NCBI GenBank assembly: GCA_951406725.2
Contig: OX597819.1
Location: 8,742,001 to 8,806,000, forward strand
Source: Octopus vulgaris
Lineage: Eukaryota
Direction: 5' to 3'
Length of the DNA: 64,000 nucleotides
Positions 1 to 64,000 of this stretch are shown piece by piece. How positions within the stretch are numbered: position 1 is the first letter of the stretch; each line of letters opens with the position of its first letter. Made by a program: the position numbers and the translations under genes. A model generated the notes under the pieces. It was not told the origin of the DNA and made no database searches. It saw nothing but the letters and a program-made list of their open reading frames with translations.

Positions 1-61
1 CCAGTCGTCAAGCGGTGATGGGGAACAAACACAAACACAAACACACACACGCATACACGCA

Positions 62-943
62 TGTAGGTTTGATCAATAAGTATCCGGAATGTTGACATAG
101 TAACGAAGCTAAAGGAAACAGAGTAAAGCAGCTTGGAACAGATTGACCTTGACCTCTGTTGTGCATGTGCACCACGATTTAATGTCCTAGCTCACTTCCG
201 CTGTTTACAACAGTGCTTCGAAGTAACGTGTGATCGTCTCATCGACCCTGACAGTGAAAGTTGTCATGGCGATACCTGCTCAAACTTTGCCGACCCAAAG
301 TTACAGAAAGCGTATGGAGGGGAGTGTATGAGCCGCACTCAAGTGTACGAGTGGTTCAGACGTTTCCAAGATGGCCGAAAAAATGTCGATATTGACGAAC
401 GTTCTAGGAGACCTGCAACCAGCAGAACTAAGAAAAACATCGCAGAAGTGCGTGTAACTGTGAGGGGAATCGTCGAATCACCATCCCTGAGTTATCAGAG
501 GATGTGCAGATTGGTTACGGTCTAGTTCAGTCTATTATCACTGAAGATTTGGGTATGAGACACATGTCTATCAAGTTTGTGGCAAAACTGCTTTCAGCTG
601 ACCGAAAGTACACTCAGGTTTCAGTCGCACAAGATATCCTTGATTGCGTCGAGAACGATGAAAATTTTTGGAAACTTTGCATAGGCTTGTGAGCAAGGTA
701 TCGTCAAGCGTTTTGCCAAAGTAGATGCAAATTCTTTGCTCAATTTTCACTGTCATGGTCAATGTGACGAACACACGTTGCACACGTTACTTCCAAGCAC
801 TGCTGTAAAGAGCGGAAGTGAGCTAAAACGTTAAAATTTAGTGTCCACGCATAGCAGAGTTTTAAGTTCAATATGGGCTTTACTTTCCGTACTTCAGCTT
901 CGTTACAATGGGCACAGTCTGGATACTTATTGATCAGACCACG
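62..943 (+). mobile_element. Mariner-derived non-autonomous element with long diverged inverted arms and a transposase N-terminal remnant
   Basis: Ends ggtttgatcaataagtatccgga and tctggatacttattgatcagaccacg|TA are inverted. The + frame reads KLQKAYGGECMSRTQVYEWFRRFQDGRKNVDIDERSRRP (mariner HTH). The - frame at the right end reads KIEQRICIYF (mariner N-terminus). Confidence 0.85.
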
Positions 944-2092
944 TACATTATTGGCGTCCAAATTGAATTGGCTACATTTCAAAAATGACTGAAAATCAGT
1001 TTTCTATTCTGATAAAGCATGCAACAATGATTTTTCTGATTCTTCAAGATTCCAAATCCAAGAAGTGAATTAAAGGTGATTTTACCCTAAAAGATTTGTG
1101 TTTAAGAGTTAACTGAAATATTTTACTGATATAATGTATCGTTTACGACAAAATTGCGATGCAGAAACAGACATTGAATCTTATGATAATCATAATATAT
1201 TATTGTCATATCTTTTTAGTCTCTTCTAACACCAATGATGGCGTGCCACATTCGGGAATTCTAGTCAACAGCAGATATACAGTGGTTTTCTTTTCATCGA
1301 CCCACTATTCGCTGAATGTTTGAATTTACCTTTAGTTACAGTCCTTTTAGTAATGATTATAATAAAGGATGGATGATACCAAATATAGTAAATTATAAAT
1401 AGTTGGTGTTAAATATTTTAAAAACCAATTTGTGAGTGAGGTGCTCTTAGTCTAAAATGTTAAACTTAATTATTTGAATGGTGATGTTGATTCGCCCTAA
1501 AATGAGTTTGCCAAAAAATGATTTTTGGTGGGATTAATTTATCGCTATGGAGGGTTGTCAGTTAAGTTCAGTTTGTAGTGTTTGAAATGAAGTTCTTTTA
1601 AAAACCAAAAGGCCTCCATTTTTCTCTATGGTTACGTTCTGTATGATACCATTATCTTTATTTTATAAGACATTATTATTTTCTTGTAAGTGATAGTAAT
1701 AACAGTAATACATTTTGTAAATAAACTTCGACTTAGGTTTTAAATATGCCATACGCCATCTCGGGCACACACTCATATATATTTAGAGCAGAGTTCTGTG
1801 TAAGTTTGTTTCAGATTGCTCAATTTAAGCTTATGAGCAATCTGAGTTTGATTGCTCAATTTAAACATTTGAATTTGCAAACGCGAGGAAAAAAGTATTC
1901 AATACTGAGCTGCAAGGATTTACCGTCATTATTCTCATATCAAACTGCTGTCATTTCATAAGCTATCGGACGTAACTCAGAGCAACGACTACAGTGAATT
2001 ACAGCTTCAAATAACGCACATACATACATTCACGCACATATGTATATATATATGTGTGTGTGTGTGTGTATTTATATATATATGTATATATA

Positions 2093-2500
2093 TGCAGGAG
2101 TGGCTGTGTGGTAAGTAGCTTGTTTACCAACCACATGGTTCCGGGTTCAGTCCCACTGCGTGGCACCTTGGGCAAGTGTCTTCTACTATAGCCTCGGGCT
2201 GACCAAAGCCTTGTCAGTGGATTTGGTAGACGGAAACTGAAAGAAGCCCGTCGTATATATGTATATATGTATATGCGTGTGTGTGTTTGTGTGTCTGTGT
2301 TTGTCCCCCTAGCATTGCTTGCCAAGCAATGCTGGTGTGTTTATGTCCCCGTTACTTAGCGGTTCAGCAAAAGAGACCGATAGAATAAGTACTGGGCTTA
2401 CAAAAATAGAATAAGTTCCGGGGTCGAGTTGCTCGATTAAAGGCGGTGTTCCAGCATGGCCGCAGTCAAATGACTGAAACAAGTAAAAGAGTAAAAGAGT
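2093..2500 (+). mobile_element. SINE family A (tRNA-like head, CORE-like ccttgggcaagtg segment, internal TA/TG microsatellite)
   Basis: A-box ggctgtgtggt, B-box ggttcagtccc, tail gtaaaagagtaaaaga; many near-identical copies in the window. Confidence 0.9.
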
Positions 2501-3041
2501 ATATATAAATATATATTTATACATATATATATACATACATACATAAATGTGTGTGTGTGTACTTTGTGAGTGAGTACGCGCATGCGTGTGTTGCAATTTG
2601 TTGCCATTTGTTTAAATATGCGATATTTAAAGAGTTAACTGTAGGCGTGACCAAGTAGTTTGTAGTTGGATGTAGTATTAGAACGTCGTTATTTTTATGT
2701 TGGCCATCACAACCTAAAAATAAAACAACCAACGTCATTGTAATCGCACTCTTTACTCATCATATGAATGCATTAATAACTGTAGCTTGATGCTTCATTG
2801 CAAAATACAAAACGAAGACAAAGCCTGATAGTATAATTGTCTAGCTGAATATATCATGTATACTCGTGTTCACAACTTGCAAAAAACATTGACAACATAT
2901 AGGCGCCAACAATCATACGTGTTTGCGTGCGTTTGTATATGTTTGTGTATGTTCATAAGTATGTGTATAAATTTATGTATACCAATCTATATCTATCTAT
3001 ATAATTTATCTCTCTCTCCATACACGCACACATGTATTACA

Positions 3042-3045
<4 letters not shown>

Positions 3046-3092
<47 letters not shown>

Positions 3093-3197
3093 CATATATA
3101 TATATGTATACACACAAATGTATATATAACTATGTATGAATATAGACATATATATACATATATATATATGTGTATGCATATATATATATATATGTGC

Positions 3198-3230
<33 letters not shown>

Positions 3231-3401
3231 TACATACATAAATGCATACATGCATACATACATACATACATGCATACATACATACATGCATACATGCATA
3301 CATACATACATGCATACACACATACATACATACATACATACATACATACATACATACATACATACATACATACATACATACATGCATGCATACATACATA
3401 C
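3046..3401. repeat. Compound (CA)n/(TA)n/(TACA)n microsatellite
   Basis: Direct reading; representative of dozens of such arrays in the window. Confidence 0.95.
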
Positions 3402-3662
3402 ACTTTAAGTTCGTTTACGGAAAACGTCTTTTAGTTCGCATATTAAAGCTCCTATTTTATTATGTCGACCACATCCTAATGATACTAACTTGCAACAGCG
3501 GTTTTATGCAGCTGCAGCGAATACAGGCTATAGTCGTAAGAGACCTGGTATTTGTGGAAACGCGCATAACAATGCATTAAAATATTTACAAATTCCAACC
3601 ATGGATTATTATTATTATTATTATTACCTAATATATATACATATATATACATACATACATAC

Positions 3663-3712
<50 letters not shown>

Positions 3713-4463
3713 ATATATATATATATATTTATTTATTTATTTATTTATATATATATATGCAAATGTGGGCACAGGACGTCATGAAACGTGTACAAAAAAA
3801 GACGAAGTACAAGTACATGAAATATGAACTATTTATTCGAACAACGTAAAATGGAAAACAAGACAAACAACATAAAGAACGACCCTTCATCAGTTGTTGG
3901 CTGTTTTTCCACTCTCGTATTTCGAGCATTTAACAGCAATGTAAACTTTCGATAAAACAGTTGCTTCTGCAAAGCAACTTAAATAAAATGTGGGATTTTG
4001 CGGAGGGTCAAAATTGGTAACATAAACAAGACAGTGAAAACAAACAGGAACGGCTGTTAAGCCTAAACGAGGTTGTGATGGTGAACGCGTAAATGAAGCT
4101 TCGACAGGAGACAGACAACAACACGTCTTGCTTGTTCCAGGTACAACGGAGAGAAAGAAAGAAACACAAGTTAGGAGAAGAAAGAAAGATGGCCGATCGT
4201 CCCGTGGCAGCCACATGAGCAAGGGAGGAGGAGTGAAGGAGAGAGAGTGACAGAGTTATAGTATAGAATAGTGGGAGAAGAAGAGGTAAAAGAATTAGAA
4301 GAGAGAAAAATGAAAGAGTAAAAAGATTGTATAGAGTGCGCATCAGAATTATTGAGATAAAACTTACTTGGAAGAAAATGCGTGGCATTCAGTCATATAA
4401 TAATATAAATAACATATATATATGCATATATCCATACGTATATGTACATACTTACATGTATAC

Positions 4464-4506
<43 letters not shown>

Positions 4507-4555
4507 TATGGATGTATCTGTACAGATAGACAAACTATATATGCATATGTATATA

Positions 4556-4624
<69 letters not shown>

Positions 4625-4688
4625 AAAATGGAGAGTTTGAACACAGAGAAAATCAATTTATTTGTATAATAGTCAATTTCTTATCGCT

Positions 4689-4771
4689 TACGTACGTTTC
4701 AATTTCTTACCTTCATTCATATTTTGCAATTAAGATTGCATTATGCATTTAAAAGGTATAACTCTCTTCAG
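4689..4771 (-). ncRNA. Hammerhead-like motif, long helix II, degenerate helix I
   Basis: CTGAAGA...GAAA-CGTACG-TA on the minus strand; palindromic helix III ACGTACGT. Confidence 0.55.
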
Positions 4772-4879
4772 GGTAAAAGATTGACAAATATTCGTTCACA
4801 TCCCGATTGATAAAGAGTTGCTTACAGACTGAAATAACAGCATAAATATAATATGTAGGAATAAAGTAATATCAGAGGA

Positions 4880-5210
4880 GCAGGATTACTACTATAAAGG
4901 CTCCACGGAAAATTATATGTAAAGCAGGATAGCCAACCATGAACGCACTTTTGAAGATAAGAGGAAAGAAGTTAGCACTAGTTTTAGGAGTTTATATATG
5001 GGAAATTAAGTACAAAAATAAGAATAAACACTGAAGTGGGAAATAATTAGCAGGGCAAAATCTTATAGCCTTGCATCAAAAGGTGTGACTTATGCGTTAA
5101 GTAAATTTTCTCGGTTATTACATTGAAGCACAAATTAATCGACAATAGAAGAGAAAGAGGTTTTTATAGCCCACATGTGATTAAATATATGTTTAATAAA
5201 TTCAAATAAA
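4880..5210 (+). pseudogene. Degenerate GIY-YIG endonuclease of a PLE
   Basis: With stops and frameshifts: YYYKGSTENYM*SRIANHERTFEDKRKEVSTS...YIWEIK...LKWEIISRAKSYSLASK...CDLC, matching the PLE GIY-YIG pattern. Confidence 0.75.
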
Positions 5211-5711
5211 TAAAAAATTAAATAGACATTATAGAAATAGATCTACGTCTAGTAATTCTCAATAAATATAATTAAGTAGGCATTATGTGTATAATTAAAT
5301 ATCTAGAACTAATAATTCTATATTAATCAAATAGAATACACATGGAAGCCCTTACTTGTAGCGGATGTATCAAAATAAATCATTTAACAATTGTATTAAA
5401 TACATGAGAACTAGAGAACTTATTATATTCATAAGGGAGAAATTATGTATGCGCGTGTGTGTATACAGATATGTATATGTGTATATGCGTGTGTATGTGT
5501 GAGTGTATACCTATATATTTTTATAAACTTTTATCTAGTTATATATAAATAAACACTCCATGAATGATAGAAATTGTAATAAACATAGGCAGTAACCTTA
5601 AAATGAAATGTGCCTCCACCATTTGAAAAAAGTCTAACTCCATGCATGTGATACGTAGTGAATCACACCTCTATTAAATATAAGAATTAATTTAAGTAAA
5701 TATATATATAC

Positions 5712-5783
<72 letters not shown>

Positions 5784-5786
<3 letters not shown>

Positions 5787-5991
5787 CATGTTGATTCGCT
5801 AGCTTCTGTACGCATTTTTTCCTCTCCTTGTTTCTCTCCGTGTTTCTTTTCTGTGTATCTTTCTGTTGAAGAGCGTAGGCTCGAAACGTAAAAGACTTGT
5901 TTTATTTGTATTCCTGAGCGCCATACTAATACAATTGTTTGTTTGTATTCCACCTGCCTTCGTCTTTTGTTTATTTTCATAAAGCTTCCCG

Positions 5992-5992
<1 letters not shown>
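5784..5992 (+). mobile_element. ~210-bp HHR-bearing element flanked on both sides by (TA)n
   Basis: Second copy at 21155-21360; both end in cttcccgt followed by (TA)n. Confidence 0.8.
5858..5895 (+). ncRNA. Minimal type I hammerhead motif, A6U core variant
   Basis: TCTTT-CTGTTGA-A-GAGC(gtag)GCTC-GAAA-CG-TA-AAAGA: 5-bp helix I, 4-bp helix II, ACGT palindrome. Confidence 0.65.
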
Positions 5993-6027
<35 letters not shown>

Positions 6028-6426
6028 CCTGAGCTATCAAAAAATAAGACCAATACATCTAAATAAATAAAGATTATAATAAAAATTGAAATTCTCATAA
6101 CTAAATATGTTAAATAAATATATTGATTTGGATTCCTACGAATTTATATATATATTTTTTTATCCTTTTCACAACTGAATAGAGACAGGAGTTGTAACCG
6201 GTCTTTATGAAACCGATAATAGGAGAATGGTGGTATGACCCCGTCCCCCAGAATTACAACAAGCCATTGTTCACTTTGGTCGTAGTTTAACTTCAACCTA
6301 TTTTTAGAAAGGAATTCAAAAGACACACATACTGACAAACACAAACACAAAAGCATGCTGCTGTCTCAATCTGTAAGCAACTCTCTCTCCATTAGGATAT
6401 GAACGAATATTTGTCAATCTTTCACC

Positions 6427-6509
6427 CTGAAGAGAGTTTTACCTTTTAAATGCATAATGCAATCTTAATTGCAAAATATGAATGAGGGTAAGAAATTGAA
6501 ACGTACGTA
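6427..6509 (+). ncRNA. Hammerhead-like motif, long helix II, degenerate helix I
   Basis: CTGAAGA-gagttttacctt...agggtaagaaatt-GAAA-CGTACG-TA. Confidence 0.55.
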
Positions 6510-6772
6510 AGCGATATGAAATTGACTATTATATAAATAAATTGAATTTTTTTCTGTGTTCAAACTCCCCATTTGCCTTATATTATATTATTAAAATTCT
6601 GTTCTCCTATATTGAATGGATGAAAACATCTATAACGCCAACTAGAACTTCATATGTTTTAACACTAATACTAACACAAAGTAATGAAATGCAAATTATA
6701 TTAATCGATATGGAACTAAATTGGTGTACACTTGGATAAAATACATCCTTAACCACTTTCCATTTGAAACTT

Positions 6773-6962
<190 letters not shown>

Positions 6963-7500
6963 CTATCTATACACATACATACATATTTCTGGAATAATCT
7001 AGAATTGAACGAGGACTATTTATTTGCGGTTCATAATCAAGTGTGGACACAATAGAAAAAGGGTCCTTTAGATACATATATTGTATGTCCGGTGCAACTG
7101 GACTTCTCTTATTCTAGTTCACACTTTGTGCACTATATACCGTAATGGTCACATCATTTCTCGATTATGATATGTCAATTGAATTTATATCTCAAGGGAA
7201 AATTTATTAAACAAAATTCTTAATATACATGCGAATGTCCTCTCAAAATATTATTTTATATTAATCTCTGGTGTAGTTTTGATCGATTGATTTGGCCAAT
7301 TCACTTGGGTCATCTAAAGAATGAATTAGTAGCTTCCTGTGTGATCGATAACTTCCACAATTAAATTAGAATTTAACCAAATTGAATAAACAATGGCCTG
7401 AGTGAATTATACTTGCACACACACACATACACGTATATCTACCAATGGATATAAATATATAAATATATATATATACATGCATATATCGTATATACATATA

Positions 7501-7558
<58 letters not shown>

Positions 7559-7901
7559 GAGTTCAGTTTATGAATTAATGAATTAGTGCATGTTTGTGAG
7601 TTATACTGAAAACACGACTGTGATCAAATTTTATAATTTCTTTATGGATTATTTTATGAAGAATTTTTCCGTCTTCGTTATATGTCCATTATATTTTGTT
7701 TGCCACACTAACGATCTTATATCCATCAATGTTCTTAATCCGTTTCATTGACCCATTTCTGTGTGGTGTAAATGAGAAAGATTTCAATGGTTCTGTTTTC
7801 GCTTGAATAACGTGGATTTAGCAAATTCACCACTGACGCCCAAATCTTTCGGCTATTAATTTCTATAGTTAGCGTATTATGAAAGTGTACCAAGTGTAAC
7901 A

Positions 7902-7963
<62 letters not shown>

Positions 7964-8327
7964 TGTGTCGGTGTGTCTGTGTGTGTCTTGTCTCTGTGTG
8001 TGTGAGTGAATCTATGGAACTCCATACAAAATGGTTGTTATTCTGATGCGACTTTTTCTTTTCAAAGATTTGTAGCTTTCTTGATCTAGGTTGCCTTAGT
8101 TTTCTCAATTGTTACATTATCAGGCTGCTTGATGGATTTAGTCAATGTTGAGGGATATGCAGTCAACGTTAGTCGGAAATGTTATTGATGTTTCTCTGAT
8201 TGATAACTTAGATGGCTTTGGTTTCATCCAATATCGGACCAGGTGATGGTTAACGTAACAGCGCCATCTAGGGAGGTTGTTTAAGTCATGTTTCTAGATA
8301 CCCTGGATCACTTGAGCAAAGAATATT

Positions 8328-8560
8328 TATTTCTTTACTACCCACAAGGGGCTAAACACAGAGGGGACAAACAAGGACAGACATAGGTATTAAGTCGATT
8401 ACAACGACCCCAGTGCGTAACTGGTACCTTTATTTATCGACTTCGAAAGGATGAAAGACAAAGTCGACCTCGGCGGAATTTGAACTCAGAACGTAACGGC
8501 AGACGAAATACCGCTAAGCATTTCGCCCGGCGTGCTAACGTTTCTGCCAGCTCGCCGCCT
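8328..8560 (-). mobile_element. SINE family B with 16-bp TSD
   Basis: tRNA-like head ggcggcgagctggcagaa...gagttcaaattcc, central tttcatcctttcg..gtcgataaa..gtaccag domain. TSD ttgagcaaagaatatt at 8312-8327 and 8561-8576. Confidence 0.9.
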
Positions 8561-9011
8561 TTGAGCAAAGAATATTGTTGACTGAGAGGTATCCAGATGT
8601 TGGTGGTTTGTCGGAATATCCTTTGAATGTTGTAGGGTCTTTTTCCACTTGAATTTTTTTAGGGGGACAACCGTTGATGGTGTTATTTGTGGAACCTCGA
8701 CCACCAGTATTGATTTATGCATTTATTTGAAATCGCCTGCTTGATATTACGAAAAGTGTAACTGAGCAGAGAGGATTTGAATTCGGCATATAATGCGAAA
8801 AACTTTATTCTTTCACTTGACAAAGCTATATAATTTCAGTGGTGGAGAATGAATGTAAAGTTATGACATTCATACATTTCTACACATTGAATATGCATAA
8901 GCGAGGGCGAAACACAATTCGCTGTCAGTTGTTCCGTCGGCTTTATGGCGTCTGCCAATACATACTGTTTAGTAGTATATAATCATACAGTTAGATATAT
9001 GTATGCCAGTT

Positions 9012-9044
<33 letters not shown>

Positions 9045-9806
9045 ATGTATGTATGTATGTATGTATGTATGTATGTATGTATGTATGTATGTATGCATGT
9101 ATGTATGTATGTATGTATGTATGTATGTATGTATGTATGTATGTATATATGTGTATGTGCGTATACATGTATATAGATACACACACAGATGCATATATAT
9201 ATATATATATATATATATGACATACACACATACACACTCACTCGGACACACGCATACACGCATGTGTGTGGGGTTGTGCATATATTGCGTGTAGGCCACT
9301 ATACGCTATGTTTCGTCCCAGAAGGCCTGGCAGCATTTTGAAATTCTCAAAAGAATACCGTCACGTGATTCTATTACCATTATGTTCTATTATTCATTTA
9401 TATATTTTATGTATAAGTAATGATCAGGCCTGCTTTTTACGATGTACATAGCTGTAGCATAACATGGTACTATAGTGTTCATATAATTAATGTTGCTGTT
9501 ATCATATATTATTGTTGATGTTATTATTTTTAAAAGTTTGTCTTCCATTTTAGCCTGCCTCCCATGTGAGTCAGTATATGTATTTTTGTATCCCTGCCTG
9601 CCTTTCTCTATGTATGCATATGTGTGTTTATGTCCCTGGGCCAACATTATATTTAGACATCCACAAACACAAATATAAAACATATACACAGTCAAACACA
9701 ATAACATTCGCACATACACATATATCTTTGAGTGTGCATATACACCCATCCATATGTATGAATATATGTACATAGAAGTATATGTACATACGCGTGTATA
9801 TACATA

Positions 9807-9852
<46 letters not shown>

Positions 9853-9855
<3 letters not shown>

Positions 9856-10076
9856 TTTCTTTCTTTCTTTTCTTTTACTTGTTTCAGTCATTTGACTGCG
9901 GCCATGCTGGAGCACCGCCTTTAGTCGAGCAAATCGACCCCGGGACTTATTCTTTGTAAGCCCAGTACTTATTCTATCGGTTTCTCTTGCCGAACCGCTT
10001 AGTGACGGGGACGTAAACACACCAGCATCGGATGTCAAGCAATGCTAGGGGGACAAACACAGACATACACACACAT

Positions 10077-10112
<36 letters not shown>

Positions 10113-10268
10113 ACATATATACGACAGGCTTCTTTCAGTTTCCGTCTACCAAATCCACTCACAAGGCATTGGTCGGGGCTATAGCAGAAGACACTTGCCC
10201 AAGATGCCACGCAGTGGGACTGAACCCGGAACTATGTGGTTGGTTAGCAAACTACTTACCACACAGCC
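9853..10268 (-). mobile_element. SINE family A
   Basis: Reverse complement of the 2093-2500 family. Confidence 0.9.
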
Positions 10269-11019
10269 AATATACATACATACATACATACATACATACA
10301 TCAGAAATTTTGTATTCGAGTAGATATACGACTGTTAAGTTTAGAACTCCAAGCAGATTTTCAAAATCGATCTGTTTTCTTTATAGTTGTTGATTAACTA
10401 TTATATTGAGTAGCATTACCAGTGCTGAGTTACAGACCAAATGTAAGAAAAACAAGGATAAACCCACGTTCATATGAAGGTTCGTACGTGCATTTCACCA
10501 TAAGGATTCTTTGGAGCATGTGACTGAAACTCTAAATGCGTAGATCAACCACAACGGATTCTCAGGGAAGATTTTACTCCATCAAATTACAGATAACTAC
10601 GACCGCAATATAGAGTCCCCTGGTGATCCGATGTAGTTGAGCATTTATATGCATTTGGAACTTCTATCACAGGCTACAAACAGCCATAATTGTGAAACGC
10701 ATGTAATAACTTGAAAATAAAGTTATGTTCATCTTTGTTTTCACCAGAAACACGTGTGTGTGTGTGTGTATAATTCCAAATTTAAAGGAGTGTAACAGGT
10801 AACATGTAACCTGTATATGTTTCCAATCTTGCTAAAGCTCATTATGGATGTATAACGCAACAACGAACTCTCCTCCGAGTAGCTATGTATGCAAATCGTA
10901 CGATTTGCATACATACATACATACATACATACATACATACATACATACATACATACATACATACATACATACATACATACATACATACATGTGTGTGTGT
11001 ATTAAATAGATTTGTTGTG

Positions 11020-13005
11020 TAAGGCCGGAACAATGCCAGAAGATAAACTACAAAAACAAAACCATAACAAAGTTCTAGTCTTAACCTATATTTCTATATT
11101 TCGAGGCTATGACCCATTCTTCAAGAAATTTGGAAGAACGAAGGGTGGAAAAGGTTGTTGCCCAAAAGTGTGTGGAGGAGACAAACAGGGAAATGAGAAA
11201 GGTATAGATTAATGAAATAACGACATAGAGGACAAGAGTAAAGGAGAACAGGTAGATTTCGCTCTTACTGCTCCGTAAATCTGAAAATAAGGACTTGATC
11301 TGGTATAATGTTTCCTTCAACTGTGCCATATCCATAAACATATATAAGAAATTTATGACAATTTTAGCAAAACTTCTCTGTTTCCCGCAGATATAATAGA
11401 ATTTTTTTCCCGTAAGATAGTTAGTATCTCATATTCTACTCTCCCCAATATGGGTACCATCACAGGCAGGTTAAAGAGAAAGAATAATAAATTAGCAAGA
11501 GATGGTAATGATAATAATGTTACTGTCAACACCAACTTAAACTCCTACAATGTGAATAATAATATTAATGGTGACGTAGAAAATAGAAACAGCGGTAATA
11601 ATGCTTTTAATAATACAATATAGACTGTAGCTCTGAGGTCTATTATATTTGGGAACTGAAGGAAAGCGGAATCGAATTTAGCCTTAAATGGGATATCATA
11701 AGGAAAGAGCAGCCTTATAGAGATAGTCGATACGGGTGTGAACTGTGCTCTCCGAAAGCTTAGGAATCTTTTAGATATAGGGGCAAGAGCAACCTAATTA
11801 ATAATGGATTAGACCAAAGGGTAACATGCGTACATAGGGTCAACCGTACATTTAAATGTTTTCGAAATTAGCGTTTAAAGATGCCATACTTGAAACAGGA
11901 TGAGGGAAATTAATTCTTAGTGTCATATCTGATGTGAACTTACACCCCGGTATTATATATAATAAGTTATATATATTTTCTTACTATTCTCTATAATTTC
12001 TTATTGTTTTGTTTTCTTATTTTGATATATTTACCTATTAACCTCTTATCTCTTATAAGTTATTAATGTTCTTAAAGAGAAATATAAACTATTATAACCT
12101 ACCCATAATAAAGTACAAATATTTGTGTATATTTGCATGTGCGCACATAGTTAAATATGCGGATGTATCTGTGCACAACTTATTTTTCTGATTTTCTGAT
12201 TCTTAGCTTATAACTAATATAAAGATAGCATGATTTATCACCCCAGTATTCCATAAGTAAATACCAAGAGCAATGTTTATAGAAACCACCTTATAAGTAA
12301 ATAATTAAGAATTGGTATAAATATTAAACTAATTCTATGTAATCTAATGTTGAAAATTGGTATATATACACAGTTTATCTATTCTGGTTATAATATCATT
12401 TTTAGTAATCTTAAATTTTATCTTCATACAACATAACAATATTGTTTATATACAATCATCCATAGTAACCCATGATAATTTCCTCTGTATTAACATCATA
12501 GGTTTTATTAGCGTCTTGTCCCCTTAACTATTAATTAACATCTTGATTTGGGGTCTTCCCCTAACCAGCCTCCTTTATAGACAGTTACTTATACAAATCC
12601 TAAAATTCTGACGATATTTATGACCCTGCCCTCCATTCTAAACAGACACTGCCCTCTGGCCTTAGATTTGGCAGTTGATAAAAAAGACTAATAAATTAAA
12701 AATGAACCACAATCCTTCACAAGCTATGACCGTAACAAACTGTATACAGTTCTTAGAAGTGTAGTATATTCTTAGTTACATTAGTAGCAACATGAACTCG
12801 TTCCCTCTTCTTGCACTATTAGAGAATTTAAGTAAAAGTATATCAATGTGTCCAATTGATTAAAAATTCTATTTATTTATGCTGCTGAAGATAGCCCTGC
12901 ATTTAAATGGATGTAATGATTGCATTGTTCAATTAAATGGAGTTACTTGAAACGGTCGTGCTGCATCACCTCTTGATATCCTGCTACTTATTTTGATTAT
13001 ACAAA
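11020..13005 (+). mobile_element. Degenerate Penelope-like element ending in an HHR-bearing pLTR
   Basis: 11295-11490 reads IWYNVSFNCAISINIYKKFMTILAK...RYNRIF...SISYSTLPNMGTI, like the PLE IIWFNPP...VSYSCMPN linker. The 3' end (gatatcc...ttattttgattata) is homologous to 24900-25020. Confidence 0.65.
12879..12966 (+). ncRNA. Hammerhead motif, long helix II, probably inactive (G at position 17)
   Basis: ATGCTG-CTGAAGA-...-GAAA-CGGTCG-TG-CTGCAT. Confidence 0.6.
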
Positions 13006-13020
13006 TACATACATATGTAC

Positions 13021-13091
<71 letters not shown>

Positions 13092-13513
13092 TTGACAAAG
13101 GCTGCAAATCAACACCAACATTGTTTGAAACACGAGTCACACGAACAGAGCATTTCCTGTTCAACAGAGCATTTTCTATTCACTGACAAGGGAGACAGCC
13201 TCCCCCACAGCAAGCAAGGGCGTCATATCGGCCGGATGATTAAAGATAGAATTAATCCTCATTGGTGACGCTACTGCATTGCCGGTGGGTAAGCTAAATC
13301 GACTTGACAGCTTGTAGAATATACCATAGGAATCAGTGGCTAATTCAGTAAAATGGTAAAGTGAAAATTATAAAATGATTGCACCCTTAGTCACTTGTAT
13401 GACCATTTTATTTGTGTCCTTTGGTTTTCAATTGCGTCTTGCCATTTTAATCATTTTATATATATATACATACATATTTTATCAAATGCACACACGCATA
13501 CAAACACGCACAC

Positions 13514-13576
<63 letters not shown>

Positions 13577-13631
13577 CGGAGATGTACTCGCATAGCAAGT
13601 AATTTGATCTGAGATCGTGTGCTGAAACGAA

Positions 13632-13904
13632 AACAATTGCAGCGTAGAAGGTGTTTATAAGCCATTTAAGAAACACACAAAAGCCGTTCGATTCACTCCA
13701 ACATTTAAGTTTAATTTGTCAAAATATTTTCGTCGCTAAAATCCGCGACCTGTTCACTGACAAAGCACGGACTTTGTCAGTGAACAGGTCGCGGATTTTA
13801 GCGACGAAAATATTTTGACAAATTAAACTTAAATGTTGGAGTGAATCGAACGGCTTTTGTGTGTTTCTTAAATGGCTTATAAACACCTTCCACGCTGCAA
13901 TTGT

Positions 13905-13905
<1 letters not shown>
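13632..13905. repeat. 274-bp near-perfect palindrome between (TA)n arrays
   Basis: 134-bp arms, spacer cacgga at 13766-13771, one mismatch seen. Confidence 0.95.
13773..13822 (+). ncRNA. Type I hammerhead with G3-C8 core variant (mirror copy on - at 13715-13764)
   Basis: TTTGTCA-GTGAACA-G-GTCGC(ggatttta)GCGAC-GAAA-ATAT-TT-TGACAAA. Confidence 0.75.
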
Positions 13906-13976
<71 letters not shown>

Positions 13977-14024
13977 CATACATACATACATACATACATA
14001 CATACATACATACATAGACAGAGC

Positions 14025-14074
<50 letters not shown>

Positions 14075-16436
14075 TATACACGTACACAACATAGTTTTAT
14101 ATCTTTATTGAAAATGTAAAAATATGCTATAAATTTCTGATGACTAATTTTCTTCCAGCCAGATATTAATTGCAATAAGGATAGAACCTTTCCTTGCAGT
14201 TAAAATACCACTAAAACACCTGTCTTTACTCTTCCGATTATAATACACATAAACAACAGGCTGCACTGGGTAATTTTAAAATGAACTGAGCCATCAAATG
14301 TGTATATAGTCACTCCGCTTATTAGACTTTACAATGAATTGTCATCATTTTGTTGGTGGCAGAATATTAGAATATTAGCTTGAGATAGATATCAGTACTT
14401 CTAGTGAATCATTAGCGTCAGAGTAATTACTATGCAGTGAATATTCAAACACTCTATTGACTGGACGCTTAATCATACAGCTAAACTATAACAACAATAA
14501 CGTCTATGGCCAATTGGCACTGGAAAGCAATAGCTCTCTTGGGAAAAACCGAAATTAACAAATGTCAAACCATGTTCCTACTGAGATGAGCATCCGATTC
14601 GGTAGTAACTTCTTAGTAACTGTTAGTGGCGTGTGCTTTGTATAATTACAATAAACGTTTACTTAATTAGGTAGAAAATCTTCGACAAGCTAAGCTAAGC
14701 GCAGAGCCCATGGGTCACGAATGCAATATCAACAGCAAGATACGATCCTGCAAACATGGGAGATTAGAGTGAGATACCGTATTCACTTGAATCATGGTTC
14801 TCTCTGTATATATATAATGTATCCTTTCCACTTCATATAGTTTAGATAATAATTTGTGGCGCAAATTTAGTAAATGTTATAATAGGTAGGAATGAGATTG
14901 CATGGCATTCATATAGCTCTCTTCCAAACATACCATCAACAGTACTCTCCAGCGGCCCGTTTTAAGTTGGATCAATACATGAATACATTATCCTGCTTAT
15001 TACTCCACCAAATAATGCTCCGTTAATTTGATCATAATACAACATTTGTGTTACAAGTTAAATACTTGTTATCAGAATAACCATTCCAAATGTTAGTTCA
15101 TAATAAAATTGTGTGTAAAGGTAGAGATGAAGACTTCCGCTATCAAATCTCTTCAGTCCAGCGGTGATATTTATTTTCTTGGAACTAAAAGAGTGAATAC
15201 TTAAATCAACTTTGAGAGCACTCTAATTAGGGTTAGTATTGCACCACAGTGTAGTAAATAAAACATTCCAGTACTCTAGGAATCAGCAACACTTTATGTA
15301 ATAACCCAGTATATTTTTTAAAAAATTAATTTCGAATGAAATCAAATAGTACAAAGATTTAGTACATCCATACACTGATTGTCCATAAATTATCTTTATA
15401 ACTTCCACAACTCATTGTATTCTATCGTCTAGATGTGTTGCATGCAACCAATAAAGTTCACATAGATATATTCTGACATTTCTAATAAAACTTGGTTTAT
15501 CAATAAACTTTGCTGAGTTTTATTTTTCCTTTTTTCTAAATTTTTCAAATAGTAAAGGTAATTTATGGACACCCTGTATAATTTGGTTTTTGTTAAACAA
15601 GTCATTATTGTCCCATTATAGCTGCATATGATTTTCATAGGTTGATTCATCCGCTCTTTGAACACCATGTATATCAGAATGACTGTGAGAATTTGATTTG
15701 TCCTGTAAGCGTCTACATATCGTTGTACAAAATTTGTTGTATAATGGAAGACTGAATCTAAGTCACTGGGTTAGAACACATAGAAATCATTCGGGCTACT
15801 ACCTTAAATGTCACCAGAGAGCGAGATCTTAGATTTTCAGCATTCATTCATGCATCCACCAGAATGTGTCGAACTGCTTGACGATCAGAAATAAGTATCT
15901 ATGTTTCTTGCGACTGTGTATTTCTCTATGTGCATTTTATCCGTCTGCTTATGTACATGCCTGTTAGTGATTTGCTGACTGCCTGTCGTTGAATGGAATT
16001 TTGTAGCTATATATTTCTATGGTGGTTTGCGCTTCAGTGTACAGTCTAATCTTTGTTAAATGTTATAACAGAAATTGTAATTTGGCTTATGTGTTTCTAT
16101 GAGTGTGATTTGTGTCTGCGCCTTAGTTTCTGTATATGTATATTTATTACTTCGTTCGGCTGGTATATTACCTGTAGCCATCTCTTTTTTGCCTGGACTC
16201 CGTCTCCCTTCACTCGAATTTGAACTTTTGTTATCTGGTCTGGTATGAGCCTTTGTTGCCTACATCTATTATACGCCCCTCATTTTCATGTATTCTTACA
16301 AAGTATACTTACACACACACACTCACACACATACACATATTTATATGCATATACATACACATACATGCATACATATAACGATGCGTATATACATGTACAT
16401 ATCTATGCAAACATATGTGTTTGTGTATGATTGCGA

Positions 16437-16548
<112 letters not shown>

Positions 16549-16711
16549 GTATATATAAGAATGTATAAAATATTTTTATACACAAAGAGGAAACCATTGA
16601 CCGGACTCCTTACATGCTAAAAAGGCCAGTTAAAACCCCAAACCACGAAAAAGAGAATTCATGAGGCACGCCGTTATAACACTAGAACGAACAAAAATAT
16701 GAATTAGTTAA

Positions 16712-16779
16712 TCCCGAACTCGAGTTTCGCTATTAATTACCAAATAAATTCATTTCGAATCTGTAGCTCATCAGCGGAA
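16712..16779 (-). ncRNA. Canonical type I hammerhead ribozyme
   Basis: TTCCG-CTGATGA-GCTA(31 nt)TAGC-GAAA-CTCGAG-TT-CGGGA; palindromic helix III ACTCGAGT; the element runs into the (TA)n array at ~16437-16535. Confidence 0.85.
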
Positions 16780-16974
16780 ACGCTAATTATTGAATAATTA
16801 TGTATAAATAAAAAATTCGAAATAAGAACGTAACGAACGACAATAACAACATATGGACAGGTAGACGATACAAACACCTTGATGCACCCACCCTCTTTGC
16901 AATATACTTTGTTGTTGTGTTGCCACATGCTTTTCAAAACTCTCAGGAGGGTATTTACATAAAATATCGAACAA

Positions 16975-17324
16975 TAGGAAGAATGGAATAAGATCACCCA
17001 GCAAGAAATTGAAAATTTAATTTCCTCATGCAGTCGAAGATGTCAGAGTGTGATTGAAGCTAAAGGGCTTCACACTAAATATTAAATAATTCCAGTATTC
17101 TCTGTCATTTTTGATTATTTTGTTATTTTTTCAACCGTTCTGATCATTTTGGCCGCCATGGGTTTTGCAATAAATCACTAAATCATCCATAACTTTTGTA
17201 TTATCCTCTCAAATTACACCAAATTCTCAGACAATAACAATTATAGAATATAAAACAACTTTGATAAAAACTTATAATTACTTTTCTTACGAAAATAATG
17301 CCGTTCTGAACATTTTGGCCGCAA

Positions 17325-17327
<3 letters not shown>
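16975..17327 (+). mobile_element. Tc1-like transposon 3' end
   Basis: EWNKITQQEIENLISSCSRRCQSVIEAKGLHTKY*; repeated gttctga.cattttggccgc motif (IR/DR-type TIR); terminus ...caactg|TA. Confidence 0.8.
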
Positions 17328-17370
<43 letters not shown>

Positions 17371-17499
17371 ATGTGTGTGTGTATGTGTGAGTGTGTGTGT
17401 GTGTGTGTGTTTGTATATATGTATATATATACATATATACATATGTATATGTAAATATATATATGTATGTATATATGTATATATATATATATTTATATA

Positions 17500-17575
<76 letters not shown>

Positions 17576-17618
17576 CCATATATATATATATATACATATA
17601 TACATACATAGATACATA

Positions 17619-17649
<31 letters not shown>

Positions 17650-18349
17650 TCTTTTGTCTGCATATGCATGCGTGTTCATTGACATATTAAATTGTGCTTG
17701 TCTGAAATTAAGAAATTACAAGTTTCAAGCAACTTAGAATGTGGAGAAGGCTTCAGTGGAATGTCCTTATGTCTCTTGTAACCCATATCAAATACAGACT
17801 TTGGAAATTTATTCTACCGCAAACGTTTTCTCATTTTTGAATTGAATGAAAATTAAATAACAGCAGTAAACAAAGGACACGAATTACTTGGAGATGTTAA
17901 AAAATATATACGAGGCAATAATGATCTAGAAAACAAAAATTTCAATAATTAAGCTAAGAAACAGCAAAAGAAGAGATAGAACTATAGATGAAATTTGAAT
18001 AAAGAATAGTGATAATAAATATACAATTCCACCAGAGAGGAATTTAGCGCGAAAATGGCAGGAATAAATCAATGAGCAGACGACAGCTCAAAAGATATCA
18101 ACAATAGACATTGTAGAGTAAGGACAACTGTAATTTGTTAATTGAGACCCAGAGTTCAGCGTCGATTAAATTAACCCTCTTAAAACTGCTTGAAATTCTT
18201 TGTACTGAATATTCGATAACAAGATTCTGTTGCAAAAATAATTTGATAGATGTATTTCTTCTGGGAGAACATATGAGAATGTCTGGAATCTTTACGTTCG
18301 TAGAAAAAAAGCCTATCAATACACACACACTCACACACACACACACACA

Positions 18350-18439
<90 letters not shown>

Positions 18440-18784
18440 CTGGAAATATATGTATAGCCATATACATACAAAATCAATTTCTTAGCATGCGTATTTATAT
18501 TTTTGTAAACGGGACAATCAAGAAAATTCTTTGTGATGTTTGTTCAAATACTATCAGGTTCTACTTTTAATTTTCTTCCATCTTGGTCGGTGTGATGAAT
18601 GTTAGAATTGGCCTGAGGTGCTTCAAATGCTTATGTGAAGTGTTTGACTTTCTGCAAGAGCAGTTAGATATTCATATATTTTAAATATTATAGCAAAATA
18701 TGTGGATTTAATAATTTGCGATATTTTCAACATCATAAATACCCACAGTAGGAATATATGTAGCAATTAGAAAATAATAACAGT

Positions 18785-18960
18785 AGTAACGTTTATATGC
18801 CAATAGAACATGGCAGTCCTATAAAGGACGATGTTACTGTTGCTATAGCCCCAAGAAAAAGACCTTTTCCAGCTGGCTATCAACACACAGTTTGTGTCCG
18901 TATGGCATTCGCAAGCCTTACGTGTTATTCACAGACCTGGGTTTCTAGGTGGTTACCTAT
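18785..18960 (-). mobile_element. Dispersed repeat, probably the 3' end of a non-LTR retroelement
   Basis: Homologous to 62100-62240 (inverted) and 36105-36250; shared ccagctggctat and tagcccca motifs. Confidence 0.5.
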
Positions 18961-19504
18961 CTTCAGTGTGAGATAATCACAGATTAGTGACAAAAGCTTT
19001 CTCCACTTGCAGATGCTATATACTTTTTAAGCGACGCACAGTCGCTGGTCTCGTATAGAGAAAAACAACTTGTTTTAAATCTCTGAGTGAGTGAGTGAGG
19101 GATATACAGTAAGAGTACGAAAGTCAACTATCGTTGTTCGTTATCCGAGCACGCCAGAAAGATAACATCGGATGTCACTGCAATACCACACTTAATCAGC
19201 AACAATATAGGCTCTGCTGGCAATGGATGGTAGTATAGTAGCTACCTTGCCACATAGAATGTTTATAGACATTTCAATGATACCGGTTCATTTAAAGTTA
19301 CTGCCACTCATTTAAATGACAACTTTATTATACTGGAACATTGATTAGGTAATAAAATGTCAGATATTTTCATATGTAGCATAGTTTCAGTTTACTAATG
19401 GAAAAAGAAAACGCATATATGTTATATGTAATATATTATAATATTTTAAGATATGATGAAAACAATACGATATGCATTAGAGAGGAACATCATGACAGCA
19501 GATA

Positions 19505-19898
19505 TCTTTATATATAAAAGTGAGGTTGTGTGCTGTCTGTCTCCTACGATTTAGATTCCTAACTACTCCCACATTTTGCGGTGCAGTTTAACCAAAACCG
19601 GGTATCTTATAGTCGTGATTCATATCGAGCCCTTCTGGGTATTAGCGCGCGTCTACGATGAGTCTACGATTTTTAAAAAATTTACCATCAATTTTTCCCA
19701 TTTTTAATGCATTTTTGGCATATATAAGGGAAGTAACTCTCTAAAAATTTATTATTAAATCTCAGAACGTAAAAAGCTACAGTAATCCCCCCCTTTGTGG
19801 TTAGCCATATTGAGACGGCTATTATACTTTACATCTCTAAAAATGCTTATATAGTTATTTCCCTTACAAACTCGAGCAACGCCGGGCGATACTGCTAG
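19505..19898 (+). mobile_element. Non-autonomous Helitron, family H1
   Basis: A|TC start, subterminal hairpin ctcgagcaacgccggg, CTAG|T end; five copies in the window. Confidence 0.88.
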
Positions 19899-19916
19899 TA
19901 TATTATAAAGGCACAG

Positions 19917-20130
19917 ATGCACATGATCATGCCACCCAGCACAAACATATACTGCCTAGACAGAAAAATTTATACTATTGTTGATGATGTAGGTACCGTG
20001 AACAAACGACGCGCAGAACTGAAAGGAATTCTCCACAAGCAAAACTGTCTACCTCTACTTATAGAGAGTGACATTATGCAACATGCAAAACAAGTACTTA
20101 AGAACAAATTAGTACAACTCAAGAAAGAGA
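19917..20130 (+). pseudogene. PLE RT-thumb remnant
   Basis: NIYCLDRKIYTIVDDVGTVNKRRAELKGILHKQNCLPLLIE aligns to NIPFNLAKRICTIVSNANTRDTRLQELKDTLITRNYPPSLID of the 28-kb PLE. Confidence 0.65.
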
Positions 20131-20384
20131 AACACAAGACCAGAATATCACACCTTTTATAGGGAAACAATTCAATTTCAATGTCTTGTGTTATTTGTCC
20201 TCTACTCTTTTATATTTTTGTTGTTTAAGAAAAATTTCCAGTTCCTTGGGTTTGTGTCTCTGTTTTCATTTCTCAGTGTACGACGTTTTTTTTTGGTGTC
20301 CTGTACTCATATATGCGTGTATATATACATGTAGAGGTAGGTACGTACATATATGTATATATATATATGCATATGTTTTATTTG

Positions 20385-20464
<80 letters not shown>

Positions 20465-21154
20465 TATATATATATGTATGTATAAACATATATATACATA
20501 TCTATATATATAGGTATATACGTATGTGTGTATGTATGTATGCATGTGTGATTGTTTGTCTGTGCATGTGAGTGTGGTGGTGGTGGTGGCGTTTAGTGTG
20601 GATACATATATAAACATTTCTTCTACTTAACATCGAATCTGCTTAATATCAGTAAACAAATATGCCAAAAGCTGTATTTGATAGAAAACAAATTCCATAT
20701 TGTTTATGTAACCCATAACAACACAAATGATTCATAATGAAATTTGGCGTAATATATTTCTTAGGTTGTTCGATTCTATGTTATTCTAGATAATACCTCG
20801 CGGATTTGTGCAAGTCGACTATTTTTGTAGTAACACACGATGCATCTGTTATACACCCATCACAATGCCAATTGCAATTTATGTACATTTATCTCCACCT
20901 CTCAGACTTAATTGACAGTTTTACTCTGCACGGTGTCTATGCTTCTGTCTCTCATGTGCCCTCTCTCTTCGTCTACCATGTAGATATATATATGTGTGTT
21001 TGTGTGTGTGTATGTGCGCGTGTGAGAGAGAGACTGTGTGTGTGTGTTTGTATGTATGTACGTATGTATGTGGGGTTTATATAATATATAGGCATATTTA
21101 TGTGTGTATAGTCCCTCTAGCGTCTAGCGTCTGACCTCTGCCTGAAGTCAGAAC

Positions 21155-21359
21155 GCCATGATAGATCGTTAGCTCCTACACGCATTTTTTCTCTCCTTGT
21201 TTCTCTCCTTCTTTTTTTCTGTGTATCTTTCTGTCGAAGAGCGTAGGCTCGAAACGTAAAAGACTTGTTCTATTTCTATTCCTTAGCGCCATACTAATAC
21301 ATTTGTTTGTTTGTACTCCACCTGCCTTCGTCTTTTGTTTATTTTCGTAAACCTTCCCG

Positions 21360-21360
<1 letters not shown>
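21155..21360 (+). mobile_element. Second copy of the ~210-bp HHR element
   Basis: Homologous to 5784-5992, followed by (TA)n. Confidence 0.8.
21226..21263 (+). ncRNA. Minimal type I hammerhead motif, A6U variant
   Basis: TCTTT-CTGTCGA-A-GAGC(gtag)GCTC-GAAA-CG-TA-AAAGA. Confidence 0.65.
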
Positions 21361-21426
<66 letters not shown>

Positions 21427-21513
21427 TAAATATATATACATACTCTCATTATGCACACATGCTGATATGTACGTATATAACATTCGCTGCATACATACAA
21501 GCATATATGTGCA

Positions 21514-21565
<52 letters not shown>

Positions 21566-22097
21566 CTTTTGCGGTTTATACAAGAATTTTTCTTAACAGC
21601 ATGCAAGACATTCAGAAAGCGGCAAAATCAGTTTTGTACCTGCATGTATCTGAGCCTGCATGTGTGGATAAAACTGCAAGCATTTAGTGGGTATACATGT
21701 CACTACTGTGCAAAAGTTTGTCTGCTTTTTTTACTATTTGCGTGTGCCCGTGTATGCGTTTTTCTTACGTAGATTTGGATATGTGCATACATTTATGTTG
21801 GCACTGCAAATGCGGAATCACTGGAATGCTTTAGTAACTTTTAGCGTACCGGAAACTTAATGGCAATAGGAGGATGCCAACCAGTTTGCAACGGTCTTCT
21901 ACGGAGAATCCCCAGCATTCTACGCTTTTATGTAAATTTCTCGTAAGTAATCCATTGCAGGTATGCTATAGCCCGTTTGTTATAGGTACAATTAAAAATC
22001 TCTAGCCTGGCTATAAGAGCTGTCAGTTTTTCATTAGTTCTCAATAAGTGTCCTTCGTTTCGGAGGAAGGTTTTTATGTCAATTAATTAAATAGATA

Positions 22098-22500
22098 GGT
22101 GCAGGAGTGGCTGTGTGGTAAGTAGCTTGCCTACCAACCACATGGTTCCGGGTTCAGTCCCACTGCGTGGCATCTTGGGCAAGTGTCTTCTGCTATAGCC
22201 CCGGGCCAACCAAAGCCTTGTGAGTGGATTTGGTAGACGGAAACTGAAAGAAGCTTGTCGTATATATGTATATATATATATGTATGTGTGTGTGTGTGTT
22301 TGTGTGTCTGTGTTTGTCCCCCTAGCATTGCTTGACAACCGATCTTGGTGTGTTTACGTCCCCGTCACTTAGCGGTTCGGCAAAAGAGACCGATAAAATA
22401 AGTACTGGGCTTACAAAGAATAAGTCCCGGGGTCGATTTGTTCGAGTAAAGGCGGTGCTTCAGCATGGCCGCAGTCAAATGACTGAAACAAGTAAAGAGT
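22098..22500 (+). mobile_element. SINE family A
   Basis: Full-length match to 2093-2500. Confidence 0.9.
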
Positions 22501-23079
22501 ATATCAAAGACTAACGCGCAGATCATGTACGTATGTACTTATGTATGTATGTATGTATGTATGTATGTATGTATGTATGTATGTATGTATGTATGTGTAC
22601 GTGTTTTAGTGTACAAATGGTTGGAATATATTTCTGAGTATGTGAAGTAAAGCATATATTTTTGTTCAAATTTGGTGAATCCTTCCGTCACTATTCAGTA
22701 TTTCTTGCAAGAGGCCGTTCCCTGTTAGGTAAAGATATGCATCCCAAATATTAAACTTCATGATAAATTAGCGACAGTGAAATTACAAATCTGGTTATAT
22801 GAGATTTAAGGGAAACAGTCGCAAGCATAAATATCACTAGAGTAAATAAAATAATAAATGGAGGAGCTACAATTTCTAAAATGCTAATTGACTTCCTCCT
22901 CTGATATCCTCAAATATGAATATCAAAACTAACCCAAAAAATATTGAAAAATAAAGTCATAAAAATAGATGTAAATACAAAAACAGAAGTCTCACTCCTT
23001 AAGGAAATCAATAACAAAAGACGCCATAACAGTTTAGAAAAAGATACAAAAGACTACAGAAGTAAAGTATAATATAATC

Positions 23080-23225
23080 CTTCCTGCTATAGGCACAAGG
23101 CCTGAAATTGTTGGTCAGGGAGATAGTCGATGACATCAACTCCAATATTCAACTGGTACTTATTTTATCGATCTCGAGAGGTTGAAGGGCGAAGGTGACT
23201 TCGGCGGAATTTGAACGTAAAAATG
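23080..23225 (-). mobile_element. SINE family B fragment
   Basis: ggcacaaggcctgaaat...aactggtacttattttatcga...cggcggaatttgaac. Confidence 0.7.
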
Positions 23226-23455
23226 AATGGAAGGTCACTAAGATTGAAGAATTCTGAAGAAAGCTACAATCATCGAAAGAATTATTACGAAAGAGATCGC
23301 TTAAAACAACAGACACGGTTCTTCAATAATCATGGAAGGTTATACCAATCCAAGAAGTAGCTGAGATGCTATAAAATAGATGGCTCCAGGAAATTATCAG
23401 TTTTTATGCTGTTGTTTGAAATATTTAGAGGGTGCGCGTAAAGTACTCCCAGAAA

Positions 23456-23849
23456 TCTTTATATATAAAAGTGAGGTTGCGTGATGTCTGTTTCCTACGA
23501 TTTAGATTCCTAACTACTCCCACATTTTGCGGTGCAGTTTAACCAAAACCGGGTATCTTATAGACGTGATTCATATCGAGCCCTTCTGGGTATTAGCGCG
23601 CGTCTACGATGAGTCTACGATTTTAAAAAAATTTACCATCAATTTTTCCCATTTTTAATGCATTTTTGGCATATATAAGGGAAGTAACTCTCTAAAAATT
23701 TATTATTAAATCTCAGAACGTAAAAAGCTACAGTAACACCCCCCTTTGTAGTTAGCCATATTGAGATGGCTATTATACTTTACATCTCTAAAAATGCTTA
23801 TATAGTTATTTCCCTTACAAACCCGAGCAACGTCGGGCGATACTGCTAG
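23456..23849 (+). mobile_element. Non-autonomous Helitron H1
   Basis: A|TC...cccgagcaacgtcggg...CTAG|T; near-identical to 19505-19898. Confidence 0.88.
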
Positions 23850-24027
23850 TATTTAATAAGATACAGAAAGGGCCAGTAACAGACCCTGGGTGCTTTACTA
23901 AAGCGAGTAAACCATCTGCTTGACCAACACTAAAAAAGAAACACCAAACCATATACTTCTACAGACTCATGAGCAGCCCTCCTAAACCTCCAAAAGTTTG
24001 CAATAATCTCACAGCTAATGAAAATTA

Positions 24028-24127
24028 CACTGCGTGGCATCTTGGGCAAGTGTCTTCTGCTATAGCCCCGGGCTGACCAATGCCTTGTGAGTGGATTTGG
24101 TAGACGGAAACTGAAAGAAGCCCGTCG

Positions 24128-24213
<86 letters not shown>

Positions 24214-24425
24214 TGTGTGTGTGTCTGTGTTTGTCCCCCTAGCATTTCTTGACAACCAATGCTGGTGTGTTTACGTCCCCGTCACTTAGCGGTTCGGCAA
24301 AAGAGACCGATGGTATAAGTACTGGGCTTACAAAGAATAAGACCCGGGGTCGATTTGCTCGACTAAAGGCGGTGCTCCAGCATGGCCGCAGTCAAATGAC
24401 TGAAACAAGTAAAAGAGTAAAAGAG
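24028..24425 (+). mobile_element. SINE family A, 5'-truncated
   Basis: Begins at cactgcgtggc. Confidence 0.88.
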
Positions 24426-24532
24426 AAAGAGAGGATAAATGCATTTTCAGAAGGAAAAATTACATTTATCGCTCGACTTTTCACATACTAAATCAAAACT
24501 GAAAGTCGTCTGTTGCTAGAGAAAGAGTCGTT

Positions 24533-24606
24533 CCTTATTTACTGTGGTTAACCCCGACTCAACCCGGGACCTACATATATATATATATATATATATACAT
24601 ATGTAA

Positions 24607-24664
<58 letters not shown>

Positions 24665-25017
24665 TGATAGATAGATTCAGATGAATATAGTATTTAAGTT
24701 AAAGGCACCAGTATTTGGTATGGTATTATCCATATAAATCAAATGGGGTGATTATAATCAAAATAAGCAACAACAATATCCAAGTACAATTGTTTCATGC
24801 TACTTCCTTTTATTAAACACTGTATTATATCAATTTTAAAATGTCGAGCATAAATAAGTATAAAAATGTATGTTGTCCATTTAATTAACAAAATCTATAT
24901 GTGGCTGAAGATTGCTCGACATTTTAAAACTGATGTAATACATACAGTGGTTAATAAAATGAAGTAGCATGAAACTATTGTACTACACTACCTTGGATAT
25001 CCTTGTTGCTTATTTTG

Positions 25018-25059
<42 letters not shown>

Positions 25060-25681
25060 GTGTAGGAAGAAATGGAGCTGAACGAAGATTTAACAAAATT
25101 CCTTTTTATTATTTTCTACATATGGGACTTTGCAGCCTTTGAAACATATGTAGAAAATATTAAAAAGGAATTTTGTTAAATCTTCGTTCAGCTCCATTTC
25201 TTCCTACACTAAATATATAAACTTCAAATTTCCGCACTAAGGCACGGGTTTGAGACCCCATGGTCGTAACCTCAACCGTGATTTTTCTGTTGTGATTTTT
25301 GCTACCCAGGTATCGGTTATATTTTGAATAATCCGTAACAAGATAATTCATTTATCCATTTCAATATATATATTTATTGAAATGGATAAATGAATTATCT
25401 TGTTACGGATTATTCAATAGATAACCGATACCTGGGTAGCAAAAATCACAACAGAAAAATCACGGTTGAGGTTACGACCATGGGGTCTCAAACCCGTGCC
25501 TTAGTGCGGAAATTTGAAGTTTATATATTTAGTGTAGGAAGAAATGGAGCTGAACGAAGATTTAACAAAATTCCTTTTTAATATTTTCTACATATGTTTC
25601 AAAGGCTGCAAAGTCCCATATGTAGAAAATAATAAAAAGGAATTTTCTTAAATCTTCGTTCAGCTCCATTTCTTCCTACAC

Positions 25682-25741
<60 letters not shown>

Positions 25742-26104
25742 CAAAATAAGCAACAAGGATATCCAAGGTAGTGTAGTACAATAGTTTCATGCTACTTCAT
25801 TTTATTAACCACTGTAAGTATTACATCAGTTTTAAAATGTCGAGCAATCTTCAGCCACATATAGATTTTGTTAATTAAATGGACAACGTACATTTTTATA
25901 CTTATTTATGCTCGACATTTTAAAATTGATATAATACAGTGTTTAATAAAAGGAAGTAGCATGAAACAATTGTACTTGGATATCCTTGTTGCTTATTTTG
26001 ATTATAATCACCCCATTTGATTTATATGGATAATACCATACCAAATACTGGTGCCTTTAACTTAAATACTATATTCATCTGAATCTATCTATCAAATCTA
26101 TTTA

Positions 26105-26164
<60 letters not shown>

Positions 26165-26169
26165 TTTAC

Positions 26170-26212
<43 letters not shown>

Positions 26213-26251
26213 GGTCCCGGGTTGAGTCGGGGTTAACCACAGTAAATAAGG
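24533..26251. repeat. ~1.7-kb palindrome with nested inverted repeats
   Basis: ccttatttactgtggttaacccc... at 24533 mirrors ...ggggttaaccacagtaaataagg ending at 26251; centre ~25370. ORFs 25160-25351(-) and 25390-25581(+) are near-identical. Confidence 0.95.
24900..24987 (+). ncRNA. Type I hammerhead, long helix II (mirror copy on - at 25772-25859)
   Basis: TGTGG-CTGAAGA-tTGCT...AGCAt-GAAA-CTATTG-TA-CTACA; a sister partial copy has palindromic CAATTG. Confidence 0.75.
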
Positions 26252-26357
26252 TACTCAATACATAAAGCAGAGTAAATTATATATATATATATATATATAT
26301 ATACACAAAACCGGAGTGGTAAATATACTGGTGGCATTTGGTAAAGCTATCGAATAT

Positions 26358-26421
26358 AGCGCCGATGACGGAATTCAAACTAATTTTTTCTATGTTTGCG
26401 ATCCAGAAACACGTGTTCGCT
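26358..26421 (+). ncRNA. Type I hammerhead, U4C variant, inside a 28-bp inverted repeat
   Basis: AGCG-CCGATGA-cGGA..caaac..gtttg..TCCa-GAAA-CACGTG-TT-CGCT; flanking IR 26301-26328 / 26445-26472. Confidence 0.7.
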
Positions 26422-26728
26422 CTTAACGGTAAGTGACTGATTTCGTATATTTACCACTCCGGTTTTGTGTATGTGAGCCGTAAGGGCCTTCGTTTTTGGA
26501 ATCTCCACTTATAGAAAATGGAAAAAACGGTCTTTGACTGCCATTTCTAATTCCTTCGGTATGAGGCGAAACAGCCTGCTGCTAGCCATCTTATTTTTTC
26601 TTTACTATATACTGAACCTTACAAAGGTCCTGACAATTAATTTGTCGTATTTACATACCGAAATTTACCGGTAAATAATTGTTGGTTACATGAAAAACCA
26701 CAGGAAAATTATTTACCATTTTTATTGC

Positions 26729-26797
<69 letters not shown>

Positions 26798-26802
26798 GTA
26801 AA

Positions 26803-27195
<393 letters not shown>

Positions 27196-27227
27196 ATACA
27201 TACATATATTTATATATATATACATAC

Positions 27228-27279
<52 letters not shown>

Positions 27280-27328
27280 AAACAAGTAAAAAATAGAAAA
27301 TGCTAAAATAATTTTATAGTAAACATTT

Positions 27329-27366
27329 CAGTACCGGTTTCGGTCATTTTGAGACCTTTTCAACTG
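27329..27366 (-). ncRNA. Minimal hammerhead, U3-A8 variant, in the PLE 3' pLTR
   Basis: CAG-TTGAAAA-GGTC(tcaaaat)GACC-GAAA-CCGG-TA-CTG. Confidence 0.8.
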
Positions 27367-28076
27367 TTACGATTAAATAATTAAATTTAGAAAAATTAGA
27401 AGAAAAGTTTTTTTAAAAGAATATTTCTATAGTAGTGTTCAGATTTAAGTGGCATTCTGCCTTTCTCTGACTCCCTTGTTTGCACTTGTGTGTTCGAGGT
27501 AGTTGTGAGTTCTTGGTAGGGTAGTAGAGGGAAGGCTGGTGAGGAAAGGGGGTGGGAGAATCTGGGAGTGCCCTGATGGTCGTATTTTGAATGGTCAGTG
27601 GCGGCTGGCAGTCTCAGTTCAATTCAGGGGAATATTTATATTGACAGGCTTGTTTATAGAATTAGCGTAGGTGTTATACTAAAAATCATTAGTGACAAAC
27701 TTAAGGGGTAGGGGGTGGAGAAGAAGAAGAAGAAGAAGAAGAAGAAGAAGAAGAAGGAGAAGGAGAAGGAGAAGATGATGGTGATGGTGGTGATGATTAT
27801 GACGACGACGATGATGATAACGATGATGATGAAGAAGAAGAAGAAGAAGAAGGAGGAGAAGGAGAAGATGGTGGTGATGATGGTGGCGATGATGATGACG
27901 CCGATGATGATGATAACGATGATGATGAAGAAGAAGAAGAAGAAAAAAACAGAGAAGGGAGAATATGAATGGGTGTAAATATAGCTATGAAGGGGCTGAT
28001 TAGTAATGGATTCTATGGAGTGTAGTATTTGTGTGTGTATATATATTTTTTTCTTTTATTCTAAAGTTGAGGTATA

Positions 28077-29123
28077 TTAATTGTTTGTCGTAGACCCGTT
28101 AAGAAGTGGCTTGTATTTTGTAATAAAGAGATTTTCTTTACTTATTCTTTGTCTCGAGGTTGTATCGTCCCTAAATTGGTAGAGGGGGAAAATTCTGAAG
28201 TTTGGTGTTTTTTTGTTGGCGCAAGTATCTATGTGTTGGCTAAAAGCTATTTTTCTGTTTTGGGGAATTTTTATCTGGGATCTGTGCAGGGCCATTCGTT
28301 TACGCAAACCATTTTTTGTTTGGCCTATGTACTGCTCTTGACACCCGGAGCAGGTTAGTGTGTATATTAGGTTCTCCGAAGCACATGTGAAGTTGCTTTT
28401 CACTGTAAACCGTTGTCCCTGTTTGAAGGAGAACTCAGAACCCTCGATTAGATAGTCGCATATCCCGCAATTGGGTCTTCCACATTTTTTTACTGTCGGC
28501 TTCTGTGTTGAAGAGTGAATTCGGGCTTGTGTAAGGAGACTTTTCATGGATCTAGGCTGTCTTTTGCTTTTTATGATCGTGTGTGTTTGGAGGATTGTGT
28601 TCATTCTGTGGTCTTTTTTTAGGAGGGGTATGTTGTGGAGGATGGTGTCGAAGGCTTCGTTATTGAGAGGGTTGTGTGTGGAGATGTATGGTAAGGCTTT
28701 TGGTTGTAAGTTTTTCTTTGATTTGGGATGTCTCAGTTCCTTGATGTTAAGTTGAAGGGCACGTTGAATGCACTTGTCAATAAGTGAAGGTGGATAGTTC
28801 CTGGTGATTAGGGTATCTTTTAGTTCTTGTAGTCGTGTGTCTCTGGTGTTTGCGTTAGAGACTATAGTGCATATCCTTTTTGCTAGATTGAAGGGGATAT
28901 TCATCCTGGTGTGTCTGGGGTGGCATGAATTGAATGGAAGATATTGCTTAGAGTCTGTAGGCTTATAGTATATGTCTGTTTCTATTATATTATTAGCTTT
29001 CTTAATGAGGATATCGAGGAAGGGGAGTTGTTGTTGGCTATATTCCATCGTGAATTGGATGTTTACGTCCAGTCCGTTTAAAATTTTCTGGAATTCTATG
29101 AGTTTTTCTATATTTTTATGCCA
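28077..29123 (-). CDS. PLE reverse transcriptase C-terminus/thumb plus GIY-YIG endonuclease (truncated but uninterrupted)
   Basis: WHKNIEKLIEFQKILNGLDVNIQFTME..LPFLD..YYKPTD..YL..SCHP; CGRPNCGIC; NLIY..C..C..YIGQT..R...H; E..FI..LN. Confidence 0.9.
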   Translation of the reverse strand, partial: WHKNIEKLIEFQKILNGLDVNIQFTMEYSQQQLPFLDILIKKANNIIETDIYYKPTDSKQYLPFNSCHPRHTRMNIPFNLAKRICTIVSNANTRDTRLQELKDTLITRNYPPSLIDKCIQRALQLNIKELRHPKSKKNLQPKALPYISTHNPLNNEAFDTILHNIPLLKKDHRMNTILQTHTIIKSKRQPRSMKSLLTQARIHSSTQKPTVKKCGRPNCGICDYLIEGSEFSFKQGQRFTVKSNFTCASENLIYTLTCSGCQEQYIGQTKNGLRKRMALHRSQIKIPQNRKIAFSQHIDTCANKKTPNFRIFPLYQFRDDTTSRQRISKENLFITKYKPLLNGSTTNN

Positions 29124-29237
29124 TATATATATATATATTTATATATATATATATATATATATATACAAAAGGAGGCAGAGAATATTAAGAAAATCGATAT
29201 CAAAATACGAAATTATTAAGACACAGACAGACACATC

Positions 29238-29312
<75 letters not shown>

Positions 29313-29384
29313 TGATTGATTGATTGATTGATAGACAGATATATAGATAAAGGGTTGTCTACATCTCGGTGTCAGAACTATACT

Positions 29385-29838
<454 letters not shown>

Positions 29839-30671
29839 TATATAAGCACCACCACATTAAGATTTTAACTTTTGAATTAGTGATCTTTTAATGATATTTA
29901 ATAATATTCCTTCAAAAAACGTGTAACCACTTTTAAGTTGAGATATTACTTATTACACTTTTCCAAAGATTAACTTCAGAGATCTTATAAACAGCGTAGT
30001 TAATGTTGAATCATATATCTAACCTGATGTCATGTTATTGAATGTAATAATGGTTTTTCTAAAGATGCACAAGCATAAACTATAATCAAAGTGGATATAT
30101 GGAGTGTTTGAATGAATGTTACATCTCTCTATATTCGCAGATGAAACCATCAGGGGCTTATAAATTTGTCGACGAATATTAGCCAAAGTTTCGCACGAAC
30201 TTTGAAGCGATTGGAGTTTCATTAATTGTGAACAGAAATGAAAACTATAAAAGTTATGGATTAACTTCCTTCAGTTGCTTGTAAATTAGCATTGTCTATT
30301 AACGACATTCGTCTTCTGTAATAAAATATGGCGGTCACGGCAAGAAATAGATTCATGTTTCATAGGATATTGTACGAGATTTCGTATGATGAATATTAGT
30401 TTTATCCATCCTGAGGTAAAAAAAATTACAGAAGCGGAATAGCTTGTGCATCTGCATCCTGTCCGAAGACTTTGGGACACATAGCGTATTGCATGCTGTA
30501 TGCATTATGGCTCAGCATCATTCACGTCTAAGTAGTTGAAATATGGTACCAAATTATGAAAGTACTCACACGCATATTAAAGTAAATGCAAATACGTGCA
30601 AATACACATAATCTCAAATACTTGTTTAGCTTTTCTAACCTCTCAATAATTCAAATGTCTTTTCCCACCCC

Positions 30672-30760
<89 letters not shown>

Positions 30761-30762
<2 letters not shown>

Positions 30763-31255
30763 GGCGCAGGAATGGGTGTGTGGTAGGAAGCTTGCTTCGT
30801 AACCACATCGTTCCGGGTTCAGTCTCGGAACTGCGTGGCACCTTGTGTGTCTTTTACTATAGCCGCAGGCCGACCAAAACCTTGTGAGTGGATTTGGGAG
30901 AAGGAAACTGAAAGAAGCATGTTGCATGTATATACATGTGTGTGTGTGTGTGTGTGTGTACTTATTTGTGTTTCTGTGTTTGTTCCTCCACCATCGCTTG
31001 ACAACCGATGCTGGTGGTTTATGTCCCTGTAACTTAGCAGTTCGGAAAAAGAGTCCGATAGAATAAGTACTAGGCTTACAAAGATTAACTTCAGAGATCT
31101 TATAAACAGCGAAGCTAATGTTGAATCATATATCTAACCTGATGTCATGTTATTGAATGTAATAATGGATTTTCTAAAGATGCACGATTTGTTCAACTAA
31201 AGCCGGTGTTTCAGCATGGATGCAGTCAAAGGACTGAAACAAGTAAAAGAATACA
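30761..31255 (+). mobile_element. SINE family A (older) carrying a 107-bp locally templated insertion
   Basis: 31079-31185 duplicates 29964-30070. Confidence 0.85.
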
Positions 31256-31469
31256 AGACTATATGTTCCAAATAACGGTAATTTATTGGATGAAAGCGAT
31301 TGACCGTAACGGAAAATTGTGTAAGCATTACGGTGAGTCAGGTAAAACGTTGGATAGGGAAAGTTCGTGGAAACGAGCATAAAAAATACACAAAATGAGA
31401 ATGATTTTATCAGAAATAAATTGATTCAACTGATTAAAACAGAATTTAAATAAAAATAAGAATTAAAAA

Positions 31470-31760
31470 TCTTTATATATAAAAGTCAAGTTGTGTGTCT
31501 GTCTCCTACGATTTAGATTCCTAACTACTCCCACATTTTGCGGTGCAGTTTAACCAAAACCTGGTATCTTATAGTCGTGATTCATATCGAGCCCTTCTGG
31601 GTATTAGCGCACGTCTACGATGAGTCTACGATTAAAAAAAAAAGTTTACCATCATTTTTTTCCATTTTAATGCATTTTTTCGCTATTATATAAGGGAAGT
31701 AACTCTAAAAATGTCTACGATGAGTCAACGATTTAAAAAAAATTATCATAATTTTTTTTC
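31470..31760 (+). mobile_element. Helitron H1, 3'-truncated
   Basis: Same 5' end and body as 19505; no CTAG end. Confidence 0.8.
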
Positions 31761-31961
31761 ATGTATTAATCAAAAAGGCATGATAAAAAGCTAGTCAATA
31801 AACAATACAGGATCGAACGTTCAATTTCAAATATACTTGGGTATAGTAAAAATGTATCCTATATACATACGAATGTACATATATACATACAAACACACAC
31901 ACATATATACTCATGTATACACAAACACACATTACGTACCTATGTATATATATATATATAT

Positions 31962-32150
31962 ATCACCGTGTATCAGATGTAGCTACACATCGCTGGTCAC
32001 AATGCGCTTCGCATTGTTTTAGCCTTCAAATGACGCCACCCCGCTGGCTAAGCGAGCAGGCCAACAGAAGAAAGAGTGAGAGAAAGCTGTAGAGAAGGAG
32101 TACAGCAGGGATCGCCACCACCCCCTGCCGGAGCCTCATGGAGCTTTAGG
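31962..32150 (-). mobile_element. SINE family C fragment (tail type 1)
   Basis: Reverse complement of 38398-38600. Confidence 0.8.
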
Positions 32151-32889
32151 TCTACCAAAAGCTACATCGAAAACAAAACAGGTCTAAACGACCTCATATA
32201 CTGCGCAGCCTCTGTCGCTCTACAATCCATTGGGGTTAAAAAGCGAAAGAAAAAGCTATTAAATTGTTTTAAGTTAAATTAAATTAATCAACTATGTACT
32301 GCAAATATATTATTATATATTGCATGATTTTTATCATAATGAAACAGCTATTGATCACAAATTATGAACTATAACTGAAACTTATGCTTTTCTACTTTTA
32401 TTCAAAATACTAGTAGAAACATTGCCTTGGCGCGGATTTCAGCTAATCCTTCAATAATATTTACATATTTGATTCCTAATGGGTACGACATAATCTATGT
32501 TACCTCTGCATCCTTTATTCGTCTAATAGCACTCACTTGCAAAATAAATAAATTTAGAATAATAGCAATCACTCAACGACAGCGTTAGAATTTGTGAAGT
32601 CTACAGGTAAAATGTTTACTTTGCATGACGTTAAACTTGATTGCACACCCAATAGGATGGAAAAATCGTGTTTAAAATCTTACGTTTTCAAACACGTAAC
32701 TGTATCACTTATTATTTGCGTTGTGTTACTTTTCTGTTGTTCTATATATATTTGTACGTTTTAATGTTAAGAGCCTGTATTACAAATTTACAAAGATGGA
32801 AAGTGATAATTTTTATTCTCATTCATCATTTGAACTATGATTACACGAACAGTAGTCTCTGCAACGCGTTTAATTTTCTGAAATATATA

Positions 32890-33116
32890 TATTTTTTTAC
32901 TACCCACAAGGGGCTAAACACAGAGAGGACAAACAAGGACAGACACACGGATTAAGTCGATTACATCGACCCCAATGCGTAAATGGTACTTTATTTATCG
33001 ACCCCGAAAGGATGAAAGGCAAAGTCGACCTCGGCGGAATTTGAACTCAGAACGTAACGGCAGACGAAATACGACAACGCATTTCGCCCGGCGTGCTAAC
33101 GTTTCTGCCAGCTCGC
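32890..33116 (-). mobile_element. SINE family B
   Basis: Matches 8328-8560; probable TSD ttctgaaat. Confidence 0.9.
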
Positions 33117-33525
33117 TTCTGAAATCTATAACAGATTTCATGCTATACTTCTTATCATATACTAAGTCTCCTATAATGTTTACTTTTCAAAACATTGTGC
33201 AGACCAATCAAATACGTTTATGTTTGGTACAATTGACGTAAGTAAATTAAAACTATTTTTCTTCATCAGAACCATCCAACGAATATGAAAGAATATTGGA
33301 TTCAACATAATTCGGTTGACACTGGATTAAACTTATAATTTGGAGAATTATTTTTCTGACATGTCAGTAGAAAGAAGCTTCAAAGAGGGTAAAAGAGAAA
33401 AGTAAGAAAGAGAACACTCTCTCGCAGTGTCAAAATCATTATTTCAAAGTGAATTAAAATAGGTTTTTCATTGCTGAAATCTGTAATGATAAAAGAAACT
33501 TGAACACCACATTTTTATAAAAATA

Positions 33526-33905
33526 CTAGCAATATCGCCCGGCGTTGCTCGGGTTTGTAAGGGAAATAACTATATAAGCATTTTTAGAGATGTTAAAGTA
33601 TAATAGCCATCTCAATATGGCTAACCACAAAGGGGGGTGTTACTGTAGCTTTTTACGTTCTGAGATTTAATAATACATTTTTAGAGAGTTACTTCCCTTA
33701 TATATGCCAAAAATGCATTAAAATGGGAAAAATTGATGGTAAATTTTTTTTTTAAATCGTAGACTCACCGTAGACGCGCGCTAATACCCAGAAGGGCTCG
33801 ATGTGAATCACGACTATAAGATACTGCACCGCAAAATGTGGGAGTAGTTAGGAATCTAAATCGTAGGAGACAGACAGCACACAACCTTACTTTTATATAT
33901 AAAGA
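33526..33905 (-). mobile_element. Non-autonomous Helitron H1
   Basis: Reverse complement of the 19505 family, with TC and CTAG ends. Confidence 0.88.
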
Positions 33906-34483
33906 TATTAATATTACAAGTTTCAAGAATTTCCTAGACGATGTAGACTTTAACAATTACTTTCTGTTAGTAGATGTTACGTACACCAAAATGATGACTC
34001 AGCATCTTTCTTTATTGTAGCATAGATGCTGCTCTTAATGATTGCTTCGACCGATTATATATAAACAGGCAACCTGGTCTCACTTGAATTTACTGCAATG
34101 TAATAAAGTGTTGGAGATTAACGATCTGCTATTAATTGAGTTCTTAATTACTGTGGATTTTTATCATGTTTATCCATCAATTCTTCAACATGGAAAAGTG
34201 TGTGTATATTTATTTACGCATGCGTGTGTATGCGTCTAAAGAGTGAGAGAAAGAGATAGATATGTATTTTTGTGGACAAAAGAAAGAAAAGTGCATCCAC
34301 CGTTTTGTAGAGTTACTTTAACTGTATTCATAGTTATGTACATTAACTGATTGAGAATCAGTCACTCCTGATCTTTCGCATCGCATATTTATGAGGAGTA
34401 GTTTTCTCACTTTAATGAGCCAGACTGCTCCTCTCATCATAGTCTTTCCCCATTTTCGGTACGTTGTTAACGGTATAACAATT

Positions 34484-34710
34484 ACTCTTTTACTCTTTTA
34501 CTTGTTTCAGTCATTTGACTGCGACCCCGGGACTTATTCTTTTGTAAGTCCAGTACTTATTCTATCGGTCTCTTTTGCCGAACCGCTAAGTGACGGGGAC
34601 GTAAACACACCAGCATCGGTTGTCAAGCAATGTTAGGGGGACAAACACAGACACACAAACATATACACACACACTTATATATATATACATATATACGACA
34701 GGCTTCTTTC
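34484..34710 (-). mobile_element. SINE family A fragment
   Basis: 3' half with an internal deletion. Confidence 0.8.
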
Positions 34711-35735
34711 TTTAAATTTATTTGTTTTCTTGCTTTCAACATTCAAATCAACATCTTCCAGTGCACCCTGTCCCCCTACCAGTTGTTTTTCATATTTTGT
34801 AACATCTTTGCTAAAACCCACTCACTCACTACTCCCCCACCGTCCTATTTTCAATTCTTCTCAACATTCTATATAAACCTTATCCCCACCCGACTACGTC
34901 TGTACTTTGTTTCTATGTCCACCAATTCAAGTAATATTGATCATACTATTAACTTTACACAAAACTATTTCCTCCAACATCATACAACTCCTACTCTCCA
35001 AAATCAATCCTTCAAAACTTTCATTTTTCGTTCCCATTTTTGTATCCAAAGTCATAACATCACTACTATTTTTCCGGCGCTAACGTTCATCGCCTTCCTC
35101 AGATTCTACTGATTTACTGTCTGGTGTGTATTAGTTGTCGCGCATGCAGTATAAGGCATTACTCTCAGTCAAGATATGCTTACTTGCGTATCACTGTGAA
35201 AATTCAAAGGTCTTCACCGGTAATACTTCATTTTACCTATGATATCGCTTTTATATCAGAAGGGTTAATTAGTACGAGCAAATTCGTGACTACAAACATT
35301 TTTGCCCCGCTGTAAAAGGATACAATGCCAGATGTGATATTTTGAAGAAAGCGTTGCTTCTTTTAGATAATGCACTAAGAAATCTAGCGACTTAAAACGA
35401 TTTTTCTGATTATATGAGTGTGGAATATATCTTCCTGAACACAGCTTCTTTACTGCAGACAATGCATCAAAGAATGATAGTCAACTCCAAGGTATATGAA
35501 CGGTATATAGATAGCAATTGAGTTCACGTTTTCCGCCAACACAAAGCCAAGATATATTTGAACAAGATATTGTAACACATGGGATATGTATTATATTTAC
35601 ATTTACTGATATCTGATTGTTGACATTGAACCAAATTTCTTTAAAACTGAGTGCTTTATTGATATCTGCCAGGATTCTTTAAAAACCATTTTTCTTTTAT
35701 GTGTGTGTATGTGCGCACGCGATCGTATGTGTGTA

Positions 35736-37188
35736 TCAGGTCATCACATAAGTAATGTCCGGATTTCTATATTTTCAATTTGTAAACGCTTTAACAGTAT
35801 TTTAGAATGTCTAATGGCATCAAGTAATATTTATATGTATTGAAACATTTAGACTAAAGTTCATTTTGCAGGATAATCTAATTGAAATTTCGCTAATTAT
35901 AGTCCTTCAAACATGGAAGTGTGTAAGGATCATTTCAGGTGCATAATGCTTTATGAATTTAGAAATGGGAACTCTGCAGCTGAAGCGGCTCGAAATGATC
36001 TCTCAGCTTATGGAGAAAAGTGTCTGAATGAAAGAACTTACAGAAGATGATGATAAATCTCAGAGCGAGTTATAAACAGTAGCAGCAACACATCGTGACG
36101 TATATTTGCCATTTGAATATGGCTAACCCCTAAGGGTGGATGCTACTGTAGTTTGTAGCCCCAGGAGGACACCTCCTCCAGCTGGCTATAGACACACTTT
36201 CTGTGCCCTATCAGTATTTGCGAAGGGAAGCCATCCTTCCCGTCTTCAACTTATGATACACACGGACTCGAGTTTCAAGGTATTGACCTATCATCGGCGT
36301 GTGACAATCATAGTTGTCGATGAGAAGTCGGTTCCCTTCACAAATACATATACTTTTTCCAGTATCGATTGACACTGATATTGAAAAAGTGAAATCAAAC
36401 AATGATAAATCTCAGAGCGGGTTATAAACAGTAGCAGCAACACATCGTGACGTATATTTGCCATTGTAGAATTCAGAAGTGCAGATTTCAGCCTTGAAAG
36501 TGTGGCCCGAACAGGACATCGAATTGAGTTTGGTGACAAGCACCTTTTAGCAGAACTTGATAAAGATCATGTAGTTTCATTTGGAGAATTGACAAGCAAG
36601 CTTCGTTCAAGCCATCGTCTGCAAGTTCACCGCCATCTTCAACAGCTTGGAAAGGTCCCAAAACTCTGAAAATAGATGTCTCATGATTTGTCTAAAGCCA
36701 ACCGCAAATCTTGAGTGGACATTTGCTCTTTTCTTCATTCCCGTGAACAGTATTTGAATTCTGCTTTGAAGAAAAAAAAAGGTCTGCATTAGTGAATGAA
36801 AAGGGAGCGGTGTTTCATTAGAACAATGCAAGAAACCACACTGGAAAGATCACGTCACAGAAGATCGCAGAACTTGGTTGGGAGAAAATTGCTCATCCTC
36901 TGTATTCTCCAGACCTTGCTCCTTCAGAATACCATTTGTTCTGAAGGTTACCGAATCATTTGGATGGATTCTTGAAACAAATGAGGAAGTCGAAACTGAG
37001 CTTTCAGAGTTTTTCACTTCGAAACCGAAAGAGTTTTTCACTAATGGGTAAAGAAGTTTACGAATAGACAGAAAGACGTTATAGATAACTATAGAAACTG
37101 TATTGACAATTAGGTTTCATTAAAATGTAAGATTTGATCACTTGTTTTCCGTATTTAAAATCCGGGTATTATTTAAGGGGTGATCTGA
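35736..37188 (+). mobile_element. Mariner element (decayed) with TIRs and TA TSD, interrupted at 36051-36465
   Basis: TIRs tcaggtcatcacataagtaatgtccggatt / aatccgggtattatttaaggggtgatctga. Frame MEVCKDHFRCIMLYEFRNGNSAAEAARN...; later HPLYSPDLAPSEYHLF. Confidence 0.88.
36051..36465. repeat. Insertion bounded by ~63-bp direct repeats (period 352 bp)
   Basis: tgataaatctcagagcg...tatttgccatt at 36051-36113 and 36403-36465. Confidence 0.85.
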
Positions 37189-37252
37189 TATATATATGTA
37201 TTGATGTTTATGTGTGTATGTGTATGCATATATATGTGTATATATATGTATA

Positions 37253-37311
<59 letters not shown>

Positions 37312-38133
37312 GCAATTATGGATAAGTGTGCGCGAGAGTGTTTTCAGGTGCCTATATATGTGTGAGAATGTGCGTACAGTGAGAATGAGAGGCGGAGAGG
37401 TGGAGGTGGAGTTTCACATACATTTTCAAGTTATTTTTTAAGTGTTTTTTCCCCAACATGTTCGAATATGTCTCCATGGAATTTAAATTACAAAACACTT
37501 CATCTCGGTGTCTCCTCAAACAGTTTAGAGTTATCATCAATTTTTTACGCAACGATATTTGACATTACGCCAAGCATTCGAGGAGAGACGCGGTGGAGAA
37601 TATATGTCAACAAGTTTTGAAGTGGAAGTGACAGTTTTCTCTGGACACTGGTCGATCTAGTAAGTTATCTTTGACGGATAGCGTACTTTTAATCGGGTCA
37701 TTATAGTAAATGAATAAATAAATAGGCTTCTTTTTCCCCAATGGTGGGGCAAGCGCATCACGTCCTTAAATGTTGCTGTCCTGCAGTTGTAAATTATTCA
37801 AAGAGCTTCGGCCTTTGATGATGCTTTTACTACTTTTTGGTGTTGATGTTGTTGATGGTGATGATGATGGTGGTGGTGGTGGTTGCGGTGTTGTTTGCTG
37901 TTGATGTTATTGCACAGATATCGATGTCTTCTTTGTGGCTGTAGTTTACGTTATCTTTGTTGTTTATTGCCTACCTGAACATATATACTTCAGCCGCGCC
38001 CCCTTTCGTGTCTGTCTTCCAGTCATCAAACTTTTATCACAAGTTAACTTAGCGTTTTCTCTGTAGGTAAACGTGTATACACGTATACATACACACACAC
38101 ACACACACACACGCACACATATATGTATGTATG

Positions 38134-38178
<45 letters not shown>

Positions 38179-38180
<2 letters not shown>

Positions 38181-38286
38181 AGGCGTGTGGCTTAGTGGTT
38201 AGGGTGTCAACATCCTGATCGTAAGATTGTGGTTTCGATTCCTGGACCGAGCGACGCGTTCTGTTCTTGAGCAAAGCACTTCATTT
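38179..38286 (+). mobile_element. tRNA-like SINE head (related, CORE-like) directly upstream of SINE C
   Basis: ggaggcgtgtggcttagtggttaggg...ggtttcgattcc...ttgagcaaagcacttc. Confidence 0.7.
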
Positions 38287-38290
38287 AAGT

Positions 38291-38600
38291 GGAGGCGCAA
38301 TCGCCCAGTGGTTAGGGCAGCGGACTCGCAGTCGTAGGATCGTGGTTTCGATTCCCAGACCGGGCGTTGTGAGTGTTTATTGAGCGAAAACACCAAAAGC
38401 TCCATGAGGCTCCGGCAGAGGGTGGTGGCGATCCCTGCTGTACTCTTTCGCCACAACTTTCTCTCACTCTTACTTCTGTTGGCCTGCTCGCTTAGCCAGC
38501 GGGGTGGCGTCATTTGAAGGCCAAAACAATGCAAAGCGCATTGTGAGCAGCGATGTGTAGCAACATCTGATAGCCTGGTCGGTCACGGTGATCACGGTGA
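38291..38600 (+). mobile_element. SINE family C, tail type 1
   Basis: tRNA-like head with A-box gcccagtgg and B-box gtttcgattcc; tail ends in repeated cacggtga. Confidence 0.85.
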
Positions 38601-38778
38601 TATATATATGTATATAAACAGAATAAATAGTGAGGGATTATCAATCTGGGCAAAATACTTCATAAGCTCTCTGTGAGCACACTAGGCTAACAATATTACT
38701 TAGATTAATGAAGAACTCCAGGTAATCGTTTGGCAGGATCTCATACACACACACATACATGTGTATATATATATATGC

Positions 38779-38823
<45 letters not shown>

Positions 38824-39022
38824 CCTACATACATACATATATTCTTTTTTCTTTTATTCTTTTATTTGTTTCAATCATTTTGACTGCGGCCATGCTGGAC
38901 CACCGCCTTTAAACGAGCAAATCGATCCCAGAAGTCTAGTACTTATTCTACACGCATATATATTTATAATATATATGTATATATATAATATATATGTATA
39001 TATATATGTATATGTATGTATA

Positions 39023-39097
<75 letters not shown>

Positions 39098-39455
39098 GCA
39101 CACATACACACACATACACACACATACACACACACTCACATGCATATATATATTTAAGCATTAAATCCCAGGCATGTGTACGCGTACATGCCCACTAAAT
39201 GAATCGAGCTTTTTCATCAAATGGACTACCAACTCATGTAACCCTCATTCCTCAAGAAGTTTCAAACTGGTGCACTCTGTGTGCTTTACAGAATCTAATC
39301 GAAAGAAAGGATCCTACTGCTTCTTCTTTTAAGTTTGGTACTTGTTCTACTAGTCTCTTTTGCCGAACTCTACGTTATAGGGACGTAAACATACCAACAC
39401 TGATTCTTAGGCGGTGGTGGGGAACAGATACAGAACACACACACACAACTATATA

Positions 39456-39487
<32 letters not shown>

Positions 39488-40313
39488 CTAGCAGCATAGC
39501 CCGGCGTTGCCCAGAGACCCTAGTAGGCAACGACTAATCCCAATCTATTCCTTTCCCCCCAGGGAACGAAAGCGCATGTGTAGGTTGCAATGTCTTCTCT
39601 TCACTCGAATACTTCTGTGTATACGATGCTCCTAGCTGTCCCTTTGAGCGAAAACATGAAAACATCATTGCGCCTCCCAAGAGAGTTAAAAAGGTCGAGT
39701 TGCGTCCCCTAGACAGTCTGTGGTTGTGTTTAATACACAAATCGGTTTGCTATGTGTGCCACATATGATTTAATTAACCGATTTTTTTCCAGTAATAAAG
39801 TATCCTATTGGAATAAAAAGGGTCATATAGCTCCTTGGAGTAGACATGATGCTCGCTGTGAATTTTTTTTAAATTCCTGCCAATTTGTGAAAGATATTGT
39901 CGAAAATATGTCATTTTGAATTTGAACGCGATTTCCCAAAATGGCATGATTTTATCGATTTTTCTGATGGTAAGGTATTGCATGGAAATTTAACGTCAGA
40001 ATTAAGTTTCTTAAGGTAACATTAAGCTTCACCATGAGTTTGGTGAAAATCAATTGCAAGTTGCGAAAACTACAACAGAAAGTGTGTTGCATATAAGAAG
40101 CTTAGATTCTCGACCCCATGTCCAATTTATCAATTTTTTCCAGAACTGGGGGAACTTTTAAAAATTTTCGCTGCGTTAGTTTTGAATTATGACATTGGGC
40201 TGTGTGTGTGTCAAGTTTCATCAGAATCGGTTGAAATCTGTGGTCAGGGTGAGGGTACAACCTGACAGACACACAGACACACAGACAGACAAACTGCCGT
40301 TTATATAGAGAGA
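39488..40313 (-). mobile_element. Non-autonomous Helitron, family H2
   Basis: Minus strand starts TCtctctatataaa followed by (gtct)n; ends gggcaacgccgggc...CTAG|T. Confidence 0.8.
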
Positions 40314-40500
40314 TATATATTAGCAGAAATACCCGGCGTTGTCCGGGTTAAAGACGATAAAGAAATTAAAAATCGCCGTCTAGATTACGTAGGTCGCAAC
40401 TCTTAGTAGCTGAGATACCAACTTTCTACATTAATAACTCTCCAACCCATGCCAGCGTGGAACATAGACGTTAAGTGAAATGTTGAAAGAATGTTTTCAA

Positions 40501-40574
<74 letters not shown>

Positions 40575-40584
<10 letters not shown>

Positions 40585-40901
40585 TATTAGAGACAAAACC
40601 ACTATTTTGCAAAACAAACAAGGAAAGACTTAATCAATACATAAAATTTTAATAAATAGTCAAAAAAACCGCCACTACAATCGTTTCTTGTCTTGATCGA
40701 CAATCTTCAGGTGGACTTCCAATAAGTCAGTTTCAAATTATGAAACTGACTTATTGGAAGTCCACCTGAAGATTGTCGATCAAGACAAGAAACGATTGTA
40801 GTGGCGGTTTTTTTGACTATTTATTAAAATTTTATGTATTGATTAAGTCTTTCCTTGTTTGTTTTGCAAAATAGTGGTTTTGTCTCTAATAATATTTTAT
40901 A
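40575..40901. repeat. ~325-bp palindrome between (TA)n arrays
   Basis: ~160-bp arms around spacer aatta (40736-40740); the right arm continues to (TA)n at ~40985. Confidence 0.95.
40762..40804 (+). ncRNA. Canonical type I hammerhead (mirror copy on - at 40672-40714)
   Basis: CCAC-CTGAAGA-TTGTC(gatcaa)GACAA-GAAA-CGATTG-TA-GTGG. Confidence 0.88.
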
Positions 40902-41094
40902 ATATTTTACTATAAAATTGGATTTAATCCTAAATCTGATTTTTTTTCCCTGTAAATTTGGATTTATTCCCTAATATTTATTATTATATATATATATATA
41001 TATATATAAAGTAAAAACACGTAATTCAAAAACACATTTTGTGTAGCTTATTTCGTAACAAAGACACGGGTACAGATTATAAACAATGAAAGAC

Positions 41095-41450
41095 CGATTT
41101 TGACGATTCATTTGACAGAAGTAGTAAAGAGTCAATCCGATGATAAATCTGACCTTGGATCTTGAAAGCTTGCATCAATCCTGGCTCAGTTAAATCTCTT
41201 GTGGCTCCAAATGATGTCATCTGTAGAGCAACACTGTATTGACTAATTTTGTTCTGGAAGCGCTTGGAATCTTAGTCAGTTGATGACAACAGTTTCTTCA
41301 ATGACTGTGGAGGTTGGGGGATTACTGGGAGTTTAACCTTTCCACCACTGCAGCACAGTGCAGGTGTCTCTCCAGGCCACTTCTTTGTTTTACAATGCAT
41401 GCACTCAGTTGTCATTGCACCAATGGAAACTCTAGTGTCGTCTGCATAAT
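41095..41450 (-). pseudogene. Helitron RepHel N-terminal remnant
   Basis: IGAMTTECMHCKTKKWPGETPALCCSGGKVKLP...PP..L...*...F..QMTSFGA...FKIQGQIYHRIDSLL; one in-frame stop. Confidence 0.85.
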
Positions 41451-41949
41451 GAACTGCCGGATCATAATTGAAAGCTGCTTCATAGAGGTTGCTTCTCTGA
41501 GCTGTTGCAACTGTTCTTCGTTCTGCAGTGGAGATCCTATTCCTAGTCAGCTGTGCATACCTCTGTTCATTTACTCGCTACAGAAAACACGTAGAGCTGA
41601 AATCGAGGAAAGCTAGCCAACAGGATTCTTTCTAAGAAGTTCGTTATTTCTATATTGAATCAATTTCGGAATAAATCTCATAATAGATTTTTTCCTCCAG
41701 TAGAAAATACAAAAAGAAATAAATGAAATACTTACATGCACCCATGGAAAAAAGCCGAGGCAAAAATCATGAGTATATATAAGAACCCCAGATATATCTA
41801 AATATAAAATCCTTTTGTCAGCCTCAGTACACGTGAACTGTTCTCCACTACAGCTTATAAGCTATAAGCTCTACTACAGCTTATAAGCGTCCCTGGAAAA
41901 TGATGAGTGATCTGGAAGACCTGCCACCAACGTCACCCCCGGAAATTCA

Positions 41950-42441
41950 GTATTGTGCATCAAGAATTCGTCCCCTACGACTCGACTGTCAATCGAAGAT
42001 ACTAGCTGCGACGTTTCGAAGTGTTTGAGGCAGGACATTCAGTGAAATCGGCCAGATCTGTGAAGCGCAAAAATTGGATTCTTCACGATGATAATGCTCC
42101 CTGTCATCGATCCCTCCTCGCCTAAAACAACATGGTAATAATACTTCTGCATCCGCCTTATTTGCCTGATTTAGAACCTGCGGATTTCCATCTCTTCCCC
42201 CAATATGAACCTACAGCTCAAAGATCGATGTTTTAACAGCATTTTCGAGATCCAGAGCGAATCGCAGAATCCTCAAAGTGCTTGCGGAAAGCGACTTCCA
42301 GGATGGGTTCCAAAAGTGGCAGGAACATGCTGTGTTGTTGCACAAGGTAGCTATTTCGAAGGAAATGATGTTAAACGTTAGGTAAATAAGTTATTTTTTA
42401 TTAACCATAACTAGTCTGGAAAGCTTTTGATACCACGTCAT
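41950..42441 (+). mobile_element. Mariner 3' fragment
   Basis: HQEFVP...HDDNAPCH...PPYLPDLEPADFHLF; TIR-like end cttttgataccacgtca|TA. Confidence 0.8.
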
Positions 42442-42490
42442 AGATATATATATATATACATAGATAGATAATTAGATAGATAGAGAGAGA

Positions 42491-42765
<275 letters not shown>

Positions 42766-42797
42766 CTGTGTATATGTGTGTGTTAAAGATATACATA

Positions 42798-42976
42798 TCT
42801 ACAACATATGTGGGAAATCCTGCCTGTGGGTGTGTTTGTGGAGTTGTTAGCTAATTCCTCCTACATTATTTCATAGGTTTTGATGAAACTTGGCACGTGA
42901 GTAGAACTCATGTCTGGAAACCTCTTGCCATACTCAGATTGTTGAAACAATCGATAATAGGGCCCCTGGAAGGGAT

Positions 42977-43010
<34 letters not shown>

Positions 43011-43678
43011 CATTTTAAACGCCAAGGGAAATAACCCATTCGCCTAGATTTTAGTAGGCGAGGGAAATAACCCAGTCATTTTCCTAAATCATTTGCTATA
43101 AATCAAATTAAGTATGCTTATTTCTTAGTATTTGAATTGTTAGAGTCATTTTCGCAATTTATCCAGTACAACCCTTAAACAAATAAATATTTTCTTAAAC
43201 AATAGATCTACTTATTTCGCTTAGTAACTTATTCACGAATGTACTCACACTAGCGCCGCTGAGGGTAATATTCTCTTTGAAGGTACAAAAGCTCTTTTTG
43301 AGAGTTATTTACTTTGAATTGTTATCTCATATCTGATTAACCTGTTATTATGTAACATGCTTCACGATTCTAGTGTACATACCTTATTAGTATTTCCTCC
43401 TAAGTTCTGTATACTCTGGGAAAGCATTAAAGCCCTTTTCAGTGTTACTTTATTTGAATTCTTACTATCGGTTAACTAATTTCATGTTATTACGTAGCTG
43501 ACTTCACAACTTGGGAATTCCTAAAAACAAGACAGTTCGGTATTCTCTGTAAATGCTCAAAATCCATTTTAAGGGTTACATACTTTGTATTGTTGTTATT
43601 GGATTAGCGAAACACTTATGAGAACGGAAACAAGGGATAAACCCCACTTTCCCGGATATTACCGAGTACCACAGCTAG
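42798..43678 (+). mobile_element. Probable non-autonomous Helitron
   Basis: TC start, gatgaaacttggcac motif shared with H2, 3' cccggatattaccgag hairpin plus CTAG|T. Confidence 0.6.
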
Positions 43679-43822
43679 TATCTACATACATATATACAAA
43701 CATAGATACATAATATATATGCACACATTTATACCGTGTATGCATATATAACCACATATTTATGAATGTATTTATTTATAATCTCTCACGCCCTATCTAT
43801 CAATCTATCAATATATACATAC

Positions 43823-43869
<47 letters not shown>

Positions 43870-43921
43870 AAGAGAGGGGCGATGGCTATCTCTCTCTCCC
43901 TCTCTCCCCCCTCTCTCTCTC

Positions 43922-43989
<68 letters not shown>

Positions 43990-43990
<1 letters not shown>

Positions 43991-44965
43991 TGGGTCTTCC
44001 GGAAAGTTTATGCCGATTTTTAAAGGAAAGAAAGAGGTCAATAAATACTTGCCATTACATTTTTAATCAACCAAATATGAACCATTTTGTTGCACAATGC
44101 GTCTCCATCTTTACTTAAGCTTGAAAATACTCTTTTCCTAGAATTGAGGTGGTTTCATGACAAAGAATTCATCAAGGTATCTTTTTACGTCATCCAAGGA
44201 ATTAAAATTTTTACCGTTAAGACTATGCTGCAGAGGCTTGAATAAGTGGAAATCCGAAGAAGCAATATTTGGTGAATACGGAGAGTGGGGTAACACATCC
44301 CAGCCGAGCTGCAGCAATTTTTGTCTGGTTCCCAAAGAAACGTGCGGTCTTACATTATCATGTTGGAATACAACATCCTTCCTGTCGGCCAATTCTGGAC
44401 GTTTCTCTTGAATTGCTGCTTTTAACTCGTCCAGTTGTATGCAGTATTTCTCAGAATTAATTGTCTAGTTACTTCGGAGAAGCTCAGAGTACAGAATTCC
44501 TTTCCAATCCCACCAGACACAAAGCAAGACATTTTTAGGGTGAAGAGCCACTTTTGCGGTGGCTAAGGGTGGCTCATGTTGTTTACTCCAGGATCGCTTT
44601 CTCTAGATAATCCATCACCTGTCACAATTTGCTTTAAAAAAGGTGCATTTTCATTCCGTTTATAAAGAGAATCACAGATGGAAATGCGATCCAAAAGGTT
44701 CTTCTCATTCAACTCATGTGGTACCCAAACATCGTAGCAATTTGTGTACCCAAGCTTTACCAGGTGCTCATGAACGACGGATGTTGATTGGTTGAGGCTT
44801 TCTGCCAATTCTTGGGTTATGCAATGTAGGTTATTCTCAATTAATGACTTGATTTGGTCATCATCTGTAGTGGATGGCCTGTCTGATCGCTCTTTATCAA
44901 AATGGCTACAATCTCCAGCTTTGAACCTTGCGAACCACTTACGTACTGTACTTTCGGATAAAGAA
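43990..44965 (-). mobile_element. Mariner transposase pseudogene with right TIR
   Basis: WVPHEL, IVTGD, HDNVRPH, PHSPYSPNIASSDFHLF (DD34D mariner); frameshifted. Confidence 0.92.
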
Positions 44966-46043
44966 ACAAATAATATATATGTATATATATAATATATATA
45001 TATTTAATAAATTTAATAAATTATGTGATTGGGTATTATCTGATAGTTGATCATTGATTAAGATGTGTTTCTCCATTTTCTTATTTTGTATATATATACA
45101 TATATATTTACGTGTGATATATATATACATTTACCTGTGTGTGTTGTATATATCTCTTATTATAAAAGGCAGATTTTATCTGCCTCCCTTTGGGAGTTAT
45201 AGAAATCTACAATATAGGATTTCTTCAATTACAATTTACCTAGCATTTTTAAGAGTACAATGCATCGCGTCATGCCAGGTCCAGTTTTTAAAATTTAAAC
45301 TCCAATTAAGCAAAATTTACAGAAAACTCACATTCTGGTGTGTGTGTCAAATGCTTTTCTTAGTCTGGTTTACACCACACGCAAACGCACACATACAGTG
45401 TGCAACGAATAAAGTGAAACTAGATGTAATATTTGTTTCTGTCTATGACGCTGATAGATACATGAGTAAAATGTATGGGAAGCTAACACATAAGAGTGAG
45501 TTAAAATGTTCTTGGAAGAGAGTAAATAGCGACAGAGAGTGATTTGAGGAGGACTTTACATTAAATAACCGTAGTGGCTTGTGTTAGTAATAAAGTAAAC
45601 ATACACTCATACATACATACATACATACATACATACATACATACATACATACATACATACATACATACATACACACACATACATACACACACACACACAT
45701 ACATACACACACACATACATACATACACACATACATACATACATACATATACATACATACACACACACACACATACACACACACACAGTATTGAAGCTTG
45801 AGAACAATCAGATACATTTGCAACACATCTGTTGAAAATATTATTGTTCACACACATACATATACATATATACATACAGACAGACAGACAGACAGACAGA
45901 CAGATAGACACACACACACACACACACACACATGATACAGCATGGCCACAACCTCAAGGCTGAAACATATAAAAGAATAACAGAATATAAATGTGTGCAT
46001 GTGTGTGTGAGAGAGAGTGTGTGTGTATATGTATGTATGTATG

Positions 46044-46078
<35 letters not shown>

Positions 46079-46089
46079 ATGCGGTTTTT

Positions 46090-46665
46090 TCAACAGCTTG
46101 AACTAAAAGTCAGAGGGGAATGGGATAAACCACTTATATTAACTTGCTATAAAAGCAGGTAGTAATTTTATCTTGTCTTTATTCATAGTGTAAGTTTTGA
46201 AGAGTGCATTTCGATTTTAACAGCTATTTTTTTCAAAGCTATATTGGAAGTAACAAAGGAGCATATTTGGCATATTTTGCTTTATGAGTTCAATAAAGAC
46301 AACAACGCAACAGAAAGTACAAGAAATATTAATGCAGTATATGGGGATTGGACAATAAGCGTAAGGCAGTGTCAATGGTGGTTCCAGAAATTCCGAGCCA
46401 TAAACTACAGCCTAGAAGACGAGCCTCATCCTGAAAGATCTGTAGAACTCGACAAGGACATCCTGAAAACCCTGGTGGAACAAAATCTCATCGTAACTGT
46501 TGAGGAACTAGCAGAGAAGCTTGGATTTGGTCATTCAACCATTCATTGAGACCTGTGTGCTATCGGAAAAGTCAGCAAATTGGGTCAATGGGTTCCTCAC
46601 GAACTTTCCGAGTCTAATTGCATGCAGAGAGTGAATGTATGCTTTTCTTTGCTGTCACATCTCAC
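46090..46665 (+). mobile_element. Mariner 5' half
   Basis: EVTKEHIWHILLYEF...WWFQKFR...LEDEPH...WVPHEL; ends next to a Helitron. Confidence 0.88.
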
Positions 46666-46684
46666 CACTACTGCGCTATGTATA

Positions 46685-47319
46685 TCTATATATATAAAAC
46701 TGTAGTTGTGTGAGTGTCTGTCCCCTTCGATTTAGATTCCTAACTACTCCCACATTTTGCGGTGCAGTTTAACCAAATTCGGGTAGCTTATAGTCGTGAT
46801 TCATATCGAGCCCGTCTGAGTATTAGCGCGCGTCTACGATGAGTCTACGATTTTAAAAATAATTTAACATAATTTTTTATTCCATTTTAATGCATAATTT
46901 TTCGTGTGTCGATGGCGGCGGAGTTGGCGTCCACGCTCACACCTGCACCTGTGGGAAAGGGAGTGTAAGGAAATCAACGTCGTAATGCGTTGTCAAGGAG
47001 ACCAGCGTTCTTTTAGAACAACGACTTCATGGCTTGAAGACACCAAAACAGAAATGGCTAAGAAAGCGTCTACATGAGTCTACGATTTAAAAAAAAATTA
47101 CCATCGTTTTTTTTCCATTTTAATGCATTTTTCGCTATTATATAAGGGAAGTAACTCTCTAAAAATGTCTACGATGAGTCAACGATTTAAAAAAAAATTT
47201 ACCATCATATTATTTCCATTTTTAATGCATTTTTGGCTATTTTTTGGCTATAACTCTCTAAAAATGCTTATATAGTTATTTCCCTTACAAACCCGAGCAA
47301 CGCCGGGCGATACTGCTAG
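46685..47319 (+). mobile_element. Helitron H1, long variant with internal tandem subrepeats and an extra segment
   Basis: TC...CTAG|T; gagtc.acgattt unit three times; extra GC-richer segment 46900-47065. Confidence 0.88.
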
Positions 47320-47391
<72 letters not shown>

Positions 47392-47614
47392 CATATATAT
47401 ATACATGTGTGTATATATTCACACTTGTTTGCATATATCTACACACACACACATACGCACATACACTCACACACACACACACACATACACATACTCAGAC
47501 ACACCCGCGTACCCGGGTACGTACAAAGGTGAATGTAAGTAGTAACGTTTGATATTGTGGCATTGCTTTTGACTAATGATGCACTTACTGTTTATTGTTA
47601 TTGCTTTTAAAAAT

Positions 47615-48545
47615 TATGATGATGACAGTAGTGGTGGTGGTGGTTGTGGTGGTGGTGGTTGTGGTGGTGGTGGTTGTGGTGGTGGTAGTAGTAGTAACAG
47701 CGTTGATGACGATGAAGATTTGATGCTGAAATTGATGATGATGAGAGTTGTGGTGATAGCGATGGAGATGATAATCGATTTAGTGGTGGTGGTTGTTGTT
47801 GTTGTGGTGGTGGTGGTGTTGTTGGGGGTGGTTCTGGTGGTGTTGCTGGTGTTGGTGGTGGTGGTGGTGGTTCTGGTGGTGGTGCTGGTGCTGGTGGCGG
47901 CGGTGGTGGTGGTGGTGGTGGTTCTGGTGGTGGTGGTGGTGGTGGTGCTGGTGGCGGCGGTGGTGGTGCTGGTGGTGGTGGTGGTGGTGGTGGTAGTGGT
48001 GGTGGTGGTGGTGGTAGTAGTGGTGTTGGTGTTGGTGGTGGTGGTGGTGGTGGTGGTGTTGGTGTTGGTGTTGATGGTGGTCGTGGTGGTGGTGGTGGTG
48101 CTGGTGCTGGTGGTGGTGGTGGTGGTGGAACTGATGTTAGTAATGGGTGTGGCCAGCGTGAGGGTGTTGCTGCTGTTGTGACAACTTATTGATAATGATT
48201 ATATTACTTAATTCTGATACAGGTGATGATGAGAATGGTAATTAATATGATGATAGAGGGAATGATGGAGTTGAGCAACAGAACGAGGAGGAGGAGGAGG
48301 AGGAGGAGAAGAATGTCGCAGATGACTGCATTGACGGTAATGATGATGATGAGGATAACAATGATGCTGGCGATGACGATAACTATAATGAAAATGATGT
48401 GGTCGTACGGGCGAGAGTGGTATAGTGGTGATGATGGTTGTGATTCTGAGGCTATGATGGCAGTAATACATGCAGGCTGTAGAGACTCTTTCATTCTAGG
48501 CATTAGAATAAACGCTGGTGTTGCTGGTGGTGATGTTCGAGGCAA
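47615..48545. repeat. (GGT)n/(GAT)n low-complexity tract
   Basis: Direct reading. Confidence 0.95.
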
Positions 48546-48739
48546 TTAAAAGAATAATAAATGAATAATGAAAATACTGCGAAAATTCAGGTGTACATAG
48601 GCATACGAGTGCGTTGTGTGTATTTCCGAGTATGTGTGTGTATGTGTCGATGATACATATATATCGATGATACATACACAGACACTGTGTGTGTACGTAT
48701 ATATATATATATTGTGTGTGTGTATGTGTAGGAAACATA

Positions 48740-49810
48740 GAAGTTGAAAATGCATTGAGAATAGTTAAAATATTTTTTATTAATATATTTTAAGCTTTAA
48801 CCGGTTTCACAGTTTACACTGATTTTCAAAAAGTTCAAATAGAAAGACGTGGCTTATGCCGCAGCTGTATTGCTTCTGACTAGTGTTTGAAGTTTGCTCT
48901 GTTTTTATAGGGAGTTCATGGCTCAAACTAGTATAAGTTTTGAACAGGATTCGATTGGCAGAGAATAGTCACATGACTGGTCTTAGAAATCTTTGTAGGT
49001 TCCCCGCTACGTCCGTGTTTTAGTATCAAGTGACAAAGTTTGGTGTCGTAAGTTAAGGCTGACACGGTTGACTGAACAAGTCCAAACAATCAATGCTCTG
49101 GATGTTTTCCGTCAAGTGTTTGTAGAGAATGAACAGATGATTAAGTTTACAATCTTTTGTACGTTTCCTGCTCCGTCCGTGCGTTAGTGTCACGTGACAG
49201 TATATTTTGCGCCTAAAAAGAAGACCGACACGGTTGAGTGAACATCTTTACTTATAATCAAAGCACTCCTAATTTAATCTGCCTGGTGGGAGAGTGGACA
49301 GTAGTCGTTTGTGTGTAGTCTAATGGTTAAAATTTAGGTTGTTAGCTGTGTAGCTTCTTCATGGTAAGTGGCAGAAAGAATTTGTGTATGTACTCTGTCA
49401 AAGTTTCTTAATTCTTGGCTTGTACTTTTTGATGAAAGTATTTTCTTTGTTTATCCTTGCTTCATCTGCGGTATTCGCTGAACATGGGTAGAGTGGGAAG
49501 ACCTGGAATTTAGGTGACTTATTTTTTGCATATATAGCAATATGACCACTCAGTGGAATCTGTCTAGTAGTGGGGTCTCGTATTTGTTGTCTGTAAATGG
49601 TCAGTCTATTTCTCAGAGTAAGCTTTGTTTGACTTATGTCATTATCTCCTGGACATTTAGTAGCGTATATCAAATTACTTGAAGAACATGTAAAGTTATT
49701 TTTTTACGGTAAACGTCTGTCCTGATTTTAATTTATAAGGTTGATGCAGGTCCGCAATTGGGGCGGCCAGATTTTTTGACTGTTGGTGTAGGAATCCTGT
49801 GGTTTTATGT
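48740..49810 (-). mobile_element. Degenerate PLE 3' portion (GIY-YIG remnant plus pLTR)
   Basis: IYATKCPG...ISQTK..LRNRLTIYRQQI..IPLSGHI..KENTFIKKYKP, homologous to the 28-kb ORF; HHR downstream. Confidence 0.85.
48795..48833 (-). ncRNA. Minimal hammerhead, U3-A8 variant
   Basis: CTTT-TTGAAAA-tCAGT(gtaa)ACTGt-GAAA-CCGG-TT-AAAG. Confidence 0.75.
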
Positions 49811-49992
49811 TGTGTATGATAAATAAATAAACTGAGCCATTTAAACATGCCACCTCTCTATATTAGAAAGAGACCTTAAACATTGCAATGGAATTAAATG
49901 GTTTTATGTCTTCGACTTCGCAGATCGGAAAAGCTTTTAGAATATGCAAGACTTATATAAGTTTTCCGTTAATTCGAGTCCTTTCTCATGCA

Positions 49993-50200
49993 GTGAGCTG
50001 GAAGAATCGTTAGCACGCCGGGTAAAATGCTTAGCGGCATTTCGTCCGTCTTTACGTTCTGTGTTCAAATTCCGCCGAGATTAACTTTGCCTTTTATCCT
50101 TTCGGTGTCGATAAAATAAGTACCAGTTGAGCACTAGGATTAATGTAATCGACTACATCCTCCCCTCGAACTTACTGACCATGTACCAAAATTTGAAACC
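49993..50200 (+). mobile_element. SINE family B
   Basis: gagctggaagaatcgttagc...gttcaaattccgccgag...gtcgataaaataagtaccag. Confidence 0.8.
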
Positions 50201-50323
50201 AATTCAAATCCTTTTCCAATCTACATTATTCTCAGGATATCTTATTTGTTGTCTTTATTAAATGCAACCATATTCTTTTGACAGGTATTCTCTTTCTTTT
50301 CACTGGTGACACAGTAATACTAT

Positions 50324-50709
50324 GGAATGGGAGCACTCCGTCGGTTACGATGATGAGGGTTCCGGTTGATCCGATCAACGGAACAGCCTGCTCGTGAAAT
50401 TAACGTGTAAGTGGCTGAGCACTCCAAAGACACGTGTACCCTCAACGTAGTTCTCGGGGATATTCGGCGTGACACAGAGAGTGACAAGGCCGGCCCTTTG
50501 AAATACAGGTACAACAGAAACAGGAAGTAAGAGTGAGAGAAAGTTGTGGTGAAAGAGTACAGCAGTGATCACCACCATCCCCTGTCGGAGCCTCGTGGAG
50601 CTTTTAGGTGTTTTCGCTCAATAAACACTCACAACGCCCGGTCTGGGAATCGAAACCGCGATCCTACGACCGCGAGACCGCTGCCCTAACCACTGGGCCA
50701 TTGCGCCTC
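50324..50709 (-). mobile_element. SINE family C, tail type 2, TSD cagtaatactat
   Basis: Same head as 38291; TSD at 50312-50323 and 50710-50721. Confidence 0.9.
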
Positions 50710-51560
50710 CAGTAATACTATATAGGTATCTTTAATGATAATCATAGTATATTCTACGGAATTACAAATGCTTTCTATTCTATACTCGGCTTCTTGTACC
50801 GAATATACACAATAAGAATAGCAGATTGTGTTAGATTTTTGAGCCGTATTTCCTGTGTCAGAAGCAATAGAGTATACGAATATATCGAGAAGAGAAATAT
50901 AAGGTTAGGCTAACTACAAAGGATATTCTTTAAAAGAACTCCAGAAATCAAGAACACCTATGGACTATAAAAACTTACATAATCGCTACATAGTCGTAAT
51001 TCAGAGTAGTACATTAATATATAACACGTTATTTCTGTTATTTCACATTTGTTGATCCTTTGCAGGAAGTCCTTTAAAAGTCTTAAAAAGACAAAAAAGT
51101 TGAACTCTTTGTTGTTTTGGTTCTTGGTTACACTATTGATTCTATTTTGTTTCCATTATAATTTTTACATTATTTCTTATTATTGGATTTTTCGCAATCA
51201 TTTTCTTTTTGTTCGAAGGAACAAACAGAATAATCAACTTTAACAGCAATTTCGATTTCAAAACCAATAACCATGACAATAAATAGCAAATAAAACATGA
51301 CAACAGTTGCAGTAGTATTAGCACTAACTTTGCTGTCGTAGTAGTAATGTTAACACAGTGCAACAAGCTATTTAAAAAAAAATATACTGTGAGCAAAAGA
51401 TATAATCTCAGTAACTAATATTATTTCAACCATTTTGGCGAGTTCGGTGGACAACACCAGACATGTTTCGGTATTACTAGATTTTTTCAGTGAAATGTAG
51501 ACTCCATTATACTTGCTGAAGGAGTAATGGGAAAATTACTAAGTATATATGCAATAATGT

Positions 51561-52262
51561 ATAAGGCGCATTCCAGAAGTTTTAGAACTTTTTCAGGAGA
51601 GACATTTATTAATTTCAAAGAAGTACAAGACTCTAAGCTCCTTCAAATTTGGGTCCTCCGACTTCAATGCACTTGTTGCAACGCTCCAGTCACTTCGTGA
51701 AGGCCTCATGAAATCCTCCAAAGTGAAGGTGTCCAAGGTTCTTTTCATAGCCTCCTCTATCTTCTCAATGTCTTCAAAGCGACTTTCCTTGCGATTCCCC
51801 TTCAGCTTAGGGACTGTAGCTGAGGGTGGGGGACAGTTTCACTGTCCATCTCTGGCACGTTACCAAGATGCCTTTGCTGTCGTAAAAGGAGATCATCATG
51901 AGATTTGCCTGGCCTCTTGTGCCAACAAAAAAACAGATGATCGGCTCCTACAAGTTAATACCTTAGTTATCAAGAGCATAGCGTTTTTGCCCAGTTTAAC
52001 ACAAACCTTTATTGCATAGCGAGCTTCCAAACTGTCTTCAACTCCTGACTGCGTTCTGCAAACTAGTCAGTCATGACAAGTAGTGTTTCAGGAGGGTGTG
52101 CCCAAAGTTCTGTTACAGCTGTCTCCTTCAATCAGGAATTATAAAAGTTGACATGTCAGTTTATTAGATCTATAGTAACGATTTATTAAATTTACAATTA
52201 GCTCGGACAGTCATAAATGTCTGTCCGAAAAAAGTTTGAATATTTCCAGAATGCACCTCATA
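51561..52262 (-). mobile_element. Internally deleted mariner (MITE-like)
   Basis: Diverged TIRs taaggcgcattccagaagt / atttccagaatgcacctcata; transposase C-terminal remnant on the minus strand. Confidence 0.75.
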
Positions 52263-52294
52263 CATGAGTCGGGTGAAAATTAGTATATCTCTCT

Positions 52295-52508
52295 CTCTTT
52301 TACTCTTTTACTTGTTTCAGTCATTTAACTGCGGCCATGCTGGAGCACCGCCTTTAGTCGTGCAAATCGACCCCGGGACTTATTCTTTGTAAGCCCAGTA
52401 CTTATTCTATCGCTCTGTTTTTGCCAAACCGCTAAGTGACGGGGACATAAACACACCAGCATCGGTTGTCAAGCAATGCTAGGGGGACAGACACAGACAC
52501 ACAAACAT

Positions 52509-52605
<97 letters not shown>

Positions 52606-52770
52606 TACGACGGGCTTCTTTCAGTTTCCGTCTACCAAATCCACTCACAAGGCTTCGTTCGGCCCGAGGCTATAGTAGAAGACACTTGCCCAAGATGCCA
52701 CGCAGTGGGACTGAACCCGGAACCATGTGGTTGGTAGGCAAGCTACTTACCACACAGCCACTCCTGCGCC
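52295..52770 (-). mobile_element. SINE family A
   Basis: Full-length reverse-complement match. Confidence 0.9.
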
Positions 52771-53043
52771 TATGTAAATATTTAAATTCCAGAGGAGCTT
52801 CGAATCCGACAGCTAGCGTATTTTACCCTTTCCCTGTCTAAAGTATTTTCATAACATTGTTCTAAACACCCGTACTTTATTTTTCTAACTTTTAGTTAAC
52901 CTTTGTTTCATACGTTTTAAGTGATATAAAACTTTTCTGACCGAGGACAACTCAAGTTAATCTGATGATTGAAAAAAAATTGAAAAAAGCTGGGAATGTG
53001 TATCATATATGATGTATGGACGCCAAAGAACTATGTCCTGTGT

Positions 53044-53429
53044 GGATGGATGGAAGCACTCCGTCGGTTACGACGACGAGGGTTCCGGTTGATCCGATCA
53101 ACGGAACAGCCTGCTCGTAAAATTAACGTGTAAGTGACTGAGCACTCCACAGACACGTGCACCCTTAACGTAGTTCTCGGGGATATTCAGCGTGACACAG
53201 AGAGTGACATGGCCGGCCCTTTGAAATACAGGTACAACAGAAACAGGAAGTAAGAGTGAAAGTTGTGGTGAAAGAGTACAGCAGGGATCACCACCATCCC
53301 CTGCCGGAGCCTCGTGGACCTTTAGGTGTTTTCGCTCAATAAACACTCACAACGCCCGGTCTGGGAATCGAAACCGCGATCCTACGACCGCGAGTCCGCT
53401 GCTCTAACCACTGGGCCATTGCGCCTCCT
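53044..53429 (-). mobile_element. SINE family C, tail type 2
   Basis: TSD ctatgtc(c/a)tgtgt; (TCCA)n tail. Confidence 0.9.
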
Positions 53430-53712
53430 CTATGTCATGTGTATCATATATGATACAGACAACAGGTAAAAGGTTAATGCAGTGAGCATCTGAAAGCTAA
53501 TAAAAAATAATCATGTGACGAAAAAAAGTCAATATTTGTTCAATAACTGATATTATTTTAATTTCCATAAGTACATGTAACAACCCTGAATGATTTGATG
53601 TATGAATATCGTAGCGAAACATTGATCTTCTAAATCACCGTCAAATTACAGTCTAGTGTTGTAGTTGTTGTTGTTGTTGTTTTATATAAATACACATATT
53701 TATACACATATA

Positions 53713-54128
53713 TAGGCGCAGGAGTGGCTGTGTGGTAAGTAGCTTGCTAACCAACCACATGGTTCCGGGTTCAGTCCCACTGCGTGGCATCTTGGGCAAG
53801 TGTCTTCTGCTATAACCCCGGGTGGACCAATGCCTTGTGAGTGGATTTGGTAGACGGAAACTGAAAGAAGCCCGTCGTATATATGTATGTATATATATAT
53901 ATGTGTGTGTGTGTATGTTTGCGTGTCTGTGTTTGTCCCCCTAGCATTGCTTGACAACCGATGCTGGTGTGTTTACGTCCCCGTCACTTAGCGATTCGGC
54001 AAAAGAGACCGATAGAATAAGTACTGAGCTTACAAAGAATAAGTCCCGGGGTCGATTTGCTCGACTAAAGGCGGTGCTCCAGCATGGCCGCAGTCAAATG
54101 ACTGAAACAAGTAAAAGAGTAAAAGAGT
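53713..54128 (+). mobile_element. SINE family A
   Basis: Full-length match. Confidence 0.9.
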
Positions 54129-55063
54129 ACATGATAATGTAATCCAAGATAAATTAAGAAAAAGACAGGATAGCCACGGCTGGATCACCATTGATCGTAG
54201 GTTTATTCAATCAAGGATGACTTACAAGTAAAAAGTAACAGTAAGAATAAAAACTACAACAATGTCATACAAAAGAAAGCTAACTTATATCGTCACATTA
54301 TCACTTACATGGAGTTTGTTCCTTTTTCTTTTTACATCCATAACATGCTCCAGCTTTTAACGCCGCCGGGGTGTAAAAGGATTAACTCTTCCTTCGCTTC
54401 TCCCTCTTGCTCTTTGCCATCGCCACCACCAACACTGCCACCACCACAACTACTTTCAAAGCCTCCACCAACATCACCACTTTTCGCCACCGTCCGTCCC
54501 TTTCCTCCACTTTTCTAAACGCCTTCCGCTCCGCCCTTGCCGACTGCTCTCCGCCTTATATTAATTATACAGTATCTATTATCCTCAATTCTGTATTAGC
54601 GCAACCGATCACACCGCGCCACACCATACCCCACCAAACTACCCACTCATACCAAACACCCATACAACAACATTACTTAAACCACTCAACTAGATATTTA
54701 TTCCTCGAAGTCACATTTTTTTTTTATATAAGTTTTTACATTTGTTAGCTGCTTTTATCACTTTGTGTTTGTTTAAGTCTTTGAAAGATCATCCATTGTT
54801 TTGTTGAAAAGAAATTTCGTCGCTACACTCCCTTTTCCTTTCGAGTGCCACTTGCTCCCAACAGGGAGCACTTCCTCCGCTCCCGACTTAACAGCGAAGT
54901 AACAACAACGTAAGCCACCATAGAATATCAGTGACAATTAACCGACAAAACACTTCATATGGTAGGGAAAGGGGCCAAACTTGATCCCGAGAAGAAGAGC
55001 GGAGAGGAAGAGGCATAAGAGAGGAGAAGTAGTAGAAGAAATAAATGAAGAAAGCTAATAATG

Positions 55064-55125
<62 letters not shown>

Positions 55126-55126
55126 C

Positions 55127-55545
55127 TTTTCTACTATAGACATAAGCCCTAAAATTTTGAGGGAGGGGATTAATCGATTACATCGACCTCAGTGCGTAAC
55201 TGGTACTTATTTCATCGACCCCGAAAATATGAAAGGCAAAGTCGACCTTGGCGGAATTTGAACTTAGAACGAAAAAACGGACGAAATGCCGCTAAGTATT
55301 TTGCCCGGTGTGCTAACAATTCTGCCAGCTCGTCGCCTCTGGTTTTAAATTTTGGCACAAGGCCAGTAGTTTTTTTGCGAGAGAGGGGTTAAGTCGATTA
55401 CATCAACCCCAGTGATCAACTGGTTTTATCGACCCCGAAAGAATGAAAGGTCTCTGCAGAATTTAAACTCATAAAGTACAGACAGGCGAAATTCTGCAAA
55501 GCGTTTTGTCCGCCTAGCTAACAGTTCTGCCAGCACGAGGTCGCC

Positions 55546-55640
<95 letters not shown>

Positions 55641-55930
55641 AAGAAGAAGAAGAAGAAGAAGAAGAAGAAGAAGAAGAAGAAGAAGAAGAAGAAGAAGAAG
55701 AAGAAGAAGAAGAAGAAGAAGAAGAAGAAGAAGAATTTTATATTTTGGCACGAGGTCGCCAATTTCGAGGAAGGGGTTAAGTCTATTAAATCGACCTCAG
55801 TGCTCAACTGGTACTTGACCCCGAAACGGTGAAAGTCAAAATCGACCTCGGTGAAATTGAAACCTAGAACGTGAAGACGGATGAAATGCTGCTAAGCATT
55901 TTGTCCGGCGTGCCAATGGCTCTGCCAGCG
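55127..55930 (-). mobile_element. Three head-to-tail SINE B copies with (AAT)n/(GAA)n tracts
   Basis: Units at ~55127-55338, 55345-55546 and 55735-55930. Confidence 0.8.
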
Positions 55931-57278
55931 GGTAAGAAAATAAACAAATTGCATAAGTTGTTTAGCCCTAGGTATACACTGACACAATAAACCTTTATCT
56001 ATGTCCAACCAATCTCATAGAAATGCTGATAACCAATACATGGGAATATCTTTTACCATTGATTCGTTGCATTATGAAAAATCTAGTCTTTTAATAAGGG
56101 CGTATCAATGTTTTTCCTTTAAATACCACTATGCAACCTATATAAGAAACATACCTTACGTTAAGGAGAATTGCACCTAATGCACACAAATATGCTCACC
56201 ACATTCCGTAAACATATTCACACAAATATACACATGATATACCCACGATGAATGGTGATGCAACAGACACACAAGTCTTAACTTCATACAGAGATTTTGT
56301 GAAGCTCATACTTTTCTGCAAGCATATCACTCAGAACATTCGAGCGTTGACATTGATTACAGGCGTGATGTTACCCAATAATTCGCACACACGCGCAAGC
56401 ACACGTTCACACACAAACTAACTCACACAACACACACATATACACACATTTGTGTAATTTTAAAAACAAGCTGTTCGTAAAGAAGGTAGATTTTAAACAT
56501 TATTATATAAATATAATGTTAAATGCAAGGCTTACACAAATGACACCTACTACTTTGCATTAGCAGCGTTACACTGTCCTTAACATGACCAGCATCACAA
56601 TCGTAAACAGCGCTTTATTGGACGTCACATATAAAGAGCAGGAGCAATGAATAACTGCGACAGAATGTCAGAGCATGCTAGTAATCCGATGCGATAATTA
56701 AAGTCAATAATAGGAATGAGCAATGCTATGCAATTGTTAGATATGTGTGACAGAATCAAGCTATGCAGCCATGTTTATCAGATCTAAAAATAAAATTTCT
56801 TAAGTTCAACAGTAAGATTTCCAGAATAATTACAAATTCAATTGGTAATGAGTTCATAGTCACATGTATAAACATAGGAGTAAGCGTATGAATATATACT
56901 TATTTACATGTGTTTGTGAGATTGTGTGTGTATGCTTGTGTCTGTATGTGTCTGTCTGTGTGTGTGTAAATAAGGTAAAGAATATTTTATGTAAAGTAAA
57001 ATGAATGTGGAGATCATTTATGATAAAAATATTATCATCGTTTTCGGAATCATTTTCACTCGCACTAGACTCGTGCACTCCATCACATGTAGATGCGATC
57101 GTCGATTCACAAGTATTCGTAGACAGACTAGTAGTTTTCTGAAAAAAAAAAGTTTTGAGTTTTTGCTCAGATATTTTCTTCGCTCCCTATAAATTTCTCA
57201 GTAACTCGCCGAGGCATTTAAAATTTTTATATTTATCATAAAACTCGTAAATCTGGGGTCTAGTAAAGTGATAAAGTA

Positions 57279-57352
<74 letters not shown>

Positions 57353-58297
57353 ATACATATATATAGGCAAATTTGTTGTTGAAAATGCACCTAAATTTGA
57401 AACACTTGTAATTGTTTAAAATAAATTTACTTACATATATACCAAACTAGTTTCACCAATATCTTTTGTTTCTCAATGGTAAAAAATTTAAATTAGAAAT
57501 TAGAAAAACATCCTTAAAAGTTTCAATGCTGGCTAATTAAAATTTTTATAGCAGACAAATTTAAAATTATTAATTAGGAAAACATGTTTAGAAATTTCGA
57601 TACTGACAAATTTAAATGTTCATAACAGTCCATAATATTAAAACTGTGCATCAATTTGTTTGAATGTACAAACCTCATTAGTTTCAGTAGTAATCGCTTA
57701 AGAGGGAAAAAGCAAACAAAAAATGAAGATAGTAAAAAAAGGGATTTGGTTTACAGTTAGTCTCATCCTGTTTTTGATGTATTTATGATTTTTTCCGCGA
57801 GTGGATTTGATTTTTGATTCGTTAAAGTACTGGTGACGTCTTATTTTTCCGGTGCTCAAATCTGTCGTTCTACTTGGTTGGCTTCCCTGTAGGGAACTGC
57901 CCGTCCCTGCACACATTCTGAATATGAAATTCAGTTTATCAAACATTTCCTTAATCTGCCTCAGAAGCGATTTTCCAACAGTACACGAATATTCTAAACA
58001 ATTCAGCCTGCAAAATTTAAATCATGTGTATATCTTGAACAACAGTTATTGAAATTGTATGACTGGCTCGGTAGTTGCCATAAAGAAAATAGTATACTCT
58101 ACCAGTAACAACTTTGAGAAAACTATTGCCAAATTTAAGCGTGAAAAACTTTCTAAATATCCTAGAACAATTCACTTCACCCTACCAATTACAACTTCAA
58201 CACACTTTCACCCTGCCTTCCAAACTTAAACTACCTCAAGACCAACATTATCTAAAGTACAATTGTAACCATAAACAATAAAACCTCAATCACAGCC

Positions 58298-58354
<57 letters not shown>

Positions 58355-58532
58355 TGTGTATTTATTTATATATATATACATATTTGAGGGAAACCACTAT
58401 GTGGACACCCTTATGCTAGAAATAGATCCGCTATGGTCTTACCACTAAGAAATGTTCTCAAGAAAAATTTAGCAAAACAACCAAAGCGTAATCGAGCAAG
58501 ACAAAAGAAAAAGTAATAAAAATATGAATTAT

Positions 58533-58604
58533 CCGCATACATGTTTCACTATTACCATATTACGTAAGTTTAGTCACATAGATGTCCGTAGATCATCGGT
58601 GCGA
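58533..58604 (-). ncRNA. Type I hammerhead, U4C variant
   Basis: TCGCA-CCGATGA-tCTA...TAGt-GAAA-CATG-TA-TGCGG. Confidence 0.75.
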
Positions 58605-59071
58605 CCGTCCAGATTAATATAATTAGCAGGACTGCATACTAGGACATCCGCGCAAAGTCAGACTTGTAAAACAGTCCTACCCATTACATTCGTGGCTACT
58701 ATTTCAAATGTCCTCGTTTTGGCGCGCTAAATTATCGGAAAAACTGCTGCTGCATATAATACTTTACTGCAGTGACTTTGCCAGTTAGAGAACGTATTAA
58801 TTTAAATTTAAATTTAAAATGAGGGTGAGAAATTAGATATTAATTTAATTAACATCGATTTCACACCAGTGGTCTAGCATATTAAAAACTGAAGGTTCAG
58901 TAAAATTGTATTATATACATATTAGAGGGAAACCATTATATGGACACCCTTATGCTAGAAATAGATCCGCTATGATCTTACCATTAAGAAATGTTCTCAA
59001 GAAAAATTTAGCAAAACAACCAAAACGTAATCGAGCAAGACAAAAGAAAAAGCAAGAAAAATATGGATTAT

Positions 59072-59143
59072 TCGCATACATGTTTCACTATTACCATATT
59101 ACGTAAGTTTACTTACATAAATGTCCGTAGATCATCGGTGCGA
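59072..59143 (-). ncRNA. Type I hammerhead, U4C variant
   Basis: Same as above, with a perfect helix I TCGCA/TGCGA. Confidence 0.75.
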
Positions 59144-59630
59144 CCGTCCAGATGAATATAATTAGCAGGACTGCATACTAGGACGTCTGCGCAAAGTCAG
59201 ACTTGTAAAACATTACACTCGTGGCCACATATATATAGCATCAGTACCAAAGCAGTTCAAAGACACAACACAATCAGTTTACAGCATGTGTATACATACA
59301 TATATACAACCATACGTACATATATACACCACACACTTATACGAATACATATACTTATTGACATGCACAATTATCTTTTTTTTAAAGTAAGAACTGAATT
59401 TGTTATCGTTTCAAGCGATCCAAAACATACTGGATAATGTAATCCAAGATATACTAGTAGCCTGGGAAAACAGCTATGAATTCATCCTCGAATTCCAAAG
59501 ATCATAGGTCTGCTCAATCAGGGTCGGTGTACAGCGACACAATAATTACGGTAACAACGAAACAATGATATAACAATCTCATATATTTTGAGAAGAGCCA
59601 CTTTACAAATTCGCTTAAAAGTTCACTAGA

Positions 59631-60014
59631 TGGATGGAAGGACTCCGTCGGTTACGACGACGAGGGTTCCGGTTGATCCGATTAACGGAACAGCCTGCTC
59701 GTGAAATTAACGTGTAAGTGGCTGAGCATTCCACAGACACGTGTACTCTTAACGTAGTTCTCGGGGATATTCAGTGTGACACAGAGAGTGACAAGGCCGG
59801 CCCCTTGAAATACAGGTACAACAGAAACAAGAAGTAAGAGTGAGAGAAAGTTGTGATGAAAGAGTACAGCAGGGATCTCCACCATCCCTGCCGGAGCCTC
59901 ATGGAGCTTTAGGTGTTTTCGCTCAATAAACACTCACAACGCCTGGTCTGGGAATCGAAACCGCGATCCTACGACCGCGATCCGCTGCCCTAACCACTGG
60001 GCCATTGCACCTCC
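59631..60014 (-). mobile_element. SINE family C, tail type 2
   Basis: TSD aagttcactaga. Confidence 0.9.
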
Positions 60015-60710
60015 AAGTTCACTAGAACACTTCACATCGTTTGTTATCCTCTGAACTGCTTCAATTGTTCATGATTTATCCCGGTAATTGAACTAGATAC
60101 AGGTCTTTATACTCTGATCTTAAAGCTGACCTGAATTTTTCCTGTATATATTTCAGAATAAACCAATTTCATCCAGATTTTCATTTTCTTCAGAAACGGA
60201 AATCAAATTATTCAGTACATTTTCTTTTATTTCTTTTATGTTATTTATATTATTTTCTTTACTTCCCGTTTTTTTAATATTATTTTTCTTTACTTCCCGA
60301 TATTTATTATATTTCTATTCCCTTAGAGAAAATACGTAAATATGTTACTATAATGTTAAATAAAATATGATTAATGCTACAGAAAAATTAAAATATTGCT
60401 CCTTGCAGATATATTGCTCCTTGCTGAAGTGAAAATTCATGGGTGAAAGATTTAATGGGAACGAATTCAAAAGGAATATTTGAAATGTTGATGGCAGCAA
60501 TATGTTTAGCGTAAAAACCAAGATGTTGAGATTTTATAGACAAATGTTTCTAAACAAAACATTTTCATAGCCGGCAATTGAACAGAAAAACAACTTTACA
60601 CTGTAGGTAAAATACATTGTGAAGGACCAACATTTATATGAATCTTCTGATCAAGATGTATTATCTTGTTTTATTCCCGAAGTTTTTTAGTTTAACTCAT
60701 GCAAATAACT

Positions 60711-61115
60711 CAGGCGCAGGAGTGGCTGTGTGGTAAGTAGCTTGCTAACCAACCACATGGTTCCGGGTTCAGTCCCACTGCGTGGCATCTTGGGCAAGTG
60801 TCTTCTGCTATAGCCCTGGGCCGACCAATGCCTTGTGAGTGGATTTGGTAGACGGAAACTGAAAGAAGCCTGTCGTATATAAGTATATATATATAAGTGT
60901 GTCTGTATATGTTTGTGTGTCTGTGTTTGTCCCCCTAGCATTGCTTGACAACCGATGCTGGTGTGTTTACGTCTCCGTTACTTAGCGGTTCGACAAAAGA
61001 GACCGATAGAATAAGTACTGGGCTTACAACGAATAAGTCCCGGGGTCGATTTGTTCGACTAAAGGCGGTGCTCCAGCATGGCCGCAGTCAAATGACTGAA
61101 ACAAGTAAAAGAGTA
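60711..61115 (+). mobile_element. SINE family A
   Basis: Full-length match. Confidence 0.9.
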
Positions 61116-61362
61116 CAAGAGAGAGAGAGTGATACCTTACAGTAAGGAGGTGTTTTTTTATGTGTGCCAGTGTTTGTGTACAACTGTATGTATATAGAGA
61201 GATCCATTATAGGTAGAATCAACAAAAGGAGTACTACATCCAGTTTGAGAAAAAAAGAAGGAAAAGAAACACCAGAAGAAGACTGGTGCAAAAGATGGAA
61301 CGGGCAGGAAGAAAGAAAGAAGTTACAAACCGCTAAGCTATGAGGACGAGCTTCGACGACGA

Positions 61363-61523
61363 CGACGGGCTTCTTTCAGTTTCCGTCTACCAAATCCACT
61401 CACAGGGCTTTGACCGGCCCGAGGCTATAGTAGAAAACACTTACCCAAGGTTCAACACAGTGGAACTGAAACCGGAACCATGTGGCTGGGAAGCAAGCTT
61501 CTTACCACACAGCCACGCCTGCG

Positions 61524-61526
<3 letters not shown>
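61363..61526 (-). mobile_element. SINE family A, 5' half
   Basis: cgacgggcttctttcag...cctgcgcct. Confidence 0.8.
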
Positions 61527-61589
<63 letters not shown>

Positions 61590-61660
61590 GTATATATATA
61601 TATGCATACATATGTATATATATGTGTATATATATGTATATATATGCATACATATGTAAA

Positions 61661-61702
<42 letters not shown>

Positions 61703-62576
61703 TATATATGTATATATATATATGTGTGAATATATATATGTATATATATTTGTATATATATATAAGTATAGATATAGATGTATATATATAAGTATATATA
61801 TGTATGTATAGATATACATGTATATATATATATATGTATTTATTTATGGATGTATGTATGTATATATATATGTATATATGTGTGTATGTATGTATGTATG
61901 TATGTATGTATGTATGTATGTATGTATGTATGTATGTATGTATGTATGTATGTATGTATGTGCGTGCGTTTGTCACTGAAAATTATTTATTTTCCAACGA
62001 GAATTCAGCAACGCCACCTAGCCAAGCAGCTACTCTGTGCCGATAAACAGCAATAACTCAGAAACCGGTCCACAGATGACGCTTTGTGTTGGATGGAGGT
62101 GCTGGACTCGCTGTTCGAAAATATAAGGACAAACATTTTGTGTCATATAGCCAGCTGGAAACGATGTTTCCTGGGGCGAAGCAACAGTAACAATCGTCCT
62201 ATCTAGGACAGCCACATTATGTTGGCAAATAAAGCAGTAGTAGTAAAAATGCTAAGACAACAATGATTATACTGTATATTAATATTAAACACAACGTTTT
62301 AAAAACGTCTAATATGAAGGAAGATGCCCGCTACATTGCTTTGCAAACAACTTGCACATGCAAGTGCTACCATTCGTGAACTCCACATACCGGAAGCCAG
62401 CAAGTGTATGGGATCATCAGGAGAGAATGCGCGCCGTTTCGGGGCCTACCTCTCGACGGCATCAATGCGCACCGGACCCCTCACTGATATGAGGCTCCGC
62501 TTACTGGTTACCAAATAAAGCTCAATATTCTTCTAACCATCGTTTATCGTCTCTTTTAAACCAAATCCAGTGAATT

Positions 62577-62838
62577 AGAGGGAAACCACTATGTGGACAC
62601 CCTTATGCTAGAAATAGATCCGCTATGGTCTTACCACTAAGAAATGTTCTCAAGAAAAATTTAGCAAAACAACCAAAATGTAATCGAGCAAGACAAAAGA
62701 AAAAGCAAGAAAAATATGGATTATCCGCATACATGTTTCACTATTAACATATTACGTAAGTTTACTTACATAAATGTCCGTAGATCATCGGTGCGACCGT
62801 CCAGATGAATATAATTAGCAGGACTGCATACTAGGACG
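62577..62838 (-). mobile_element. Third copy of the 58.4-kb HHR module (HHR at 62725-62796)
   Basis: Near-identical to 58925-59186. Confidence 0.85.
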
Positions 62839-62876
62839 CATGCCGATTTTACATATAATCGTGTGCTCCTACGTTT

Positions 62877-63100
62877 TCACAAGCAATTCTTGTCAAATTT
62901 TTGGATATCGGTCATGGTGGCATTCCCTTTACGATGAGTTAGACCGAACGATAACAATAGTCGTCTCACATTGTGTCCAACAAACCCTCTATATCCGACT
63001 TCGATTCGAAAATGCCCCTCTTTCCAGCCTGCGTCTTTACATTCCTTGTGGAGGTTTACATAACAGTCAATCTTTCGAGCCCGAGCGGCGTCCATCTTAA
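62877..63100 (-). pseudogene. C-terminal restriction-like endonuclease region of an RLE-type LINE (Hero/NeSL-like)
   Basis: ARARKIDCYVNLHKECKDAGWK...IEVGYRGFVG matches the RK..KY..L..EC...GW....IEVG.RGF pattern. Confidence 0.7.
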
Positions 63101-63781
63101 CTCGATTACATTCACAACTTTTTTTTCTTTCATACCGCATTAAAATGTCTGATTTTTTCGTAACTGGGATGGAGTCCCTGGCACCCTGGTAAATTTGCAG
63201 TCTCCTCCCAACAGCCGTTCCACTTGCAACATCAACAGCGAGTGAGACAATTCGTGACAATAGAGAGAATATTAAATTGCACAAGAAGTTATGTTTTTTA
63301 CATGCTTGAACCAAATTTCTTCATAGATCTAATGTGGTGCTTAAATTGAGACGGATTTTTCAAGGATCGGACTCGACTTAAGGCACCGATGATCATGGTG
63401 GTCACTTTTTAAAAAAAGTCAAATGGCTTGTTATATAAGGATTTGCAGAAAATTTAAGGTAAAACTTCTAAAGGAATAAACCAATCCTTTTAATATAAGA
63501 CTGTTAAAGCAGAAAAATATGCAACTTGAAAATATTTTCTCATAATAGAAATGTCTATGTAACCGATTCTTTTCGTACACTAGCGTCCTACCTCTAGAAA
63601 TGAGTGTCTGTGTAGAGCTTTAGATTATGTAGTTACCCACCAGTTTAGGTGATGGTGACGCGATAAAGGAAACACCACACAAACATTTGTTTTTTCTCTC
63701 TCCCCACCTCTCATTCCCCCTCTCTCTCTCCCTCTCTCTCCTCTTCTCTCCCTCTCTCTCATACACACATATATACACATA

Positions 63782-64000
63782 TTCTTTTACTCTTTTACTT
63801 GTTTCAGTCATTTGACTGCGGCCATGCTGGAGCACCGCCTTTAATCGAGCAACTCGACCCCGGGACTTATTCTTTTGTAAGCCCAGTACTTATTCTATCG
63901 GTCTCTTTTGCCGAACCGCTTAGTAACGGGGACATAAACACACCAGCATCGGTTGTCAAGCAATGCTAGGGGACAAACACAGACACACAAACACACACAC
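63782..64000 (-). mobile_element. SINE family A (runs off the window)
   Basis: 3' half match. Confidence 0.9.

Follow-up and report, generated by a model that had tools for sequence, protein, structure and literature searches.

Structure of the palindrome

The window analysed here is a 64,000-nucleotide stretch of the Octopus vulgaris genome (assembly GCA_951406725.2, contig OX597819.1; G000:C6:8742001-8806000 in the genome searched, which comprises 2.8 Gb in 227 contigs). An inverted repeat of 1.7 kb, with arms at 24533-25366 and 25375-26251, is present in the assembly sequence (Table 1). The alignment of these arms in inverted orientation confirmed the 1.7-kb palindrome reported in a first-pass annotation of the window, together with its three TA-separated modules per arm: T (24533-24574), A0 plus A (24662-25020) and B plus C (25056-25366). 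On the left arm, T is oriented +, A is oriented - and B-C is oriented +. The GC content of the palindrome is 0.285-0.349.

Table 1. Features of the palindrome and its right-hand neighbourhood (window coordinates).
Feature	Position	Strand	Remarks
Left arm	24533-25366	+	Probably the derived copy; left end inside module T
Module T, cut copy	24533-24574	+	42 nt of the 70-nt tail of family 3
Interrupted (AT)n tract	24575-24661		Without the ATGC interruption seen in the right arm and the third copy
Module A: tail A0 and tail-bearing arm	24662-24850	-	Private 9-nt and 4-nt deletions
Tail A0	~24662-24752	-	Outer end decayed into GATA repeats
Module A, tail-less inverted arm (family 1)	24851-25020	+	Inner fold-back alignment
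Type I minimal hammerhead motif	24900-24987	+	Descriptor match
(TA)18 linking A and B	25020-25056		Right-arm counterpart (TA)27
Module B (family 2 segment, inverted and tail-less)	25056-25124	-	Inner fold-back alignment
Family 2 sense segment	25125-25366	+	Hammerhead 3' half, pLTR end and ~150-nt tail C
Centre	25367-25374		8-nt TA-rich loop, directly 3' of both C tails
Right arm	25375-26251	-	Probably the original stack; runs outward into the full T tail
Mirror hammerhead motif	25772-25859	-	Descriptor match
Complete T tail	26208-26278	-	TA on either side; first 42 nt alone mirrored
Element X (fourth dispersed family)	26300-26735	+	Own 28-nt inverted end
Older mirror	26733-27195	+	TA tract, A0 and 178 nt of A
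ORF fragment, C-terminal GIY-YIG	28077-29138	-	Pfam E 1.4e-4; score 22.5 bits, cut-off 22.6

The arm alignment contains 12 substitutions in total, of which seven fall in complex sequence, three in TA or GATA tracts, one at the centre and one beyond the repeat. The seven substitutions over 702 non-microsatellite bases correspond to a divergence of 1.0%. The TA/GATA tracts also vary between the arms and are shorter on the left at all three places concerned, which agrees with the few substitutions and TA-tract length changes noted previously. When the central 8 nt are read as loop-free, one T/T mismatch remains, 4 nt off the axis. This centre is far shorter than the TA that follows other family tails (median 47 nt, range 10-372, n = 28). 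The outer end of the left arm adjoins single-copy DNA and has no TA tract, and no source copy of the left flank (24432-24535) was found elsewhere in the genome.

Two of the modules are themselves fold-backs, as had been claimed. Fold-back A (24753-24850 against 24912-25023) aligns with 91 matches, seven substitutions and two deletions in the left arm, and with 93 matches, five substitutions (5/98, about 5%) and two deletions in its right-arm copy. Fold-back B pairs 25056-25124 with 25145-25213 at 68 of 69 positions (1.4% apart), its arm extending beyond the 25056-25108 previously given, and the single difference (1/69) is common to both outer arms. B and C are one insertion, of which C is the tail.

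Repeat families of the modules

The genome search yielded 2763 candidates for the A0+A family (family 1), the best other copy being 86% identical among the 40 scored, 2297 for the B+C family (family 2), with copies of up to 99%, and 43 for the T family (family 3), with up to 97% across the full 73-nt query. Among the fetched loci listed, each family stands alone and is bounded by TA tracts, and insertion into (TA)n was seen in the flanks of families 1, 2 and 3. All three families are arranged alike: one arm is inverted and tail-less, the other is direct, and a tail (A0, C or T) is present on one side only. Copies of the T family elsewhere carry a fold-back, and T at the locus is the tail alone. 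Judged from sequence, the modules are likely the ends of three dispersed TA-flanked families of Penelope-like elements; the layout, the TA flanks and the motifs found in families A and B-C bear out the earlier description of the parts as Penelope-like, hammerhead-bearing ends.

As in the insertions described for EN+ Penelope-like elements, the inner modules combine a direct arm and its tail with an inverted arm that has none, and they share the microsatellite target and the hammerhead within the repeat (PMC8557442, PMC3846280). The tails are 70-150 nt long here, in contrast to the 30-40 nt of the EN+ elements published in these sources. The inner fold-backs are ordinary inverted Penelope insertions. 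In a sample of 28 family A copies, ranked by similarity to the locus copy, arm lengths varied and turn points were copy-specific; the tail-less arm was longer in 20 copies, the tail-bearing arm in five, and the two were equal in three. Of 30 B-C loci, 15 show the fold-back, with spans of 141-858 nt. Since the turn points differ from copy to copy, the fold-backs arise at each insertion. The tail-less arm of module A holds about 60 nt that are absent from the tail-bearing arm. Plain snap-back cannot explain module A, because these nucleotides are missing from what would be the template arm, and two starts at two fixed points fit better. In agreement with such a two-start reading, two reverse transcription start sites have been reported for a lizard Penelope element (PMC11167929).

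Only three of the 91 picked loci combine two of the four families, and none combines three. The A-B junction pattern, the range of which excludes the longer TA of the right arm, has a single match in the genome, at the locus itself. At locus L042, two subfamilies at 81% identity lie together; reading them as the mirror of one copy was rejected in favour of independent insertion. On G000:C27, loci L070 and L079, 335 kb apart, contain complex insertions of the T family that are nearly identical and have long mirrored arms rich in microsatellites; they are possibly a segmental duplication. A partial and decayed copy of family A is also present in the window itself (12836-13025).

An ORF lies upstream of family 2, on the same strand, in locus L050. 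Its homologue in L051 gave a weak Pfam match to GIY-YIG (E 0.088), and the L050 ORF itself gave none, so that family 2 may be weakly tied to a coding element. The ORF otherwise resembles what we take to be a Penelope endonuclease. In both loci (L050:1-861; L051:1891-2667), a long asparagine-rich stretch precedes the GIY-YIG-like end. For families A and T, no linked ORF was found within the 3-kb loci. An open frame at L027:340-903(-) resembles what is presumably a MAM-domain exon of a host gene. The asparagine-rich stretch of the family 2 ORF is similar to the N-rich inserts that belong to rotifer Penelope elements (PMC3846280).

Hammerhead motifs

Complete hammerhead motifs at 24900(+) and 25772(-), proposed in the first-pass annotation, were recovered with a type I descriptor, which gave five matches in the window and one across 20 shuffled 64-kb windows. 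The wider description of the palindrome as built from ribozyme modules held in part: there is one full motif per arm, but B has the 3' half only, and T and C have none. Elsewhere in the window, a 99% fold-back (40579-40897) carries one motif per arm (descriptor matches 40715- and 40761+), and another motif was detected at 18971(-). Of the fetched loci, 17 of 27 for family A and 14 of 28 for B-C had a descriptor match close to the module. No T or X locus had one, and these two families are assigned to the Penelope-like elements by layout alone.

The 24900(+) motif comprises CUGAAGA (24905-11), a long stem II, GAAA (24971-74) and a 2-bp stem III, with the cut predicted after GUA 24982. It shares the CUGANGA/GAAA/GUA core, the 5-bp stem I and the tiny stem III of the minimal type I hammerheads described from metazoan Penelope-like elements, as well as, family-wide, their near-palindromic stem III loop (PMC4209133). 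According to the same source, these hammerheads typically have G10.1-C11.1 and a palindromic loop III, and cleave poorly even as dimers. The locus motif differs from them (PMC4209133) in four respects: G10.1-C11.1 is replaced by U-U, as in most family copies; about 50 nt are inserted in stem II; loop III is TATT and not palindromic, the family having AATT or GATT; and a tandem partner with which to form a dimer is missing. A non-LTR retrozyme was rejected as an identity for the locus, because there are no tandem direct monomers and the two motifs lie on opposite strands.

The constrained hammerhead fold (-15.3 kcal/mol) is within 0.1 of the local minimum (free fold, -15.4 kcal/mol), and free folding of 24890-25000 was no better than that of shuffled sequences (z -1.36). 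The entire module A forms a hairpin of -116 kcal/mol that occupies stem II, GAAA and the cut site (the 3' half of the core). Pairing within the hairpin of module A is accordingly predicted to sequester the hammerhead. Rfam returned no hammerhead family, either at the gathering score or at E up to 10; at the latter threshold, only hairpin-shaped models of miRNAs and the like appeared, all under their own cut-offs.

Older mirror and relative ages

To the right of the palindrome lies an older mirror. Of 265 bases compared with the right arm, 14 differ (5.3%), and the mirror has the turn point, the deletions and the TA interruption of A in common with that arm. It is a tail-to-tail mirror; T and element X later split its centre, the family of X having 1126 candidates with other copies 94-98% identical. 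The private 23-nt turn of A occurs exactly three times in the genome, all at the locus. A 134-nt contig of run X3, which carries a different organism label, crosses this turn with four differences; these four letters are not assignable to one arm, and family copies swamp arm-specific alleles in the contigs.

Divergence is thus layered: 5/98 plus two deletions within A, 14/265 for the older mirror, 1/69 within B and 7/702 between the outer arms. These layers and the presence of A's turn in the X3 contig suggest that A was resident long before B-C, which makes a single chained run of reverse transcription untenable. Between the outer arms, derived changes comprise four events on the left (24774-5, 24871, 24942 and 25321) and two on the right (25418 and 25647), an asymmetry that is not significant. 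No A-to-G change was found among the five derived bases of the left arm. Since T is complete on the right, whereas on the left it breaks off after 42 nt, the left arm is likely the new copy.

The ORF fragment at 28077-29138 is a Penelope-like neighbour of the palindrome with no demonstrated tie to its modules, and the L050 ORF of family 2 gave no alignment with the window ORF. A second Penelope-like ORF fragment with a GIY-YIG end lies at 49410-49786(-) and is 47% identical to the first over their common part. The window also contains transposase fragments of Mariner/Mos1 type (127-689, 44141-45003 and 46166-46546).

TA-centred mirrors elsewhere in the genome

Fold-backs were surveyed in 1.4 Mb, sampled as 140 segments of 10 kb, each at a round coordinate. 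This sample contained 92 fold-backs, of which 12 had at least 95% identity, and none combined at least 95% identity with 500 complex bases, indicating that the present locus is large for its identity. Four mirrors of at least 80% identity were centred on a microsatellite (L128, L186, L196 and L214). Inverted flanks were found at four of 721 TA tracts and at none of 815 other tracts (0/315 CA/TG and 0/500 remaining) in the same 1.4 Mb. The enrichment in TA is marginal (one-sided Fisher's exact test worked by hand: P about 0.05). Two candidates, L109 and L110, were dropped from this count as old inverted SINE pairs (67-68%, under the 80% cut-off).

The mirror at L186:7753-8294 (G000:C2:130.0 Mb) is also a palindrome of palindromes, in which a fold-back element is mirrored about (TA)25 on its head side, with arms identical except for two indels. 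Since this mirror is at the head-side TA, a tail is not required. The other three (L128:6729-7282, L196:4173-4424 and L214:1167-1323) are near-perfect TA-centred mirrors with complex arms of 65-134 nt; L128 and L214, which have TA at the outer end too, may be ordinary inverted insertions. Among the fetched loci, a T-family end at L148 (G000:C28:15364738) forms a tail-to-tail mirror with 147-nt arms at 98%, and L076:1264-1783 is a T-family palindrome in which the copied part (92%) takes in the tail, the TA and some 130 nt of flanking sequence. Tail-to-tail A patterns at L149 and L150 were set aside as uninformative, because only 18-19 nt are mirrored. In the window itself, a further fold-back at 98% lies at 13633-13904.

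Origin of the palindrome

The locus is probably a stack of three Penelope-like ends accumulated in TA tracts, which was later mirrored once by DNA fold-back or template switching at (TA)n. A, with its usual inverted tail-less arm, would have inserted first. A and its TA tract were then mirrored once rightward, giving the copy at 26733-27195 that is now 5.3% diverged. T, X and B-C would have inserted later into TA tracts, as suggested by their 94-99% identity to their families. Finally, a 3' end in the TA past tail C would have folded back or jumped to the opposite strand and copied about 840 nt through C, B, A and 42 nt of T before rejoining the left flank. The product of this last step is what the assembly contains, and its trigger may have been a break or a slip of the replication fork.

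The complete T on the right and cut T on the left, the layered ages and the lone A-B junction favour the later copying of an existing stack. The DNA route is further favoured, each time weakly, by the head-side mirror L186, the absence of TA at the left end and the absence of A-to-G changes. As in fold-back inverted duplication, the locus presents an adjacent inverted copy of pre-existing DNA at a self-complementary seed. On the other hand, two points speak against a DNA route: the centre coincides exactly with the tail of a retroelement, and the older mirror, too, is tail-to-tail.

Among known systems, the adjacent inverted copy, the short self-complementary seed and the abrupt far end are features that the locus shares with fold-back inverted duplication and ODIRA (PMC3907307, PMC10766183). 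Short-range template switching likewise shows an adjacent inverted copy at a short seed, and the length of about 840 nt here is between the short switches and the large duplications described in human (PMC5453318, PMC3907307). Unlike the fold-back duplications cited, the seed is (TA)n and a terminal deletion is not evident here (PMC3907307). The near-perfect arms of several hundred bases and the AT-rich centre are also reminiscent of human palindromic AT-rich repeats (PATRRs; PMC1851657, PMC7999016). PATRRs, as described in these sources, have more than 90% AT and a symmetric centre, whereas the locus has about 28-35% GC, an 8-nt loop and retroelement ends. With this GC content (0.285-0.349) and central loop, the locus was not classed as a PATRR. 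A MITE or foldback DNA transposon was also rejected as an identity for the 1.7 kb, because the left end lies inside T, no target-site duplication was seen and the composite is single-copy. The component parts and both processes, Penelope insertion and mirroring, are of known kinds.

A less likely route, starting from the same pre-existing stack, involves a Penelope reverse transcriptase. A read-through RNA transcribed leftward (T-A-B-C), with (UA)n at its end, would have annealed to, or primed itself at, the nicked TA beside its own tail and been copied in place tail-to-tail, stopping in T in the manner of a 5' truncation. Such a route would account for a centre at the tail of the youngest family. 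Self-priming on a sense template would yield tail-to-tail repeats, as predicted for Penelope (PMC3846280), and a Penelope protein has been reported to cut AT-rich DNA on both strands and to start reverse transcription inside the RNA (PMC11167929). Both mirrors at the locus and that of L148 are indeed tail-to-tail. The usual Penelope inversion, in contrast, is described as head-to-head within one element, and the outer mirror is tail-to-tail over three families (PMC8557442, PMC3846280). A tail-to-tail C (within 30 nt) was found at one locus, the present one, compared with 539 exact tail matches, which counts against this route. The left end without TA and the head-side turn of L186 also count against it, as does the lack of A-to-G changes in the derived bases, although the RNA would contain two long hairpins. 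Pfam searches of 125 of the 209 candidate frames gave no host gene domain, only mariner-type transposase pieces, which again does not favour a read-through RNA.

An assembly artefact, whether from a chimeric fold-back read or from the inverted joining of two haplotypes, seems improbable. The outer flanks of the two arms are unlike each other, and the arms differ at seven sites with the ancestral letter on either side. Moreover, the left junction (24532/24533) lies inside a 155-nt contig of run X1 with 0 mismatches at a depth of 63.8; this contig has 29 letters on the T side, two fewer than the bridging rule asks for, and the source sample may itself be X1. In favour of an artefact, the junction with contig support is the left one, the X1 contigs leave locus-specific parts of A uncovered in several bins, and all four sampled TA-centred mirrors are near-perfect, as a systematic artefact of TA tracts could also make them. 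Contigs of X2, X3 and X4 showed no empty allele and leave 24448-24525 uncovered, and those of X1, X2 and X4 have gaps in module A; these gaps were not taken as evidence.

The model of the first-pass annotation, in which one reverse transcription run chains three RNAs by snap-back and template jumps and then copies the product back, is very unlikely: every module is Penelope-like in layout, and self-priming and template jumps have been proposed for Penelope (PMC3846280), but the modules stand alone elsewhere, differ in age and orientation and have a TA tract at each join, A alone has an older local duplicate and has its junction in another organism label (X3), and the composite has no second copy. 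What survives of that model is the copy-back itself, the outer palindrome being one copy-back, though its production by a reverse transcriptase from its own chained product is not supported.

Implications

The cruciform extrusion once suggested for the locus is doubtful. At physiological salt, a human PATRR22 construct carrying a 9-nt spacer failed to extrude (PMC1851657), and the centre of the present palindrome is similarly interrupted. The locus is probably inert debris, and only transcription would let it form hairpins or long dsRNA. Among the public runs, no RNA run containing the locus was listed. As a lone locus of retroelement debris it carries little weight. It nevertheless cleanly records both the layering of insertions and two mirror duplications, and it is the largest example that we found of a possibly recurrent TA-seeded mirroring.

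The locus also points to a genome-wide TA-centred mirroring, which is testable and distinct from ordinary Penelope fold-backs. In the literature searched, mostly non-subscription papers, we found no description of such mirroring in this group. Extrapolation of the four mirrors per 1.4 Mb gives about 8,000 genome-wide (Poisson range 2,200-20,500). We propose, tentatively, that (TA)n tracts targeted by Penelope-like elements might act as recurrent fold-back seeds that mirror their neighbours and have produced thousands of young, near-perfect palindromes. If so, the locus would record two successive TA-seeded mirror events. If a reverse transcriptase were responsible, the TA-centred mirrors would be the tail-to-tail self-priming products predicted in 2013. 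In octopus, the proportion of loci capable of forming long dsRNA has been reported to be exceptionally high (PMC5625713), and TA-centred palindromes are candidate sources of it. By either route, such mirrors would contribute further long dsRNA as a substrate for cephalopod hyper-editing.

Follow-up and report, generated by a model that had tools for sequence, protein, structure and literature searches.

The analysed window, a 64,000-nucleotide stretch of the Octopus vulgaris genome (contig OX597819.1, positions 8,742,001 to 8,806,000, forward strand), contains a perfect inverted repeat with arms of 161 bp (40575-40735 and 40741-40901, 0 mismatches) separated by the spacer AATTA at 40736-40740. 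The right arm continues for 84 bp beyond the left-arm match, to about 40985. An earlier note on this DNA, made from the letters alone, had described arms of about 160 bp without mismatch, a 5-nt spacer, hammerhead ribozymes (HHRs) diverging from the centre, one longer arm and (TA)n on both sides, and each of these points holds: the two hammerhead cores, at 40766 (+) and 40710 (-), point outward, and TA runs occupy 40505-40578 and 40985-41008. The element is one of three perfect palindromes of non-simple sequence in the 64-kb window whose arms reach 25 bp or more, the other two lying at 13647-13890 and 25324-25417. A palindrome with arms of about 700 bp and 99% complementarity is also seen at 24664-26095. 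The features of the locus are as follows.

40505..40578, no strand: left (TA)n target microsatellite, assigned by sequence; its last bases overlap the arm end
40575..40735, minus strand: short arm, a copy of the predicted spliced 5' UTR; its outer end falls on the inner of the two fixed sites (RNA position about 172)
40672..40714, minus strand: mirror copy of the minimal type I hammerhead motif, with its core at 40710 and the cut predicted after 40676
40723..40724, minus strand: exon 1/exon 2 splice junction, mirror copy
40736..40744, no strand: centre, made of the AATTA spacer and the TGAA common to both arms
40741..40985, plus strand: long arm, positions 12-256 of the predicted spliced transcript; its outer end falls on the other fixed site
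40752..40753, plus strand: exon 1/exon 2 junction GACTT/ATTGG; long copies hold a 1,818-nt GT-AG intron here
40762..40804, plus strand: minimal type I hammerhead, predicted cut after 40800, assigned from the motif and from genomic ends at the homologous site elsewhere; stem I 40762-40765/40801-40804, CTGAAGA 40766-40772, stem II 40773-40788, GAAA 40789-40792, stem III 40793-40798
40902..40985, plus strand: tail of 84 bp that separates the two fixed end sites; long copies run on for about 55 nt to the ORF start
40985..41008, no strand: right (TA)n target microsatellite

In the 2.8 Gb assembly (227 contigs) the arm sequence has 1,397 candidate matches, and all 40 that were scored are 98-100% identical; one 25-mer of the arm has 3,126 exact matches. 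Of the 30 loci first viewed, most are palindromes that share both outer ends but differ in their centres. Family membership, the fixed ends and the variability of the centres are direct observations. The window palindrome is one of many near-identical insertions from the intron-less 5' end of a young Penelope-type element (PLE). The copies are not pristine, as the arms of a pair differ by about 0.45 substitutions on average (19 in 42 pairs). Taken as a single locus, the window element is inert repeat debris and ordinary; as a family, the copies are useful and give unusually direct clues to PLE insertion.

The flanks at 40325-40350 and 41272-41577 (-) we take to be Helitron-like by a terminal motif and a piece of a Cys-rich ORF; a Pfam search of these flank pieces gave no match. 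Elsewhere in the window, mariner-like transposase remnants were recognized by eye at 44138-45003 and 46166-46549 (-). The 3' remnants of another PLE ORF lie at 28077-29138 (-) and 49398-49703 (-), the former matching Pfam GIY-YIG with E=1.4e-4, just under the cut-off.

The parent element was reached through a copy with a longer centre, whose upstream sequence has 219 matches and led to kilobase copies. In one of them (L132), a 5,998-bp tandem unit consists of a 23-nt exon 1, the 1,818-nt GT-AG intron, exon 2, which carries the hammerhead and the tail, and an ORF of 838 aa. The ORF has the RT motif YRDD at residue 359 and YIG at 731 and can be aligned over its full length with eight homologues; its named protein matches come from octopods. 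It further contains DKT at residue 128, the CxCX5C linker CTCRDKSNC at 689, the CxxC motif CYLC at 795 and the CxH motif CRH at 824. At residue 43 it has KWK, where the homologues have RWK or RWR, and there is no GxK/RF. An Asn-rich insert follows the RT at residues about 495-610 (41% Asn), as is likewise described for rotifer Penelope elements (PMC3846280). Searches of this ORF against Pfam and PDB gave no relevant match, and it is by its motifs that we identify it as a putative EN+ PLE protein combining an RT with a GIY-YIG-type endonuclease.

The family most probably belongs to the Hydra clade, whose text definition (Craig et al., 2021, PMC8557442) matches the motifs; the (TA)n target and the hammerhead agree. 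As in the Hydra-clade elements described there, a single ORF with a C-terminal GIY-YIG-type domain, DKT, CxCX5C, and CxxC plus CxH near the end, with no CCHH, is combined with a hammerhead and with targeting of (TA)n. The octopus family departs from that description in having KWK for RWK/RWR, a unit of 6.0 kb as against less than 3 kb, a 1.8-kb intron in the 5' UTR, the Asn-rich insert after the RT, a tail of 84 bp as against 30-40 bp, and many copies without the intron. The Neptune clade was considered and rejected, the ORF having neither the CX2-5CxxC linker pattern nor, by eye, CCHH.

Several PLE hallmarks are found in the family: the partial tandem (pLTR), the inverted 5'-truncated copy and the 84-bp tail. 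The architecture is not new but is the published footprint of EN+ PLEs, namely a head-to-head inverted pLTR with an optional tail in (TA)n (PMC3846280, PMC8557442). The insertions described by Arkhipova et al. (2013, PMC3846280) and Schostak et al. (2008, PMC2377424) share the head-to-head repeat, the shorter inverted arm and the tail at one end, as well as an Inr-like TCACT and Asn-rich ORF inserts; a 5' UTR intron ending just before the hammerhead has been described for EN+ PLEs too (PMC4209133).

In both window arms, exon 1 is joined exactly to exon 2; the 1,818-nt intron is gone, and there is no microhomology at the join. Exact removal of the intron is visible directly, and because a GT-AG intron was removed exactly and without microhomology, the template of the spliced copies was most probably a spliced sense RNA; such exact loss is incompatible with these copies having had an antisense template. 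A second donor lies 4 nt downstream, and copies made from it are seen for each of the two donor variants that the long copies have. By hand count, the first 100 of the 688 arms listed comprise 43 spliced and 57 intron-retaining arms. Fifteen copies read through the tail: nine have an intact 5' side and ORF, all nine being unspliced, five start downstream of the splice site, and one is spliced and ends before the ATG. Over half of the inner ends in 23 young pairs (24/46) fall in the first 20 nt, many of them at or a few bases from the A of TCACTT; this pile-up suggests that A as the transcription start. Both the start and the splicing are deduced from DNA: the arm sequence occurs in one public run presumed to be RNA, but since spliced copies are also present as DNA, this is no evidence of transcription or splicing. 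The available text of PMC3846280 and PMC2377424 stresses intron retention and suggests antisense self-priming, whereas the octopus copies point to a spliced sense template.

To count arm combinations, the first 100 matches on contig C1 were analysed with exact-match patterns, yielding 34 close head-to-head pairs. Outside this set are L148 and L152, with centre inserts longer than 120 nt, solo arms and intron-containing arms; the older variants L149, L153 and L167 have no megablast map, and L162 and L180 were left unscored as pairs. An end at about 172 is joined to an end at about 255 in 32 of the 34 pairs, the exceptions being L116 (long plus long) and L150 (short plus short). All ten long pairs that were mapped also combine a short-site with a long-site end, and solo arms terminate at either site. 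The arm nearer to the RNA 5' end is the short one in 13 pairs and the long one in 13, a count from which 40 hand-picked loci were kept out, and the arms are equal in six; where they differ by at least 10 nt, the short arm is nearer in eight pairs and the long arm in seven.

Some irregular loci were noted on the way. L116 (1490-2312) and L150 (1751-2464) each lie beside a third arm of the other type across (TA)n. About 130 nt of unrelated sequence is captured between the arms in the centres of L152 and L237. The spliced palindrome L224 has a long arm that overshoots the usual outer site by about 45 nt, which gives a rare third end.

Palindromes beside (TA)n are hard to assemble, and the pairs might be suspected to be fold-back chimeras of the assembly or the libraries. 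This would hardly produce asymmetric outer ends fixed in nearly all pairs, and in all four public short-read runs (4/4) contigs cover the centre-spanning bins of 40722-40985; two of the runs show centre variants resembling other genomic copies. The short-read support refers to such junctions in the family and not to this exact locus, and one run may be the source of the assembly. We consider an artefact the least probable of the explanations discussed here, close to negligible.

The two arms of a pair match each other directly. Their splice state agrees in 24 of 24 close pairs, where about 49% mixed pairs would be expected from two random RNAs, and three diagnostic variants agree in 124 of 125 comparisons from 46 distinct pairs. 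Because both kinds of marker are concordant, the two arms derive from one template RNA.

Twin priming on one RNA is the simplest reading of these data, since the evidence for one template is joined by an in vitro result for the PAc Poseidon element, in which the PLE protein cuts and extends both strands of an AT-rich target and reverse transcription begins at two internal positions of the RNA that delimit the tail (Frangieh et al., 2024, PMC11167929). Its starts lie inside the ORF, whereas both octopus sites precede the ATG; the accessible text of that paper gives no inverted-arm model and reports no RNA ends at the ribozyme cut. The most natural explanation of the octopus pairs, which we regard as probable, is that they are head-to-head DNA copies of the 5' end of a spliced Hydra-clade PLE RNA, primed on both sides of an opened (TA)n and then joined.

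The following order of events can be proposed. Transcription of the RNA would begin at the A of TCACTT. The element's protein would open the (TA)n site, and each DNA end would prime reverse transcription at its own fixed position of the same RNA molecule, the two positions lying 84 nt from each other. cDNAs of about 170 and 255 nt would result where the first, spliced 5' UTR is primed, and kilobase copies that retain the intron where the downstream tandem unit is primed. The later cDNA would displace the earlier one or stall, and host end joining would seal the centre via short matches, in the window copy through TGAA. The short copies would mostly be dead ends, each produced anew; the hammerhead would sometimes cut the RNA and would be a passenger in the window copy. 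In LINE-1 twin priming, both ends of the target prime on the same RNA, and microhomology joins the products into a head-to-head inversion; the octopus pairs differ from it in having a fixed second site and two cDNAs that mostly overlap over nearly their whole length. The complete scheme, with one sense RNA copied from both (TA)n cut ends, intron retention in coding copies due simply to priming in the downstream unit, hundreds of spliced palindromes as dead ends, and a hammerhead that cuts in vivo and whose monomer is sometimes inserted, is offered tentatively, as a serious possibility.

Another scenario, which amounts to the earlier note's mechanism minus the ribozyme, is that a single cDNA started from the outer site turns back on itself close to the 5' end of the RNA (fold-back) and serves as its own template, the inner-site end being produced by an endonuclease or by annealing and the centre being scrambled later by inversion or deletion. 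The constant agreement of the arms in splice state and variants fits it equally well. Self-priming of PLE palindromes has been put forward in the literature (PMC3846280), as has resolution of the tail by the endonuclease (PMC8557442). The commonest centre, TTCA-5nt-TGAA, is a possible hairpin. Genome-wide, this centre occurs 20 times as TAATT, eight times as AATTA, the form of the window, and three times in mixed form, and the second common centre is CT in 17 cases and AG in 10; both orientations occur across several sequence variants. When near-complete centres are pooled, they are skewed 37:18 toward the orientation compatible with fold-back (p=0.014), so that either the insertion process is asymmetric or fold-back contributes. 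The three mixed centres are as expected from one switch from the short to the long arm, and point mutation could also produce them.

On the other side, the AATTA of the window copy is the short arm's own 5'-proximal sequence, and this minority orientation (8/28) is not directly obtainable by fold-back. One-cDNA fold-back alone cannot make about half of the pairs, because their short arm holds sequence absent from the long arm; it needs a second event in about half of the young pairs (10 of 21 unequal pairs, at least 94% identity). The arms of L163 do not overlap at all (19-172 and 201-256), in L118 and L050 the short arm is complete to position 1 while the long arm starts from 153 or 116, and in the pairs 127/128, 129/130 and 134/135 kilobases including ORF sequence are present only in the short-end arm. 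Both arms are complete to position 1 in L056 and L058. The spacers of L107, L114 and L154, at 0-1 nt, are too short to hold a hairpin loop. The existence of solo short arms within (TA)n shows that the inner site can act as an end independently of the outer one. Long AT-rich palindromes get revised by central deletion, and many of the otherwise impossible pairs could have arisen from fold-back products whose spacer was inverted, or whose centre was asymmetrically deleted, at a later time. We consider fold-back unlikely, though a contender to be reckoned with; two cDNAs from two fixed sites, joined end to end, fit the census better than hairpin self-priming. The balance of the arms and the two centre orientations provide a countable test between two-ended priming and fold-back.

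The high copy number, the 98-100% identity and the recurrence of some centre types dozens of times would also be expected if the 410-bp palindrome were a self-propagating non-autonomous element, retrozyme-like or MITE-like, copied whole from a few masters. Animal non-LTR retrozymes are likewise short, non-coding, PLE-derived and equipped with a type I hammerhead (bioRxiv 10.64898/2026.07.22.740005; PMC7229834), and one locus (L029) holds three tandem 107-nt hammerhead units. However, the centres vary widely, and the same types recur in sequence variants that mirror the variants of the long copies. A full transcript would form a hairpin of 161 bp (-276 kcal/mol), hiding the ribozyme and the inner site. 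Retrozymes, as far as the preprint text describes them, are tandem arrays of at least two head-to-tail units (bioRxiv 10.64898/2026.07.22.740005), whereas the window has no tandem array and its element consists of head-to-head single units from a spliced 5' UTR; among the short copies viewed, tandem units occur only in L029. The asymmetric outer ends match PLE ends and not transposase-type terminal repeats. Self-propagation is improbable on this evidence. The L029 locus itself (1050-1780) is a spliced palindromic copy with its three units head to tail, a possible seed of a retrozyme-like array.

The remaining question concerns the role of the hammerhead. The descriptor matches at CTGAAGA 40766 (+) and at its mirror 40710 (-), with stem II TTGTC/GACAA, GAAA, stem III CGATTG, the triplet GTA and stem I CCAC/GTGG; it found no match in 100 window shuffles (0/100) and 5,000 arm shuffles (0/5,000), all of them dinucleotide-block shuffles. 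The two window ribozymes are one sequence present twice, via the two arms. The core had been called canonical, which is right for its boxes: CUGANGA, GAAA and NUH are present together with three stems, stem I being 4 bp long. It does not extend to the 10.1-11.1 pair at the base of stem II, which is U-A and not the G-C of PLE minimal hammerheads. Stem III is CGATTG, a wobble palindrome, or CAATTG, a perfect one, in the great majority of family copies; PLE ribozymes with a short palindromic stem III are thought to act as dimers (PMC4209133). Rfam gave no hammerhead match on the arm up to E=10, and for the whole window no hammerhead family is among the matches listed (150 of 236), which are mostly miRNA models on microsatellites and hairpins. 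The minimum-energy fold of the free RNA contains no hammerhead (z=0.32), a fold constrained to it having -9.2 kcal/mol as against -12.8 kcal/mol for the preferred one. Further descriptor matches in the window are seen at 18966 (-) and 16774 (-), the latter with a long stem II.

Genome-wide, a pattern search found seven arms at six loci that start exactly after the predicted cut, and 7/7 are true junctions. Controls at two start positions, +2 and +3, gave two and five pattern matches with no true junction (0/2 and 0/5); the pattern is blind to junctions preceded by A. In one palindrome (L185/186) both arms start at the predicted cut, and L232 begins there, to within one shared base, and continues via the ORF to the next tail. 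The cut-site ends are real but a small class. They may reflect occasional cleavage of the RNA by the hammerhead in vivo, for which they are indirect evidence.

The same ends are what would be expected if hammerhead cleavage made the RNA end that forms the centre, with the paired ribozymes functional in the palindrome. This is very improbable. The window copy and most others keep the complete ribozyme together with some 60 nt on the 5' side of the cut. In the window copy both arms pass the cut site by about 60 nt, to the inferred transcription start, and none of the 46 arm ends in the 23 young pairs lies at RNA positions 70-73, where the cut is. The two motifs are on opposite strands and cannot share one RNA in the same sense, and ribozyme mutants had no effect on insertion in vitro in the data available from PMC11167929. 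The hammerhead is a passenger in the window copy, whose centre is not set by the predicted cut. A further cluster of inner ends covers RNA positions 78-101, where a T run and a short internal palindrome lie immediately 3' of the ribozyme; it could stem from trimming of cut-site ends, from pauses of the RT or from microhomology.

The earlier note had proposed hairpin-primed second-strand synthesis from HHR-containing RNA ends as a general mechanism. An origin from RNA and its generality stand, but the centre is not made by the HHR, and about half of the pairs could not be made directly in this way. In the open-access literature, taken without supplements (those of Craig et al. may list the family), we found no spliced genomic PLE copies, no twin priming for PLE inversions and no report of PLE copy ends at the ribozyme cut site. 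As far as this search extends, the layout is known, and the spliced copies and the cut-site ends are the apparent novelty of the octopus family. The inverted ends of PLEs, their keeping of introns and hammerhead cutting in vivo are posed as open questions in the accessible parts of PMC3846280, PMC8557442 and PMC11167929. With an apparently intact ORF and a short, defined RNA substrate, the octopus family would make inverted ends, introns and ribozyme cutting testable in vitro.

A further instance of this architecture is provided by the 13.6-kb element of the window (13575-13905), for which the earlier note had claimed the same layout with unrelated sequence. This is borne out: it represents a separate family, likewise present in many copies and with one arm longer than the other, comprising 759 candidates, of which 40 were scored and all are 100% identical. 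The long end of this second PLE family is at about 192 and the short end at about 135, and the hammerhead-like core is not canonical. Its long copies have an upstream segment ending in AG, and at one locus (L230) a frameshifted PLE ORF lies about 1.7 kb upstream. Because the 13.6-kb element belongs to a different PLE family with a PLE ORF in L230, the recurrence of the architecture is real and reflects shared PLE biology.
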